Shown: positions 1 to 64,000 of the stretch, one piece after another
How the letters are laid out: every line of letters starts with the position of its first letter
How positions within the stretch are numbered: the first letter of the stretch is position 1
DNA from: Giardia intestinalis
Lineage: Eukaryota
Assembly (NCBI GenBank): GCA_000002435.2
Contig: CM018792.1
Reading direction: 5' to 3' (one strand)
DNA: 64,000 nt
Notes under the pieces: generated by a model
Told to the model about the DNA's origin: nothing
The model's database searches: none
What the model saw: only the letters and a program-made list of their open reading frames with translations
Translations under genes and position numbers: made by a program

Positions 1-1707
1 CAGGTGACAGGGCCACTATTACCAGCTGGCGGGTTACAGCTAACGCAATTAGTAACGCCTTGGATATTACCGCTACTCTCAGTACATTTTATGCACAAGT
101 TTTTAGTAGAATCAAGATAGTATCCAGCAAGACAAGTCTGACATGTGTACGTCTGCCCTGCTGCCGTACACGTGGCGCAACCTGCTGGGCATGAAGGACA
201 GGCCCCGGTATCGATGTTGGAGGGTAGGTTATTGGCACATGTCTTGCACTTGCCGTCGTTCCCTGCAGCATCCTTACATATCTGCATCCCAGGCTGCCTG
301 GTGGTTTCGTAGCAGCCGCCCTCGAAAAGGAAATAGTTAGTAGCGCATTTCTTACAAATGCCGTTTTCTATTTGTGTACATGATGCGGCTGCTCTAACAC
401 TAGCAGTGCAGTTACCATTCAGCGGTGCTTGCTTGGCGTCGCTGCATTTAGAGCAGTACTTAGCTTCTCCGATAGTTGCGCCGCATTCTGCACAGCCATT
501 TGTGTTTGTTGTGCACTCGTCTACACAGGTGCTACCACTGTCCGGAGTGCTTTCAACGGTGTATTTAAGCACCTTCTTTGCAGGACAGCCGGTGCACTGA
601 TATGGATCTTCACCGTTACACGTTTTACAGACAGAGTTGCACGCCCTGCAAGTACCATCATCTCCGTCAAAGTATCCCTCAAGCTTTTCGCACTTATCTA
701 CGCACTCCTTTGTCGGGGTGAGCTTCCTAGTATTGTCGCACTCTGCACACGTGCCATCGTCATTACACTTCTTGCAATCTTTTACAGTGCATGCAATGCA
801 CTTTGTCCCGGCAACATTGGGTTTGTTGGTATCTGTTGCACAAGCAGAGCATGTAATGAGAATTGGGCCTTCGGAATTCTCCTTTGGAGTGCATGTTTTG
901 CAGTCTGCTATTCCACCACTTTTATCATCACTACAAGATAAGCATTTGTTGCCATTATTGGGATCATCTTTTGGAAAATGGGTACTTTGTTCTTTGCAGG
1001 TCTGTTCATTGACACATGTGCCCGTTCCATCGCCACTATCTTTAAAATATTTATTGGCAGCGGTTGCTTTGCACTTCGTACATTTATCTGCTCCTGCATC
1101 ACACTTAGCGCAATTATTGTTGTCAGCACAAGCTGTGCATGTTCCCTCAGATGCGGCAAAGAATCCTTCGTCACAAGCTGTGCACACTGCAGGCTTAGCA
1201 GTAGACTCTGCTGCTTCAGGAGCAGTGCATACTGTACAATGCTGAACTCCTTTATACTTTTTGCCATTGGTCAGTGTTATCTCAGTGACATCACCACACA
1301 AGATAACAGACTGGTCTGTCTTCTGTGCCCCCGGTGGAATGAAGTACCCCACTGCGGCCGCTGAGCACACTCCCTCCGCGGCATCGGTGCATAACTTCTG
1401 CCCGGTCGCATCGGCGGTGCTATAGCAACCACCCTTATAGAGGAAGTGAACCCCGTCGCATTGTCCACATACCTTGTCTTCTGCTCCTAAATCAGCGCCT
1501 CCATTCTTTTTGCAACCAGCAGTTGTAACGGCGTCATTATCTTTCGGCATACATACTCCGTTAACGGGGACATTTCCTTGGTCCTTACATTCTGTGCATA
1601 TTTCTGTTTCGCCAACCATTTCACATCTTTCATTTGCACAATTTTGTGCTTGCTTGCATGCTGCCGCGAGAGCACTCAGCACAAAATAGAAAGCTACCAA
1701 CAACATT
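1..1707 (-). CDS. Variant-specific surface protein (VSP) family, cysteine-rich. This is the 5' part only, and the C-terminus lies beyond the window start.
   Basis: I translated the reverse complement by hand, starting from the ATG (rc of CAT at 1705-1707). The frame is continuous with no stop down to position 1. The N-terminus MLLVAFYFVLSALAAACKQ is a signal peptide. About 40 CXXC motifs follow (CTEC, CGQC, CTVC, CTAC, CAKC, CTKC, CLSC, CKTC, CSAC, CIAC, CAEC, CKAC, CTGC, CSKC, CKKC, CPSC, CATC, CQTC, CIKC, CVSC). Two GGCY motifs are present (LYKGGCYSTAD, LFEGGCYETT), which are the hallmark of Giardia VSPs. The ORF track does not list this gene because no stop codon falls inside the window. 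The plus-strand ORFs at 143-1364 are antisense artefacts. Confidence 0.8.
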
Positions 1708-4700
1708 GAGGTCCTTCTCAGCTTACCGCGTGAGCAAGAATAAGATACTTAAGACTAAAGACCTGACTTACTATGTACTGTGCTAATTACTCCAAAGAGA
1801 TTCGTCTCCTACGATACCTCTGCTTAGGACATAGAAGCTCATCGAATACTAAGCACATCTATTGCATACAGCCCCCTGCGAGCTCTCTGGGTCTGAACCC
1901 TATGCCCCCTGCACAACACGCAGGGAAACAGAAAATCCAAAAATAGGTGGTGAGACCTCTCTACACGCTCGCCGCCTCCCTACTTTGAGGCCAATCAAAG
2001 GACGGCTCGGATGCCCTCACTGTGCCGTGGGTTCATTGCTGGCTCCTCTCCTGGCGTATCTGCGTCCCTGATGAGTCAGCCCCCTGTGCCTCCCCTGCGC
2101 GGGCCAGGCCCTTGCGGACCCCCGTGCGCCGATGACCTCCTCTCCGCCTCTGTGGCATCTTCACTCCTTTGGATTATGCCTGCGACTCCTGGCTATCGTG
2201 AGGGAACTGCACTCAAGGACAGTCCGGTGCGAGATCCCGAGAAAAGGCTACAGTGATCGCTAGGGTTCGTGGAAGTGTGAATCAGTGTAGATTAGCCTAT
2301 GAGACGCTATGGATTGTTGAGTATGCATGACGCTATTTCTGCCTTTTTGTAGTGGATACTATTAAGGTTCCCCATCGCATGATAAGGTGTCAGATGGTCA
2401 GAGGGCGAGGCCAGCACTCCCAAATTTAGACAAGGAGGAAGCCCTGCCCAAACTGTGCCACCCCTGAACTGATGGATCAGGACTCTTATCCTCCCCTCTG
2501 GATCATCCTAGTGCTGTCGCTACCACCACTAATGGAAGCACCTAGGAGTGCAATATCTTGAGCCTGTTAGTGTAGGGCTCTAGGCCCCCAGAGCTTCCTA
2601 CATGTGGATGCCTGTGAGGAAAGAATGGAGATCCAAGGAGGTTGTGTTGATTTGCCAGCAATTGGCCGGATGCCTGGTCCAGTACCTTTTGTGGCCTCCT
2701 GTGGGTGTTAGAGCAGTTGACCCCCATCTGCTGATAAGAGAATCGAATAGCATTCGCTCATGACCTTTGGTCCGAGCTGTAGTTGGTCCCGAGGAGACAT
2801 ACCAATCAGCCCAAGCGTCCTACCTTTTGACTCGCGAATCATGCCACACTGTAGGGGTTGTACTGGTGTTGCTTAGCACGCGTTACATAATGCATAGAAG
2901 GCCGGCATCCTCCTGTCATATAGCTATAAGAGTCAGATAAAGCCCTACTGAGGGCGTCATATCCTGCGATTTCCTTGGCTCCACTAGAGGCCAAAAGAAC
3001 CGATGTCTACAGGCTGGTGTGAAAAATAGTAGGGTACGACAGCATACACCTTGAACTGGGAGTCCCATAAGCATGCATTTTTGATACAACTCGCCAAGAG
3101 TCTTGTAATAAGCTGGCCTAGGTCAGTGACTGAAAAATTTTCAATGGGCAGGCGACTACCGTGGTCTACAAGTCGCTCATCTCCCTTGTCGTGAAGGATA
3201 TCTGCTAATGTCTAGTGCTGCGGGCTGGGTAGCCCTTGTTCATCTGTGAGATTCGACTGGTGTACGTTATAGACTACTGACGAGACTGATATCATCCTCC
3301 ATCAGGTGGCTCTGGGTGAGTAGACGAATTCTGTAGTTGATCAGTTATTTTAAGAAAGGCTGCACTTATGAAGCCATAACTACAACTTGCGTTCGACAGA
3401 CAAAGGTGCCCTTGGGCTGTGGTACTCCATACAGGTTCCTCGGGATGTGTGGTACCTCAGCGTAGTCTCCAAGAGGGTAGCCCTGCCTGGCTGAGGCATG
3501 CAGACACGAGTACAGTATAGCGCCCTTCTCAGTCTACAGGATCAAGCACATCTCAGGCAACGAAGACAGATGGAGACCCAGAGGTGACTAATGCTAATCT
3601 GAGCTGCTCCGATCCCTGCTGTCCGAAAAATCAGCAGGGCCGCAGGATGACAGGGTCCACTTTTATGCTCTGCTCAAAGAGGCCGTGTCTTGGCAGAGAT
3701 ATGCGCCAAGGTCATTGTTAGCTACCCACTAACGAGGTACTAGCGCGCTTGAAGACCTCCCGGAATGGCCTTTCTCGGTTTGCTGGCCATGAGCTGGGTC
3801 CTCGCGCCAGCTAACTGGATGAAAAACAACAGTAGTATTACCCAAACGATGAGCTGAGAAGGCTGATGCTGACTATGTATCTCTCACGCTGAGCATACCC
3901 ACTGTGCAGCGCAAGGGATTTGACGTCCTAGGTGGTCAGTCGAAGCTGCTAAGTGTTTGGTAGTAACGATATGCACGCGGGCTCCAGACAGGGCTCTGAG
4001 AAGATGTTAAAGAGCACAAGACCTGCTGGACTATATAGGGCACACAATGAATGCCTACGCGGTAAACAGATTGACCCTTTTCCTTGGTAGATAGGACTCT
4101 GGTCTGCAATAGTCACCTACATGATGCGTGTCTCTGTGGGACCGATAGAGGCACCCGCTGATCTGGAAAGACCATCAGCAGTGGCCACACAAGATAGACA
4201 CGCAGAGGACGAGAGCTGATCAGATCACCCTGGATGATGAGCAATCCAAACTACGCAGTGTGTGTAGCAACCTTTGGTCGAAGGCAGAGATGCACTGTAG
4301 GACATCACGCAATCCAAGAGGCACTTTGGCGATTCATCTGTTGTGGGAGAACGTAAGTGAGACATTTGTGGACAGCAACCACGCCGACTGGTACCGGCCT
4401 GCACAGTATGCCTCTACAATAGATCCTCGCCTGTATATGGAGAGAAAGTGAATTTCCCCAGCTTCAGACGAGGCTGGATCCCAATAAATATTACGCCGCT
4501 ACAAATGCACAAAATCAAAAAGTAGCCTCCGATCTATTTATAGGCCTTGCAGTCTTTCTACGTTCGGAGGCCAGAAAGGCATTACAAGTGTCCTCGTTGC
4601 AATCCAGATTTATAACTAGACTCTCTAGCGCTGATCTTACCTCCCTGGTCTGTTGGTCGCCTCTACCTTTTTTGTGCGAACCAGCTCTCCAGGAGCCACC

Positions 4701-7700
4701 GTGCACAGATAGTCTTTTGCACATCCAAGTAGCACCGTCCTCCGTTGAGACGTGCAACCAAGGACTAGTCACTGTAGAGTGGGTGCACTCAGAGGCCAAC
4801 CTCCTTGCTGCACTGTCCAACATAGCAGTGAGCATGCACGCGAGCACATAGGCACGCAGAGATCGTGCCGCGGTCTAAGCCTGACATCACGCCAGGCGCA
4901 TAACAGTTGGTGTACAGAGTTCTATTTCTAGCCCTATACGCAGGTCCATGTCTCACTCTGAAAGGCAGTGGAGCGTTTCATGGCATTGTTCTGGATATAC
5001 AGTTATTACTATAGTTAGTGGGGAAGCAGGCACGAAGACCGAAGGCTTACCTGGAAGAGTCTCTGGCGCGATCAGCTGCTATTCTCTACTGATGGCAGAC
5101 AGCTTAGCTATCATAGTATCCACGCTACCTACCAGAGCTACATATGACCATGCATGCATCACCAGAGAAGCAAGTGCAATACCTGTTCAATCTGTTGGAC
5201 GGACACAGCCTCTCATCACAGCAAACACGATGGCAAGCAGGTCGCCAATGCAGGCCAGTTGAGATGCCCGGCTTAGTGCCGCTGTATACACCTAGAAGTT
5301 GCGATATACTTCCACGAACACAATGCACTGTCTGTACATCCAGTTGCCTTCTTTTGTGCTATTCACAGGTCGTAACGCCTCACAGGTCGAGGCTAGTACA
5401 GGACGTCCCCAGGTTACTCCCCTAAGAAGCCAAGGCTGGCACGGCTGGTACTGTGCATGATGTGCTCTCCCAGGAGACAGTGGGCGCTACCGTCCCTTTG
5501 GATTTTTTGATGTCAGACAATCGGCCCCGTGATGAGTTTATTCTTCGCAGCTTCCGTCCTACATATCGAGCCTGGCATCTGGCTGCTCAGGCCGCGGATG
5601 AGGAGGACGGTGCAGAGTGTCAGTCGCTGGGCCGCTTTCTATTCGCACATTGTCCTGAGAAACGAATAGGACAGTACAGCTTCCTCTTCTACTCTGGATG
5701 TGATGCAACCTAGCCGAGGCATATGCCCTTCCAAGGAGTGATCGGGTAGCGCCTGGAGTCGTTCATAATGGGACACTCGCCGTCTCCTAGCTCTGCCCCC
5801 TCCTCGGCTACCAGGAGATGCTGGTTTGTATACATGTCCACGGAGCACTGCATAGCGATAACAAGACGGCGCCATCATCCCTCGAGCCTCCTCGGCTTGT
5901 CCGGCAGCGTGCTTCCCGGAGTCCAGTGTGGACTTACCAGATGCATCGATACAGCTGTGGATACCTTACAGCATCGCACCTGACCAGCTCGACGTGCATC
6001 CTTTCCCATCTAGAGAGCAGCCCAGCCATGCACAGGAGCTCTTAGCTCCTATCCAGGGCCTGGTTCAATGCTCAGCTGGCTCGATGCCCTGCTGCACCTT
6101 GTTGGATGCCGCGTTGAAGCCATCGATCCGGCGATTGCCTTAGGCTCACCGCCTCACATTGCGTTGCCATAGAGTACTAGTCCTCAGGTCGCCCGTAGCC
6201 CGTTACGAGAGCTGTGATGCATGATCGCACACAGAGTGCCTGACTTAATATGCACCTGTCCACCGATGTACTCTGACACTTGCTGGTGGGGACGTGTCGC
6301 TACAACCACGCAAGTGTTTATACATCCTAGCAGCTCACATGCCATGTAATATAGAACTTTCCTACCTAGCACGGGCTCCATGATACCAAGACTCTGGAAG
6401 GGCACCTTGGGCGCCTTCAGTCCTATTTGGAGAGGAGACGTGGTACGAGAGGGCTGGCCGCTTCTAAGCGCTGCCTAGGCTAGTTAAAGGCCCGCATGAA
6501 GGCCTCTCACCGCATGATCAGCACGGTGCCCTGCTCCCTGTCATAGATATGAGAGCCAGCCCGCTGAGTCCACATCGAGGCAGAGCACCACCCACTAGTG
6601 TGGGCGAGACTTATAACCGTGCCCGTACATGTACACGTTGCTCGACCGGTTGGTTTCCATGCCCCTACGCCCTGCTCCTTCGCTGTGCAATTGCTCTAAT
6701 CGAGGCTACCAAAGCGTGGGTCCAGTATCCACTATGCCCATTGTACTGACAACGATAGTATACAGCTTGCTGTAGGTGCCACCTACCTCCAGGCATGCCC
6801 TCCACCGTCGTACTGCCGCTGGTGTGCTATACGATCTATATAACGCTTCATACTTCAGCAACCACTGGGAGTGTTGTCCTCCTGCCATCTTGACATCGAG
6901 TCCAATAACTGCCTGACAGAGCTCTCGGCTTGTGTGACCCTATATGGTAGTCTTGATGGGCACATACATGTGTAATAACTATGTTGAAGGATCCAATAAC
7001 AGCCACTGGCCACTTCATATTGTGTGAGATACTAGACAGAAGCAGAGGTGGAAGGTCCAAGAGGAACCATATCATTAGATCTGCATCTGCAGAGAGGCTC
7101 ACCTGTCACTGCCACGGGAACAGGGCCCTATGCAGAGCATCAGCAAGCAATGCCACGGGCAGTACTCTGACTGTGCAGCAGCAAAGTGGCCGATGATATG
7201 GAATGCTGACACATCTACTGACGTCATGGATGGACTGGCAGGCCAGACAAGGATGCTCTAGGCTGCGATGGGCTGGCATGAGATTGTGTATAATTAGGGG
7301 TCACTTCCTTGTTATGCCTGCTATCGGAAACCAGCTCATGAGATGGACAATTTCAGAGTGATCAGCCCCCGCGTTCTCCCAGACATCAAGACTGTGAGGG
7401 TCTCCGTAAGTTCTTATGTCCTCATCCAGTCATGCTGGCTGTTCTCAGAAGCAGTCATAACTGTCGGGCCTGTTCGGATGCCACACCCCTGCAGGCCTCG
7501 GTGCTCTGAGCACAGCTTCCAGGCTGCATGCGTGCGTGGATGGACACCAGGTACGTCACTCGCTCCCTACTTTCTAAGCCTGCTATGACAAGGGTAGCTC
7601 TCACTAGCTTGAATCAGCTACGCCCCTGGCGTTCTACCCCGGGAGTTGCAGGGCCCAGACAGTTGTCTTATCTACACTATGGTTGCCATAATGACGGGTA

Positions 7701-10449
7701 TATGATCACAGCCCTGATGGGATCCTCTTCGCTGTCCTTAGCAGACCTCCAACTCTTCAATGGGACAGATACGGGGCACCGTCTACCGACACTTCCAACG
7801 GGGGTAGCAGGCGCAGTGCTCTCGATACCAATGATGGATCTACAAGAGGAAGTAGATCTTCCGCATGCCCTTGCCAGGAAGTGGCGCTGACGTGGGCCAA
7901 ACGTATTGTCCCCGAGCTGCGCCTTGGGAGCCGAGACCTCCGCTGACAATGGGTAAGACTTGCGCCATTGGGCGACTCTGTAGGGAGGCTCCAGGAGTTC
8001 TTAGAAGCAGCACCCGTGCAGTGAGGCTTCGAGAATCATCCAAGTGGCGCTATCCAAGGACCACTTCCCCGAGGGAACAGAGGGTTGGGGGACCGACTCC
8101 CGAAGGGCGCCTTTGCAGTCTACTGGACAGCAGAGAGGGCCAGAAAGCAACAATCACCTCCAGATCCACAGCTCCCCTATCATAGAGACACTGGGATGGT
8201 CAGAATACGCCTCTCAAGAGGGACAGGAAGTAACATAGTGGCACAGCGCTGATGCTCACGGGATATGGTCGACGAGCACCTGGCCTCTGCTGGATACGAG
8301 GTGTGTGCTGAGAGCAAGGTGTCTGGATTGGGACGGTTATGCCTCTCCAGAGAGGAGACAGGAAGCACCACCATAGATGGGCATGTGCCTGAAGGAGACA
8401 CACAGGAAAGTGACTGCTTTGCTGGCAAGAGAGGACAATCCGAAGCATGCAGGTCTTAAACAAAGAAACGTGCATTCTGAAGAACTATCGACGCTAAGGA
8501 ACGAGCCAGTTCTCTGCATCATCCAGCAGAGGAGTATAAGGGCTGCTACTCCCTCCTCAAGCCTTCTCACTCAACTTAGACTTCCCTGGCTTCCAATTAC
8601 CACATGAACTACTGAGAATGCTAACTGTTCTTCCAATCCACAATAGCTGCGAAACGATAGCAAACTTCGTTTGAGTGCAGTACTAAGCAGCGCAACATAT
8701 GCAAAGACAGCTCTTAGAAGTCAATGTAAGGTATCATCTTGGTAACGGCAATCACCCTCGAATCAGCCGTTCAGTGGAGACAGGATTTTAATAAGATACA
8801 GTTGGGCCATAGACAGGCAGTGGGTGTAGAGCTATTGTAGACAGACGCCGCCCCTAAGAACGCCAGAGGGGAGCTCCCATCAGCTAATGTGTTTCCAGCG
8901 CCACGTCTCTAGTGGAGCATGGCCTCCCGCAGTAAGACTTTGCAGGGGTCACCTGTAGTAATTTTGGATGCTTTATGGGGTGAAGCAGCTTATCCACAGA
9001 CCTCACGAGACCGGGGCTGCCCACATAGCTACTAAAGTGAGAGAGTGTGATTGTATGGAGCAACACTACATCTGCCCCTCCATCATTTGGTGACCAGAGG
9101 ACTGCTCTCAGACTGCGCCTCTGCTCATAAGTGTCCAAGGGTTCCTCTAGCGATTGTCTCGTTGGCTAGTTAACTATGGCTGCCATGGCGACATAGATCA
9201 CTAGTGCATACGCTGGGTTACATTTTGCTAGAGCAGATGGAGGCATGACAGATCAACCCAGAAACGTCTTCTCACGTCGCACGAAAACGCGGATCTACAC
9301 ACTAGGGGTACACTCTCATAAACAGCTTCCTCTGCTACGATCTAGAGTTATCAGGCGAGCGGTGGCGCTTCAGAGCCATCTGCCTCCTCTATGCGAGAGT
9401 TACCCGATAGACCAGAGTCGCTGCCAGAAGGTGTGCTTTGCAGCAGACAGAGTATCTCATGTCTCAAGCCTGTCTGGCCATACTAGGGAACGAAGCCATG
9501 CCGCTAAGCCTCAGGGGATCGGAAAGCACTCCGCAGCCAGTGTGACTCTTGTGATGTTAGCTTCTAGGCTATGGAGGAGCCCTTGGCCTCGTGGTTTTTG
9601 CACTACGGCTCTACTTAGTTGGCCGTCTTACTCAGATGAATAGAACGTGGTGCCTTCTGCAAGTCCCTATACTGCGAGTTCACACTAGGATCCACTAATT
9701 TCTAACTAGTTTGATAGAACCTTGCTCTTATCTCCGCAGACTTGTTACTACAGACAACTCACTGTATTAACTTTATAGTGATCGTGAGTATTCCAAAGCT
9801 GGGAAGCCCTCTGTTAGAGCTACAGGTCCCAGCCTTCATCAAGCCTGCGATTACCTCATCAAAGCCTCCACACACTACGAAGCAGGCTTCTGCCCGTCTG
9901 CTGTGTACCAATGGTCTGCCTTAGACTTTGTGTGTCAGAGCCTGCGTTGGAGGATGCGCTTCTACATAGACTAGCCAACGCCTTGCCAATTGGGTGTCTG
10001 CTCTCATCCATCTGGATCGATGGGTTGTTTGTGGCTATGCCTGAGTCTGCTCTCTGTTGCCAGGTCCTCTCGAGCTGTGGATCTCGCCTGTCCTCGAAGT
10101 GGTGCTACTTCAAGCTGTCACATGTAGGTGGGGGCTCCTGCAGCCAGTGAAGTCAACGTCTTCTAAGCCTGGCATGCACCAGGGCTTCCAGAAGCGACGA
10201 CCTCCATCTGCCATGGCTAGTAAATGTCCTTCATAAAAGCTATGCGGTGACATGGCCTTTCAAGTCGTAACGCCTAGGGTTACGGATGGATGCAAGCGAT
10301 TGCTCTAGAGAACCACCGTGGCCTCAGGGCAAGTAAAAGCAACAAGTAACGGCAGCAGACTGCAGAGCAGCATGTAGGAACGGGGCCGGGCAGGCCTGAG
10401 GACCGCAGGGACGGCCGCTCCTGCAGGAAGCACCAGGATGCGAGACCGG

Positions 10450-10453
10450 AAAA
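10450..10453 (-). terminator. Pol III oligo-T terminator immediately 3' of tRNA-Asn
   Basis: The minus strand reads GCG-CTTTT directly after the discriminator base. Confidence 0.5.
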
Positions 10454-10454
10454 G

Positions 10455-10528
10455 CGCTCCCTGGCGGGCTTGAACCGCCGACCTTGCGGTTAACAGCCGC
10501 ACGCTCTAACCAGCTGAGCTAAGGAAGC
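10455..10528 (-). tRNA. tRNA-Asn (anticodon GUU). CCA is not encoded.
   Basis: The minus-strand sequence is GCTTCCTTAGCTCAGCTGGTTAGAGCGTGCGGCTGTTAACCGCAAGGTCGGCGGTTCAAGCCCGCCAGGGAGCG. The acceptor stem is 7 bp (one G-U pair). The D-arm is GCTC/AGCTGGTTA/GAGC. The anticodon arm is TGCGG-CTGTTAA-CCGCA, with GTT at positions 34-36. The T-arm is GGCGG-TTCAAGC-CCGCC. The discriminator base is G. Confidence 0.9.
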
Positions 10529-10591
10529 GCGCCACCGAGGGAAACAACATAATGATTATTATATGCATTGTGCACTTTTGTTTGGCTTGAA
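10529..10591. promoter_or_regulatory. A 63-bp spacer shared by the tRNA-Asn 5' flank and the start of the giant ORF. It contains the AT-rich stretch aacataatgattattatatgcatt.
   Basis: This is the only non-coding DNA between the divergent tRNA and the first ATG of the giant ORF (10592). Its AT richness resembles diplomonad initiator regions. Confidence 0.3.
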
Positions 10592-13500
10592 ATGCTTCCA
10601 GCGGCCCATGCAGCGGAAGATCTCCTCCTTCTCCTCCAACATCCGGCAGAGCGGAGAATCACCGCTCTTCCAGGATACTCGTGCGTTACTGCGCTCGGAA
10701 GACACAGCAGCTCTGAGGTAGTCTTCTGCAGCGAAGAAGAGGGCCAGGTTACCTTTACACCAGAGCGACCGGCACCTCCCTTTTCTTTTCTCTTCTACAA
10801 GAGCCAGGATGCAGCCCCTGCTGTGCTTCTAGGATGCAGCAGCTGCCAGGAGCAAACGTCCCTGCTTTCTACTATTCTTATAATTTTCACTGCTGTTTAC
10901 AAACAATCTGCTCGTTTCCAAACACAGCAACTATACCCGCTTTACGAGCAATTCTACCGCCTACTTCGACTTGACCCTCTACTTGTTCAATCGTCTGTGC
11001 TCGTTGACCTCCTTGAACATTCACCCCACATAGACCTTCCTGCGGCCCTAGATGCACCTCTGGTTTACAGATACGAAATGGGGGTGCGCCACTACTTCAG
11101 TAACATTTTGCACCTCTGGGCCTTAGAGGCGTCCAATCTCCTGAGCTTTAGCCAGGGGCCCCGTGTGTATGATGGACCCAGCACAAACACAAAGTGTGCA
11201 TATGGGACTCCAGAATATAGTGTCTTTGTTCCACGAATCAAAAGCTTTATAGACTCTATGCGTAAGCACATTAAACTAACGGGCTTCTCCTATACTGACT
11301 GTTTCAATCTGATCATTCTTGAAAAGCTAGCACAAATGCCATCATTGTTTAGTTTTATTCTCACAGGGAGCCAAAAGCATTCTCATCTTTTGTCCATCAA
11401 GCGCTACATTGACCAAGCTTTGGATGACAAGACTAGTGTCTTTCACAAGATGATTTGCATCCTTGCCAAGTCCAATTCACACAGTGTTGGCGAATTCAAC
11501 AGACTCAGCTACTTCTCCCAGAAGCAGGCTGGCGCATTGAAAAGTGCCCTACAACTTGCCATCGCCCTGCTGCCGTATGTGTTGGTTATCCATCGAGTCA
11601 GTACTAGTTATTACCATATTGTGCATAGCGACATTCAAGAAGAACTCTCGTTGGATTTGCTTAGCGACGCTTTCTTTACTGCTATCTGTAATAGACTTAC
11701 TGAGAGTAAGGAGCCCGCAGCCTATGACTTAATTGCTTATTCGCTAGGCTCTGACATAACACTGGCGGTTCAACATGCTATTGGTCCAGACCACTTATTT
11801 GCTACAAACATACTTCTATATAGACGGAACCTTGGGTCTGCACTTCGGTTTCTAGATAGACTAGGGAGTGTCCTTCCTGAGTCTCCCAAGCTTACCACTC
11901 GAATCTCACAACTCAGGCTACGCTGTCAAGATCTTCTCGACCTCAGTATGTGGCAGTATCAATATAACACTGCATTGGGTATTATCAAAACAAGTGTCTA
12001 CGAGTTTCCTCCCTCTCTGCTTACTATTCTCGAAGAGACTGTAAAGACAATCCAGCTTTTCATACCAGATTCGTACTCCACATCTGAGACGGAGCCAACA
12101 AGCAACTTTACCTATGCTCTAACATTGCTCCCGACCGAGGGTGCCTTTGATTGGCTTCCGTTTTTACTGCAAGGTCTAGGATCGGAGCATGTCGTCTCTG
12201 CTTGGCCAAAGAATCTCGTCAATTCATCCTCACTCGATAAACTAAGTGGTTCGGGTTCATACTATCCTATTTGTGGTCGGTATAAACCAACGAACACAAC
12301 TGAGCAGTCTTGTCAAAGAGCAGTCAAGGCGGCTATTCAAGGAGGAAGGCCTACTCCTACAAGCAGATCAACTTCTGGAAGAAAGAAACCAATCCTTAGA
12401 CTGACTCTTGATGTAGACGACCTCCAAGCTTCAAACACAATAGGCTCGAGCCTGTCGGTCAGCTCTTTTTCGCATGTAGCTGAGGCCCCAGTTAAATCTA
12501 TCACCAGAAGAGAAAAAAGCATGTTCAAGTACAACCACCCAAAAAGAAAACTTGTTACTAAATCGCTCACACTCGCAACACTATTTAAGCACAACTTTCA
12601 AGTCATGCAGAGTATCATCCACAGGGCAGATTTCAATTGCATCCACAGCATTTCTGTAGGCCTTCAGCGCCTAGCTCCGAGCTTGGTGCCAACTTTCGAA
12701 GGTGGCCGTGAGATTCAATCGGCTACACCCCCTATTCTTCCCCTGCATTTAGGACGACACATCATTGCAGTGCGCACGCTACTTGAACGGCAAGCGATCT
12801 TTGCAGCACTGTCCCCCTTGCTTCTACAGTTTATCCTTGCCTCTATCAGCTTTCTCTTTTACATCAAGCGCAACGTACTTAAATCATTCTTCAATATTAT
12901 ACATTTGGATCAGTACTACCCATGTGTGCTATTTATCGAACATCACTACAAGCACTGCGTGATTCTAGCATACATGGTTTGTTGTTTCGGAACTGTCCTG
13001 TTGAGGTTTGTAGCCTGGAAAGCCACCGAGTCTCCCTTGCTGTCGACTGTCACAGAGGAATTTCTTAGCAGAGTCACTAGCCACGGACTACTAGATGTGA
13101 TGCTCTATTTGTCCTCTCAGCTTTTGGAGCTATTACGTGTTTCTCTACCAACTCGTACTCATTGCAGACTCGGTGACTATCCATACAAGCATATTGCTTC
13201 ACTGAGCCAGAAATTGCCGTGTCCCGAATTCCTTACATTTCTATGGCTCTTTGATCAAGTATTTGCGGCATTGAAAGCAATGCGCGACGATTGCTATCAA
13301 GCCTGGTCGTCAGCACTCAATCAAACTGCCGAAAAGCTTCACGATATTATGACTTCTGTACCCATTTCTGTAGCAAGCCAGGCCGGTAACTTAGTGAGCT
13401 ATTCCATTGGTAATATAGACCCGCTTCCGAACTTCATTCGGAGTTGTCATCTGTACCAAGTTAGTACGGCATCTCAAATGTTCTCAAGCTCTGATGAAGG

Positions 13501-16500
13501 GACTAATGACCATCCTTTCAACGTATTGTATGATCTTCTGAATAAAAAACATGACGAACAGGACAATTTTCAGACCGTACTACTCAACTTTAAAGAAGAC
13601 TTGCTGAATTGCGGGCCCACAGTGAAGCATGGAGCGTGGATCTTACCTCCAATTTCTCCTCAGCTATCACAAGCCTCGCTTTCGCTTTTTCGGTTCTGTA
13701 TATCTACCTCCATACTTCACAAGCATAGGCGCCTAGAGTCTTTACTTAATGAGCATCGTTCGCTTTATACACGTCTTCATCAGTCCCACCTATGGACGTT
13801 GGTTCGAGAACAGTGTGTACAGGTCGATGCTTTATTCAAGAGTTATCTCTCCAATCCAGCTTTCATCTGGCAGACAACTGACACTATGGAGCAATTTCTG
13901 CAGGACCTCAGCGCTTCTATCCAGCTGCTTTCGTCGCAAACCCATACTCTATCTACTATCACTGCTAATCTTCGCAACAGCCTTATGAGCTATGCGCCAG
14001 CTTTAAAGAAGCGCATTAACTTGCCAATCACACAGCCCCTTGCACCTGTTTCAGAATTTCTAGCATCATCCCGCTCGTGGTCTAATGACCAACTACCAGA
14101 CAGCATTGTTGTGCATATTCTCAATGATATCTTGTCACAGGAGTCAGAACTAGGAGACACACCTAAGTATTTCATTCCAAAGTTTGCAGAGGTAATCCAG
14201 TATCATGAGTATTTGTCGTTTGGAAGCATGGTCCTGGCAGACACGGACTTATGCAATAATAATACTGACGGTGATGGCCTAAATCAACAAATCAGCTTGT
14301 TTATCAATACCTGCAACCAAATTGAAGAGCGTATCTACCTGTTTAAGAGATCTATTGAAAGCCAACTTGATTCTTACTGCAAAGAAGTAGAACTGCTACG
14401 CGCCTCTTCTGAGTTATCTGATGAGCTTTTGCTGGCACTGTTTAATGACCTATCTCTTACCTTGCACGAATTGGCTGTTGTGTGGATGCTTTATCTGTAT
14501 CTTCTCTCTTCACCTAAAACCCCCACCCTACTCCACGTTGCAACGACGCTCATTGGCGACAAGTTATATACAAGTCCCGCCTTAGGGTCACTTTCCGAGA
14601 TCCCCCAGGCGATAACAGACTTACTCTCACTGCTCTCCCTACATAAGACCATCGATCAGCAATCCATGACACCAGAGTTGCAAAATATTTATAGCTGGGC
14701 CGAAACGCTGATCCATGCAGATCCGCTATTACTTCGGCTATCTGAATCTATAGAAGACAGAGCTCTTACTGCAGTACTTCATACAGTCACCGGAAGGTTA
14801 GCTATATGGGTTATTAGCGTCATTCAAATTCCCCTCCTAATTGACCGAGTGCTAGAGAAGTTGCCCGAAATGAAGTCTTCGTTCCACAACTTATGCAGCA
14901 AATCGACACGGCCTGCTAGATTCGATTGCGAATACTCTGCCCTCAACCAATACCTTCCCCTCAATCTCCTTTTTTCGGACACAAGTATTGTTCATTATTA
15001 CAAATTTGATGGGCTTCTATTCCACATAGCAAAGCTATTATTTTTCTGTTACTCGAAAGGGTATGAGCAGTTTGATGGTATTACTTCCACAATCTCTGCT
15101 AGCCATGCCCAGCTTTCCAATTTGAAGCAATCAGAAGACATTGTACTAATGGACCTACATACACATCAGAGTGCCTCCCTATTTCTGGAGAACTTGCTCG
15201 GCTATCTGGGTGACATCTTGCACATACAAGCATCCATAGATCATATACCTAGTACTAAGCAATTTAATAGATTTTTTGCGGAGTTTTTGCGATTTAAGAC
15301 CTTTATCACGGAAAAGGAAAGCAGGATTAGTGTGATAACTTGCGGGTTGTACCTGCTTAGAAGCACAGGCCTTTCGGAGCCTCTTATTTCACAAGCATCC
15401 ACCATCGTGAAGGAGCTGTCTTCTCCAATTCTATTCAATCTTTATTCCATTTTAAATCTCTATCTAGACGCGCTGTCCAGGGTAGAGAAGGAGTGTTACA
15501 CGCATTTAAAGCATGCACTGGGCCAACTTGATGACTCCAGGTCTCTTATCATCGAATACCGTTACTATCCAGTTATCCCATCGACTCTGGAACCGGCAGC
15601 GCTGATAAGGACCGTTTATCTTCTGCGGAGTATCTTTAAAGTCGATGCCCTCAGGAAGCTTTACGAGCAGATTAATAATAGGAGTCAGGTTTTGATCCTT
15701 TACATGCAGAAGAACGGGATAGATATAGAGCCGGTCTTTAAACAATCCACTGAAAAGATCCTAGCTCTCCAAGGGGCGATAAACATTACCTATGAAAAGG
15801 TGAAGTATCTCGTTGATAGCACGCGAGCAAGCCTTCTGGCCTACACTGTGTCTGCTAATGATGCGCTGATGACGGCTCTACATGACTTCCTCAGTTTCAG
15901 GGCTCTTGATCATAGGGAATCGTTAAGCCTGGCACTCCAAAGTGCCATTAAGCAGAGAGCGTTGACAGGGGCACACGTCCGCAATCTATATGTACACGGT
16001 TCCCGGATCCTTCTCTTTCTAGAAGACTCCCTTGTACGCATCCGGCATGTCTACTCCAAGCTGTGTTACCACTATGAGCTGTGCTACCTTCAGGGAATAT
16101 ACGGTCCTGCTATCTTCGTAAAAACAGCGCACGATATGCTGGGCTTCATCAGGCGGAGTATTGAGGGCACTGAGTTTCCCAATTATCTACGCTTGATCGC
16201 CTCATACCAAGTTATCTGGGGACGACTTTGCCAAGTGGCTGACAGACTTCTATATTATGAGGACAAGCCAATAGCCTTGTTCTACGATAGCTACACGGAG
16301 ATAATGGCTTTGCTTAAGGACAGCTACACACTTCGAAGACAAGTCACCCTTGACAATGCAGTTTTTCTTGAATTCTTGAGCTGGTATGAAGATCTTCTGC
16401 ATATTCTTCAAGAAGAGCTTCTCTCCATTATCAATCTCAAAGATTTTACACCAGAGCAATGGCAGGACCTAATTTATCACATCGGGCATGTTACTCAAAG

Positions 16501-19500
16501 CTCTAAATGCATGGCCCTCTGCACTCTGGATAGCGAAACGCAGCTTACTCTTGGAAATGTCCTACTTCTCAAACTGAACACACACCCAGACATACTGAGA
16601 GGGAAGATATCTATGGCCTTGGTTAGCTCTGCCGTCTCAACCAAGGTTACGAATGCAATCTCACACTGGTCCGATCTTAATACCACAGATTTCATAGCGC
16701 TTGTCCGGGAGTTATCTGACATGATGGAATGCACTGGCTTGGAGCACTGTCTCTTCGCAAACTCTATTGTAAAAGGTAGAGCGGCAGATATTTATGTTGA
16801 ACAGTACTTTGATGCCCATGACCTTCTTTCCCTATCTATCATCCAGCGAAGCGCAGAAGAACTGGTACGAGGGATGCTACAATCTACATCACTAAAAGCT
16901 TCTCACACAGCACTTCTATTGGAACATCTTGAAACCTTCAGGGCTGTTGCAGATATGGAGTGTAGCGAGCGATCATTCCCTATGCTCACGTGCTGCCAGG
17001 TGTATCTGCGTACAATTTTAGATGTTGGGCTTGTGAGCGCGGTATTTGTTTCCACTCTGTCTCAGTTATATAATTTTTTAATAGCCTATTCGTATATAGG
17101 GCACGAAGATTGCTTAAACCCCTTTACTGCTTGGACACTCGAGGATGAGGTATCCAAGTGTTTAACCGTACTATTTCATATATTGTCAATACACAAGTAC
17201 ATACTTGAATTGTATGACAACAATCTGCAATTCAAACGATACCTATTATCAGATATGATCGAAGACAGCAGCAAAACTGTGGAGGATATAGAAGCTGTAC
17301 TAGCGTTTCTTCATGGACAGAAAGTGCTCCAGAAGAAGGACCGCTTTTCTGTTGAGAACTTCAATATATTCTGCGGACGTCTTACTAGCTACTTTGTGCC
17401 TATAAGGCTGTGTGCCTTTTCTATGCCCCTTTATCAGGCAGAAGAAGCTTTAAAACTTGAAGACCATACTTCATCGCCTTCCCAGGAACCATCCAACAAC
17501 TCTTCTTCCAAGACTTGCTTAAAAGATGTGTCGATTTATCCACTTATGATTCTACTATGTGTGGCGCTAAAGGCAGTTATGGTAACTATTATTGATTCTG
17601 TTAAGGATTCCTTACCACATCCATCTCTAGAGCAGTCTTCAGAGACTTCTTACATAACAGACTATGCAGTTACGGAAATCAGAAAGGCCATTATTCCTTA
17701 CAATCTCTTCTGCCTGTTTTCGAAGGGTCTTAATGTATGTGTCACACTTAATACCTTGTTATCCCTTTCAAAAATAGATCCTTTACTAAACGGGATTGTA
17801 TCTGGGGATCTCTCTTTTAGCAATCCCAACCACAAATTTTTTCTTCAAGCCTTATCAGAGGCTAGCGGATCTGAGTCTACTTCAGATGCAGCAGAAGCCG
17901 ATGTAAGTAACTGCTCCCTCTTCAGAACTGCTCTACTATCAACTTTCTGCAATCCCTTTCTTAAGAGACTGCTCGCCGGATATCAGAAGCTGATTACCAG
18001 CTCTGAGGATCAAAACATTATTATAGGCTATTGGTGCGACTTTCCCAGTGAGTCTCCGATGATCTTCTATCAACCTGTCAACCTTTGTGCTGTTAATAGA
18101 TGGATATGTACCTCTGAATGCTGCAATTTACATCCCTTATGGCTTGCGGTTATTTCTGTTTTTCATGCATACGAGGAAACCTTGCGCATAGGATCCTTGC
18201 TTGCCCTCCGTGAGCTTCGTGCACTATGCTCGCTATCTTTGTCGGTGGATCTTTGCACCAACCCATCAGCAAATGATGAAGATCACGCCAAGGGAGTCTA
18301 TCTTACTTACGGCTACTGTGACCTAGATGCGTATCAATACGAATTTGTTCCTTTTCAGGCCATGTATATCGGTGCGCGCTTGTTTTTGAGCACACTTTGT
18401 CTATTCCAACACGATTACACCGGGAGGGCCTCCATCATATCCTCAACAAGCAACGACTTTCTTATCTACATCTGTGCACTAGTACAGAAGCACATGTCTA
18501 TAATCACTGAATTGCCACTGCAATTGCTTATGCTTCAGAAGGAGGGTAACAGTGAGACGCAGCTGCTTACAAGACTCATTGACCTACCCTCTATGCAGTG
18601 GAAAAGTGCCATGCTATGGCTACTCTTTGAAGACTTCTGCGAAAAATTAAAGGCCTCAGAAACAACCCTTCAAGTGCTACGGGATAGAGCCCTTAGTGGA
18701 GGAAAGGCTTCCATAGACCCTGACTTCATCGCTAGGGATCTACTCCAGAAGCTGGTAAGCGATAATGTGCTCTTCTTGCAAATGGAGCTCAGCATCTTTC
18801 CGGGGCAGGCGATGTCTCTACTAAATAGCCTTGACATCTCTTTCAGTCCCTCAAAAGCAGCTTCTAGGGGTATCATGTACTGTGCTTCTTCATCTCCAAA
18901 CGGGGTTGTTATCGCCAGATCGTTGTTTGCCCAGATTGCATCATCCATACCCAGTTTACCGATGATAGACTTAATTAGAGTTTACTCTCCAACTTTATCA
19001 GTAACACGAAGTTATCTGAATGGTCTGTTGACCGCAGCTTCTTGCCAAAGCATGCTATTGTATGGGCTTCAGTTCATTTCACTAGTTCGTTCAATTTTTC
19101 AGACAATTCTTTTCTCTGATGAATCTCAAGTGCATAGAAAGCAGTCAGTCCAGTTCTTCGTCGCTCACCAAGCACAGCAAGTACTCACGGAGATTGCGTC
19201 CGTGCTATGCTTTTCCAACACACAAAACAAGCAGCCAAGTGCCTCAGTGTTATCCGCATGTAGCCATGAAGCTGTTACTCAAAGATATTCACTGATTCTT
19301 GTCCCAATTGATTCCAAGTGGGAAACTTTTCAACGACAAGATCTCGCTGTCTGCGGATCTGATCAAAGTTTCAATCGAAATGTCTCAGTAGATAAGCAGT
19401 CGGATCAGTCGCACATATACAGAGCGTGTGTGGAGATAGCAAACCTAATCAGGGATCCATCTAACGGAAAGGTGACTTGCAGAAATTTGGAACGTGCTCT

Positions 19501-22500
19501 TGCTAAATTTTTATATCATCTACTTGCTGGAACAACCATTGAATCAGCAGAGAAATTTCTTTATTTATCTATAGACGAACTGCTGCGGACCTTGGCACCA
19601 CTGTCCTTGATAGGAATTAGACGGGTTGCAGAACATAATACTATGTCAGTACTATTTGATTCCAAGGTGTTTATGATGCATGCACAAAGTATTCTTCAGC
19701 AGATGGTGTCTATGGACCTTGATGAGCGGCTTCTCCAGTGTATGGACCCGCTGCTTGACTGGCTGGTTCAACTGGTGATGCGGCTTAGGTATCTATTCAT
19801 TGTGGCAAGTCCCCTCAACGCTGTTGTACTCTGTGGGCCAGTCTTTTCCTATGTCCACGTCCTTCCGTGGATTTTCTTTCGAGCTCTTAAATCCTCTGGC
19901 TTTCCAACTTGTTATTCCTCCGAGCAATCTGAGCACCTATCCAAGGAAGCACAAGACTATGCATTTTTATCCATTCATTCTCTAAGGTTATCATCTGATA
20001 GATCTATCAGGGAAGTGATTTCCCTTTATGCTTCAGAGCAACCCTGTTACAGAACTATTCTTATGTTGACAACAGAAAGTCTTACTGATGAACAAAGAGA
20101 CATCTGCCATCGTTATGGAATTCCGATTCTTAACACAGCAAGGCCCATTGCTGACGCAAATGACTTTAAGCATTTAGAGCTTCTCTCCCTCTATACAAAC
20201 CTCCATGCTTGGTGCTGCCCAATATATCCAAGAATAAATGGCACTTGGAGCTTCACTCCTTCGCCATTCTCGTTAATATCAATGCGCCACGATACAAGTT
20301 CAGCTTTGGAGTCACAAGCAGAGCTAAAAGAAGTGCAGCAGCAAGACCCAGAGTCTATGACGGAATCGTCGGAGCGCCTTCAGAGTATGTATTTGAGTAT
20401 TAATCATCAGAGGAAGCTCCTTGCCCCCCGAATAGTCCACTCCTTTATAGAATTGTCTGGAGTGTATAGAGATCTTGTTGAAAAGGCTGTATCATCAACC
20501 GCGCTTTGCACGTATTATCGTTACCACGCTATAACTGGCGCCTTGTCTATCGTGTTGGCCATACTTGACACGCTTCTGATGGACCCATGCATTAGGGTTA
20601 ATATTTTGAGATTGGAAACAAAGTACTTTCATGCCATTGTTGTGTTCTCGTGTAGCTGGGCCTACGCTGCCTTGCCAATAAAGTCCCATCGTAATGTAGA
20701 TCTTAAATCTGACTGTGCTAGTGCACCAGCTAGTCAAGCCGAGAGTTTCCTATATGTAGATTCATCTATCCGCAAAAAATCGCCCCTTCTTCTCAAAACT
20801 GTGCCTCGCACCCTGCACACCAGGCAAGCGGTCATCGACTCTGCTCAGATTTCATGGCCTGTGTTTCTTAGCAACGCCTTAGGCTCCCTTGTGCTGACTA
20901 AGATAGGATGTCATGCCTCAAACATATATGATTTTGTACCGGCTGTTCGGGTAGAAAACAAAGTGATTGTCGATGCTCTGGTCACCACATCTCTCTGTTT
21001 GGAGCACAGATCTTGGCCCGAACTGGCCCAGACTCCCAGGGCATTAGTTCCACAAATCGTGGTGACACTATGTCAACTTTATGCAGGGGAAAGGCTTCTT
21101 TCCGCTGACGCTGGCCTATCGCACATTGAATTCTCTGCTCTAAGTGCACACATATCTCACTTCTATTCCCTCGGGGTGTATAGCCTTCCTGCACAGCGCT
21201 GTCTCGGGATTCTTAGTAATGTCTTTATCATACCTGGTGCTCAGCCAGTACGTAGAACAGCTACGCCAGAGAGTAACTCCAAGCGTCGGCTTACACCTCT
21301 TCAAATCGTGCATTGTGCCTTCTATCCACTTAGTCGAGATCCAACTAGCAAAGCTGGAGATGCTACGAACCTTACATTACGCTCTGGCGACCCAGAGTTC
21401 TGCCCCCTTGTTGTGGCTGCAATACCCATCTTTCTAACGCCTTCATCTCAGCAACACAAGGCATACTCTTACGCTAAGACATCAAGTCAGATTCTATATA
21501 TCTTTGATCACCATCCCCCTAGGCAACACATACAGAGACTTCACCACCCCGCGTCCATGGTTCTACTCCAAGACACATACCCCGGTTCGCAACAAGCAGA
21601 TTCACGGTTTACATTTATGACCCCGCGGATCAACTCGACTGTGCATACTCTAGTATTTCAACTTTTCCAGCCATTAGCTAGCACCTTACCTCTTTCTTGT
21701 GATCAGGATGCCTACATTATCCTGATTCAGCTTACTCTTCAGGCAATTCAGGATTACCGAGGGCCTGCAGAACATCATCACTCTCTCAATACTATGCTAG
21801 AAATATTGGCTCCTGTTCAGTCGTTGTTGGAAGGCTTTGTCCTCAACGAGAAAATAACCCGGAACGTATACCGGTCATTAGCGCATGAAGAGCTAGTTTC
21901 GACAAGCGAGCCTCTTCTCACGCCCAGTCTTGCTATTTTTGCATGGCTTCTTTCCACTGTCGACTTTTATACATCATGCTTCTCTAAATCATTCTATGAT
22001 AGTCCAGAACGCAGCAGTTTCAGTGAGCTGAAAGACTTCTATGGAAGCCTACTCTCTCTGGCCTCATTCAAGGCTAGCAAGGTTGCAAGTACAGATGCAG
22101 ACCCTGGGACCTTCCTTAGCAGCTCTGTAAAGTCTTTTGGCACCATGGAGCTTCTAGAGTTCTACGAGACGTACCCTCTGTTTGCTATTTCGCTCGGACA
22201 CACCAATCTTTTTCTACCGCTAAGGTTACGGAATATATCCACCTTTCCCATAAGAACTGGCTCCAACACAATGACTGGTATCTTGTCCAACTTCGCGGCA
22301 CATGCCCAGAAGCTTGAAGAAGTGGTTACACATTCGGTACCCCCGCTAGATTCTTCAATGTTCTTACGTCTCCTCGGTCTCCAAAAGTATCAACAATTTC
22401 TTCTGGCAAACAACACATCATTGCCTCTTCCCTGTCCCGTAACTAAATCATCTGAACAGGCAGAGTCATCCACTTCAATTGATGTAGGAACAATTTGCAC

Positions 22501-25500
22501 AACAGCTATCCAATGCATTAACTTTAGAATACTGTGTGATCTATTTTCAAATATACATAAGATCCTGCACTCCACTCCTTTGGATCCGCTGGATGGCAAC
22601 TACATATACTACTCACATATCTCTATGCCTGCATTTAGAGTCGGGGTTCTTCTTCGTAATCTTTCTCTTTTCCCCGTTACACGTGCAGAAGGCGTCTCAT
22701 CAATCCTTGTCAACTCTCACCTAAGGCTCTCTCGATTCATTCTCACAGAACCAGGACACTCTCTTAGGGACACACTGGCATATGCTTGCAATTTGCGGGG
22801 GCTAATATACCCACTCGAAGTTGTTGGCATACAGAGTACGGAGCAGGGCATCTTGCTGGAGATTGCGCAAACACTATCGCTAGGCTATATGCTGGTTGCG
22901 TGGATGCGAAAGCCTGTCTGCATATACATCTCTTCGTATGCGGTTCGAAATGCTAAGATTCTTGCGTCATTGGTTTCACTCCTATGTTACGGGTACTCTC
23001 CAGAAATCATGAGCACATTAACGACAATAGAGCAATACGCATTAACTCGAAAGATTCTTGGATTACTCTATGACCCATCTTATGGTCCAGAAAGATCGAA
23101 CAGTGCAATACTCAAAGACTTTAGCAGCATTGTTGATGGCCCTCTCGAACGCATAGGCATCCTTCAAATTTCTGAGGACAGTAGTCCATCACTTGTCAAG
23201 GCTATACGTGCATCTGGTCTCCGGCGCTTTCTAAGTCTTGTTGCGTTGGCTCACTTCTCAATTCCGCCAGCCTCTTCACGTGGACGAGATCCAAATCAGA
23301 ACTACACGTCACAATTGAAACTAAAACGGACAGGGGATCCTCCTATTTCAGTTCTGAACACATTGCCAGAGCTTCTGTGCTCCCCCATTGATGTTCTTTC
23401 AACAACTTCGGCAGACGTATCCCTGTCCTCCCTTTTGCATGTCTATGTGGACGTTCCCATATACTCTGATGTTCATTTGTTTCTGAAAATGGCTCACTAT
23501 AATCACATATATACCAGTAATTTGGTCTTTGCTATGCCCCCAGCTACAGAGTTCGGCCTTGTCGAACATACCCTTCGCAGAGAGCTGAGTATGGAGACTC
23601 CAGCCCTTCTTCAAGATATACTAGACGACCAGGAGTGTCTAAAGCTAGCTAAAGTATATACACACATAATCACTTATCTATCTAAAGTAGTGGATAAACG
23701 TTTATTGTTCTACTACACATCCTACTCAACTTGCGTAGAATTTGGTAAAGTTTTCAAGTCTCTGCTCTACCATAGGAGGCACACATTTACTGTTCGTCAG
23801 AAGCACTACGATCTTGCACTCACCAATCTTCGACTTGTCCATGAAAACTCTGAGCAGGCCTTAGAATCTTGCAGACGAGCATCCGCAGAGATCCAAGCAC
23901 ACTCACTTGCATTTCAAAACACTAACTTTGAGCTATCACATTTAGAAGAGGAGATTTCGGTAGTCAAACAGCGACTGTGCGTTAGAACTAATGATAAGAG
24001 GTATGCAGAAGAGACACTGAAAGAGGCATCTGAACTTCAGAATCAGTACAAGAAACAGATAGTAGTATTTCATAGACAAATGGATAGGATCTCCGATTAT
24101 CAAAATTCAGTCAATCCCATTTTATTTGCTGCAGGCTGGCAGACGCATAAACGCTTTCAGGAGTGCCTTTCTATGGCCTGCCTACACTTAGCTGCATGTA
24201 CCTCCAAGAAAGTCTCAGTTTTCGCGCTCTCAGTACCGAAGAAGGGGGCGTCAAAGCATACATCGAAAGAGATAGAGCCATCTCTGGATACATTCAAGCG
24301 GCGCGTTAGCAATATTGATGTGTTTATCAAGGAGATGATTGCACCCTCTCCCGAGGAAATAGTCAACTCTCCGCACTATCAGCTTATTAAGGACTATCTT
24401 CTGGATGCCATAGAAAGTATTTCCGGCTATAGACATACCGCCTCAACATATCTCGTGCCAATCGAACATGTCAAGGTGGAGAAGGGGGCCCAGAGTGACC
24501 TTGCTGTTCTCCCCAAAGAAATATCGACACGTCTTCCACCATTCTATACAAAAGAGAAGGCACGTTATGTTCCATCAACCATGGATCTTTTAAGGGCCTC
24601 TGTCGAAGTGCGAAGTGTCCACGTGATTGCTGATATGCTTTTCTGGATCCTCCTTTTCCAGATGGAGCTTAGTACCATGTGGATTAATGGCGCCGAGTAC
24701 AGAACGGTTATTTCTGATCAGGAAACTGCTATTTCAAACTGCGCAAATGATATTGACAGCCTGGAGCGTCAACTGGCTGCCTTTGAGTCTCGTCTTCTCT
24801 TGGGGCAAGAGCGCAAGCAGAATCTTAATGCAGAGCTAACCAACTTACGCAATAAGTATGCAGAGTCCAAAGATATGTTGTCAACAACCAGCAGCATTTT
24901 AAGCAGCATCAGCGACTTGAGACAGGCTTGGCTTGGAACTAGTGCAGACCTGAAGCTGAAATTAGACAACATTATGGGAGATAGTATTGTCATCGCCACA
25001 GCATATACCATGCTACTCCATGTCAACTCATCAACCCGGTGCAAGCACCTGGCAGGCATAGCAAGTCTCTTGGCAGACACATATGGATACACCATTTCTC
25101 CTGTTTGGACCGAGAAGGGCCTCTCTGATAGCTGCATCACTAACATGACCCTTTCAAGTAACGAACTCATGCAAATACAATACGCTGCTTTAACGTCTCA
25201 CTTCTTTGCCCCACAGGTGCCTCTTTATGAGCGTGATCTGAATATAATTCTAAGCAACACTAGCGTAGAGGTGTCTGGGGACATCAATGTGTCAGAGGAC
25301 GAGTGGCTGGGCCTAATCAACTGTTTCGGATCACTAACAGAAATCGAAGCAGACATACTCCGCCATGGAAGCACACTTATACACGAGACCTTTGTTTTCT
25401 ACGTGACTGCACTGCTATTTGGTCACCGTAACACAGCAATTCTTGTCACAGATCAGACAAGATCCCAGGGGAGGCTCCTCTCAGAAATCGTTTCTAAGGT

Positions 25501-26434
25501 AAGCATATTCCACGCATCTAGCAAAGGCTGTACACGCCCAATATTTTTGCAAACTCTCGCCGATTGTCAAAGATTGTACTCTGTAATCCAGCACTGTATC
25601 GTAGATAGTATGAGCACATTAGAGAACCAAGTCCGTGCACACGAGGACGCGATTGCTTCTATCGCTGCATCCTTGCGTGCCGATGCTATTACATCGGACA
25701 GCCCACTTGAAACGCTTGAGACCAGCTCTGTTGTTTTTCCAGTAGCCGTAGACACTACTTTTATGCATCAAACGTCTATGCACGATCTCTTATTGGGAGC
25801 ATTCCAAGTGTCTACCAGTGACAAGGGGAACATCTACAAATATGCTATTAATCGCCAATCATCATGTGTAGAAGCACTCTACAGCAAACCAGGCACACTG
25901 ACAGCGCACAGCCCCCTGAGGTTGTTTCTGACATCCCTCCACGACAAGCAGGACGTTGTTCTTTCCATCGCGAACAACCAGCTCCTGTCATTCTGTTCAC
26001 TAATAGATTTAGAGCCCGTTGGGTACCGTGCCCCTGAGATCTCGGAATCAGCTCCTACAGTCAAGGTGGTCTTACAGAGACCTGTCTCGGACTTCACTTA
26101 TCTTGATTACACCAGCAATCTTATCACAGTGGAAAAGCCGGTGGTCTCGATGTATCGTGTAGACTCAGAGCGTATCTATCAGGAGGTGTCTCTCTGTGGG
26201 TATGTCCTTTCCATTGTTGATGAAGCTATAGTTGACTTTATGTGCACCTTACAATCCAATGCCGACGTCCTTAATACCTTGACCAACAAAATGCTCCAAC
26301 TGGTGTTATCGCCCAATAAGGTGCCGTTTCTTGAAGCCATCGCCGAGGTCCACCAGCAAATGAAGATCGTCACTGCCATGGTCATCCGCCTCAAGAAGTG
26401 TCTCTTCTTGAAAATCCACATGCCTAGAAGGTGA
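10592..26434 (+). CDS. Giant hypothetical protein (5281 aa), Leu/Ser-rich and probably alpha-helical, with coiled-coil segments near the C-terminus
   Basis: A single uninterrupted ORF of about 15.8 kb. The first in-frame ATG is at 10592 (the track start at 10568 is a TTG). I could not recognise a P-loop, kinase, FATC or any other motif. Every antisense ORF within it is shorter than 135 aa. Confidence 0.7.
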   Translation: MLPAAHAAEDLLLLLQHPAERRITALPGYSCVTALGRHSSSEVVFCSEEEGQVTFTPERPAPPFSFLFYKSQDAAPAVLLGCSSCQEQTSLLSTILIIFTAVYKQSARFQTQQLYPLYEQFYRLLRLDPLLVQSSVLVDLLEHSPHIDLPAALDAPLVYRYEMGVRHYFSNILHLWALEASNLLSFSQGPRVYDGPSTNTKCAYGTPEYSVFVPRIKSFIDSMRKHIKLTGFSYTDCFNLIILEKLAQMPSLFSFILTGSQKHSHLLSIKRYIDQALDDKTSVFHKMICILAKSNSHSVGEFNRLSYFSQKQAGALKSALQLAIALLPYVLVIHRVSTSYYHIVHSDIQEELSLDLLSDAFFTAICNRLTESKEPAAYDLIAYSLGSDITLAVQHAIGPDHLFATNILLYRRNLGSALRFLDRLGSVLPESPKLTTRISQLRLRCQDLLDLSMWQYQYNTALGIIKTSVYEFPPSLLTILEETVKTIQLFIPDSYSTSETEPTSNFTYALTLLPTEGAFDWLPFLLQGLGSEHVVSAWPKNLVNSSSLDKLSGSGSYYPICGRYKPTNTTEQSCQRAVKAAIQGGRPTPTSRSTSGRKKPILRLTLDVDDLQASNTIGSSLSVSSFSHVAEAPVKSITRREKSMFKYNHPKRKLVTKSLTLATLFKHNFQVMQSIIHRADFNCIHSISVGLQRLAPSLVPTFEGGREIQSATPPILPLHLGRHIIAVRTLLERQAIFAALSPLLLQFILASISFLFYIKRNVLKSFFNIIHLDQYYPCVLFIEHHYKHCVILAYMVCCFGTVLLRFVAWKATESPLLSTVTEEFLSRVTSHGLLDVMLYLSSQLLELLRVSLPTRTHCRLGDYPYKHIASLSQKLPCPEFLTFLWLFDQVFAALKAMRDDCYQAWSSALNQTAEKLHDIMTSVPISVASQAGNLVSYSIGNIDPLPNFIRSCHLYQVSTASQMFSSSDEGTNDHPFNVLYDLLNKKHDEQDNFQTVLLNFKEDLLNCGPTVKHGAWILPPISPQLSQASLSLFRFCISTSILHKHRRLESLLNEHRSLYTRLHQSHLWTLVREQCVQVDALFKSYLSNPAFIWQTTDTMEQFLQDLSASIQLLSSQTHTLSTITANLRNSLMSYAPALKKRINLPITQPLAPVSEFLASSRSWSNDQLPDSIVVHILNDILSQESELGDTPKYFIPKFAEVIQYHEYLSFGSMVLADTDLCNNNTDGDGLNQQISLFINTCNQIEERIYLFKRSIESQLDSYCKEVELLRASSELSDELLLALFNDLSLTLHELAVVWMLYLYLLSSPKTPTLLHVATTLIGDKLYTSPALGSLSEIPQAITDLLSLLSLHKTIDQQSMTPELQNIYSWAETLIHADPLLLRLSESIEDRALTAVLHTVTGRLAIWVISVIQIPLLIDRVLEKLPEMKSSFHNLCSKSTRPARFDCEYSALNQYLPLNLLFSDTSIVHYYKFDGLLFHIAKLLFFCYSKGYEQFDGITSTISASHAQLSNLKQSEDIVLMDLHTHQSASLFLENLLGYLGDILHIQASIDHIPSTKQFNRFFAEFLRFKTFITEKESRISVITCGLYLLRSTGLSEPLISQASTIVKELSSPILFNLYSILNLYLDALSRVEKECYTHLKHALGQLDDSRSLIIEYRYYPVIPSTLEPAALIRTVYLLRSIFKVDALRKLYEQINNRSQVLILYMQKNGIDIEPVFKQSTEKILALQGAINITYEKVKYLVDSTRASLLAYTVSANDALMTALHDFLSFRALDHRESLSLALQSAIKQRALTGAHVRNLYVHGSRILLFLEDSLVRIRHVYSKLCYHYELCYLQGIYGPAIFVKTAHDMLGFIRRSIEGTEFPNYLRLIASYQVIWGRLCQVADRLLYYEDKPIALFYDSYTEIMALLKDSYTLRRQVTLDNAVFLEFLSWYEDLLHILQEELLSIINLKDFTPEQWQDLIYHIGHVTQSSKCMALCTLDSETQLTLGNVLLLKLNTHPDILRGKISMALVSSAVSTKVTNAISHWSDLNTTDFIALVRELSDMMECTGLEHCLFANSIVKGRAADIYVEQYFDAHDLLSLSIIQRSAEELVRGMLQSTSLKASHTALLLEHLETFRAVADMECSERSFPMLTCCQVYLRTILDVGLVSAVFVSTLSQLYNFLIAYSYIGHEDCLNPFTAWTLEDEVSKCLTVLFHILSIHKYILELYDNNLQFKRYLLSDMIEDSSKTVEDIEAVLAFLHGQKVLQKKDRFSVENFNIFCGRLTSYFVPIRLCAFSMPLYQAEEALKLEDHTSSPSQEPSNNSSSKTCLKDVSIYPLMILLCVALKAVMVTIIDSVKDSLPHPSLEQSSETSYITDYAVTEIRKAIIPYNLFCLFSKGLNVCVTLNTLLSLSKIDPLLNGIVSGDLSFSNPNHKFFLQALSEASGSESTSDAAEADVSNCSLFRTALLSTFCNPFLKRLLAGYQKLITSSEDQNIIIGYWCDFPSESPMIFYQPVNLCAVNRWICTSECCNLHPLWLAVISVFHAYEETLRIGSLLALRELRALCSLSLSVDLCTNPSANDEDHAKGVYLTYGYCDLDAYQYEFVPFQAMYIGARLFLSTLCLFQHDYTGRASIISSTSNDFLIYICALVQKHMSIITELPLQLLMLQKEGNSETQLLTRLIDLPSMQWKSAMLWLLFEDFCEKLKASETTLQVLRDRALSGGKASIDPDFIARDLLQKLVSDNVLFLQMELSIFPGQAMSLLNSLDISFSPSKAASRGIMYCASSSPNGVVIARSLFAQIASSIPSLPMIDLIRVYSPTLSVTRSYLNGLLTAASCQSMLLYGLQFISLVRSIFQTILFSDESQVHRKQSVQFFVAHQAQQVLTEIASVLCFSNTQNKQPSASVLSACSHEAVTQRYSLILVPIDSKWETFQRQDLAVCGSDQSFNRNVSVDKQSDQSHIYRACVEIANLIRDPSNGKVTCRNLERALAKFLYHLLAGTTIESAEKFLYLSIDELLRTLAPLSLIGIRRVAEHNTMSVLFDSKVFMMHAQSILQQMVSMDLDERLLQCMDPLLDWLVQLVMRLRYLFIVASPLNAVVLCGPVFSYVHVLPWIFFRALKSSGFPTCYSSEQSEHLSKEAQDYAFLSIHSLRLSSDRSIREVISLYASEQPCYRTILMLTTESLTDEQRDICHRYGIPILNTARPIADANDFKHLELLSLYTNLHAWCCPIYPRINGTWSFTPSPFSLISMRHDTSSALESQAELKEVQQQDPESMTESSERLQSMYLSINHQRKLLAPRIVHSFIELSGVYRDLVEKAVSSTALCTYYRYHAITGALSIVLAILDTLLMDPCIRVNILRLETKYFHAIVVFSCSWAYAALPIKSHRNVDLKSDCASAPASQAESFLYVDSSIRKKSPLLLKTVPRTLHTRQAVIDSAQISWPVFLSNALGSLVLTKIGCHASNIYDFVPAVRVENKVIVDALVTTSLCLEHRSWPELAQTPRALVPQIVVTLCQLYAGERLLSADAGLSHIEFSALSAHISHFYSLGVYSLPAQRCLGILSNVFIIPGAQPVRRTATPESNSKRRLTPLQIVHCAFYPLSRDPTSKAGDATNLTLRSGDPEFCPLVVAAIPIFLTPSSQQHKAYSYAKTSSQILYIFDHHPPRQHIQRLHHPASMVLLQDTYPGSQQADSRFTFMTPRINSTVHTLVFQLFQPLASTLPLSCDQDAYIILIQLTLQAIQDYRGPAEHHHSLNTMLEILAPVQSLLEGFVLNEKITRNVYRSLAHEELVSTSEPLLTPSLAIFAWLLSTVDFYTSCFSKSFYDSPERSSFSELKDFYGSLLSLASFKASKVASTDADPGTFLSSSVKSFGTMELLEFYETYPLFAISLGHTNLFLPLRLRNISTFPIRTGSNTMTGILSNFAAHAQKLEEVVTHSVPPLDSSMFLRLLGLQKYQQFLLANNTSLPLPCPVTKSSEQAESSTSIDVGTICTTAIQCINFRILCDLFSNIHKILHSTPLDPLDGNYIYYSHISMPAFRVGVLLRNLSLFPVTRAEGVSSILVNSHLRLSRFILTEPGHSLRDTLAYACNLRGLIYPLEVVGIQSTEQGILLEIAQTLSLGYMLVAWMRKPVCIYISSYAVRNAKILASLVSLLCYGYSPEIMSTLTTIEQYALTRKILGLLYDPSYGPERSNSAILKDFSSIVDGPLERIGILQISEDSSPSLVKAIRASGLRRFLSLVALAHFSIPPASSRGRDPNQNYTSQLKLKRTGDPPISVLNTLPELLCSPIDVLSTTSADVSLSSLLHVYVDVPIYSDVHLFLKMAHYNHIYTSNLVFAMPPATEFGLVEHTLRRELSMETPALLQDILDDQECLKLAKVYTHIITYLSKVVDKRLLFYYTSYSTCVEFGKVFKSLLYHRRHTFTVRQKHYDLALTNLRLVHENSEQALESCRRASAEIQAHSLAFQNTNFELSHLEEEISVVKQRLCVRTNDKRYAEETLKEASELQNQYKKQIVVFHRQMDRISDYQNSVNPILFAAGWQTHKRFQECLSMACLHLAACTSKKVSVFALSVPKKGASKHTSKEIEPSLDTFKRRVSNIDVFIKEMIAPSPEEIVNSPHYQLIKDYLLDAIESISGYRHTASTYLVPIEHVKVEKGAQSDLAVLPKEISTRLPPFYTKEKARYVPSTMDLLRASVEVRSVHVIADMLFWILLFQMELSTMWINGAEYRTVISDQETAISNCANDIDSLERQLAAFESRLLLGQERKQNLNAELTNLRNKYAESKDMLSTTSSILSSISDLRQAWLGTSADLKLKLDNIMGDSIVIATAYTMLLHVNSSTRCKHLAGIASLLADTYGYTISPVWTEKGLSDSCITNMTLSSNELMQIQYAALTSHFFAPQVPLYERDLNIILSNTSVEVSGDINVSEDEWLGLINCFGSLTEIEADILRHGSTLIHETFVFYVTALLFGHRNTAILVTDQTRSQGRLLSEIVSKVSIFHASSKGCTRPIFLQTLADCQRLYSVIQHCIVDSMSTLENQVRAHEDAIASIAASLRADAITSDSPLETLETSSVVFPVAVDTTFMHQTSMHDLLLGAFQVSTSDKGNIYKYAINRQSSCVEALYSKPGTLTAHSPLRLFLTSLHDKQDVVLSIANNQLLSFCSLIDLEPVGYRAPEISESAPTVKVVLQRPVSDFTYLDYTSNLITVEKPVVSMYRVDSERIYQEVSLCGYVLSIVDEAIVDFMCTLQSNADVLNTLTNKMLQLVLSPNKVPFLEAIAEVHQQMKIVTAMVIRLKKCLFLKIHMPRR

Positions 26435-26446
26435 CGCACATCACAT

Positions 26447-27076
26447 TTACATTATATTTGGAAGCTGTTGCTTAGTAGGATCGATGCTCTGAGGAACATA
26501 ATTTATAAACTCCTTTTCAGTTAGAGATTGATAAATGAAGGAAGCTGTAAACTTGGTTGGTTGGAGGAGAAAACGTCGTCCAAGAGCGTCTATGCAGTGC
26601 TTAATCAGGTCTAGTGCGTCTTGCTTGGTCATGTCTGGCTTCCAGTATTCAGACATGACACTCAACAGGAAGTACATAGAATACCCCTGGACACAGAAGT
26701 TGTCTTCTCCCATCGTGCCCAGATAGTCCATGTAATACAGTTGAGGGCCAGCTGCATCCACGCCCCCTGTGATAACGTACACGTTGTACGGGCCCTCACG
26801 AATGGCCCGTGCAAGCTCTGTGCGAATAAAGTTGGCTGATGACTTAACTGTTGGCGTGTAGCCTTGACGAAGGGAACGGAGCTTCAACGAATGCTTAATG
26901 TAGTCTGTAAATTGAAGGACGTCACCGTCTTCGCCGGTCACAATCATCCCCTGGCCCTCATGGATCTTGACTGTACGATCCGCACATTCCTTGAGAACTA
27001 GGATGCTGTGCTTAAAGACCGTGTCTGCAACCAGACAAACAAAATCCTTTCCCTTGAAGCCAAAGACTGAATCCAT
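26447..27076 (-). CDS. PSMB2: 20S proteasome subunit beta type-2 (beta4, Pre1-like; a non-catalytic beta subunit)
   Basis: The protein is 209 aa. It aligns along its length with human PSMB2: MDSVFGFKGKDFVCLVAD matches MEYLIGIQGPDYVLVASD, GDVLQFTDYIKHSLKL matches GDTVQFAEYIQKNVQL, SSANFIRTELA matches TAAANFTRRNLA, and GPQLYYMDYLG matches GPALYYMDYLA. The ATG is real (rc of CAT at 27074-27076). Confidence 0.85.
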   Translation of the reverse strand: MDSVFGFKGKDFVCLVADTVFKHSILVLKECADRTVKIHEGQGMIVTGEDGDVLQFTDYIKHSLKLRSLRQGYTPTVKSSANFIRTELARAIREGPYNVYVITGGVDAAGPQLYYMDYLGTMGEDNFCVQGYSMYFLLSVMSEYWKPDMTKQDALDLIKHCIDALGRRFLLQPTKFTASFIYQSLTEKEFINYVPQSIDPTKQQLPNIM

Positions 27077-27164
27077 TGTTTCTTATTTCTCTTCACTCCC
27101 TTTAATGTAAATTGCCAAAGTGGGTCAAAACAAAAACCGAACAAAAAGTGCAGAATTGCGCACC

Positions 27165-29291
27165 ATGTTAACCACAACCCTGGCAACCCAAGATTGTAGC
27201 CAGCTACAGCGGCAGCTGGATCTCATGGAGGTCGACCTCAGCGTAAATAAGGAAGAAGGAGACGCGGTTATCAGAATGAACGATCAAATTATACGGCAGC
27301 TGAAAGCGGAGAATACCACCCTGCGTCAGCAAGCAACCGCCATGGCGCGTTCATTTTCACTGAATGCGAATCCAGAGCGCGTCCAGCGTGAAATATATTC
27401 CCTGGCACGCGAGGTAGACAATCTGGGGCATAAGCGCAAACGTCTCGAAAAGCAATTGGCACTTATTCGTGAAAAGGAGCCTCAATTCACAGATGCATTC
27501 CTGGATTCCATAACGCCCACGGGCCGCTCTCTTAAGAAGGAAGCAGAGTACATATCATGTGTCCAGAAGGGATGTATAAGACGCAACCCTAATACCGTTG
27601 ATTTGACATCCAGTGACGTCTTTAGGACACTAGAGAAGCGACGGGACGAAGTTGAGCTGAAATATAGAGATGCAAGGGCCCTCAACGATTTATATACCAA
27701 GCTGCGCAGACAGCTGCAAGAGCAATCCGTGCTATATGATAAGCAGATACGGCAGTGTAAGACTGTGCTTTCAAATAACGAGGACGCGTGCCGCCGAATG
27801 AGCATAATAGCAGAGGAGGCTGTTCTCTCTTCCTTTGACATGGATAACACTCTCCAGACAGAGAAAATGAACGCAACAATGAAGAAAGCAGATAACCAAC
27901 AGAAGTTAGAGGAGAGGCGAGAGCAGGTGCGTATTGCAATGGCAAGCGCAATGCCCAGGTCCCCAACCACTGCACGACCGTCCGCAGAGCCTGCAGACGA
28001 CACAACCATCATCACCATGGAGGAAGAAACGATAGAGGCCTATTGTAAGCGAATGTTTTTGACACGCATCTGTACAGAGACAGGCCTTACGAAGATAGAT
28101 CGCTTTGCAGAGGTTGCAAAGCAGCAGCAAGTAGAAAATCAAAGATTGGATGCGTTGTCCCATACTCTCAGTGAAAAGGATGATGCAACAAAGAAATCCA
28201 TCACGACGATCCTCCAAGTTCTCACAGATACAGAGTACATGCTCGACTCACACACTTCCGTGTTGCATGGAAACGTGTCAAAGCTGAGAGATTCTATTGA
28301 TGCTGCAAAGCATGAGTTTGCCCAGACCAAAGATAAAGCCAAGAGTGTCGATAGCCTTATAAATGCAATAAATACTGGCCTCCAAACGCTTCTAGACAAG
28401 CTCCTTTTGGTAAAGGCCCCGCCACTTTCAGAGCTACAGACGAAAAAAGGCTTCGAAGATCTCTTTTCAGACATGCCTGACAATATAAAGGACATAATAG
28501 CTTACTACGGGAGTGAAGCAGGCAACGCCGATGCTGCTTTGCTGCTCGAGAACGAGTTCCAGCAGATAGTCAGCATGGCCCTGGTCATCGTTAGTAAGCT
28601 GATCACCCTCAAGGAATTTAGAATTCGTGCCGGAAGCAGTAGTTGCGCTGCATCTATTAACAATAGTTCAATCTTGGAGACGCAAGGACTGCCAATGCTG
28701 CCTCTGAACTCTCAACTAGTCGCTGATCAAGGCGCAGAGCCTGCAGAGGGTGGACTTTACAAGACAGAGGAGAAAGGCGCTGAAAGTGCTGAAGAGTACT
28801 TCAACCAGATCCTTGGAAAAGCTGACGCACAACCAGAAGGACCGGCTGTTCCTGCAGAGGTGGAGGCCTCTCCAGTGAACAACGTCGAGGCTCCCGTACT
28901 TGTTCGCACTGCTCCAACCGGAAGAACGCTACTCTCAATAACAAAGGCAGACATTTTTGGCAAAACAACAGATAAGAAACTTACCATGGATACTCTCGGC
29001 GATGATGCCTTGTTTGACTCTGATGAAGACGATTATAATTACAACGCTATTGTACAGGACGACTGTACCGGTGATAACATGAAGATAGATCTTCCTTGGG
29101 ATAGGCCTGCGTCCAAGGCACCTATCCCTAGCAGGACGTCTGCAAAGATCAGTGCCCGCAATGAGAGGATAAGGCGCATACCGCAAGTGTTGCGAGAAAA
29201 AGACCCCATGGATCGTGACGTTATTAAAAGGGCCTCTGAGGCTATTGTACGCATGAACATGGTAGCAGAAGAGGATAAGCAAGAGCAGTAG
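27165..29291 (+). CDS. Hypothetical coiled-coil protein with an acidic C-terminal region (708 aa from the first ATG)
   Basis: A long ORF. The track start at 27120 is a GTG and the first ATG is at 27165. The middle of the protein has heptad-like Q/E/K/R/L-rich stretches. The tail is D/E-rich. Confidence 0.55.
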   Translation: MLTTTLATQDCSQLQRQLDLMEVDLSVNKEEGDAVIRMNDQIIRQLKAENTTLRQQATAMARSFSLNANPERVQREIYSLAREVDNLGHKRKRLEKQLALIREKEPQFTDAFLDSITPTGRSLKKEAEYISCVQKGCIRRNPNTVDLTSSDVFRTLEKRRDEVELKYRDARALNDLYTKLRRQLQEQSVLYDKQIRQCKTVLSNNEDACRRMSIIAEEAVLSSFDMDNTLQTEKMNATMKKADNQQKLEERREQVRIAMASAMPRSPTTARPSAEPADDTTIITMEEETIEAYCKRMFLTRICTETGLTKIDRFAEVAKQQQVENQRLDALSHTLSEKDDATKKSITTILQVLTDTEYMLDSHTSVLHGNVSKLRDSIDAAKHEFAQTKDKAKSVDSLINAINTGLQTLLDKLLLVKAPPLSELQTKKGFEDLFSDMPDNIKDIIAYYGSEAGNADAALLLENEFQQIVSMALVIVSKLITLKEFRIRAGSSSCAASINNSSILETQGLPMLPLNSQLVADQGAEPAEGGLYKTEEKGAESAEEYFNQILGKADAQPEGPAVPAEVEASPVNNVEAPVLVRTAPTGRTLLSITKADIFGKTTDKKLTMDTLGDDALFDSDEDDYNYNAIVQDDCTGDNMKIDLPWDRPASKAPIPSRTSAKISARNERIRRIPQVLREKDPMDRDVIKRASEAIVRMNMVAEEDKQEQ

Positions 29292-29310
29292 TAGTGCATA
29301 CTACATTTAC

Positions 29311-30687
29311 TTAGGTCCTGAGAGGAACCTCCCATATGGAATTGCAGGACCACATGACTGCGTCCCGGACAGCGTCAGAATCTATGTTCTGGATTGCCTC
29401 ACTCATTTCTTTGAGTAAATTGTCCGTGTCCGAAGACTGTTGCTGAGCATCCAGAGCCTGGACTGCGGCGGTCATCTGGGGCGTGAGGTACTCTAGTGGT
29501 GATAAATCTGCAAGCGCTCTATGTCCTGTAACTACATAGCCTCGCTGCTGTAGAGCCATATCTGCCGTAACGGTCAATGGAACATCGTCAAATATTACGA
29601 AGATAACGTCTGGCCACTCGGCAAAGTGTGCAAGCATCGCTGCAATCCATTGATCGATTGCAACCGGGCCAGGTTTTCCAATCAGAAACTGGTTGAAAAT
29701 CATTGGTTTTTCTAATTCAATTGGTGGAGCTCTATTAAGCCCTGTGACAGTGGCTATCTCTGGGCCTTGCCTGGTATAATTCGGAGGGAATCCCGCGATG
29801 GCTGTCAAAGCAGTCAACTTCGTGATTGACTTTCGTGAAAAGGAGTGCTTAGAGCGTAGCGACACCCCGTACTGTCTGTAAGGCCCAAAGTGCCATTCTG
29901 ACACGTTGATGTAGATAAGTAAGCGTGAGTAGTCGTCGCTGATGAGAATGTCTTTCGATGAAAGAAAATCGGTGGCGTCCTTCAGGGCATGGTTCAGGCT
30001 ACGGAAGAACGAGAGGCGCTCTTGTCGGGACAAGCTTCTCGCCCCTGCCGCGCTATTTTGTCGGGCACGACTTAGTTTAAGAGGAATACGAACGTTAAAG
30101 GCGGGCACATCGCGACGCCGAAGAGCACGGCTGATTGTCGGAACGGAGATTGGCCTCTGCGCAGCCGCCAAGGCCTGTGATGCCTCCATTATTGTGCCAC
30201 CAGGTTTCTGCAATGTCTCCATAATTATTCTGCCAGCTTCGTCGTTGATCATAGGACGTCTGCCACGCGTCTTTGGCTGAGTAATGTCGTCACCCTTTCG
30301 CAACCGCCAGAGGAGGGATCGGACACTAGAACTCTTGATGTTGCACTTCTTTGCATACCAGTCGAAAGGCTGCTGCTCATGGTATTGGGTCCAGAGCTCG
30401 ACCAGCTGTTTCTTTGCAGAAATGGTTATTGTGGCCCTACCCGCATCGGCTCGACGCTTCCGTGGAGACGCCTCTACTGCCGTGCTAGCTGTCGGCACCG
30501 GGGGTGGAGACGTCCCAATGGACTCCATCGGGATGGAGAAGAGGAGGTCTTGCGCTACTTGGCATTGGATGCCCAGCGGCGATTCACCAAGAGAAATGGA
30601 AAGCATGTCCTCCCTTAGGGCGTCTGACTGCAGGGCAGGCTGGTTCGAGGCATGGGCCGTTTTATTTCTCTTTAAGCGATCGTCCAT
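29311..30687 (-). CDS. Tc1/mariner-superfamily (IS630-Tc1-mariner) DDE transposase-like protein. It appears intact at 458 aa.
   Basis: The architecture matches C. elegans Tc1A. There is a bipartite paired-like HTH: ISAKKQLVELWTQ...NIKSSSVRSLLWRLRKG, then KTRGRRPMINDEAGRIIMETLQ...ISVPTISRALRRR (compare the Tc1A GRGRK...VSTTTISRRLRE). The first Asp sits in ILISDDYSRLLI (compare VLFSDESNFELF). The second Asp sits in VIFVIFDDVPLTVTA (compare FQQDNAPCHTA). The Glu sits in GYVVTGHRALADLSPLEYL (compare WPSMSPDLNPIENLW). The spacing from the second Asp to the Glu is about 31 residues. The ATG is real. Confidence 0.6.
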   Translation of the reverse strand: MDDRLKRNKTAHASNQPALQSDALREDMLSISLGESPLGIQCQVAQDLLFSIPMESIGTSPPPVPTASTAVEASPRKRRADAGRATITISAKKQLVELWTQYHEQQPFDWYAKKCNIKSSSVRSLLWRLRKGDDITQPKTRGRRPMINDEAGRIIMETLQKPGGTIMEASQALAAAQRPISVPTISRALRRRDVPAFNVRIPLKLSRARQNSAAGARSLSRQERLSFFRSLNHALKDATDFLSSKDILISDDYSRLLIYINVSEWHFGPYRQYGVSLRSKHSFSRKSITKLTALTAIAGFPPNYTRQGPEIATVTGLNRAPPIELEKPMIFNQFLIGKPGPVAIDQWIAAMLAHFAEWPDVIFVIFDDVPLTVTADMALQQRGYVVTGHRALADLSPLEYLTPQMTAAVQALDAQQQSSDTDNLLKEMSEAIQNIDSDAVRDAVMWSCNSIWEVPLRT

Positions 30688-30789
30688 CTGTTGTTAAATA
30701 TGAACAATGTGTTGGCAATTTAGGCCTGCACACTGTCCAAAATTTTAAGTCCATTAAATGTTATATTTACATACAATTTGAAAACAGGT

Positions 30790-33165
30790 CTAATTATTTT
30801 GAGACCAGCTCTTTGCAATCTTACGTAGCTCATCTATAGACGAAAGGACCCCCGGCTTCAGCCCAGCCAGGCGTTGCGTGAAGCGAGAGGGAGTATAAAA
30901 ATCGTCCGAAATCAACACGCAATCGAAGTCTCCAAGCGCAGGAGTCCAATAGGCTGAGTTGAACGGACTGGGCTCTGGGATTGCCGAGTCGCCCGTTGCG
31001 CGGTAGGCAGCGCTGACGTCCCCTGGCGTAACGCCACCAATCATATAGATGTAGACCTTCTCTCTGCTGCGATAGGAGCTTATCTCATGCTTTTCTAAAT
31101 AGGTCTGGAGCTCTTTGCCCTCTGGAGACTCTGGATAGTACTTTGCCGCCGCGTTGGACACATTGGAAACAAGCACGTCGCGCTTAACAGGCGCCCCACG
31201 TCGCCTACGCTCTACCATGGCCAGACTCTGGTTCTCTGCCACAGGGAAGAGACTCTCGGCTGTCTGTGACAGAGGGCTATCGTTGAACGAGCGGAAGATA
31301 CACTCGAGGGCGGGGAGGTATCGGGACTCCTCGATTGCTTTGCTTAGAACACCCTTATGAACTGGACTCTTCTTCATCGCTTGCCACAAGTGAATAAAGT
31401 CATACGTAACAAAGGTCTGCAGGAACCCAGTCCACAATGCCCGAAAGTCAGCATCCTCATCCAGCCGCCAGAGCCGCGAAACGTTATAGTTAAGGTTGAT
31501 CAAATCGCGGAGAGGCCTCCCGTAAATAGATTCAGAGAGGCCCCTATCTGTTTGACCAGACTTCTCCAGTATTAGAACAGTGTACATGTAGAGACGAAGG
31601 GCAACTGTGGAGTCCGTGCTCGGGGATGACAGTGTCTGAAGGATCTCTGTAATAGAGACTTTCTCTGGGCCAACTGCTATAGAATCCAGGTCAGAGATGC
31701 GGTCTCCGTTGATCAGAATGTCAAGCAGGGTAGACTCTGCTGCTAGAAGGAGCGGGAGGTACCCCTTGGCCTCTATTTCATCTGCAAACTTCTTAATAAT
31801 AGTGAAGACACCATTCATTTGAGCGCTCAGCGTCATATATGGCACGTTGAAGATGGAAGAATCCACCAGGCTATATGACGGGATCTTCATCACTCGACCT
31901 GCGTGGCGCCCGTAGTTGACGGGTATTTCTTTGGGCTTAGTCATCATGGTAACTGAGTCTCTATCCAAAGGGTCAAAGCTCCGGAACACCTTGATAATAT
32001 CCTTCTGCCACACAAGAAAGTTGGCCATGCTCATGAACCTGAAGCCGTTCCAAACGTCCGATGATTCAGAGAGATCTATCTCAATCAAATTCGCAGCCTT
32101 TTTCTGAGACTTTGCAATCTTAGCGTCGTTTGGGCTGCACGGCTGGCCAGTTGCGGCATCTGCTAAGTATAAGTCATCATTGATATCTAACATGTCAGGC
32201 AGGAAGGAGCCGACGAGTGTGTGGTGAGCAACAAGGGAAATAGGGTCAAACGCCCTGTCTACTATGATTATTGTGCTGTTAACACACGGATAGCTATTGT
32301 TATACGGTGCAACTGGGGTAAGTTGCAGCTTCTTGTTTAGGGCCTCGGCGATCTCCTTGCAAAGCGAAAAGTGCGACTCTCGTGCAACTCCTTTATAGTA
32401 GCGTACCTCTGGTGGACCCATTTCTAGGGAATTAAATAAAGACCACAGCTTTTCGACTGTAGTGGAGATGTATTGCTTCTTAATAGCCTGATACGTATCT
32501 GCATTAAACTTGTGCATGCCATAAGCTATCAGAAATGCTTCTGGCTGGTTGAGATTGATAAACCTGTTCCACCTAACGGTGAAGTCGACATTGAAGCTCA
32601 TGACACCTGCCTTAGAGAGCAAGTCTACGAGCCCAGACGACTTCACAAAGTTCTCTGCATCGGCTGAAAGCGGACCAGGTGTGAGTATGAACAGACCCTT
32701 GTACTTATACGGAAATTGGACCTTAGAGCCTGAGGGGCCACAGCATCCCTTCTTAGCCTGCTTTGCTTCCGCAACACTTGCGCTGAACGACGACACATGG
32801 GTGCTTCCATTGACGCCCCAGCCAAAGTCCCGCGCTACCATCTCCATCGCCTCTAGGGTCGTAGAGACCATATACACCCCAAACATGGCTGGCTGTGGAG
32901 TGCGGGTCTTTTCCAAAGAATCCTTCAGAACAAGGCGATACTCCGTTAAGATCGAGGTAGTGAAAAGAGACCCGATAATAGGTAACGTATAGCTATCTAG
33001 GATCAAAATACCGTAGATGTTATTCTTCTTGAGGAAACTTGCAATCTTCTCAAAGTAATGTATGATCAGATAATCTCTCAAGAGAGGGCGGATCTGTTGT
33101 GGATATTGACAAAAGAAGCGAAAGATCGGATGTTCATTCGGGCCTGAGATCACCTCGGCACTCAT
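30790..33165 (-). CDS. Sec1/Munc18 (SM) family vesicle-fusion regulator (about 791 aa from the first ATG)
   Basis: The N-terminal SM signature is YGILILDSYTLPIIGSLFTTSILTEYRLVLKDSLEKTRTPQPAMFGVYMVSTTLEAMEMVARDF. This matches the family pattern vLvlD..t..ils.....L...gv.lve.l...R.p.p...AvYfi.Pt.eni..l..Df. The C-terminal signature is KVYIYMIGGVTPGDVSAAYRA, matching the vFviGGvTysEi pattern. The track start at 33333 is not an ATG. The first ATG is MSAEVISGP at 33165-33163, which also avoids a 150-bp overlap with ADAT2. Confidence 0.7.
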   Translation of the reverse strand: MSAEVISGPNEHPIFRFFCQYPQQIRPLLRDYLIIHYFEKIASFLKKNNIYGILILDSYTLPIIGSLFTTSILTEYRLVLKDSLEKTRTPQPAMFGVYMVSTTLEAMEMVARDFGWGVNGSTHVSSFSASVAEAKQAKKGCCGPSGSKVQFPYKYKGLFILTPGPLSADAENFVKSSGLVDLLSKAGVMSFNVDFTVRWNRFINLNQPEAFLIAYGMHKFNADTYQAIKKQYISTTVEKLWSLFNSLEMGPPEVRYYKGVARESHFSLCKEIAEALNKKLQLTPVAPYNNSYPCVNSTIIIVDRAFDPISLVAHHTLVGSFLPDMLDINDDLYLADAATGQPCSPNDAKIAKSQKKAANLIEIDLSESSDVWNGFRFMSMANFLVWQKDIIKVFRSFDPLDRDSVTMMTKPKEIPVNYGRHAGRVMKIPSYSLVDSSIFNVPYMTLSAQMNGVFTIIKKFADEIEAKGYLPLLLAAESTLLDILINGDRISDLDSIAVGPEKVSITEILQTLSSPSTDSTVALRLYMYTVLILEKSGQTDRGLSESIYGRPLRDLINLNYNVSRLWRLDEDADFRALWTGFLQTFVTYDFIHLWQAMKKSPVHKGVLSKAIEESRYLPALECIFRSFNDSPLSQTAESLFPVAENQSLAMVERRRRGAPVKRDVLVSNVSNAAAKYYPESPEGKELQTYLEKHEISSYRSREKVYIYMIGGVTPGDVSAAYRATGDSAIPEPSPFNSAYWTPALGDFDCVLISDDFYTPSRFTQRLAGLKPGVLSSIDELRKIAKSWSQNN

Positions 33166-33181
33166 TTTTTGTTTTGACGAA
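33166..33181. promoter_or_regulatory. A 16-bp AT-rich bidirectional inter-ATG spacer (ttttttgttttgacga) between the divergent SM-family and ADAT2 genes
   Basis: The two start codons are only 16 bp apart on opposite strands. The spacer is a T-rich run, which fits the very short AT-rich initiator promoters of diplomonads. Confidence 0.4.
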
Positions 33182-33691
33182 ATGGAAGAGTGTTTTAAGG
33201 AAGCGAGCCTTGCACTCGCAGAGCGTGAGGTTCCCGTCGGATGCGCCATCGTTGACAGTGCTGGCCGCATACTTGCTACAGGGAGAAACGCAACTAACAA
33301 GACGCGTAACTCCACGCACCATGCAGAGATCATGGCATTGGCTCAGTTACCATCTGGCACAGATCTTTCTGACTGTGTGCTCTATGTAACCATCGAACCC
33401 TGCATTATGTGTGCTGCTGCCCTCTCAATTGTGGGCCTAACAAACATTATTTACTTCGCCCGCAACAGCAAGTTCGGTGGCTGTGGCTCGGTACTAGATG
33501 TAAATAACCACACAGCACGTCCGTGGACAAAGCTGAATGCCAAGTATGTACCTGACGAGCGTGCAATCCACTTGCTGCAGGAGTTCTTTGAAAGGAAGAA
33601 CCCTGTGACAGCAGCATCAGACCACGGCATAGATGAATTAGATTATTGTTTGGACAGGGAACCCCGATTGAAAAATCAAAGTACAATTTAG
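33182..33691 (+). CDS. ADAT2: tRNA-specific adenosine deaminase (Tad2/ADAT2, CDA fold)
   Basis: The sequence EVPVGCAIVD...GRN...HAEIMAL...LYVTIEPCIMCAAAL...YFARNSKFGGCGS carries the HAE and PCxxC zinc-binding signature. It matches the TadA/ADAT2 family end to end. Confidence 0.85.
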   Translation: MEECFKEASLALAEREVPVGCAIVDSAGRILATGRNATNKTRNSTHHAEIMALAQLPSGTDLSDCVLYVTIEPCIMCAAALSIVGLTNIIYFARNSKFGGCGSVLDVNNHTARPWTKLNAKYVPDERAIHLLQEFFERKNPVTAASDHGIDELDYCLDREPRLKNQSTI

Positions 33692-33797
33692 AACAATTGA
33701 AATAAAATTAAAATAAAATCTATCAGCAAGAAGTAAGCACCCGTTCACGAGTACTCGTTCAAATCTAACTATATCTAAACAGTGCTAACGCTCTAGC

Positions 33798-35621
33798 TTA
33801 TGCTAACTCATAGACACTATACTTTGCAGTCCAGGGAGCAGAGTTGGTTGGCGCGGACCGGGGGCGCGTCTGCTGTGACTTCAAGATACGCTCCCTGTAG
33901 GCACCTGGCTTCACCAGTCGGATACTGGCATAATCAATGAATCCACCGGACTTCTCGGCGAGACGGACCTGGCCATATAAGTCATTTGGGACGGCTTTCA
34001 GCCGCTCCTGGGTCATGCTGGAGGAACCCTTAAAGTCTATCCGTTTGTGTGGTCTTTGAGAGTGTGATATTACCGCAAGCGCCTTCGTGAATCCATCTTC
34101 TTCACCATGTAAAGGCTTTCTGTTGATCACGCTGGCTGCCTGTCGTATCACATCCAGTTTGTTCTGCCGAAACGTTTCGCGGATCTGTTGCGTTATAGCC
34201 TCTGTTTGGTGCTTCACCTTGAAGCTGGTATCTCTAAATGATTCCGCACTGTGCCGAGTCTCCTCCTTCTGTCGTGCCACCTTCTCCTTTATGGTACTAT
34301 CATGTGCATTCAAGATCATTCGCTTATAGCTATCCATCCTCTCAGCCCGTTCCTTTCTCCGCTGCTGAATCTCAGCTTCAAGGTCAGCCTTCAACTTAGC
34401 TACCTTAGCAACCCTATTGCAAGCACGTAGGCGCTCGCTCTTCCGCCGGGAGAACAAAGCGTCTTCTTCTGCTATCTTCTGCTTTTTTTGGAGGAGCTGA
34501 AACTCCCGTTCTTGTTCAAGATTTTTCATTCGCTTTCTCTGGGCTTCACAAGCGGCCAGGTGGGCATGCAGGATTGTCTCCTTTCGAGATTGAAGCATGT
34601 CATTTCTGCGTTGCTCAGCTAGTGCGTTCTTTTGCTTAAGCTCGGCACGCTGCTGCTCTATCTTCTGCAGATGAAGTTGGTCTGCTCGCATAGATGCAGA
34701 GATCAGCCGTGTGTTCAGCTTTTCTGATTGAAGCATCCGCTTAGTTTGCTCATTGTTCTGCAAGGTTTGCAAGCGATTGTCGATCTCTTGCTGTCTCGCA
34801 AGAAACCGGTCCAACTGTTGCATACGTTCCGCATCCTCTTTCCTCCGCTTAGCTTCAATAATTTGCTGCTGCTTTCTGTGCCTACTAGCCTGCAAGGCTG
34901 CTTCCTTACGCCGCCTGCTCGTTGCCTCCTTGAGATTTTGCTCTGTGCTTTTCATTTGTAGCTGGTACTTACGTAGCATATCTAATGAGTGCTCATCAGC
35001 AATCTTCTGGGCTTCATTGTATCGCTCCATTGCTACCTCTTGCTTCTGGAGGAGCCTCTCCATCTTCTTAGCTATCTCTTTTTGCTTAACCTGCTTATTC
35101 TGATCTACCAGGTTCGCACTTACTGACATGCTCTCGTTTATCTTGTCTTCGTTCAATACAGTTTGTACTATTTCTGCCATGCAACGCTTGCGCCGCGCAA
35201 CCTGCTTAGCTATTAACCGCTGCTCCATACCGTCCGGGGAATATCGCCGTTGAATGGCTTCTAGAGCATTACAAACCCTAGGATCCTTAGTTCTTGATCT
35301 GGGAAGAAGATTGGCAAGCCTTGGAAATGCAATAGACTCGGCTAGCGTAACGCCGTTATCGCAGATCTTTTGGAACTCGCTCAGGCAAGCTGCCAGAGCC
35401 ATAGCTCTATCCTTTTCATATGCTTCGAAGATGAGTTTGCGCTTTTCCGGATCACTCTCGTTTATAGAGTTTTCTTGGCAAAAATTTAGCTCTTGTGGTA
35501 GAACGCCAACGCGCTGGCACGCAAGAATGGAGCGTGGAGAGTCTAGTTCAATGTCATCGATCCGCGCCTTGGCATTTGGGATTATTTGCAAAGATGTTAC
35601 CCCCTTGTAATCCGCGGTCAT
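33798..35621 (-). CDS. Hypothetical coiled-coil protein, K/R/E/Q-rich (608 aa from the first ATG)
   Basis: The middle section is a long run of charged heptads (EAKRRKEDAERMQQLDRFLARQQEIDNRLQTL... and similar). The track start at 35681 is a TTG. The first ATG is MTADYKG at 35621-35619. Confidence 0.55.
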   Translation of the reverse strand: MTADYKGVTSLQIIPNAKARIDDIELDSPRSILACQRVGVLPQELNFCQENSINESDPEKRKLIFEAYEKDRAMALAACLSEFQKICDNGVTLAESIAFPRLANLLPRSRTKDPRVCNALEAIQRRYSPDGMEQRLIAKQVARRKRCMAEIVQTVLNEDKINESMSVSANLVDQNKQVKQKEIAKKMERLLQKQEVAMERYNEAQKIADEHSLDMLRKYQLQMKSTEQNLKEATSRRRKEAALQASRHRKQQQIIEAKRRKEDAERMQQLDRFLARQQEIDNRLQTLQNNEQTKRMLQSEKLNTRLISASMRADQLHLQKIEQQRAELKQKNALAEQRRNDMLQSRKETILHAHLAACEAQRKRMKNLEQEREFQLLQKKQKIAEEDALFSRRKSERLRACNRVAKVAKLKADLEAEIQQRRKERAERMDSYKRMILNAHDSTIKEKVARQKEETRHSAESFRDTSFKVKHQTEAITQQIRETFRQNKLDVIRQAASVINRKPLHGEEDGFTKALAVISHSQRPHKRIDFKGSSSMTQERLKAVPNDLYGQVRLAEKSGGFIDYASIRLVKPGAYRERILKSQQTRPRSAPTNSAPWTAKYSVYELA

Positions 35622-35697
35622 ATGAATTTTTTGAATTTCTTTTTCAATCGCCTGGTTTGCTTCGCTCTTGCACTCTTGCAACTACAGTTTCATCTCA

Positions 35698-36179
35698 TGT
35701 CTGATAGCTACAGTGATTATAGTGATAGCTACACAGAAGATGCAGGATCCAAATCTTCTAGCTTGTCTAAATCGTCTAAGCAGAAGCAAACTCCTGCGTT
35801 CACTTTTGCTGACATTCCCGCCGAAGTATCACTTTCCTTGGGGGAGTACTGTACCGTCATTCTAAGGCCTGGAAAGAAACAGTATGTCGTCGAGGTAGCA
35901 ACCAACTATCCTCGTGAAGCAGCCAATAAAGTGCAACTAACGTTCGGAGAGCACGGGTGCTCGGTGACCCAAGCTGCAAGCTCTATTCGATCTGCTATTT
36001 CTCAACCTATCCCAGTAGAACTTCCTTCTTCTGGTACAGATAGGCACGGTCATCCACAGGAACCCACCTCCCTATCGGCATCAACTCTCCCTACACCTGC
36101 CCAAGCGCAAGAAAATACTGTAGCTCCAGATGGCACACGTCCAAATCCGCGCGACTTCTACAGAAGGTTGAGAGACTGA
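35698..36179 (+). CDS. Hypothetical protein (MSDSYSDYSD...). An alternative start at 35622 would add the hydrophobic leader MNFLNFFFNRLVCFALALL.
   Basis: An ORF with an S-rich N-terminus. The upstream in-frame ATG at 35622 directly abuts the ATG of the divergent gene (CATATG), so the start is uncertain. Confidence 0.35.
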
Positions 36180-36235
36180 CGCAAGCATCAAACGAGATGG
36201 GCAGGCCACACTGCTTCACCACCATTTACTCCGGA

Positions 36236-36604
36236 TCAGTGTCCTAGCTCCGTAAGGAATATGTTTAGCTTGTCATCAAGTGCTGTCCCCTGCCGAGGAG
36301 CCTTGATGGCCACGGCGACGGCTTGCCTCGATATACCCACACTTCGACCTAGTTCTTGGCGCGAGGGCACGAATATGTATGCAATTCCCTTGTCCTCGCA
36401 GACCTCGGGAAGATGAAGGACCAGCTCGAGAGGAAGAGCATCTGCGGATAAGACAACGAGACGTGCCTTGCCCTTGTTCAGGGCCTTGGTGACCTCATTC
36501 ATTCCCCGTGAAATCGACCTACTGTTCTTGGCGAGATCCACAAGTTCGTAGATCCTCTTGGACTGGGCCTCTGAGGCCAAGGGAACAGCGCGTGCATCTG
36601 GCAT
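36236..36604 (-). CDS. SNU13: SNU13/NHP2-like protein (15.5K; L7Ae/L30e family of K-turn binding proteins)
   Basis: The protein is 122 aa. It contains ISRGMNEVTKALNKGKARLVVLSADALPLELVLHLPEVCEDKGIAYIFVPSRQELGRSVGISRQAVAVAI. The human SNU13 equivalent is [67 protein letters not shown]. Confidence 0.85.
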   Translation of the reverse strand: MPDARAVPLASEAQSKRIYELVDLAKNSRSISRGMNEVTKALNKGKARLVVLSADALPLELVLHLPEVCEDKGIAYIFVPSRQELGRSVGISRQAVAVAIKAPRQGTALDDKLNIFLTELGH

Positions 36605-36668
36605 CCTTGTTTCAATTGAGTTTTAATTTATTACATTTTCCACGTGGATATGGCAAGCACGTGGCTCA

Positions 36669-37184
36669 TTAGCCCCACTCCTCAGTGAACTCTGCTCCCT
36701 TGCTTTTGTACTGCCTTGTCTTAAGTTCCTCATATTGGGGAATCAGCCGGATTGGCTTGGGCCGTAGCGTTTCGTGTTCAACGTTGTGAGTGGGCGTTTG
36801 GGTGATTGCAATCCTTACGCTATGAATTGCAAGCGGTTGCTTTGTTCTTACATATTCTGGCTTCTGGGGCACCGGCCCAGGCCAGTGGTCACATGGATGC
36901 AGTCCTTTTTTGCGCAGCTCGTAAGGCCCTGTAAGCGCCTTATCACCATAACTCAGTAGGTACTTGTTTCCTGCAAGTAGCGTTGTAACTCCATTGCAAT
37001 CATGTATTTCCGCGGGGCTGTATTTCTGAGTCACTGGACGTGGAGGGTCATGGTAACCTTGGTGGACATTGCACGAAAGACCTCTGATGGGCGCTGGAGG
37101 TTGTAGTTGTATTGTGGGGGAGTAGAATAGCACCCGATCTCGTGCTGTGTACGGCTTCTTGCAGTGAATAGGAGGAAGAAACAT
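36669..37184 (-). CDS. Hypothetical protein (171 aa from the first ATG)
   Basis: The ORF track shows an ORF here. The track start is a TTG. The first ATG is MFLPPIHC at 37184. I found no recognisable domain. Confidence 0.4.
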   Translation of the reverse strand: MFLPPIHCKKPYTARDRVLFYSPTIQLQPPAPIRGLSCNVHQGYHDPPRPVTQKYSPAEIHDCNGVTTLLAGNKYLLSYGDKALTGPYELRKKGLHPCDHWPGPVPQKPEYVRTKQPLAIHSVRIAITQTPTHNVEHETLRPKPIRLIPQYEELKTRQYKSKGAEFTEEWG

Positions 37185-37340
37185 TTTTGCCTTTAGATGC
37201 TCCAACTACAGCGTGCTCGACAGCCGAGCCGGTCTGCAGCAAAAGCCATGAGAATATGGAGAAACCGACAAGATGCAATAATAATTCACGAATACTTCAA
37301 AAGGTCTGGCGCCCAGCAGACCCAAGAAGGGCGGAACTTT

Positions 37341-38108
37341 CTACACCAACTTAAGTCGCTCCAGAACCTCTTCCATAGAAACGTATTCTTGGCCTGTACT
37401 TATCTCCTGCTGATGCCTCACATCACGACGTAGCAGCTCCACCTCTCGCTTGAGTTCTAAATTCTCCTCCAGGGCCATTCGAAGCTCCTCCTCGATAGAC
37501 GTCTGCCTTTCTGTTAATTGATCAACCCTGTCGGTAAGATGATTGAGCTTTTGGAGCACGGCTTGAAGCACTGCAAGGTGACCGCAAGGATCGCTTGCCT
37601 GTTTATAAGGAGATCTTCTAGCCTTACTAGTGTCGCTAGTTATGTAATCCTCGCTATTGAGAACGGGAGATCTGGGTGCAGCAGAGGCCTTTCCGGTGTC
37701 TCTTAAGGTGAGAGACCCTTCTACGTCATCAATAAGATATTCCATCAAGTTTTGAGCTTTCTGAGGTGAGCTCTGCGATGCATGAAGCATCTGTGATACC
37801 TGTGTTCCACTGCCACCAGATGCACTGCTAGCCTTTCGGTCCTGTTTAGAAGCACTGGACGGACGCCTGGTCTCCGTTATATGCCTGTCTCCGAGCAGTG
37901 GCTGAGAAGTAAGAGGTCTTGGAGCCCGAGACTCCCTCCTGCGCCGAATTTCATCCTCTGTAAGTCTGTACTTGGAATGATCCTGTTGGAGGTCATTCCA
38001 CTCTGGTTTGACTGCAGATCTAGGCCTCCGCTGCAGAAGGCGCTCAGAAGAAGCAGCAGAGGGGGCGGAGGGAGCGGATCTACGCTGTCTGAGCTCAGTG
38101 GGGTTCAT
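37341..38108 (-). CDS. Hypothetical protein with an S/R-rich N-terminus and a C-terminal coiled coil
   Basis: The first ATG is MNPTELRQ at 38108-38106, with AT-rich aaaaattatc just upstream. This ATG lies inside the last codons of the upstream gene, giving a 14-nt overlap. Confidence 0.5.
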   Translation of the reverse strand: MNPTELRQRRSAPSAPSAASSERLLQRRPRSAVKPEWNDLQQDHSKYRLTEDEIRRRRESRAPRPLTSQPLLGDRHITETRRPSSASKQDRKASSASGGSGTQVSQMLHASQSSPQKAQNLMEYLIDDVEGSLTLRDTGKASAAPRSPVLNSEDYITSDTSKARRSPYKQASDPCGHLAVLQAVLQKLNHLTDRVDQLTERQTSIEEELRMALEENLELKREVELLRRDVRHQQEISTGQEYVSMEEVLERLKLV

Positions 38109-39888
38109 GATAATTTTTGCTCTTGGGTAGGGTAGGACTAGGATTGTGCGTCTCAAAGAAAGTCTTTTGAATGAACAAGGAACGAGTCTGCTGGGCAGTT
38201 AGTGCCGGCATTGAAGACGCTTGCACATCTGGCTCCATCTTGTAGTTTTTGAAACTGGCAATTCGCGCTGGATTATTTTTCGAACGTAGTGAGGTAGTCC
38301 TGGCTTCAGCGTCAAAAGAGAGTATATTTCTACAGGGGTTCGTGCATTCATTAATTACTTTCCTTGCTGGATGAATTGGGGAATATGAACGAGACAGAGA
38401 CCTCATACTTTTGAAGCCGGCATCGTCCTTGAAGGATCGCGCGTTGAATGAGTCACACGTAGACGGACGGAAGCTCCCAGATGCGCTACGCTGATACCCA
38501 CCGGAGTGAGAGGAGGCTTTGGGATTTCTATGGCTATATGTTTCTTCCGTCAAAAGCCCTGCAGTCGAGAGTTTTCTCTCTTGCGATAGTGACGGTGACG
38601 ACGAGGTGATTCTCCTGACGCTTTTATCCGCAGCGTCATGCGGTCCTCGAGGCGTGACCGAGCGTATGCTACGAGAAGTGGAGAAGGGTGGCGAGGGCGA
38701 TACAACAAGATCTAATGTTTTCATAAGAGACTGACTCTGTTTTCGTGATCCAGATTTGATGGATTTTGTGGGGGTATCGAAGGTGCATGATTGACGCATT
38801 CGTGAGATGGCACTAGCAATAGACCGTCTGTGGCTGTCTGTTGATGACACTAGTCCGGATCCATTAATAACATGTTGCTTAAGCTCTCTTATCTGCGGAG
38901 AGAAGGTGCACTGTTCCAATTCTTGCCTCATTTTATCGTTCAGATGCTCTGTGTGAAGCTTCTGGATTCGCGTATGCCTAGCCATACCTTGGTCGTATAG
39001 CCTAAGAGCAGCAGCATCTTCCATCCGTCTGCGAGCATCTAGAGTGTTAACATTACTAGGCTGAATCCCAGCGACATCAGCATTGGTCTGCTTTGCCTTT
39101 TCCCTTTCTTCTTGCTTGGAAGGGCGTCTGTTAATTGATGGACTAAATGTCAGATCAGCTGCCCTCTCTAGTTCCGCCTTCTGCCTTGTCTCTTCTCTGA
39201 CTTTGTTTCTATGCTCTGTCCATGCATTGACTCGCTTGTAAACATCATCGGAGCTGAGAGATAGCTTATTCCAGTAGGATCCAGATAGAGTCTTTGCGTT
39301 ATCATTAATCTCAGGCATGAATGAGGGCGCTGCTTTCTCTGCCTGAGTGTGCGTTTGGTTTAAAGAGTGGGCCACATAATTAAATCTAAGTTGAATTGTC
39401 TTCTGTGCGAGGGTGAGAAGATTGGGGAGAGTATATCGGTTAATAAGGGTCGGGATATCAAAAGAGCCCTCTTGCATGGAGGGCAGTCGTGTCGCCAGGT
39501 AGAGGGCTGATAGGTAGTAAATTAGGATTGATCGCTGAATGACACCTGTCTCGTCTTGCAGTTGCGGTATGACCTTAAACAGCAGCATCTCCATGTTCTT
39601 GCTGTTCGAAGTTGCCACGTAGCCTTCTCTAACAAAAAGATTGAGCGCATTTTCGACATTCAAGGTTTGGACGTCGGGGCCCACCTCTTTGTCGATAGCA
39701 GAGGAAGCTTCGTTAACAACCATGTTCATGGAATCAATGAACTGCCTATGTGGAGAGTCTTTATGAAACGCGGATTGTTGGACTTGATCTGCGGCGTGCT
39801 GGTGCTTCTGATTTTTTGGAGTGGTTGTTAAAGCTGAGCTTGTAAGAGACGGAGTCGTAGCTCCTTGAGATTTATCCGCATGACTCAT
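38095..39888 (-). CDS. Hypothetical Ser-rich protein (597 aa from the first ATG)
   Basis: The track start at 40035 is a TTG. The first ATG is MSHADKSQG at 39888. This leaves a 78-bp divergent spacer with tatttttaaacc before RAD52. The stop codon is at 38095-38097. Confidence 0.5.
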   Translation of the reverse strand: MSHADKSQGATTPSLTSSALTTTPKNQKHQHAADQVQQSAFHKDSPHRQFIDSMNMVVNEASSAIDKEVGPDVQTLNVENALNLFVREGYVATSNSKNMEMLLFKVIPQLQDETGVIQRSILIYYLSALYLATRLPSMQEGSFDIPTLINRYTLPNLLTLAQKTIQLRFNYVAHSLNQTHTQAEKAAPSFMPEINDNAKTLSGSYWNKLSLSSDDVYKRVNAWTEHRNKVREETRQKAELERAADLTFSPSINRRPSKQEEREKAKQTNADVAGIQPSNVNTLDARRRMEDAAALRLYDQGMARHTRIQKLHTEHLNDKMRQELEQCTFSPQIRELKQHVINGSGLVSSTDSHRRSIASAISRMRQSCTFDTPTKSIKSGSRKQSQSLMKTLDLVVSPSPPFSTSRSIRSVTPRGPHDAADKSVRRITSSSPSLSQERKLSTAGLLTEETYSHRNPKASSHSGGYQRSASGSFRPSTCDSFNARSFKDDAGFKSMRSLSRSYSPIHPARKVINECTNPCRNILSFDAEARTTSLRSKNNPARIASFKNYKMEPDVQASSMPALTAQQTRSLFIQKTFFETHNPSPTLPKSKNYHEPH

Positions 39889-39966
39889 GCTGTCAAGGTT
39901 CTGCTTTGAGGTATTTTTAAACCTGAAGACATATTCTGTTGTACGTAGCTGGAAACCAAGGACTCT

Positions 39967-49145: not shown

Positions 49146-50138
49146 CTACACGCTCAACGAGATGTCTACTTGGCTTTGCTGAGTCCCCTCTGGCGCAGCT
49201 TCCACAGAAATAGGTGTTATGCGGCAACAGGTAGAGCTGGAAGGAGAAAGAAAGTACCCCGTCAGTGATCCGATAATACCTAAGACAGGGATTGCAATCC
49301 AAGGGATATATTTGTACTTGAATATGATCAAGGACGCAAACATTCCATAAACATTACAACTTATGAGACTGATATTGAAAACAACTGCACCGCCGTACTT
49401 AATCACTAACGGGAGAACACTGTACATCACCACGAGGCTGACGAGATATCCTATGATATACCACCACGGCCGAAGGGTCGCCAAAATCTGGATGTTGTCT
49501 GCCTCGAAACAGAGAAACAGAATAAGCGCGAGAGAAAAGGCGCCGATGCTGAGCCTGGCAAGGAATTGGACAGGTGTATATGAGCCTATGACGAACTCAT
49601 TTATCACGGATGTGAGCCCGTAGATAAAGGCTGAGGCTACAGCAAGCAAATCTCCAAGCACCCTGTGTTTTGACTCGTCGCCCATAGTGTCAAGAATGAC
49701 AAACAATATCGCGAACCCCGTAGCGAAGCAGGAAAACATCACTTGCATCCACGAGAAGCGCGCTTTCGTAATGATCAACGAGAGGATCATGGAGAAGGGC
49801 GTAGAGAGACAAAGAATGAGTAGAACGGCGCCGACAGATGTGTAAACAAATGACATTATGGCAAGGCTGTTTGCTGTGATATCTAGGATCCCAGATAGAA
49901 GAAAAAAGCCTACATCGCGGGCACGGTGGACGAATAGCTTGTGAACGGAAGGCAGTACCCATAAAAATAGAAGCAGCCCGTAGAAGAGCATAGACTGCAA
50001 GAAGGGTACAGAGACGTTAATCCCTGACAAAAGGTCGTTAAACACGCCACTTGCAGAGTTCCCAATTGCACAAATCTGACCAAGCACCACCGCTAGGACG
50101 AATTTGCGCGAGCACCTGCAAGGCGTGTCGCAGTGCAT
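49146..50138 (-). CDS. Multi-pass membrane transporter, SLC35F-like (drug/metabolite transporter superfamily)
   Basis: The protein is 330 aa with about 9 hydrophobic helices. TM1 reads VLGQICAIGNSASGVF. The sequence LAVASAFIYGLTSVINEFVIG is typical of the SLC35F/EamA fold. The ATG at 50138 is real, is preceded by tttgataataa, and lies inside the 3' end of the SPO11 CDS. Confidence 0.5.
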   Translation of the reverse strand: MHCDTPCRCSRKFVLAVVLGQICAIGNSASGVFNDLLSGINVSVPFLQSMLFYGLLLFLWVLPSVHKLFVHRARDVGFFLLSGILDITANSLAIMSFVYTSVGAVLLILCLSTPFSMILSLIITKARFSWMQVMFSCFATGFAILFVILDTMGDESKHRVLGDLLAVASAFIYGLTSVINEFVIGSYTPVQFLARLSIGAFSLALILFLCFEADNIQILATLRPWWYIIGYLVSLVVMYSVLPLVIKYGGAVVFNISLISCNVYGMFASLIIFKYKYIPWIAIPVLGIIGSLTGYFLSPSSSTCCRITPISVEAAPEGTQQSQVDISLSV

Positions 50139-51199
50139 TTATTATCAAAGTTGCATATTCGTTTGCGAACCCCGACAACAGTTTCAACTACGTAGGAGAC
50201 TAGCCCACCCTCTTGTCCAAGAATGGTCTCCAGCTCATACTGCATGCCGAGAGCCGCCAGATTCTGGACTTCATTGGCCCACTCGAGACGGCCCAGCGCA
50301 GTCAGTCTGGTAATCAGTATATCATACAGCTTCAAATCTGCTGGATCGCAGTGGCGGGAGCCCTTAATTGCTTTTGACGACCGTTGGATGTGACTGTTAA
50401 AGACGCCAATTGGCACCAATGACGGTGCAATATAGTGATTAGGGACCACGCTTTTCCTAGTTGCCGAGGCAGAGCCGTAGGCATACGTGCACAGAATGTT
50501 CATTCCGTGAGCGTCTCCATCGGCAAGACCGAATATGGGGATTCTGCAACTGTCTAGAAAAGAAACCAGGGCGCGTGTCGCCGCATCGGGGTATCCTTTG
50601 CCAGTGATCACCATAAAACTTTGACCCAGCCTATCTTTGATAGCTTCGTAGCTGTCAATAAGGTGCTCAAATACCGTATCCTTTTCTATTACGAGTACAA
50701 ACTGCGCGTCTGTGTGTATTTGCTGTAAGTAGAAGAAGTGCGGGCTGATGGGCACGGCCACCAAGCTGGAAGCTGTGACTGTTCCTACCTGAGTGACCAT
50801 AGTACAGTTCCCAAGCAAAAGCCCCTTGGCAGCTGCCCGATAATGCATCATTTCGCGCTCTATACTATATCCGAAGCAAAATTCTGCGATTAATACATTG
50901 GATTGTATCTGCGACCCATATAGCGAAGGAGCAGTGTAATACAAACTGCGAATGTTGACAAAGGTCTTCTTAACAACAGCGCATGCAGACTCTGCTATCA
51001 TACGGAGGGCGCGTGCGAAGCGTAGAGGGTGTCTCTTAAAACTGATACCCTTCTTATCTTGCAAGTCTTGCTCGCTCATTGGTAAGATCAGCCCCGCAGC
51101 ACTAGACTCTACTTGCTCATAGAGCTGTAATAGAATCCTCCTGTATAACTCTAAAATAGCTCGGTCATCCTGGTGCCCCAGCTTATCAATATCGCACAT
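50093..51199 (-). CDS. SPO11: SPO11 / topoisomerase VI subunit A-like protein, the meiotic double-strand-break transesterase
   Basis: The catalytic Tyr motif is NIRSLYYTAPSLYGSQ. The Toprim domain has QFVLVIEKDTVFEHL...FMVITGKGYPDAATRALVSFL...IPIFGLADGDAHGMNI, which includes the catalytic Glu and the DxD. The track start at 51208 is a GTG. The first ATG is MCDIDKL at 51199-51197. Confidence 0.85.
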   Translation of the reverse strand: MCDIDKLGHQDDRAILELYRRILLQLYEQVESSAAGLILPMSEQDLQDKKGISFKRHPLRFARALRMIAESACAVVKKTFVNIRSLYYTAPSLYGSQIQSNVLIAEFCFGYSIEREMMHYRAAAKGLLLGNCTMVTQVGTVTASSLVAVPISPHFFYLQQIHTDAQFVLVIEKDTVFEHLIDSYEAIKDRLGQSFMVITGKGYPDAATRALVSFLDSCRIPIFGLADGDAHGMNILCTYAYGSASATRKSVVPNHYIAPSLVPIGVFNSHIQRSSKAIKGSRHCDPADLKLYDILITRLTALGRLEWANEVQNLAALGMQYELETILGQEGGLVSYVVETVVGVRKRICNFDNKCTATRLAGARANSS

Positions 51200-52529
51200 G
51201 TCAGACACCAGATTGTTGATTAATCAATACAAATTTGCTGTAGAAAACCTGAAAGTATCCTGTAGAGTCTCTTGTAACAGACAAGTCAGTGAACAGCAGC
51301 TACTAGCACGATGGGTGCAAAGCCTCAATCCAGCATGCATCCTCACAGACGACAACATATGCACTACACTAAGGAACGGGGAAGCGTTACTAACCATCCT
51401 TGCTCTAGTAGACAGCGCTCATATTTTAATTCACGGGCAGGCAAAGAAATCTAGGTCTAGAATTGATGCTCTTCGCAATCTTGATGTCGTTCTTCAATAC
51501 ATATACAATGGAAAAGCCCCTCTCTTCGTACATTCAGAGTCCCTCTACACCACGGTGGATCCTAAAAATTGGTGGCACATTCTCTCTGACGCTTTCCACA
51601 GACGGGCATATTTACCTCTTAAGCGACGGGAAAGCAATCTAGTGTCGTTGTTCCACCCTGCAGACAAGATATCCTTCCCTCTCAACAATGGCTCACCTTC
51701 GCCTGTGGATCCTCAGGTTTATACCTTCTTACTGTATAATTATTTTTTAGTTCCCTGCGACTTCCTTTCCCTGATAACCCTGCGTCCCAAAAATATTAGT
51801 CAAATTAAATTAAACTGGTCAATCATCACGCTCGTATTGAATCTACATGGGATTAAGTTAATCTTCACACCCGACGAGCTAACACAATTGCAAATGACAA
51901 ACGACCGTAGTAGCAATAGTAAGATTTGTGCGTACATGTCAGAATATATGCTTCTCTCTCTGCTCGATACCCTGCAGGCACGTGCGAAGACAGCGCCACC
52001 TGGTGAGGGAGAGCTACTTGGGCCGCTGATTCGAAAACTACGGCATGAACATCCTGATAGAAAGTTCTACTATTGCTTTTCCGATTACTTTGTAATTATC
52101 CACTTTAATACAAGCGCACGCTCTTCACTAGAATATGTGCCCAAATCTCATAAGCACGTTGTTCTAAATATGCTTTCTCTGAACCGATGCACTAAGTGTG
52201 TAACTATCCCTTGCACTGCAGACCATAGGTTCTTCCTGTTCTTTGCAAAAATGGTTCGTAATCCATCTGGGAGCGACTTTGGTACTGACACAGCCAAGTG
52301 GACAGATTGCTCCTTGATACTATCCCCCGTGTGCCTGTTGGTGGTGACCTTATTAGACGATATATTTATTCCTTTGGCGTGGATTACACAGATTCGGACA
52401 AAATCTTTCCACCAACACCTCTTACTACTGTTCAAAGAAGCGATATCTGGCCTTTCTTCTTTGCTGCTTTGTTTGGAAAGCGGCGATTTCTCGGCCTTGG
52501 TGCACCAACTAACTGCTATAATTACTTAA
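51198..52529 (+). CDS. Hypothetical protein (443 aa)
   Basis: The ORF track shows a long ORF. The only ATG usable as a start is at 51198. It shares 2 nt with the SPO11 ATG on the other strand. I found no recognisable domain. Confidence 0.5.
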   Translation: MSDTRLLINQYKFAVENLKVSCRVSCNRQVSEQQLLARWVQSLNPACILTDDNICTTLRNGEALLTILALVDSAHILIHGQAKKSRSRIDALRNLDVVLQYIYNGKAPLFVHSESLYTTVDPKNWWHILSDAFHRRAYLPLKRRESNLVSLFHPADKISFPLNNGSPSPVDPQVYTFLLYNYFLVPCDFLSLITLRPKNISQIKLNWSIITLVLNLHGIKLIFTPDELTQLQMTNDRSSNSKICAYMSEYMLLSLLDTLQARAKTAPPGEGELLGPLIRKLRHEHPDRKFYYCFSDYFVIIHFNTSARSSLEYVPKSHKHVVLNMLSLNRCTKCVTIPCTADHRFFLFFAKMVRNPSGSDFGTDTAKWTDCSLILSPVCLLVVTLLDDIFIPLAWITQIRTKSFHQHLLLLFKEAISGLSSLLLCLESGDFSALVHQLTAIIT

Positions 52530-52549
52530 CAAGAAACAAAAATTGAACT

Positions 52550-52945
52550 ATGAGTGCCACAGACGAGGAGCAGGAGCTTGAGCTGCTTAGGGAGATGCTA
52601 CGAACCAAGAAGGCGTACGGATCCATATACCCTGCTCGTCTCAAGGAGCTCAGCGCCCGTGAACTCTACGACCTAGCGAAGGTCGATGAGAGCCTCTTTG
52701 AAATAAAGCAACCTCCACCCCTTGAGATTCACACTGCAACTCACGATACAGCGGTCATAGCAGATCTTCTGCAATCCATGTCATCTTACCCTCGCATTCG
52801 GGACATAGCATTTCCTACTTCCAGCGCGAGTATAATGAGCTTTCTATTGTCTGATAATCAGCGTCCAAGTGCAACTACTGAGACTCCCAATGAAAACCAG
52901 CGGACCAACACGGCTGGCTGCATGCAAGAGAGCGCTGGGATTTAA
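52550..52945 (+). CDS. Small acidic hypothetical protein (131 aa). It could instead be a 5' leader or a frameshifted N-terminal extension of TRM10.
   Basis: The ATG at 52550 follows the A-rich stretch acaagaaacaaaaattgaact. The stop codon is at 52943-52945, which is 1 nt before the TRM10 ATG. Confidence 0.35.
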   Translation: MSATDEEQELELLREMLRTKKAYGSIYPARLKELSARELYDLAKVDESLFEIKQPPPLEIHTATHDTAVIADLLQSMSSYPRIRDIAFPTSSASIMSFLLSDNQRPSATTETPNENQRTNTAGCMQESAGI

Positions 52946-52946
52946 A

Positions 52947-53651
52947 ATGTTTTCTGCAACTGTGTCTTGCGAACTCTCTCCCGGAACCAGCGGGCCTAAA
53001 AAGCAAGGCAGGGCCTGGAAGCACATTAGGCAACAATTGCGGACTCGCTTAGACTCCGCCCCGGCTATTCTTATTGACTGCTCTTATGATGACTTGATGA
53101 AGCAGGGAGAGATCAAGTCTCGAAATTCGCAGCTTATTTTTTGCTACGCCACCTCAGTCAAAAAGGACGTGGAGCGCCCTCTGCGTCTTTCGGTGGTTGG
53201 AGCGACAGCTTCTTTGTCCGACTTCCTTCAAAAAGTCCAACTGGAGGGGTCCTGGTCTGCGGACATCACCACCAGATCCTTGGAAGACCTTATTGAGACA
53301 GGAGAATTAAGTGCCCATAGGTTGGTTTACTTGACTGCAGATGCTGAAGAAGAGATTGATACGTATTACTCAGGAGACACTTACATAATCGGTGGTTTGG
53401 TGGATCGAAACCGACACAATGGGATAGCTTTTCGTAAGGCACAGAATATTGGGATACGCACAGCAAAGCTTCCGCTGCACAAATATTGCAACTTGATAGG
53501 GAGTGCCGTTTTATCCGTCAATCACATCTTTGCCTTTATGACATATCTGCATTGCGGCTTACCTTTCGAAACAGTGGCAAAAATGGTCATTCCTCAGCGA
53601 AAGCTGAAGGTAGTAGAGAGCACAACTGATGATTCAAGAAGCAACTCATAG
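52947..53651 (+). CDS. TRM10: tRNA (guanine9-N1)-methyltransferase Trm10 (SPOUT class)
   Basis: AILIDCSYDDLMKQGEI matches yeast IEIILDCSFDELMNDKEI. VYLTADAEEEIDTYYSGDTYIIGGLVDRNRHNGIAFRKAQNIGIRTAKLPLHKY matches yeast [54 protein letters not shown]. An alternative ATG at 52890 would overlap the upstream small ORF by 56 nt. Confidence 0.8.
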   Translation: MFSATVSCELSPGTSGPKKQGRAWKHIRQQLRTRLDSAPAILIDCSYDDLMKQGEIKSRNSQLIFCYATSVKKDVERPLRLSVVGATASLSDFLQKVQLEGSWSADITTRSLEDLIETGELSAHRLVYLTADAEEEIDTYYSGDTYIIGGLVDRNRHNGIAFRKAQNIGIRTAKLPLHKYCNLIGSAVLSVNHIFAFMTYLHCGLPFETVAKMVIPQRKLKVVESTTDDSRSNS

Positions 53652-53656
53652 GGTTA

Positions 53657-55123
53657 CTAAGTGAGCTTTTCTCTCTGATTTGTATGCTGTTGATCGATTA
53701 TCGTTTCATATACTGGTAACCCAATGTCATTTTCGATACTACCCCTGGATTCGTGGTATCGAGATTGACCACTATTATTGAATGGAAATTCTGTAGGAGC
53801 TGTTTCCAGTGCTTCATTGTATCGGTCCTTGTTTAGTGCATTGAGACGAAGACTTGCTGTCCGGTGTTTTTCAAAAGTAGCAAACAGACCTGGGGTGCTT
53901 GTAGTGCTGGTGTGCACGGGGCGTATACCATGCTTGGCTTGCAGATGCTCCAGAGAGAGCGCATAGTTATACAGTCGTGTGAAGGCAATCTTAATTTCAG
54001 GATGACAAACAGCATCGCTTACGTTTATACTGTCACTAATTCCGGACAAGTGTTCACCCACGTATCCTATCACCTTCCCGTCGTTCAGGTAATCTGGAAG
54101 GGCCATTTTCCCCATCTCTTTTTCTGTGAGGCGGGCATTGATCTGTGTCTTAGCGTCCAGTAAAGCGGCCTTAACCTGTCTTAGTTCCTCCTTAAGGCTC
54201 CGCTCCTTCTCTTCTTCAACTGATAGTAGAGCCTGAGCATGGGTTTTTTCCTCCACTTCTGCCTCCAGGAATTCCATCTCTGCGATGAGGGGATCAAGAT
54301 GTCTCTTCATGGTGCGAAGGTTGTCCTCGCGCTCTGCGATGACAGAAAGAAGCTCGACAATCTGCTCTGTCGCTCTATCTGCTTGCCTATTATTGTAATT
54401 TATACCCCTATACAGGTATTGCCGCATGTTATCAGATGGCCCATTTTGGATTAGGGTATTTGTTTTAGAGTATAAGCGGAATTGGGACTTTCCGGCCATC
54501 CTGTTTATTGCAATGTCTGAGCACAGATCACCCACATATCCATCTATCTTATTCATATATGAAGCGATATCTCTGTCAACTACATTGGGGAGAATCTGAC
54601 GTAAGTTACAAAGCAAATCTGCGATCTCCATAGCTCGCGACTCGACTGTGATCTGAGCCTCTGTAAGCTCCTTTTTGGCCACGTCTTCTCGGGCTCTGAG
54701 AGTGACGATAGTCTGTTTCAGCTCATTCAAGTTAGATGTGACTTCTTCGTATTTCTTCGTGACTATCTCCAGGTCGTACTTGTGTTTGAATGAGATTTTG
54801 GGAAGATCTGACTGCACATACAGGTGAGGATGTAGAGATTTGTAGCTTGCGGTAAAGCTCATAGGAGTAAATGGCGCCAAGGGTTGATCTGTGTTTTGTC
54901 CAGCCGGACGTGGAGCCGTCCGGCCGGTGCCCGTATTACGCGAAAGTGACCGAGGCTGGCTACTTGTGCTGGAGAGTTTCTGCCTGCTTCGGCTTTGAAC
55001 AGATGACGACGCGCGGGTAAGCGAAGGTCGTCTTGTCGTCGATGTTAGCAGAGATTTCGGTGTTACTTGCTCCTTGCTGGTGTCGTACTGCTGTAATATC
55101 TCGTTGACAAAGGCTTGAGACAT
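53657..55123 (-). CDS. Hypothetical coiled-coil protein (488 aa)
   Basis: The ATG is real (rc of CAT at 55121-55123). The N-terminus is S/T/R-rich and is followed by long heptad regions (LEAEVEEKTHAQALLSVEEEKERSLKEELRQVKAALLDAKTQ...). Confidence 0.55.
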   Translation of the reverse strand: MSQAFVNEILQQYDTSKEQVTPKSLLTSTTRRPSLTRASSSVQSRSRQKLSSTSSQPRSLSRNTGTGRTAPRPAGQNTDQPLAPFTPMSFTASYKSLHPHLYVQSDLPKISFKHKYDLEIVTKKYEEVTSNLNELKQTIVTLRAREDVAKKELTEAQITVESRAMEIADLLCNLRQILPNVVDRDIASYMNKIDGYVGDLCSDIAINRMAGKSQFRLYSKTNTLIQNGPSDNMRQYLYRGINYNNRQADRATEQIVELLSVIAEREDNLRTMKRHLDPLIAEMEFLEAEVEEKTHAQALLSVEEEKERSLKEELRQVKAALLDAKTQINARLTEKEMGKMALPDYLNDGKVIGYVGEHLSGISDSINVSDAVCHPEIKIAFTRLYNYALSLEHLQAKHGIRPVHTSTTSTPGLFATFEKHRTASLRLNALNKDRYNEALETAPTEFPFNNSGQSRYHESRGSIENDIGLPVYETIIDQQHTNQREKLT

Positions 55124-55152
55124 CGAATGCTACCTTACTTTAGAATTTAGGA

Positions 55153-57669
55153 ATGGACGTTCCCTTATATAGGCCATCCTTAGACTTTAATTCCCTTTCA
55201 GTGCCACCTAACTATGTTCCTGGGTCTCTACGGGGTGACAGAGGCTTTAGGACATCAGCCGAAACGATTGTTGCCACGCCCATCGCCTTCTGTGAATCTG
55301 AGCTTGAGACTTTCAAAGAACTTAGCCGCCTTCATGCACCATCACGTCTTAAACCGCAACATGCTCAAGAAGAGGAGCAAATGCATCATGTAAAGGAGCC
55401 CAAACGTAAGCGTGAGCACAGGCAACGACCAGTGATGATGCCTGCCGTATATGATCTTAGTCAGACGCAGCGCTTCGAGGCCATTGCAAATAGAGATACC
55501 TATAGATGTTACACAGTAACGTACGGTGACTCTGTCACGTCTATTTACTCGCCTCAAGAGAAGAATTATGCCAAAGAGGTTACTGACTTGGAAATAGAGT
55601 GTCATAGGAACCCTACTGTTGTATCCTTATGGCTGCGTCTTATCAGTGTTCATTATAACGTGGGTAATGCAAAGCTTGCAGCCCGCACAGCAGTGGATAT
55701 GTTCAACAATATGGATTGTCTCTGCAACCACACAAAGCTTTGGGACCTTCTTTTATCTGATGATTCTATTGCGATGAAGGTACTTCTAGAGCAGTGCGAT
55801 CTCTCTTCTATTGACTCCGTATTCCAGCTCATATTAACGGGCTTGAATGCTTGCATACCTGCGGACTACAAGGCGCATCCAAAGGGACACCTCTGCTCTC
55901 TGGTTTGCTGCAAGCATATGGTACTCTGTGCCAACATCTTCTGCATCCTCTTCTTTTCCTCCTGGAATGAGCCCAGTTGTGTACAGCTACTATGCAGTAG
56001 ATACAATGAGTTGCTTGCTAGTTTACTCCAGTATCAAAGTTACAATACTAGTTACTTCCTAGCTGTAGTTGAGATCTTGTACTTGCGCATTTATGGTTCT
56101 GCATTGTATCACAAGGACAACATCAATCTCCAATCGTATGACGATTTAATTAAATACAATTATGAGGTGTCAGAAAAAATAATTCTAGAAGACTCACAAT
56201 CAAACATTTTCCTTGGGGCATACATGTTGGCTGAAGGCATCATATTGCAAAATTCAAAGCATATAGCATTAGTAGCACAGCATGCCATTAATGGTGCATT
56301 CAGAGATCCTACAGAAGCAGCAGCAACGACAACAATAACAACACTCCATAGCAAGCAACTAGAAAGGCTCATCTGTGGAATAGGCTCCTTTTCTTTATCA
56401 GCTGTTTCCACAGGCTCCGCTGGCGACAGCTTTGTTGATAAGTCACTGCTTCTTCTACAGAAATTAATGTGTAAAGAAGGAGGCATCCATAGCCTGGTTA
56501 AAGATTTGGTGAGTAGCGGAGTAGGCGCATCCACCCTGACATCTATTAATAGGGTATTGAAAGACATATCATCAAGGCCTGCAGACGAAAGACTGCTACT
56601 TTTGCATATGGGAAGGCGGATTTGTCTTTCCATATTAGAAAACTTAGAACAAGAAGATGGAAAGGGTATGAATAGCAATGAACTGAAAGAGCTACTGGTG
56701 TGCATAGAGTACATTCACAAAGAGAATATGACGGTAAAGATGGGTGAATATCTGGTGGCAAACGGCGTTAAAGTATACCATCAAGTTGTCGCCCGAGCGA
56801 AGCTCAAGCCCCTTGATAAATTAGAGATCGGTCTGCTGCTTTTATCAATGTGTAAAAGTGCTGAGCTAGCAGAGGATCTGTTTAGAATCTACGAAAAAGC
56901 CGTTAAGCGTGAAGAAAGCAAACAAAATAGGCGTGAGTCGCACCAAGCACGTCTCAACGTATTCCCTAGAATAGAAAATATGATATTATATGCAGAGAAA
57001 GAACACAGTAAAGAGGCTATTGTGGAGTGCGCTGGTGGGCCTGGCCTTTTATATCAAGGTGCGATTAAAGAAGCTATCTTGGTCACAGCTCGCCACGTGT
57101 TCCCTTACACTGAAAAGTTTATAGACAAACTTCTAGCTTTAGCAAAATCGTCCCAGTGGCTACAAACCAGAGTCGACTTATTGCTTCAAGGGGCAAAATA
57201 TCTGGTGATTGGGGCTGAAAACAAATCTACAGTAGAAATAGCGATATGTCTTCAGAAGTATGCCAAATCTGCATCGGACGCATGGGCAGGAAACGTACAG
57301 CTTAATTACATTACTGAAACATTGGAAGTGCTGATGCTTCCGCACCCCGATGGGATAAAAAGATTAAAACAGTGTACAGGAGACTATGTTCAGACTCCAT
57401 GGGCAGCTTCACTGATGTCGCTGTTCATCTATGAACAGGATAGGGAGAAGGCGGAGTTGTACTGGACGAGGTGGACAGAGGCCCTTCGACGGGGGCAGCA
57501 TAGTTTGGGCTCTACCAACTCACCAGCCAAAAATGCATTTGATGGCATTTTATCAGAGTGCAGCTCTGTCACATTCAGACAGGAGGATCATATAAGTAGA
57601 GGTGATATCATTCTTTGCCTTTTAAAAGCAATCTCAGTGGTGTTATTTTATTCCTGTCAAGTGGATTGA
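55153..57669 (+). CDS. Hypothetical protein (838 aa), probably an alpha-helical repeat protein
   Basis: The ATG is real. I recognised no catalytic motif. The N-terminus has a basic patch (KEPKRKREHRQRP). Confidence 0.5.
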   Translation: MDVPLYRPSLDFNSLSVPPNYVPGSLRGDRGFRTSAETIVATPIAFCESELETFKELSRLHAPSRLKPQHAQEEEQMHHVKEPKRKREHRQRPVMMPAVYDLSQTQRFEAIANRDTYRCYTVTYGDSVTSIYSPQEKNYAKEVTDLEIECHRNPTVVSLWLRLISVHYNVGNAKLAARTAVDMFNNMDCLCNHTKLWDLLLSDDSIAMKVLLEQCDLSSIDSVFQLILTGLNACIPADYKAHPKGHLCSLVCCKHMVLCANIFCILFFSSWNEPSCVQLLCSRYNELLASLLQYQSYNTSYFLAVVEILYLRIYGSALYHKDNINLQSYDDLIKYNYEVSEKIILEDSQSNIFLGAYMLAEGIILQNSKHIALVAQHAINGAFRDPTEAAATTTITTLHSKQLERLICGIGSFSLSAVSTGSAGDSFVDKSLLLLQKLMCKEGGIHSLVKDLVSSGVGASTLTSINRVLKDISSRPADERLLLLHMGRRICLSILENLEQEDGKGMNSNELKELLVCIEYIHKENMTVKMGEYLVANGVKVYHQVVARAKLKPLDKLEIGLLLLSMCKSAELAEDLFRIYEKAVKREESKQNRRESHQARLNVFPRIENMILYAEKEHSKEAIVECAGGPGLLYQGAIKEAILVTARHVFPYTEKFIDKLLALAKSSQWLQTRVDLLLQGAKYLVIGAENKSTVEIAICLQKYAKSASDAWAGNVQLNYITETLEVLMLPHPDGIKRLKQCTGDYVQTPWAASLMSLFIYEQDREKAELYWTRWTEALRRGQHSLGSTNSPAKNAFDGILSECSSVTFRQEDHISRGDIILCLLKAISVVLFYSCQVD

Positions 57670-57713
57670 TATCACTGAGTAAAAGATGCAATGATTCTTG
57701 TATTGTACATGGG

Positions 57714-64000: not shown

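Follow-up and report, generated by a model that had tools for sequence, protein, structure and literature searches.

The gene-free stretch at positions 1707-10453 (8747 bp) of the analysed window, a 64,000-nucleotide segment of Giardia intestinalis WB DNA, is probably an extended non-coding 5′ flank of an initiator-motif VSP gene, which would encode neither a protein nor a recognisable RNA. The stretch runs from the ATG of a minus-strand VSP gene to a tRNA-Asn gene. The 5′ part of the VSP gene occupies positions 1-1706, the gene continuing past the left end of the window, and was recognised by its cysteine-rich translation and its initiator motif. Its ATG (1706-1704) lies within the VSP initiator motif PyAATGTT (TCAATGTTG, minus strand), the translation starts with the signal peptide MLLVAFYF, and the fragment is 100% identical to a 627-aa Giardia WB VSP carrying Pfam PF03302, so that the stretch is located directly upstream of a VSP gene with this initiator. 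At the distal boundary lies tRNA-Asn(GTT) (10454-10528, minus strand), predicted by ARAGORN and scoring 66.6 bits with Rfam, with a TTTT run after its 3′ end, and the start codon of a 5280-aa gene follows at 10592, 63 bp past the tRNA gene. ORFs cover 94.5% of the remainder of the window (10529-64000), where a preliminary description made from this DNA had put the coding share at about 95%, and the biggest other gap measures 987 bp. The gene-free distance also far exceeds the usual spacer, for which a median of 79 nt and a mean of 392 nt have been published.

The preliminary description had further claimed an ORF-free stretch of 8.7 kb between the VSP gene and tRNA-Asn, with a longest ORF of 132 aa which roughly equals random expectation, and both statements were borne out. 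The longest ATG-started ORF was indeed 132 aa (9245-9643) and the longest stop-to-stop run was 148 codons, while 300 dinucleotide-preserving shuffles of the stretch gave a longest run of 151 ± 24 codons, with 50% of them reaching the observed 148. The 3-base periodicity score was 0.4-1.7 in the stretch vs 2-16 in the flanking genes and the mean dicodon score was -0.04 vs +0.15 in held-out genes, neither showing a coding signal in the stretch, and no Pfam domain was found in its six frames at E <= 0.1. A search of Rfam 15 brought the tRNA alone to threshold; the best sub-threshold match in the stretch reached 21 bits where the gathering score is 47 (E = 0.65), which lends no support to the cluster of small RNAs that had been considered earlier. 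No decayed VSP came to light either, as the best E was about 0.06-0.07 in a tblastn search with 120 VSPs, no CRGKA or RGKA tail was present in the stretch, and CxxC occurred 1-8 times per 2900-codon frame vs 25 times in the 568 aa of the VSP fragment; the suggested VSP graveyard is thus not supported, and the earlier remark that the stretch holds no RT, endonuclease or cysteine-rich remnant agrees with the six-frame Pfam and VSP tblastn searches.

One or more hidden protein-coding genes, or a gene broken by sequencing errors, would be an alternative. The first WB annotation did place an ORF here, GL50803_107308 (XP_001709822.1, 4948-5262, plus strand), now obsolete, which is open in another isolate at 95% amino-acid identity, and DH has a 97-aa ORF that overlaps this site. 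However, the nucleotide differences of GL50803_107308 are distributed 3/2/3 over the codon positions and 8 of them lead to 5 amino-acid changes, P15 has stops in every frame at this site, the stretch carries no periodicity, dicodon or Pfam signal anywhere, and many such small ORFs were dropped as over-annotation in the current reference (PMC7000408). We therefore consider a hidden gene highly improbable.

The composition of the stretch sets it apart from the genes around it. GC content was 52.4% vs 46.6% in the rest of the window, in line with the slight GC-richness seen earlier by eye, and thus above that of genes; it was 51.3% over the 2 kb upstream of the VSP gene and just 45.5% over the first 200 bp, the published values for VSP 5′ flanks being 53.9% over 2 kb and 50.6% over 200 bp, with 45.2% for genes (bioRxiv 10.1101/2022.03.07.483299). 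It also exceeded the GC of fourfold-degenerate sites (0.43) and of third codon positions (GC3, 0.48) in the neighbouring genes, which implies that the composition reflects more than the neutral equilibrium of those genes. The flank of P15, with a GC of 0.563, has the same dinucleotide biases, AA/TT and CpG being low and AG/CT high. A/T runs of at least 6 bases numbered 3.7 per kb vs 6.7-8.9 per kb in genic DNA; the earlier impression that the stretch has none of the A/T runs of other spacers therefore holds as a relative depletion and fails as a literal absence, since 15 runs of at least 7 bases are present. The longest homopolymer is 6 bases and the sole array reported by Tandem Repeats Finder is 35 bp long with 2.2 copies, much as the absence of homopolymer tracts and tandem repeats had been described, and comparison of the stretch with itself and with the rest of the window revealed no internal repeats, terminal repeats or other matches.

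Furthermore, the proximal part of the stretch was found to have relatives upstream of VSP genes in two other genomes. A locus of DH (assemblage A2; L010, 2939-8338) aligned with window positions 695-6189, that is, from the interior of the VSP gene up to a point 4.5 kb upstream of the ATG, with 71% identity over 5.6 kb, the flank at 1707-6189 being shared with a paralogous unit of a VSP gene and its 5′ flank. The upstream regions are similar while the coding parts diverge more: identity was 54-66% in the VSP coding part, 79-89% at 1877-3371, 63-77% at 3372-4736, 55-62% at 4737-5111 and 75-84% at 5487-6226, and beyond about 6200 it was 46-55%, the level of unrelated sequence. Beside the ATG it was 59-64% in sliding windows spanning 1638-2001 and 79-84% from 1877 onward. 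In P15 (assemblage E) no gene was called over 3029-10000 of the corresponding locus (L001), about 7 kb upstream of a related VSP, and this gene-free flank is collinear with 1707-6952 of the window, the BLASTN blocks lying at 1-2360, 4213-5626, 6033-6272 and 6658-6952. The between-block segment 2300-4400 still shows residual homology to P15, with an identity of 0.50 and a ts/tv of 1.4 vs 0.40-0.42 and 0.74-0.86 in controls. An island next to the VSP gene (1707-2250) could be aligned with all relatives examined; its identity to P15 is 66%, with few gaps, vs about 47-50% in the next 2 kb, and a metagenome relative (L002) is 85% identical to WB over 1707-2460. Between assemblages A and E most of the proximal flank has diverged to near saturation. 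No similarity of the flank was found to three other sampled VSP loci (L005-L007).

The right-hand neighbours differ among the three genomes, being tRNA-Asn and the 5280-aa gene in WB, an RT relic followed by Peptidase_C1 and DEAD helicase genes in DH, and Kre9_KNH and ankyrin genes in P15. Related VSP units occupy different chromosomal contexts in WB, DH and P15, and the proximal 4.5-5.2 kb forms a single unit with the VSP gene in inheritance and duplication. The copies resemble each other in a mosaic of tracts whose histories differ, which indicates recombination among them: the ratio of informative sites supporting WB=DH to those supporting WB=P15 was 109:55 and 136:49 in the flanks and 64:110 in 4651-5150 (chi-square p = 9e-13), a segment whose genealogy differs from that of its flanks. 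The option of non-genic filler, which had been listed earlier, comes closest to being correct, except that the filler is not unique to this locus, being homologous to VSP flanks in two genomes.

The distal gene-free part (6953-10453) has no relative detected in the sequences searched. Its comparison with the next segment of P15 gave an identity of 0.44 and a ts/tv of 0.91, barely over controls, and beyond 6190 no tblastx match to the flanks of DH and P15 was obtained. Its GC (0.528), CpG (0.53) and AG/CT (1.37) values are like those of the rest of the stretch. Since the distal 3.5 kb is without a known relative, it may possibly have another origin, for instance as a graveyard of retrotransposons or other mobile elements decayed past recognition, located especially in the distal 3.5-4.3 kb, whose insertion would have driven the VSP unit and the tRNA gene apart. 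The paralogous DH flank does carry an RVT_1 relic (E = 2e-6, 28.1 bits) just distal to the end of its homology with WB, relics have been reported from the intervals of VSP pairs and from long regions upstream of VSP genes (bioRxiv 10.1101/2022.03.07.483299), and the points where homology ends, about 6200 for DH and about 6950 for P15, agree with breakpoints of an insertion or rearrangement. But none of the six frames of the stretch contained, at E <= 1, a Pfam match to an RT, endonuclease, integrase or transposase, the DH relic used as tblastn query had no match in the stretch, tblastx with the DH and P15 flanks gave nothing in 6200-10453 either, no terminal or internal repeats are present and the composition is indistinguishable from that of the proximal flank. 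We therefore regard such a graveyard as unlikely; the retroelement option of the preliminary description is not shown here, as the six-frame Pfam searches were negative, and an RT relic is present just in the DH flank.

An assembly artefact or contaminant DNA placed between the VSP and tRNA genes could also account for a part without relatives, and no independent contig spans the 10.45-kb junction, at least five Logan short-read contigs all ending inside the tRNA-Asn gene. Against this, assemblies of other isolates cover 1-2460 (L002-L004), 3459-5324 (L008, L009), 1-6952 (L001) and, as a paralog, 695-6189 (L010); the unusual dinucleotide signature of the proximal part and the P15 flank recurs in the distal part; 6200-10453 gave no plasmid or phage match; and the reference assembly is a long-read assembly with 200x coverage (PMC7000408). 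An artefact is thus scarcely credible. The assembly error or foreign insertion that had been entertained earlier is contradicted over 1707-6950, where five independent assemblies contain homologous sequence, and over 6200-10453 it is disfavoured by the signature and the missing plasmid or phage match.

Within the flank, a 735-bp block (4501-5235), which holds GL50803_107308, was seen in two comparisons to evolve about three times slower than the sequence on either side. Between WB and P15 it is 72% identical with only 4 gap columns, the flanks being about 50% identical, and 96.3% identical between WB and the Logan contig L008 (27 differences, no gaps) vs 88.1% for 3459-4500. Such slow evolution, together with that of the island at 1707-2250, suggests some constraint on these two segments. 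One may argue that the flank, and above all this block, is a regulatory locus, transcribed as a non-coding RNA or bound by factors, which takes part in choosing or silencing the VSP gene. Besides the slow evolution with almost no indels, the block has kept a distance of 2.6-2.8 kb from the VSP ATG downstream of it in WB, P15 and DH, one window of 160-180 nt (4640-4820, plus strand) surpasses column-shuffled alignments in its folding with a z of about -3, and the RUF6 genes among the var genes of Plasmodium offer a precedent (PMC8957917). However, the folding z-score of the whole block is -0.5 on either strand, only this 1 of 16 windows stands out, and its DH copy breaks 13 of 24 changed base pairs and keeps 11 paired, with three effective lineages only in the comparison; the longest run identical across all three lineages is 12 nt, and there is no Rfam match. 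Also, nowhere in the flank are WB and DH less similar than at the centre of the block, whose genealogy differs, hence the apparent conservation may partly reflect mosaic ancestry. The mismatches between WB and P15 fall 58/69/72 by codon phase and both copies have stops in all six frames; the block is non-coding and shows no convincing structure. We consider a regulatory locus of this kind quite unlikely, and there is a slim chance that the block itself, with or without the remaining GC-richer flank, is a cis-regulatory element or a non-coding RNA gene which helps to decide expression of the adjacent VSP gene. If true, the block would be the Giardia counterpart of the non-coding elements accompanying the Plasmodium var genes.

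Thus, reading the stretch as an extended non-coding VSP flank, we propose that it is mostly unconstrained spacer, whose main evolutionary role would be that of a homologous substrate through which VSP loci recombine and undergo gene conversion. Any cis-acting information required by the VSP gene may reside in the first 0.5 kb, and possibly also in the 735-bp block about 2.7 kb upstream. In Giardia both promoters and poly(A) signals are short and A/T-rich, and the flank is likely to be transcriptionally quiet because its A/T tracts have half the usual density. It may also buffer the genes nearby against the VSP locus, its far edge being marked by the tRNA gene.

In yeast and human, tRNA genes serve as chromatin boundary elements, the tDNA insulators. 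Similar to these, tRNA-Asn lies precisely where the gene-free flank gives way to densely coding DNA, a position which may be coincidental, and we know of no evidence that Giardia tDNAs act as barriers. In Plasmodium falciparum, the RUF6 genes are GC-rich non-coding RNA genes interspersed among var genes (PMC8957917), and the stretch resembles them in being GC-richer, non-coding, situated beside a mutually exclusively expressed surface-antigen family and provided with one slow sub-block; RUF6 is short, highly conserved, multi-copy and transcribed, whereas the stretch has its 12-nt three-way run and no conserved fold, which makes this an analogy only. Giardia non-LTR relics (GilD-type dead elements; GilM/GilT) likewise occur in VSP intergenic regions, and the DH flank has its RT fragment, while the stretch is without RT or endonuclease signal in any frame and without repeats. 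From the published VSP flanks it differs in its length of 8.7 kb vs a mean of 2131 nt and a median of 1.3 kb for VSP intergenic regions (bioRxiv 10.1101/2022.03.07.483299), and this length, about four times the mean, speaks against our reading; it also does not lie between an inverted VSP pair within the window, carries no detectable retrotransposon relic and has a distal 3.5 kb with no known relative. On the other hand, vsp genes typically have a noncoding region of extended length upstream, and some of them share near-identical upstream non-coding regions while their coding regions are divergent (Adam et al. 2010, PMC2996952); VSP surroundings tend to be gene-poor, and raised allelic sequence variation in mapped reads has been reported genome-wide for VSP flanks (Xu et al. 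2020, PMC7000408). The stretch is likewise upstream of an initiator-motif VSP gene, gene-free, with a GC of 51-52% above the genic average, and has a relative upstream of another VSP, the coding part of which has diverged more; it is an ordinary example of the kind of VSP flank already described for this genome.

The gene-free stretch at 1707-10453 is a real, non-genic and native part of the genome, and forms the extended 5' flank of the VSP gene at the left end of the window. The minus-strand ORF at this end, which is cysteine-rich, carries a signal peptide and runs off the window edge, was found to be 100% identical to P0001, a 627-aa Giardia intestinalis WB VSP (Pfam PF03302; 2.76-Mb chromosome), and its ATG at 1706 lies within the VSP initiator motif, where the minus strand reads TCAATGTTG. 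On the distal side the stretch is bounded by tRNA-Asn(GTT) (10454-10528, minus strand), which is followed by a T-run, and 63 bp from this tRNA lies the ATG (10592) of a 5280-aa ORF (10592-26434, plus strand), for which the gene tables record no Pfam family. A word-index homology search with the first 800 aa of this ORF gave zero matches, a weak negative, the same tool having missed a known relative elsewhere. Independent Logan short-read contigs, at least five in number, stop at ~10500, inside tRNA-Asn and ~90 bp before the start codon of the 5280-aa gene, presumably because multi-copy tRNA sequence breaks assembly graphs; the junction at the distal end of the stretch is therefore crossed by no independent contig.

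The preliminary description had noted an ORF-free stretch of random-like ORF length in an otherwise about 95%-coding window, and our analysis bore this out. The ORFs in 1707-10453 reach at most 132 aa and the stop-free runs at most 148 codons, a value attained by half of the dinucleotide-preserving shuffles (151 ± 24 codons). ORFs make up 94.5% of the rest of the window, where the largest ORF-free gap, at 35682-36668, is 987 bp and ranks second after the stretch itself. This coding part also holds genes with Rad52 (39967-40992), Sir2 (46256-47431) and Spo11/Top6A (50093-51208) domains, at a mutual distance of at most 11 kb. Codon periodicity is absent from the stretch (0.4-1.7 vs 2-16 in the flanking genes), and a dicodon model fitted to one half of the genes in the window scores it at -0.04, as against +0.15 for the held-out genes. 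Tandem repeats, as had been described, are lacking, as are dispersed repeats and similarity to the remaining window, and the GC content, judged slightly higher by eye, is indeed 52.4% vs 46.6% elsewhere in the window. The A/T runs, which had been thought absent, are present, but A/T-only runs occur at half the genic frequency. The stretch also has a dinucleotide signature of its own (AA/TT 0.77, CpG 0.58, AG/CT 1.30, CA/TG 1.23), which is uniform over three sub-segments.

Six-frame translations with stops masked contained no Pfam family at E <= 0.1, and none of 120 VSP and high-cysteine proteins, used as tblastn queries, produced a hit below E ~0.07, in line with the earlier statement that no recognisable RT, endonuclease or cysteine-rich remnant is present; there is neither a CRGKA tail nor CxxC enrichment. 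In Rfam the tRNA alone reaches the gathering threshold, the best match in the stretch (21 bits) being at chance level. One ORF, at 4948-5259 (104 aa; 4948-5262, plus strand), corresponds to 'hypothetical protein GL50803_107308' (XP_001709822.1) of the first WB annotation. Its differences fall 3/2/3 by codon position, a non-coding pattern on which we rejected it as a coding ORF, and seven further small ORFs of the stretch are absent from the protein collection. Two protein-homology searches gave zero matches, negatives which are uninformative in both cases since the second search missed P0122, 95% identical and present in the collection. We consider a hidden gene, or an artefact, in this stretch unlikely.

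A homologous flank was found in the assemblage E isolate P15, where the nearest VSP (P0003) shows 66% identity and its upstream ~7 kb likewise holds no called gene. The P15 flank, with a GC of 0.563 and the same dinucleotide biases, is collinear with window positions 1-2360, 4213-5626, 6033-6272 and 6658-6952. Between these blocks identity is ~0.50 and ts/tv 1.4, above the control alignments (0.40-0.42 and 0.74-0.86, respectively), and therefore all of 1707-6950 is homologous to P15, near saturation. Past ~6950 the WB-P15 homology signal is at control level. This distal part may, with low probability, be a fully decayed mobile element; VSP or RT remnants, sought in the stretch by tblastn, six-frame Pfam search and motif counts, were not found. 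The right-hand neighbours in P15 are Kre9_KNH and ankyrin genes, both absent from the window. The P15 VSP (L001, contig ACVC01000111.1, 10001-11917) itself lies between two copies of its 5' flank in inverted orientation (3461-9815 and 11983-18347), which are ~6.4 kb long and 98.7% identical; the palindrome could be genuine, or the assembler may have collapsed a tail-to-tail VSP pair.

Contigs of other isolates also carry parts of the flank, three of them matching window 1-2460 at 86-87% identity and two (L008 and L009) matching 3459-5324 at 91-93%. A full HMMER search with the GL50803_107308 ORF led to a 97-aa ORF in isolate DH (assemblage A2). At this locus (L010) the VSP is again on the minus strand, and the flank next to it aligns to window 695-6189 (71% identity, 5.6 kb). 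The genes past this flank differ from those of WB, being an RT relic, then Peptidase_C1 and a DEAD helicase. The relic (RVT_1, L010 8811-9200 on contig AHGT01000063.1, minus strand; E = 2e-6) scores 28.1 bits, slightly below the Pfam cut-off of 29.6, and sits directly beyond the point at which homology with the window ends, in gene-poor DNA flanking the paralogous VSP. Conserved genes are reported to differ very little between sub-assemblages A1 and A2, and because DH and WB share assemblage A, we take the DH locus to be a paralogous unit of VSP and 5' flank. Identity between DH and WB is 54-66% in the VSP coding sequence, 79-89% in flank 1877-3371, 63-77% in 3372-4736, 55-62% in 4737-5111 and 75-84% in 5487-6226. 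In a three-way site test WB groups with DH in 4213-4650 (109:55) and 5151-5626 (136:49), and with P15 in 4651-5150 (64:110; p = 9e-13). The flank tracts therefore have different histories, and hence recombination or gene conversion has taken place among copies. The flank is duplicated and recombined together with the VSP gene.

A 735-bp block at 4501-5235, which in WB, P15 and DH alike precedes the VSP ATG by 2.6-2.8 kb, shows 72% identity to P15 with four gap columns, against ~50% in its surroundings, and 96.3% identity to L008, against 88.1% in the adjacent 1 kb. Judged from these two alignments the block evolves about threefold more slowly than its surroundings, and its apparent conservation may be partly due to the mosaic history of the flank. 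It is non-coding, with mismatches of 58/69/72 by phase and stops in all frames in both WB and P15. A regulatory RNA or cis-element residing here is, in our estimate, quite improbable. Among 16 alignment windows a single one, at 4640-4820 on the plus strand, gave a folding z of ~-3, but the DH copy breaks 13 of the 24 changed pairs, and the block as a whole folds no better than shuffles (z = -0.5, both strands), so that the evidence for a structured RNA was not convincing. The longest run identical in the three lineages is 12 nt, and a two-motif pattern made from the block had zero matches in JGI metagenomes.

The flank differs between copies mostly by transitions, with a ts:tv of 4.2 in the block, 7.4 upstream between WB and L002 (another isolate's contig), and up to 55:2 in a single window of 250 bp. 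Hypermutation confined to the flank, whether RIP-like or driven by a deaminase, was rejected, since an ordinary genic control shows an equal kind of bias. In this control (window 16447-37076 vs L012, Logan SRR3177919), ~20 kb from two assemblage A isolates, 0.34% of sites differ, 66 through transitions and 4 through transversions, so that the bias belongs to the genome at large and is not specific to the flank. CpG sites are just 1.6x as variable as other C sites. Fourfold-site GC in neighbouring genes is 0.43, below the 0.524 of the flank, which therefore differs from their neutral equilibrium, and neutral composition was discarded as the source of its GC. GC-biased gene conversion gained no support either, as strong-to-weak changes equalled or exceeded weak-to-strong ones (45:24 in the proximal part, 16:10 in the block), the counts being small and polarised with saturated P15 as outgroup.

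Combined together, these observations suggest that the flank is mostly unconstrained and probably transcriptionally silent, and that it would serve as a buffer and as a substrate for recombination, while two islands, 1707-2250 and 4501-5235, may carry cis-acting information. The question behind the locus is how, in Giardia, a single VSP comes to be expressed from a repertoire of ~200-300. Here the flank travels with its VSP gene as a unit and swaps tracts with other copies, and 4501-5235 together with the first 0.5 kb offers a defined target for deletion or silencing work.

As a genome-scan result the finding is ordinary, because gene-poor, GC-richer VSP flanks have already been published for the Giardia genome. 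An extended upstream non-coding region is typical of vsp genes, some of which are near-identical in this region but divergent in their coding sequence (Adam et al., PMC2996952), and VSP surroundings tend to be gene-poor with more allelic variation (Xu et al. 2020, PMC7000408). VSP intergenic regions have a median length of 1280 nt (mean 2131 nt), the 2 kb upstream of VSPs has 53.9% GC vs 45.2% in genes, and long VSP upstream regions are mutually similar, with transposon relics (bioRxiv 10.1101/2022.03.07.483299). The present stretch differs from these published flanks in that its distal 3.5 kb is without a relative among the sequences we could search and in its unusual length, and resembles them in every class feature that we tested.

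What the first reader, a model, noticed from the sequence alone, without database searches (positions are those of the whole stretch)
29311..30687. An apparently intact Tc1/mariner-type DDE transposase gene between housekeeping genes, with no detectable terminal inverted repeats
The 458-aa product has both paired-like HTH sub-domains and all three catalytic positions (D251/252, D367/368, E399). Local similarity to Tc1A is strong at each motif (ILISDDYSRLLI, FDDVPLTVTA, ADLSPLEYL). The spacing from the second Asp to the Glu is about 31 rather than 34. The flanks are only 19 bp (3') and 102 bp (5'). I found no inverted repeat between them, so this is not a canonical mobile copy. It could be a domesticated transposase, a copy whose TIRs have diverged, or a family not yet described for this lineage. 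The diplomonad mobilome is known mainly for non-LTR retroelements, so a DNA transposase is worth noting.
Basis: partly seen in the sequence, partly recalled or inferred. Interest (0 to 1): 0.7.

Follow-up and report, generated by a model that had tools for sequence, protein, structure and literature searches.

The report
Domesticated Tc1-like transposase gene in Giardia
A Giardia gene annotated only as 'hypothetical protein' is the fixed, single-copy, selectively maintained remnant of a Tc1/mariner-type 'jumping gene' enzyme that has lost its mobile ends and one of its three catalytic residues, so it most likely now serves the parasite as a DNA-binding protein and not as a transposase.

Summary

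'Apparently intact' is wrong. Four independent alignments put the first catalytic Asp at N261 (Ser in one lineage). Only D367 and E399 survive, and of nine invariant active-site signature residues just three are retained.

The gene has no TIRs. It sits in the same Sec1/700-aa/proteasome neighbourhood in four Giardia lineages and in 24 independent assemblies. It has no paralogue, and its pN/pS (0.13-0.17) matches its ordinary neighbours. The closest active relatives are canonical Tc1-like elements (TA|CAGT termini, about 110-nt TIRs) in the metamonad Monocercomonoides exilis, plus Blastocystis and unidentified metagenome contigs.

Verdict: a domesticated Tc1-like transposase, probably a catalytically disabled nuclear DNA-binding protein. 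It is a new member of a known kind and of moderate interest.

The parts
29311..30687 (-). Complete CDS of GL50803_3211 (458 aa plus TAA stop), the transposase-derived gene
   Evidence: ORF list. 100% match to NCBI 'hypothetical protein GL50803_003211 [Giardia duodenalis]'. Orthologues at 77-84% identity with no frame disruption.
30439..30687 (-). Residues 1-83: N-terminal low-confidence, probably disordered region. It is the least constrained part of the protein.
   Evidence: pLDDT 32-41. Highest pN of the three regions. Lies outside the hhalign match, which starts at residue 83-84.
30451..30462 (-). Residues 76-79 (RKRR): invariant basic patch, a candidate nuclear localisation signal (inferred)
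   Evidence: R76 K77 R78 R79 are invariant in four lineages. It aligns with a K/R-rich position just upstream of HTH1 in the transposase family. The NLS function is inference only.
30295..30426 (-). Residues 88-131: first HTH sub-domain (PAI-like), carrying the family motif WYA..x..I....R.LL.rLRKGdDI
   Evidence: Helices 89-105, 108-115 and 119-130 at pLDDT about 91-94. The exhaustive phmmer hits fall on this region. Aligned to the transposases.
30253..30267 (-). Residues 141-145 (RGRRP): GRPR-like basic linker between the two HTH sub-domains
   Evidence: Invariant in the Giardia lineages. Aligned with KRGRKP of the transposases. The minor-groove-binding role is inferred from what is known of Tc1, Sleeping Beauty and Pax proteins.
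30112..30246 (-). Residues 148-192: second HTH sub-domain (RED-like)
   Evidence: Helices 149-159, 166-175 and 182-191 at pLDDT 85-93. Sub-threshold Pfam HTH_32 match at residues 137-189, E=0.044. Foldseek match to the Pax5 paired domain, 118 columns, probability 1.00.
29929..29976 (-). It is not homologous to the catalytic Asp.
   Evidence: Gap in all 25 transposases, in hhalign and in BLASTP. Residues 246-252 have pLDDT below 50. D251 and D252 are nevertheless invariant in the four lineages.
29317..29928 (-). Residues 254-457: RNase-H-like (DDE_3-type) transposase core with a degraded active site
29905..29907 (-). Codon AAC = N261, the position homologous to the first catalytic Asp (lost)
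   Evidence: Asp in 25 of 25 transposases; N, N, N, S in Giardia. Same pairing in hhalign and BLASTP. Codon read.
29707..29790 (-). Residues 300-327: second Giardia-specific insertion (about 28 aa) in the core. It lengthens D1-D2 to 105-106 residues, against 79-86 in the family.
   Evidence: Gap in all transposases. pLDDT below 50 for residues 304-322. Spacing table.
29587..29589 (-). Codon GAC = D367, homologous to the second catalytic Asp (retained). The following DNAxxH motif is degraded to DDVPLT.
   Evidence: Invariant in all 29 aligned sequences. hhalign D-to-D pairing. Codon read.
29491..29493 (-). Codon GAG = E399, homologous to the catalytic Glu (retained). NPIE has become SPLE.
   Evidence: P397 and E399 are invariant in all 29 sequences. 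hhalign pairing. Codon read.
30688..30789 (-). 102-bp upstream intergenic region: presumed short Giardia promoter of this gene plus the 3' end of the Sec1-family gene. It is not a TIR.
   Evidence: The sequence CATATTTAACAACAG immediately before the ATG is conserved in four lineages. No inverted partner in the 3' flank. The promoter role is inferred from general knowledge of Giardia's short AT-rich promoters.
29292..29310 (-). 19-bp downstream intergenic region. The stop codon plus GTAAAT gives AGTAAAT, which matches the Giardia polyadenylation consensus AGTRAAY (consensus recalled from the literature, not tested here).
   Evidence: Sequence. GTAAA is present in the 3' flank of all four lineages. 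The flank is too short to hold a Tc1-type TIR.

Best explanation
GL50803_3211 is a domesticated ('exapted') transposase. A Tc1-like element of the IS630/Tc1/mariner superfamily inserted in an ancestor of the Giardia duodenalis complex. It belonged to a lineage that survives today as canonical mobile elements in the metamonad Monocercomonoides exilis, in Blastocystis and in unidentified metagenome eukaryotes. The element lost its terminal inverted repeats, and its transposase gene was kept as an ordinary single-copy host gene with Giardia-type expression signals.

Shown: full-length homology to DDE_3 transposases; a fixed syntenic position; purifying selection on all three regions of the protein; absence of TIRs and of paralogues; replacement of the first catalytic Asp (N261, or S) and of six of the nine active-site signature residues.

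Inferred: the protein no longer cuts and pastes DNA. It works through its best-conserved part, the bipartite paired-like HTH domain with its RGRRP linker, as a sequence-specific nuclear DNA-binding protein (a transcription or chromatin factor). The RNase-H-like core is kept as a structural, dimerisation or interaction module, as in other domesticated Tc1/mariner/pogo proteins. The target sites and the cellular process are unknown.

For: Immobility. The same gene order (L7Ae, 607-aa protein, deaminase, Sec1, this gene, about 700-aa protein, proteasome) is found in four lineages and in all 24 assemblies read for the WB allele. Only one protein cluster lineage exists in 5.8 and 1.84 billion-protein libraries. 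There is no second copy in the window. There are no TIRs, while the positive control finds TA|CAGT termini and about 110-nt TIRs in M. exilis.

Selection. pN is 0.08-0.12 against pS 0.62-0.73. pN/pS is 0.13-0.17, similar to the neighbours Sec1 (0.10-0.14), the 607-aa protein (0.10-0.15) and the 700-aa protein (0.10-0.14). The HTH region has the lowest pN.

Catalytic decay. All 25 transposases carry D-E, D-N..H and N-P-I-E. Giardia carries N/S-V/T/I, D-D..T and S-P-L-E. The former Asp position varies within Giardia (N or S).
Against: No direct evidence of expression, nuclear localisation or DNA binding was available.

D367 and E399 are retained and invariant. The inserted D251/D252 are also invariant across four lineages, so residual or re-engineered metal-dependent nuclease activity cannot be excluded. 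SETMAR keeps partial activity with a DDN triad (statement from general knowledge).

The core domain is under nearly as much constraint as the HTH domain. That fits either a structural or an enzymatic role.

The AlphaFold model was built from an alignment that includes the transposases, so its fold match is not fully independent of the sequence homology.

dS is near saturation, so the dN/dS values are approximate.

'Single copy' rests on protein databases, this 64-kb window and assembly contexts. It does not rest on a whole-genome DNA search.
Confidence: 0.75

Rival explanations
1. Domesticated but still catalytic. The protein is a host nuclease or recombinase that uses D367 and E399 plus a replacement carboxylate (D251 or D252 from the conserved Giardia-specific insertion), or works with an N-D-E site. 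It would nick or cleave specific host DNA sites instead of only binding them.
For: D367, E399, D251 and D252 are invariant in four lineages. The core domain is under purifying selection comparable to the HTH domain. The segment KDILISDD resembles a 'hydrophobic strand followed by an acidic residue' motif, and the shallow AlphaFold run gave it a short strand at residues 247-249.
Against: Four alignment methods place D251/D252 in an insertion, about 10 residues before the homologous position. The deep-alignment model gives that loop pLDDT below 50. The homologous position is not even conserved within Giardia (N or S). The partner residues E262, N368, H372 and N396 are all lost. By general knowledge, an Asp-to-Asn change at the first carboxylate inactivates DDE enzymes such as HIV integrase (D64N).
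Confidence: 0.13
2. An active or recently active autonomous Tc1/mariner copy whose TIRs are too diverged or too short to detect, or that overlap the neighbouring genes.
For: The ORF is uninterrupted and of typical transposase length. A weak 12-nt inverted pair has one arm in each flank (I23).
Against: The position and neighbours are identical in four lineages whose synonymous sites are nearly saturated and in 24 assemblies. There are no paralogues. The flanks of 19 and 102 bp carry conserved host-type signals instead of TIRs. The first catalytic Asp is lost. Active relatives have about 110-nt TIRs that are easy to detect.
Confidence: 0.03
3. Not transposase-derived. The protein would be an unrelated Giardia-specific HTH protein whose resemblance to DDE transposases is chance or limited to a generic HTH.
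For: There is no Pfam or NCBIfam transposase hit, only HTH_32 at E=0.044. Single-sequence phmmer against the PDB finds nothing. The phmmer hits to transposases cover only the N-terminal third.
Confidence: 0.02
4. A decaying relic. The ORF would be a dead transposase still open by chance, or only weakly constrained, with no host function.
For: The active-site motifs are degraded and two lineage-specific insertions are present. No function or publication is on record for the gene.
Against: The ORF is intact, at 458-459 codons, in four lineages with pS of 0.62-0.73. A neutral sequence would have acquired stops and frameshifts. pN/pS of 0.13-0.17 equals that of the neighbouring bona fide genes.
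Confidence: 0.02

Closest known systems
Active Tc1-like elements of Monocercomonoides exilis (proteins P0024 and P0025, 'putative transposase / DDE superfamily endonuclease'), with relatives in Blastocystis sp. (P0028) and in unnamed metagenome/SRA contigs (P0005-P0007 and others)
   Same: This is the closest sequence family. The architecture is the same: N-terminal tail, HTH1 with the WYA...LRKG.DI motif, RGR(K/R)P linker, HTH2, linker helix, DDE_3 core. hhalign gives 99.4-99.6% and BLASTP E=1e-11 to 4.5e-13. D-to-E spacing in the family is 32-34, against 31 in Giardia.
   Different: The relatives keep D-E, D-N..H and N-P-I-E and a conserved C-terminal [RK/E][ED]DL. The M. exilis copy has about 110-nt TIRs ending TA|CAGT. 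Most metagenome and SRA copies sit on 1-3-kb contigs. The Giardia protein has lost the first Asp, most signature residues, the C-terminal motif and the TIRs. It has gained two insertions (16 and about 28 aa) and is a fixed single-copy gene.
SETMAR / Metnase transposase domain (primate domesticated Hsmar1 mariner)
   Different: SETMAR derives from the mariner branch (DD34D, Pfam Transposase_1) and mutates the third residue (DDD to DDN). It is fused to a SET methyltransferase domain, and many Hsmar1 and MiHsmar1 TIR binding sites remain in the genome. The Giardia protein derives from the Tc1/IS630-like DDE_3 branch, mutates the first residue, is not fused to another domain, and has no known TIR relics.
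Tc1 / Sleeping Beauty / Mos1 active transposases
   Different: Sequence identity is only 11-14%. Those enzymes have complete triads, TIRs, TA duplications and multiple copies, and the Giardia gene has none of these.
CENP-B, fission-yeast Abp1/Cbh1/Cbh2 and other pogo-derived host proteins; the Pax paired domain
   Same: They are precedents in which a Tc1/mariner/pogo transposase DNA-binding domain, with or without an inactive core, became a host chromatin or transcription factor (general knowledge). The Pax5 paired domain matches the N-terminal region by Foldseek.
   Different: They come from a different branch (pogo, Pfam DDE_1) or retain only the DNA-binding domain (Pax). There is no sequence-level relationship beyond the superfamily.

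Membership tests
IS630/Tc1/mariner superfamily transposase (protein homology) | N-terminal bipartite (paired-like) HTH DNA-binding domain with a basic GRPR-type linker | tested here: met
   Two three-helix bundles at residues 89-130 and 149-191 with pLDDT about 90, and an invariant RGRRP at 141-145. Aligned to the transposase HTH regions. Foldseek hit to the Pax5 paired domain. Pfam HTH_32 is only sub-threshold, E=0.044.
IS630/Tc1/mariner superfamily transposase (protein homology) | RNase-H-like catalytic core homologous to DDE_3 / Transposase_1 | tested here: met
IS630/Tc1/mariner superfamily transposase (functional enzyme) | Complete D-D-E/D catalytic triad | tested here: not met
   The first Asp is replaced by N261 (S in lineage P0004). 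D367 and E399 are retained. Six of the nine invariant signature residues are lost.
Tc1/mariner mobile element | Terminal inverted repeats flanking the transposase gene | tested here: not met
   No credible inverted repeat. The flanks of 19 and 102 bp carry conserved host-type sequence in four lineages. Positive control: about 110-nt TIRs in M. exilis.
Tc1/mariner mobile element | TA target-site duplication at the element ends | tested here: inconclusive
   Without TIRs the element ends cannot be defined, so no TA duplication can be assigned. The M. exilis relative shows TA|CAGT at both ends.
Tc1/mariner mobile element | Multiple copies and/or variable insertion sites | tested here: not met
   A single orthologous cluster in the protein libraries. 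No second copy in the window. Identical neighbourhood in four lineages and 24 assemblies.
Domesticated (exapted) transposase gene | Derived from a transposase, but immobile and lacking element termini | tested here: met
   Homology together with absence of TIRs.
Domesticated (exapted) transposase gene | Orthologous, syntenic copies in diverged lineages | tested here: met
   The same gene order is found in assemblage A (the window), assemblage B (P0002) and two further unnamed Giardia lineages (P0003, P0004). No orthologue was found outside this group. Whether Giardia muris or other diplomonads carry one was not testable.
Domesticated (exapted) transposase gene | Purifying selection on the coding sequence | tested here: met
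   pN/pS is 0.13-0.17 and JC-corrected dN/dS about 0.05-0.07 (dS near saturation). This is comparable to neighbouring genes.
Domesticated (exapted) transposase gene | Demonstrated host function (expression, localisation, phenotype) | not testable with these tools
   No paper mentions the gene ID, and no expression data were accessible.

The most novel reading that the evidence does not exclude
The Giardia-specific, invariant insertion KDILISDD(Y) supplies a replacement carboxylate (D251 or D252) for the lost first Asp. GL50803_3211 would then be a re-engineered, still active DDE nuclease or recombinase that Giardia uses for a programmed DNA transaction, for example recombination between its two nuclei, subtelomeric or VSP-locus rearrangement, or repair. 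That would be a protist counterpart of RAG1, PiggyMac or Kat1-type domesticated transposases.
Probability: 0.07. Interest if true: 0.8.

Novelty: new member of a known kind. Interest (0 to 1): 0.45.

Why it matters
Giardia's recognised mobilome consists of three non-LTR retrotransposon families (PMC10999387). I found no report of a DNA transposon or a transposase-derived gene in Giardia, and no report on this gene.

If the reading is right, three things follow:
1. A 'hypothetical protein' with no Pfam domain gets an evolutionary identity.
2. It is a molecular fossil showing that a Tc1-like DNA transposon once invaded the Giardia lineage. That transposon belongs to a family still mobile in another metamonad, Monocercomonoides, and in the gut stramenopile Blastocystis.
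3. It adds a candidate sequence-specific DNA-binding protein to an organism with a notably small known repertoire of transcription and chromatin factors.

It is also a practical lesson.

The finding is not a new kind of biology, because transposase domestication is well known in many eukaryotes.

Tried and rejected
1. Direct Pfam and NCBIfam scans gave no transposase family. They are uninformative for a protein this diverged and do not show non-homology.
2. Single-sequence phmmer against the PDB gave only chance hits to peptidyl-tRNA hydrolase at E about 2.
3. AlphaFold with the four Giardia sequences only gave pLDDT 36, which is unusable. It was replaced by the 29-sequence run.
4. The word-indexed search with the mixed alignment A3 returned only one non-Giardia protein. 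The transposase-only alignment A2 worked.
6. Inverted pairs I1 (29 nt, 76%) and I23 (12 nt, 83%) were considered as TIRs. I1 lies inside both neighbouring coding sequences. I23 is short and AT-rich, in flanks that carry conserved host-type sequence.
7. A metagenome-contig scan for more divergent orthologues found none.
8. An AFDB50 fold search, meant to find orthologues in G. muris or other diplomonads, could not run because the library is unavailable.
The ten longest stop-free pieces gave nothing.
10. Literature searches for the gene ID and for Giardia DNA transposons or domesticated transposases found nothing relevant.
Full report
**1. What is at the coordinates**

The window is Giardia duodenalis (assemblage A, WB). 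The ORF at 29311-30687 on the minus strand encodes 458 aa. It is 100% identical to NCBI 'hypothetical protein GL50803_003211', which lies on a 2.76-Mb contig.

There are 19 bp to the stop of a 723-aa ORF on the plus strand and 102 bp to the stop of a Sec1-family gene on the minus strand. Base composition across the gene is unremarkable for the region, at GC 0.48-0.52.

**2.

Pfam gives no DDE_3, Transposase_1 or HTH_Tnp hit. The only match is HTH_32 at E=0.044, far below the gathering score. NCBIfam gives nothing, and single-sequence phmmer against the PDB gives only chance hits.

**3. Deeper searches rescue the homology**

An exhaustive phmmer search of 1.84 billion representatives found the Giardia cluster plus seven weak hits (E=2e-6 to 8.5e-4), all on residues about 57-266. 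Four of these are bona fide PF13358 DDE_3 transposases of 368-482 aa. They share a distinctive N-terminal motif with the Giardia protein: WYA..GI....R.LL.KLRKGEDI...K.RGRKP.

- **Profile-profile comparison.** The four Giardia orthologues (A1) against four such transposases (A2) give 99.6% probability, E=1.9e-23, over 321 columns spanning residues 83-453. Against an independent 22-member transposase-only alignment (A5) the result is 99.4%, E=5.8e-22, 322 columns.
- **Pairwise BLASTP.** The best alignments cover up to 398 residues, residues 62-452 against P0006 (E=1e-13) and residues 88-456 against M. exilis P0024. Against M. exilis P0025 the E-value is 1e-11.
- **Solved structures by sequence.** A combined profile hits Mos1 (E=1.9e-6), SB100X (1.4e-3) and, more weakly, SETMAR (E about 0.3-0.5).

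**4. Structure**

AlphaFold with only the four Giardia sequences was useless, at pLDDT 36. With the 29-sequence alignment A4 the mean pLDDT is 69, the two HTH bundles reach about 90, and most core elements are at 80-91.

- Foldseek's best PDB hits are full-length Mos1 (E=2.9e-8, probability 1.00), then the SETMAR transposase domain and the Pax5 paired domain.
- Caveat: the alignment used for folding contains the transposases, so this is corroboration and not independent proof.

**5. The catalytic triad is not intact**

Two hhalign runs, two MAFFT alignments and BLASTP all align the family's invariant 'hhYIDE(T/S)xW' with Giardia 'LLIYINVSEW'. The first catalytic Asp therefore corresponds to N261.

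The four Giardia lineages read N, N, N, S at this site, so it is not even conserved within the genus.

| Signature positions | 25 active transposases | Giardia |
|---|---|---|
| First Asp and neighbour | D-E | N/S-V/T/I |
| Second Asp motif | D-N..H | D-D..T |
| Glu motif | N-P-I-E | S-P-L-E |

Only three of the nine signature residues are retained. A second insertion of about 28 aa stretches D1-D2 to 105-106 residues, against 79-86 in the family.

**6. It is a fixed host gene, not a mobile copy**

- **Orthologues and synteny.** Orthologues of 459 aa (84, 80 and 77% identity) exist in assemblage B and in two further unnamed Giardia lineages. All sit in the same order: L7Ae, 607-aa protein, dCMP deaminase, Sec1, this gene, about 700-aa protein, proteasome subunit.
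- **Assembly contexts.** All 24 assemblies read for the exact WB protein show the same neighbourhood.
- **Copy number.** There is no paralogue in the protein libraries and no second copy in the window.
- **Inverted repeats.** None is credible. The same tool on the M. exilis relative finds a 40-nt perfect plus 76-nt 96% TIR pair. Both termini read TA|CAGTCTGTCCC, a textbook Tc1/mariner end.
- **Flanks.** They carry lineage-conserved host-type sequence. CATATTTAACAACAG lies immediately before the ATG. A stop-overlapping AGTAAAT matches the Giardia polyadenylation consensus as I recall it from the literature.

**7. Selection**

Nei-Gojobori pN is 0.08-0.12 against pS 0.62-0.73. The JC-corrected dN/dS is about 0.05-0.07 (with dS near saturation), or pN/pS 0.13-0.17.

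| Gene | pN/pS |
|---|---|
| GL50803_3211 | 0.13-0.17 |
| Sec1-family neighbour | 0.10-0.14 |
| 607-aa neighbour | 0.10-0.15 |
| about 700-aa neighbour | 0.10-0.14 |
| Proteasome subunit | about 0.04 |

The gene is constrained like an ordinary Giardia gene. The HTH region has the lowest pN, and the core is also constrained.

**8. Where the ancestor came from**

The family search returned named members from Monocercomonoides exilis (P0024, P0025, P0029) and from Blastocystis sp. (P0028). M. exilis is an oxymonad, in the same phylum (Metamonada) as Giardia. The other members are mostly on 1-3-kb metagenome or SRA contigs, as expected for repeated elements.

The M. exilis genome is reported to contain 4.5% DNA transposons (PMC8767320). 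The literature I could reach credits Giardia with three retrotransposon families only (PMC10999387). It says nothing about DNA transposons, domesticated transposases or this gene.

**9. Interpretation**

The best-supported reading is a domesticated Tc1-like (ITm superfamily, DDE_3-type) transposase.

- **Shown:** homology, immobility, constraint and active-site decay.
- **Inferred:** loss of transposition chemistry, and a present role as a nuclear sequence-specific DNA-binding protein. It would act through the paired-like HTH-RGRRP-HTH module, with the core kept as a structural or interaction domain. SETMAR, CENP-B, Abp1 and Pax are precedents.
- **Main rival (about 13%):** a still-catalytic host nuclease. 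D367, E399 and the inserted D251/D252 are all invariant.
- **Effectively excluded:** an active transposon copy, a non-homologous protein, or a neutral relic.

**10. Verdict**

The finding is a new member of a known kind.

It is a useful annotation and a first trace of a DNA transposon in Giardia's history. The phenomenon itself, transposase domestication, is well established, so interest is moderate at 0.45.

Noticed in passing
window 1750-10450: About 8.7 kb holds no ORF of 150 aa or more in any frame, which is unusual for this compact genome. GC is 0.50-0.545, against 0.44-0.47 in the next 16 kb. There are no tandem repeats and no Rfam family, and the ten longest stop-free segments have no Pfam hit. 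The stretch lies between a VSP gene and a tRNA gene. It may be a decayed element or a pseudogenised array, but it remains unexplained.
   Followed up: partly
window 3-1748 (minus strand, runs off the left end): A cysteine-rich open frame of at least 582 aa matches Pfam VSP (Giardia variant-specific surface protein) at E=7e-57.
   Followed up: yes
window 10455-10528 (minus strand): A tRNA gene (Rfam RF00005, 66.6 bits) lies immediately upstream of the 5288-aa ORF at 10568-26434.
   Followed up: no
proteins P0022, P0023, P0026 (metagenome contigs of 2.5-3.5 kb; alignment A4): Three relatives of the active transposase family carry an N-terminal ubiquitin C-terminal hydrolase domain (PF00443) fused in frame to the HTH-DDE_3 transposase. 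This is an unusual transposase fusion.
   Followed up: no
alignment A4 /, C-termini of the active transposases: Most members of the active family end in [K/R/E][E/D]DL-COOH (for example EKDL, REDL, KKDL). The few exceptions carry close variants such as DDI, ESI, EDV or ENL, or end differently altogether. This conserved C-terminal motif has no known role in Tc1/mariner transposases as far as I know, and the Giardia protein lacks it.
   Followed up: no
window 30790-33333 (minus strand), compared with L001, L002, L005 and L009: The Sec1-family ORF is 847 aa from its first ATG in the window, but it is called as 783-791 aa in the other lineages and in assemblage A assemblies. The true start is probably the downstream ATG.
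   Followed up: no
L006 1386-3534 (Monocercomonoides exilis LSRY02000048.1): This is a complete Tc1-like element of about 2.15 kb with about 110-nt TIRs (40 nt at 100% plus 76 nt at 96%), TA|CAGTCTGTCCC termini and an intact 420-aa DDE_3 transposase, so it is apparently a recently active copy. It was used here as a positive control.
   Followed up: partly

Follow-up and report, generated by a model that had tools for sequence, protein, structure and literature searches.

Interlocked start codons of Spo11 and a divergent gene in Giardia duodenalis most likely place each core promoter within the other gene's coding sequence

Introduction

Bidirectional promoters of the CpG-island and yeast kinds lie in hundreds of base pairs of non-coding spacer and carry defined factor sites. 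Overlapping transcription is found in microsporidia and nucleomorphs, and in compaction overlaps of this sort, which are mostly 3'-3' or same-strand, the loss of intergenic DNA pushes the signals of one gene into the coding sequence of its neighbor. Giardia muris (L007) provides a 4-nt ATGA-type same-strand overlap, between genes ending at 4004 and starting at 4001, and tail-to-tail transcript overlap is pervasive in G. intestinalis, affecting 81% of pairs (PMC3610916). Giardia promoters consist of two degenerate AT-rich elements that function in both directions (PMC1885649; PMC3792122). At bidirectional loci such as ran/phd, with its 153-bp spacer, two divergent genes rely on a very short region whose recognizable elements are degenerate Inr-like and TATA-like AT patches about 30 bp apart, in either direction (Teodorovic et al., 2007, PMC1885649; Tolba et al., 2013, PMC3792122).

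Here we analyze a head-to-head pair, the meiosis-type gene Spo11 on the minus strand and GL50803_10758 (10758 below) on the plus strand, within a 64,000-nucleotide stretch of Giardia duodenalis WB (the window). Like ran/phd, these are divergent genes on a very short region; unlike it, their spacer is -2 nt, so that all of their promoter elements would lie in coding sequence, and the AT-rich block is found to one side of both ATGs, not between them. Other head-to-head pairs in the window have spacers of 29-88 nt with a central TTAAA-type patch. The locus shares with other compaction overlaps the displacement of signals into a neighboring gene, but its overlap is 5'-5', involves the start codons themselves, and is present in the G. 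duodenalis complex and absent from G. muris. It resembles CpG-island and yeast bidirectional promoters in that a divergent pair is co-induced from one short region, and differs from them in that nothing in that region is non-coding.

Results

Two divergent genes meet within a single ACATGT

A sequence-only reading of the window had proposed that Spo11 and a divergent ORF of 443 aa start at a shared ACATGT with ATGs overlapping by 2 nt, and its coordinates and sequence claims for this overlap all hold. The motif occupies 51196-51201; the plus-strand ATG is 51198-51200, the minus-strand ATG is 51199-51197, and two nucleotides are common to both. The minus-strand ORF (50093-51199; 368-aa model) is Spo11: it matches Pfam TP6A_N (PF04406; 1.2e-08) and Toprim (PF21180; 1.5e-24), and so combines the two features of Spo11/topoisomerase VI subunit A, a 5Y-CAP/winged-helix domain with a catalytic Tyr and a Toprim domain with DxD. 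Y87/Y88, E172 and D227/D229 are invariant in nine Giardia-type Spo11 sequences. The plus-strand ORF (51198-52529) is GL50803_0010758, a 443-aa protein annotated as hypothetical, to which it is 100% identical (P0001). Spo11 and 10758 thus form a divergent pair of protein-coding genes, lying well within a few hundred base pairs of each other. Among the papers searched, none mentions 10758 in its main text.

We compared five lineages of G. duodenalis (WB, L001, L002, L004 and L006). The head-to-head synteny is kept in all five, the CATG core of the motif is unchanged in each, and the plus frame that starts at this CATG is open in each; a 6-nt indel in the 10758 leader of L006 is in frame. The four lineages other than WB also share the Spo11 start Met. 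An invariant CATG and an open plus frame in five lineages indicate that the interlock is more than chance, and on these comparisons the overlap appears genuine and ancient. The pair is not head to head in G. muris or in another Giardia-like genome, neither of which can therefore extend the conservation test.

The Spo11 N-terminus shows coding constraint upstream of Met41

Met residues of the Spo11 frame fall at positions 1, 41, 67 and beyond, and the Tyr-Tyr pair is at 87/88, so that moving to the next Met would cost about half of the region before the catalytic Tyr, just as had been claimed. The current RefSeq model, XP_001706588.2 (328 aa), nevertheless begins at Met41 (51079-51077, minus strand); P0047 opens with MSEQDLQ. 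If this model were right there would be no real overlap, and an ordinary divergent spacer of 120 bp would separate Met41 from the 10758 ATG. The model comes with the re-annotation of Xu et al., which moved 626 starts on the basis of orthologue alignments, start motifs and RNA-seq and in which Spo11 has 328 aa (PMC7000408), and the five G. duodenalis lineages all share Met41.

The sequence upstream of Met41, however, carries a clear coding signature. Across Spo11 codons 11-40, divergence is 0.25/0.15/0.45 by codon position and amino-acid identity is 0.70, a pattern that points to coding-type constraint, that is, purifying selection. The upstream Met and its open frame are retained in five of five lineages. 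The first 40 codons align to the N-terminus of G. muris Spo11, which has Ile at position 41, and two further Giardia-like Spo11 proteins also cover this region, the residue at position 41 in these relatives being Ile or Glu. An RT-PCR primer that begins at the 51199 ATG yielded a product from cDNA (PMC8584520). The trophozoite RNA-seq behind the re-annotation says nothing about this start because Spo11 is expressed during encystation. The A-rich stretch typical of Giardia starts (PMC7000408) is absent from the sequence before Met41; it is likewise absent before both interlocked ATGs. Coding constraint on codons 11-40 contradicts the 328-aa model; Met41 is probably not the true start, and we regard an ordinary 120-bp spacer as very unlikely.

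The 10758 leader is fast-evolving but open in every lineage

In-frame Met residues of 10758 are at 1, 233, 247 and beyond, in agreement with the proposal that some 230 codons of this ORF pass before a second Met. Conservation is strong over residues 33-232 and the protein body as a whole is under purifying selection (0.26/0.18/0.42 by codon position), and residues 33-232 must therefore be translated. The N-terminal leader (codons 1-32; 51198-51293, plus strand), the DNA of which would double as the Spo11 5' UTR and core promoter, behaves differently: it evolves fast, with divergence of 0.37/0.43/0.38 in codons 2-19 and 0.43/0.32/0.29 in codons 20-32, and has no third-position excess.

This lack of a coding signature admits another reading, in which the first ~19 codons of 10758 are untranslated and represent an ancestral spacer of ~55 nt that is open, and in frame with the first ATG, by chance. 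Translation would then start near codon 20, as it could in L004 and L006, where an ATG is present at codon 20/21; in WB it would require a non-AUG start, decay of the gene, or a truncated product from Met233. Codons 2-19 diverge faster than ~95% of 18-codon windows in the body. With a start near codon 20, the spacer would also match in length those of the window's other head-to-head pairs (29-88 nt), and the AT-rich block would sit at its center. Curators have trimmed similar longest-ORF extensions at 35622 (from 185 to 160 aa) and in Sec1 (from 847 to 791 aa).

Against it, WB, L001 and L002 have no ATG ahead of the conserved body other than the interlocked one, the next being at codon 233 or its equivalent; the 'starts' called there are GTG codons from a prokaryotic gene caller. 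The frame is also preserved. Frame 0 of the leader contains no stop triplet in any lineage, as against 4, 3, 5, 6 and 5 in the other two frames together across the five lineages, at ~12 distinct positions. In a neutral star-tree simulation, all five leaders stayed open with P = 0.018, or P = 0.034 if WB and L001 are counted as one lineage, and the L006 indel preserves the frame. Giardia ribosomes are reported to be non-scanning and to use very short leaders (PMC3610916), and a transcript from the AT-rich block would for this reason find no usable AUG in WB. The codon-position test itself cannot separate the two readings, since constraint is just as lacking in codons 20-32, a segment that all gene callers include; with no codon-position signature, the case for translation of the leader consists of frame conservation and the lack of other ATGs. 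We consider an untranslated leader unlikely, if not negligibly so. Taken with the constraint on Spo11 codons 11-40, the conservation of the frame and the shortage of alternative ATGs bear out the sequence-only view that neither gene has another plausible start, and both genes most likely start at the interlocked ATGs.

Candidate promoter elements lie inside both reading frames

Because both genes would start at the interlocked ATGs, each core promoter is expected inside the first codons of the other gene. On the Spo11 side this expectation, which the earlier reading had also voiced, agrees with published reporter work. A 300-bp 5' flank is sufficient to drive encystation-induced Spo11-HA (PMC8584520); we find that this flank corresponds to 51200-51499, wholly within the 10758 ORF, its primer spo11NF being the reverse complement of 51479-51499. 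In the same study Spo11 mRNA rose ~9-fold, at 24 h, and the authors noted MYB2 and WRKY sites in the promoter (PMC8584520).

Within this flank, positions -40 to -13 of Spo11 have an AT fraction of 0.79, the highest among the upstream regions of 31 ORFs in the window. The AT-rich block TTGATTAATCAATACAAATTTG (51216-51237, minus strand; -17 to -38) is a candidate TATA-like/Inr-like core promoter element under the published definitions (PMC1885649; PMC3792122). If transcription starts in this block, the Spo11 5' UTR would be ~15-30 nt, as against the 1-14 nt usual in Giardia. Just beyond it are two sense-oriented CTACAG boxes of the Myb2 type (CWACAG), at -44 to -39 (51238-51243, minus strand) and at -66 to -61 (51260-51265, minus strand). 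The first is exact in WB and L002 and has one mismatch in L001 and L004; the second is exact in four of the five lineages, L006 having CTACAA, and overlaps 10758 codons 22-23, which encode the invariant C22 and R23.

The CWACAG motif precedes the ATG by a mean of 41.5 bp (PMC8700996), and Spo11 has both of its boxes within the ~200 nt upstream in which the motif is sought, one of them at the preferred distance of ~40 nt. Given the density of CWACAG sites in the 64-kb window (94 on both strands), the probability of finding two sense sites within 70 nt is ~0.001. The proximal box is centered 41.5 nt upstream of Spo11, equal to the published mean of the Myb2 regulon (Rojas-Lopez et al., 2021, PMC8700996; Kim et al., 2022, PMC9547401), and Spo11 (GL50803_15279) appears in Table S3 of the former study under '14 hours' as having the motif in WB. 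These boxes, which lie upstream of the palindrome discussed below and were already known (PMC8700996, Table S3; PMC8584520), appear to be the Myb-type sites of Spo11. Spo11 is absent from the 19 Myb2 targets that knockout and ChIP have confirmed (PMC9547401), and neither Spo11 nor 10758 was found in the main text or searched supplements of that study. Spo11 differs from the regulon in that its boxes lie inside a neighboring ORF, one of them on conserved Cys-Arg codons, and in that an exact -44 box is confined to two of the five lineages.

For 10758, sequence composition suggests two patches within Spo11 codons as promoter elements: a candidate Inr-like patch, TTATCAATAT, at -15 to -6 of the 10758 ATG (51183-51192, plus strand; Spo11 codons 3-6), and a candidate TATA-like patch, TGTATAACTCTAAAATAG, at -56 to -39 (51142-51159, plus strand; Spo11 codons 14-19). 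Within the latter, all five lineages share the string TC.AAAAT, although these bases also specify the conserved Spo11 peptide ILELY. Like Spo11, 10758 is induced in encystation, being listed in Table S3 under '14 hours (no motif in WB)' (PMC8700996). Instead of full-length mRNA, this induction could represent sterile transcripts of the plus strand that originate at the Spo11 promoter. We found no entry for 15279 or 10758 in the papers reporting TSS-seq (PMC3792122), strand-specific RNA-seq (PMC3610916) or long reads (PMC9014877). An Rfam search over 49000-53500 returned no match, and junction-spanning RNA of the Spo11 strand has no unusual fold (z = -0.18).

The palindrome upstream of Spo11 is at chance level

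The AT-rich block contains a perfect 12-nt palindrome, TTGATTAATCAA (51216-51227), which reads identically on both strands and, counted from the A of the Spo11 ATG, lies 17-28 nt upstream, as had been noted. It had been read as a possible bidirectional regulatory element, and in its specific form this idea would make it the site of a dimeric factor controlling the meiosis gene and its neighbor together. Its location, in the upstream segment with the highest AT content of the window, is compatible with such a role, as is the induction of Spo11 and 10758 together; its core ATTAAT, moreover, resembles the symmetric AT-rich TSS consensus, and some Giardia loci fire both ways from one nucleotide (PMC3792122).

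A palindromic transcription-factor site should show dyad symmetry in orthologous promoters and occur above chance, and we observed neither. Perfect 12-nt palindromes number 11 in the window, at or below the 15.0 ± 3.9 obtained in Markov-1 simulations. The orthologous sequences of the four other lineages, TCAATTAATCGA, GTAATTAATCGG, CTGATTTATAAA and TCAACTTATCAA, break the symmetry at 2-5 positions, leaving it in WB only. A search of the 64-kb window for further copies, which the sequence-only reading had called for, returned this one occurrence even with one mismatch allowed (18 of 100 shuffles also gave a match with up to one mismatch). The suggestion that an initiator or Myb-type element sits here stands in part: the AT-rich, GATTAAT-like core fits TATA/Inr-like elements, but the palindrome has no match to the Myb2 motif CWACAG. 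A plus-strand transcript starting at the palindrome would also be without the only usable ATG of 10758. The palindrome is at chance level and is not special, and a dedicated dimeric site is a reading to which we give scant credence. What persists across lineages is the semi-conserved GATTAAT-like AT-rich core (-18 to -28 of Spo11), which fits the degenerate TATA/Inr-like elements of Giardia (PMC1885649; PMC3792122).

10758 aligns to a CH-domain protein

A Pfam search with 10758 gave no direct match, even at E <= 10. A profile search of 1.84 billion proteins led to Dysnectes brevis P0018 (E = 3.1e-4), itself a match to Pfam CH (1.5e-12); hhalign of the two gave a probability of 95.8% (E = 7.8e-9) over residues 34-231 of 10758, and the 10758 profile matched the beta-spectrin CH region weakly (E = 0.026). 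Residues ~34-231 thus appear to be CH-domain-like. An AF2 model built with five sequences (pLDDT 37) is too poor to judge the fold. Given its location and joint induction, we also considered 10758 as a missing TopoVIB-like partner of Spo11 (TOPOVIBL/MTOPVIB/Rec102, a family with GHKL-like and transducer folds) and dropped this idea: Pfam, PDB sequence and the 1.84-billion-protein profile searches gave no TopoVIB-like match, and the N-terminal half aligns instead to the CH-domain protein.

Discussion

We propose, with a probability of roughly 60%, that Spo11 and 10758 form a head-to-head pair without intergenic DNA, in which both translation starts lie in a conserved CATG and the surrounding ~110 bp act as an all-coding, compact divergent control region. 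The Spo11 core promoter would be embedded in 10758 codons ~7-23 and would comprise the AT-rich TATA/Inr-like block (-17 to -38), with its WB-specific palindrome, and the Myb2-type CTACAG boxes at -44 to -39 and -66 to -61. The first ~32 residues of 10758 would be a poorly constrained leader before the putative CH domain, free to carry DNA signals as long as its frame stays open. The 10758 core promoter, we infer, may reside in the AT-rich patches within Spo11 codons 3-19. Both genes are induced in mid-encystation, and the 5' ends of their mRNAs would have to be complementary. Viewed in this way, the overlap takes the compact bidirectional promoters of Giardia to an extreme but is otherwise ordinary.

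A stronger claim would be that the pair is a selected, co-regulated unit and more than a by-product of compaction. The leader would then be kept open as a Myb2-responsive Spo11 promoter, complementary mRNA 5' ends could couple expression of the two genes, the CH-domain-like 10758 would join Spo11 in one nuclear process of mid-encystation (diplomixis or recombination), and the arrangement would have persisted from the ancestor shared by the G. duodenalis assemblages. We offer this as speculation and think it improbable.

The main practical gain from the compact all-coding arrangement that we favor is likely to be a correction of the Spo11 annotation. Forty conserved N-terminal residues are probably missing from the current reference, and the 368-aa model, on which functional work has relied, is preferable; truncation at Met41 moreover conceals the start-codon overlap from computations of intergenic regions or promoter motifs. 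The arrangement also bears on genetic manipulation. Replacing or 5'-tagging spo11 changes the DNA just upstream of the 10758 ATG, the likely 10758 promoter, and edits in the first ~70 bp of 10758 change the Spo11 promoter. Phenotypes of the published disruption, in which spo11 was replaced with pac (PMC8584520), could therefore partly reflect loss of 10758. More broadly, the locus illustrates the extent to which a eukaryotic Pol II promoter can be folded into coding sequence, and, being small and conserved, it lends itself to tests of how Giardia determines the direction of transcription.

Interlocked start codons of Spo11 and GL50803_10758

The window derives from strain WB of Giardia duodenalis (intestinalis). 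Pfam detects TP6A_N and a TOP6A-Spo11 Toprim domain in the minus-strand ORF at 50093-51199, which corresponds to the 368-aa Spo11 given by the earlier annotation of WB (GenBank AAP35104/AAQ24511); the divergent plus-strand ORF at 51198-52529 encodes 443 aa matching 'hypothetical protein GL50803_0010758' (GL50803_10758, hereafter 10758) at 100% identity. A script verified that both start codons interlock within one ACATGT at 51196-51201, as a sequence-only reading had claimed: the 10758 ATG occupies 51198-51200 (+) and the Spo11 ATG 51199-51197 (-), and the junction reads ...TATCGC ACATGT CAGACACCAGATTG TTGATTAATCAA TAC.... That reading's account of the methionines was also accurate, with 10758 lacking another for about 230 codons (in-frame Met codons 1, 233, 247...) and Spo11 having its next at codon 41 (1, 41, 67...), ahead of the conserved catalytic-region Tyr-Tyr at residues 87/88. 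Because there is no intergenic DNA, the promoters must lie inside coding sequence. As far as we could find, three points are undescribed elsewhere: the start codons interlock, this is kept across the species complex, and it is masked by annotation. The masking annotation, a Spo11 truncation in the reference, is probably incorrect.

Translation starts of the two genes

In the reference annotation (KAE8303900.1 / XP_001706588.2), Spo11 starts at Met41 (51079-51077) and is a 328-aa protein beginning MSEQDLQ; this start is among the 626 that Xu et al. adjusted (PMC7000408). We aligned Spo11 coding sequences from five G. duodenalis lineages (the window strain, L001, L002, L004 and L006). Contrary to a start at Met41, codons 11-40 differ by 0.25/0.15/0.45 at first, second and third positions (amino-acid identity 70%), a pattern matching the remaining Spo11 (0.15/0.09/0.46), and the upstream Met is kept in all five lineages. 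The Spo11 of G. muris and two further Giardia-like homologues span the region, with Ile or Glu at WB Met41, and Chang et al., who take Spo11 as 368 aa, obtained a spo11 cDNA product using the forward primer CACC-ATGTGCGATATTGATAAG, which starts at the 51199 ATG (PMC8584520). Because codons 11-40 are constrained, the upstream Met is kept, homologues extend through the region and the cDNA was amplified, the 368-aa model is better than the 328-aa model; judged from the alignments, the older model looks correct. The 40 codons omitted by the RefSeq/GiardiaDB Met41 model (51077-51199, -) show coding-type constraint across the five lineages and align to G. muris Spo11. In the divergent lineage L002, at 3001-3012 (orthologous to window 51197-51208), Spo11 has an extra in-frame ATG three codons upstream (MSDM...), from which the ORF overlap would be 11 nt; WB has GTG there (51208-51206). 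The two proteins would share a Met-Ser-Asp start in several lineages, from one near-palindromic DNA.

A start of 10758 downstream of the interlocked ATG is favored by metagenome-derived gene calls of its orthologues, which start 17-19 codons later, and by alternative ATGs in L004 (codon 20) and L006 (codons 15 and 21). However, the downstream 'starts' of L001 and L002 are GTG codons picked by a prokaryotic gene caller, and WB, L001 and L002 have no further ATG ahead of the conserved body. In each of the five lineages, the frame set by the interlocked ATG runs without interruption into the conserved protein, and a 6-nt insertion in L006 leaves it intact. Across 57-63 nt of the N-terminal leader (codons 1-32, the same DNA as the Spo11 upstream region), frame 0 has no stop triplets in any lineage, while stops in the other two frames number 4, 3, 5, 6 and 5, at ~12 distinct positions. 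All five leaders were open in 1.8% of neutral star-tree simulations run at the observed divergences, or 3.4% with WB and L001 taken as one lineage. Residues 33-232 are strongly conserved and the protein body is under purifying selection (codons 33-440, 0.26/0.18/0.42 by codon position), so residues 33-232 must be translated, which in WB is possible only from the 51198 ATG. The third-position excess is absent from the leader (codons 2-19, 0.37/0.43/0.38; codons 20-32, 0.43/0.32/0.29), which is held open with its amino-acid sequence barely constrained. The proposal that neither gene has another plausible start is probably right, since conservation opposes both Met41 and the downstream 10758 starts.

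Probable location of the Spo11 promoter within the 10758 ORF

The pPSpo11 construct contains 300 bp of 5' flank and expresses Spo11-HA that rises during encystation (PMC8584520). Because primer spo11NF matches 51479-51499 in reverse complement, the flank is 51200-51499, entirely within the 10758 ORF, in keeping with the predicted placement of the Spo11 promoter. The spo11 mRNA is up ~9-fold at 24 h of encystation (PMC8584520). The first 16 nt upstream of the Spo11 ATG are not AT-rich; an AT-rich block, TTGATTAATCAATACAAATTTG, spans -17 to -38, and -40 to -13 is 79% AT, the highest among 31 ORF upstream regions of the window. This block fits the published description of Giardia core promoters, in which two degenerate AT-rich elements, Inr-like at the start site and TATA-like ~30 bp upstream, are defined by AT-richness and position, interchangeable and inherently bidirectional (PMC1885649). 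Transcription start sites in Giardia follow a symmetric, AT-rich consensus of the AAATTAAAAAA type (PMC3792122).

Two sense-oriented CTACAG boxes lie at -44 to -39 (51238-51243) and -66 to -61 (51260-51265). Four of the five lineages carry a perfect -66 box, and in them it overlaps the codons for the invariant Cys22 and Arg23 of 10758; the -44 box is perfect in two lineages and has one mismatch in two others. CWACAG, the verified Myb2 motif, is centered on average 41.5 bp upstream of the start codons of encystation-induced genes according to Rojas-Lopez et al., whose Table S3 lists Spo11 (GL50803_15279) with the motif among 14-h genes (PMC8700996), and Chang et al. note that the spo11 promoter contains MYB2 and WRKY sequences (PMC8584520). 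Earlier publications thus already report both the Spo11 Myb2 motif and that the 300-bp flank suffices; the gene pair is an extreme example of a known Giardia mechanism, short degenerate bidirectional AT-rich promoters with Myb2 boxes at encystation genes. Rfam families were absent from 49000-53500, and the secondary structure of the junction RNA is not unusual (z = -0.18).

The 12-mer at 51216-51227 is its own reverse complement, as a script confirmed, and had been the focus of the sequence-only mechanism as a possible bidirectional regulatory element. Its symmetry proved incidental. The exact 12-mer has a single copy in the window, a search allowing one mismatch also gave a match in 18 of 100 shuffles, and perfect 12-nt palindromes in the window are no commoner than simulated (11 versus 15.0 ± 3.9, first-order Markov); given ~30 gene starts, it is no surprise that one palindrome falls at most 30 nt from a start. 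In the four other lineages, the orthologous 12-mers (TCAATTAATCGA, GTAATTAATCGG, CTGATTTATAAA and TCAACTTATCAA) do not keep the symmetry. An AT-rich core persists on the Spo11 strand (GATTAAT, TATAAAT or GATAAGT), and the palindrome is merely the WB version of the AT-rich promoter block.

Identity of 10758

Pfam gave no match for 10758, and profile searching against 1.84 billion representatives yielded one credible distant relative, a 467-aa protein (E 3.1e-4) of the free-living fornicate Dysnectes brevis. Because this relative has a Pfam CH domain (1.5e-12) and matches 10758 by hhalign over residues 34-231 (probability 95.8%, E 7.8e-9), and the 10758 profile weakly matches the beta-spectrin CH region, the most fitting description of 10758 is a CH-domain-like fornicate protein whose N-terminal leader is variable. 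Residues 34-231 (51297-51890) appear to form a divergent, possibly tandem, calponin-homology region. The AF2 model (pLDDT 37) is too poor for fold comparison. The literature searched contained no main-text mention of GL50803_10758, and we found no link to TopoVIB-like Spo11 partners.

Other head-to-head and overlapping genes

Spacings between head-to-head genes in the window, taken from first-ATG ORFs, are 88, 0, 78, 49, -2, 29 and 67 nt. In the 0-nt pair, a 'Trichohyalin' 607-aa gene (-) and GL50803_0031833 (+) have abutting first ATGs, CATATG, at 35619-35624; RefSeq shortens the latter to 160 aa, against 185 aa for the full ORF, and the first 25 codons of the 185-aa form read through an AT-rich stretch. 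A further pair overlaps by 152 nt (33182-33333): the longest Sec1-family ORF (30790-33333, 847 aa) and a divergent cytosine deaminase ORF (33182-33691). RefSeq gives Sec1 791 aa, and the Pfam Sec1 match begins only at residue 109. Spo11/10758 is unlike these two pairs because conservation opposes shortening either gene. Pairs other than Spo11/10758 typically have a common central TTAAA-type patch. The interlocked arrangement is confined to the G. duodenalis complex; Spo11 of G. muris, by contrast, is preceded by a same-strand 106-aa gene with a 4-nt overlap, and another Giardia-like genome has a divergent 577-aa gene at a distance of 83 nt from Spo11.

Spo11 ends 46 nt within the ORF that follows on its strand, an SLC35F-type transporter (49146-50138; overlap 50093-50138). 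L001 has an equal overlap; the other lineages have a Spo11 C-terminus 15-20 residues shorter and no transporter overlap as genes were called. A 131-aa ORF (52550-52945) overlaps the start of a same-strand TRM10-type tRNA methyltransferase ORF (GTG at 52869, ATG at 52890, end 53651) at 52869-52945, and another lineage has the methyltransferase called at 230 aa without overlap. A single 5,280-codon ORF at 10592-26434 makes up a quarter of the window.

Co-regulation and the 10758 promoter

In Table S3 of PMC8700996, GL50803_10758 appears under '14 hours (no motif in WB)', and the pair is thus reported as up-regulated at one encystation time point. The nearest upstream CWACAG is 219-224 nt away (50974-50979), in agreement with that listing. 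Candidate AT patches lie within Spo11 codons 3-19, TTATCAATAT at -15 to -6 of the 10758 ATG (51183-51192) and TGTATAACTCTAAAATAG at -56 to -39 (51142-51159), with spacing compatible with the Inr/TATA-like scheme; their conservation is inseparable from that of the encoded Spo11 peptide. The 14-h signal of 10758 may reflect full-length mRNA with its start inside Spo11, or else transcripts that the Spo11 promoter block fires on the plus strand; these transcripts would lack the sole usable 10758 ATG.

The DNA directly upstream of the 10758 ATG (51100-51199) is the probable 10758 promoter. The published CRISPR swap of spo11 for a pac cassette (PMC8584520) deletes DNA directly upstream of this ATG. 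We infer that 10758 might contribute in part to the phenotypes ascribed to Spo11 in the pac-replacement lines.
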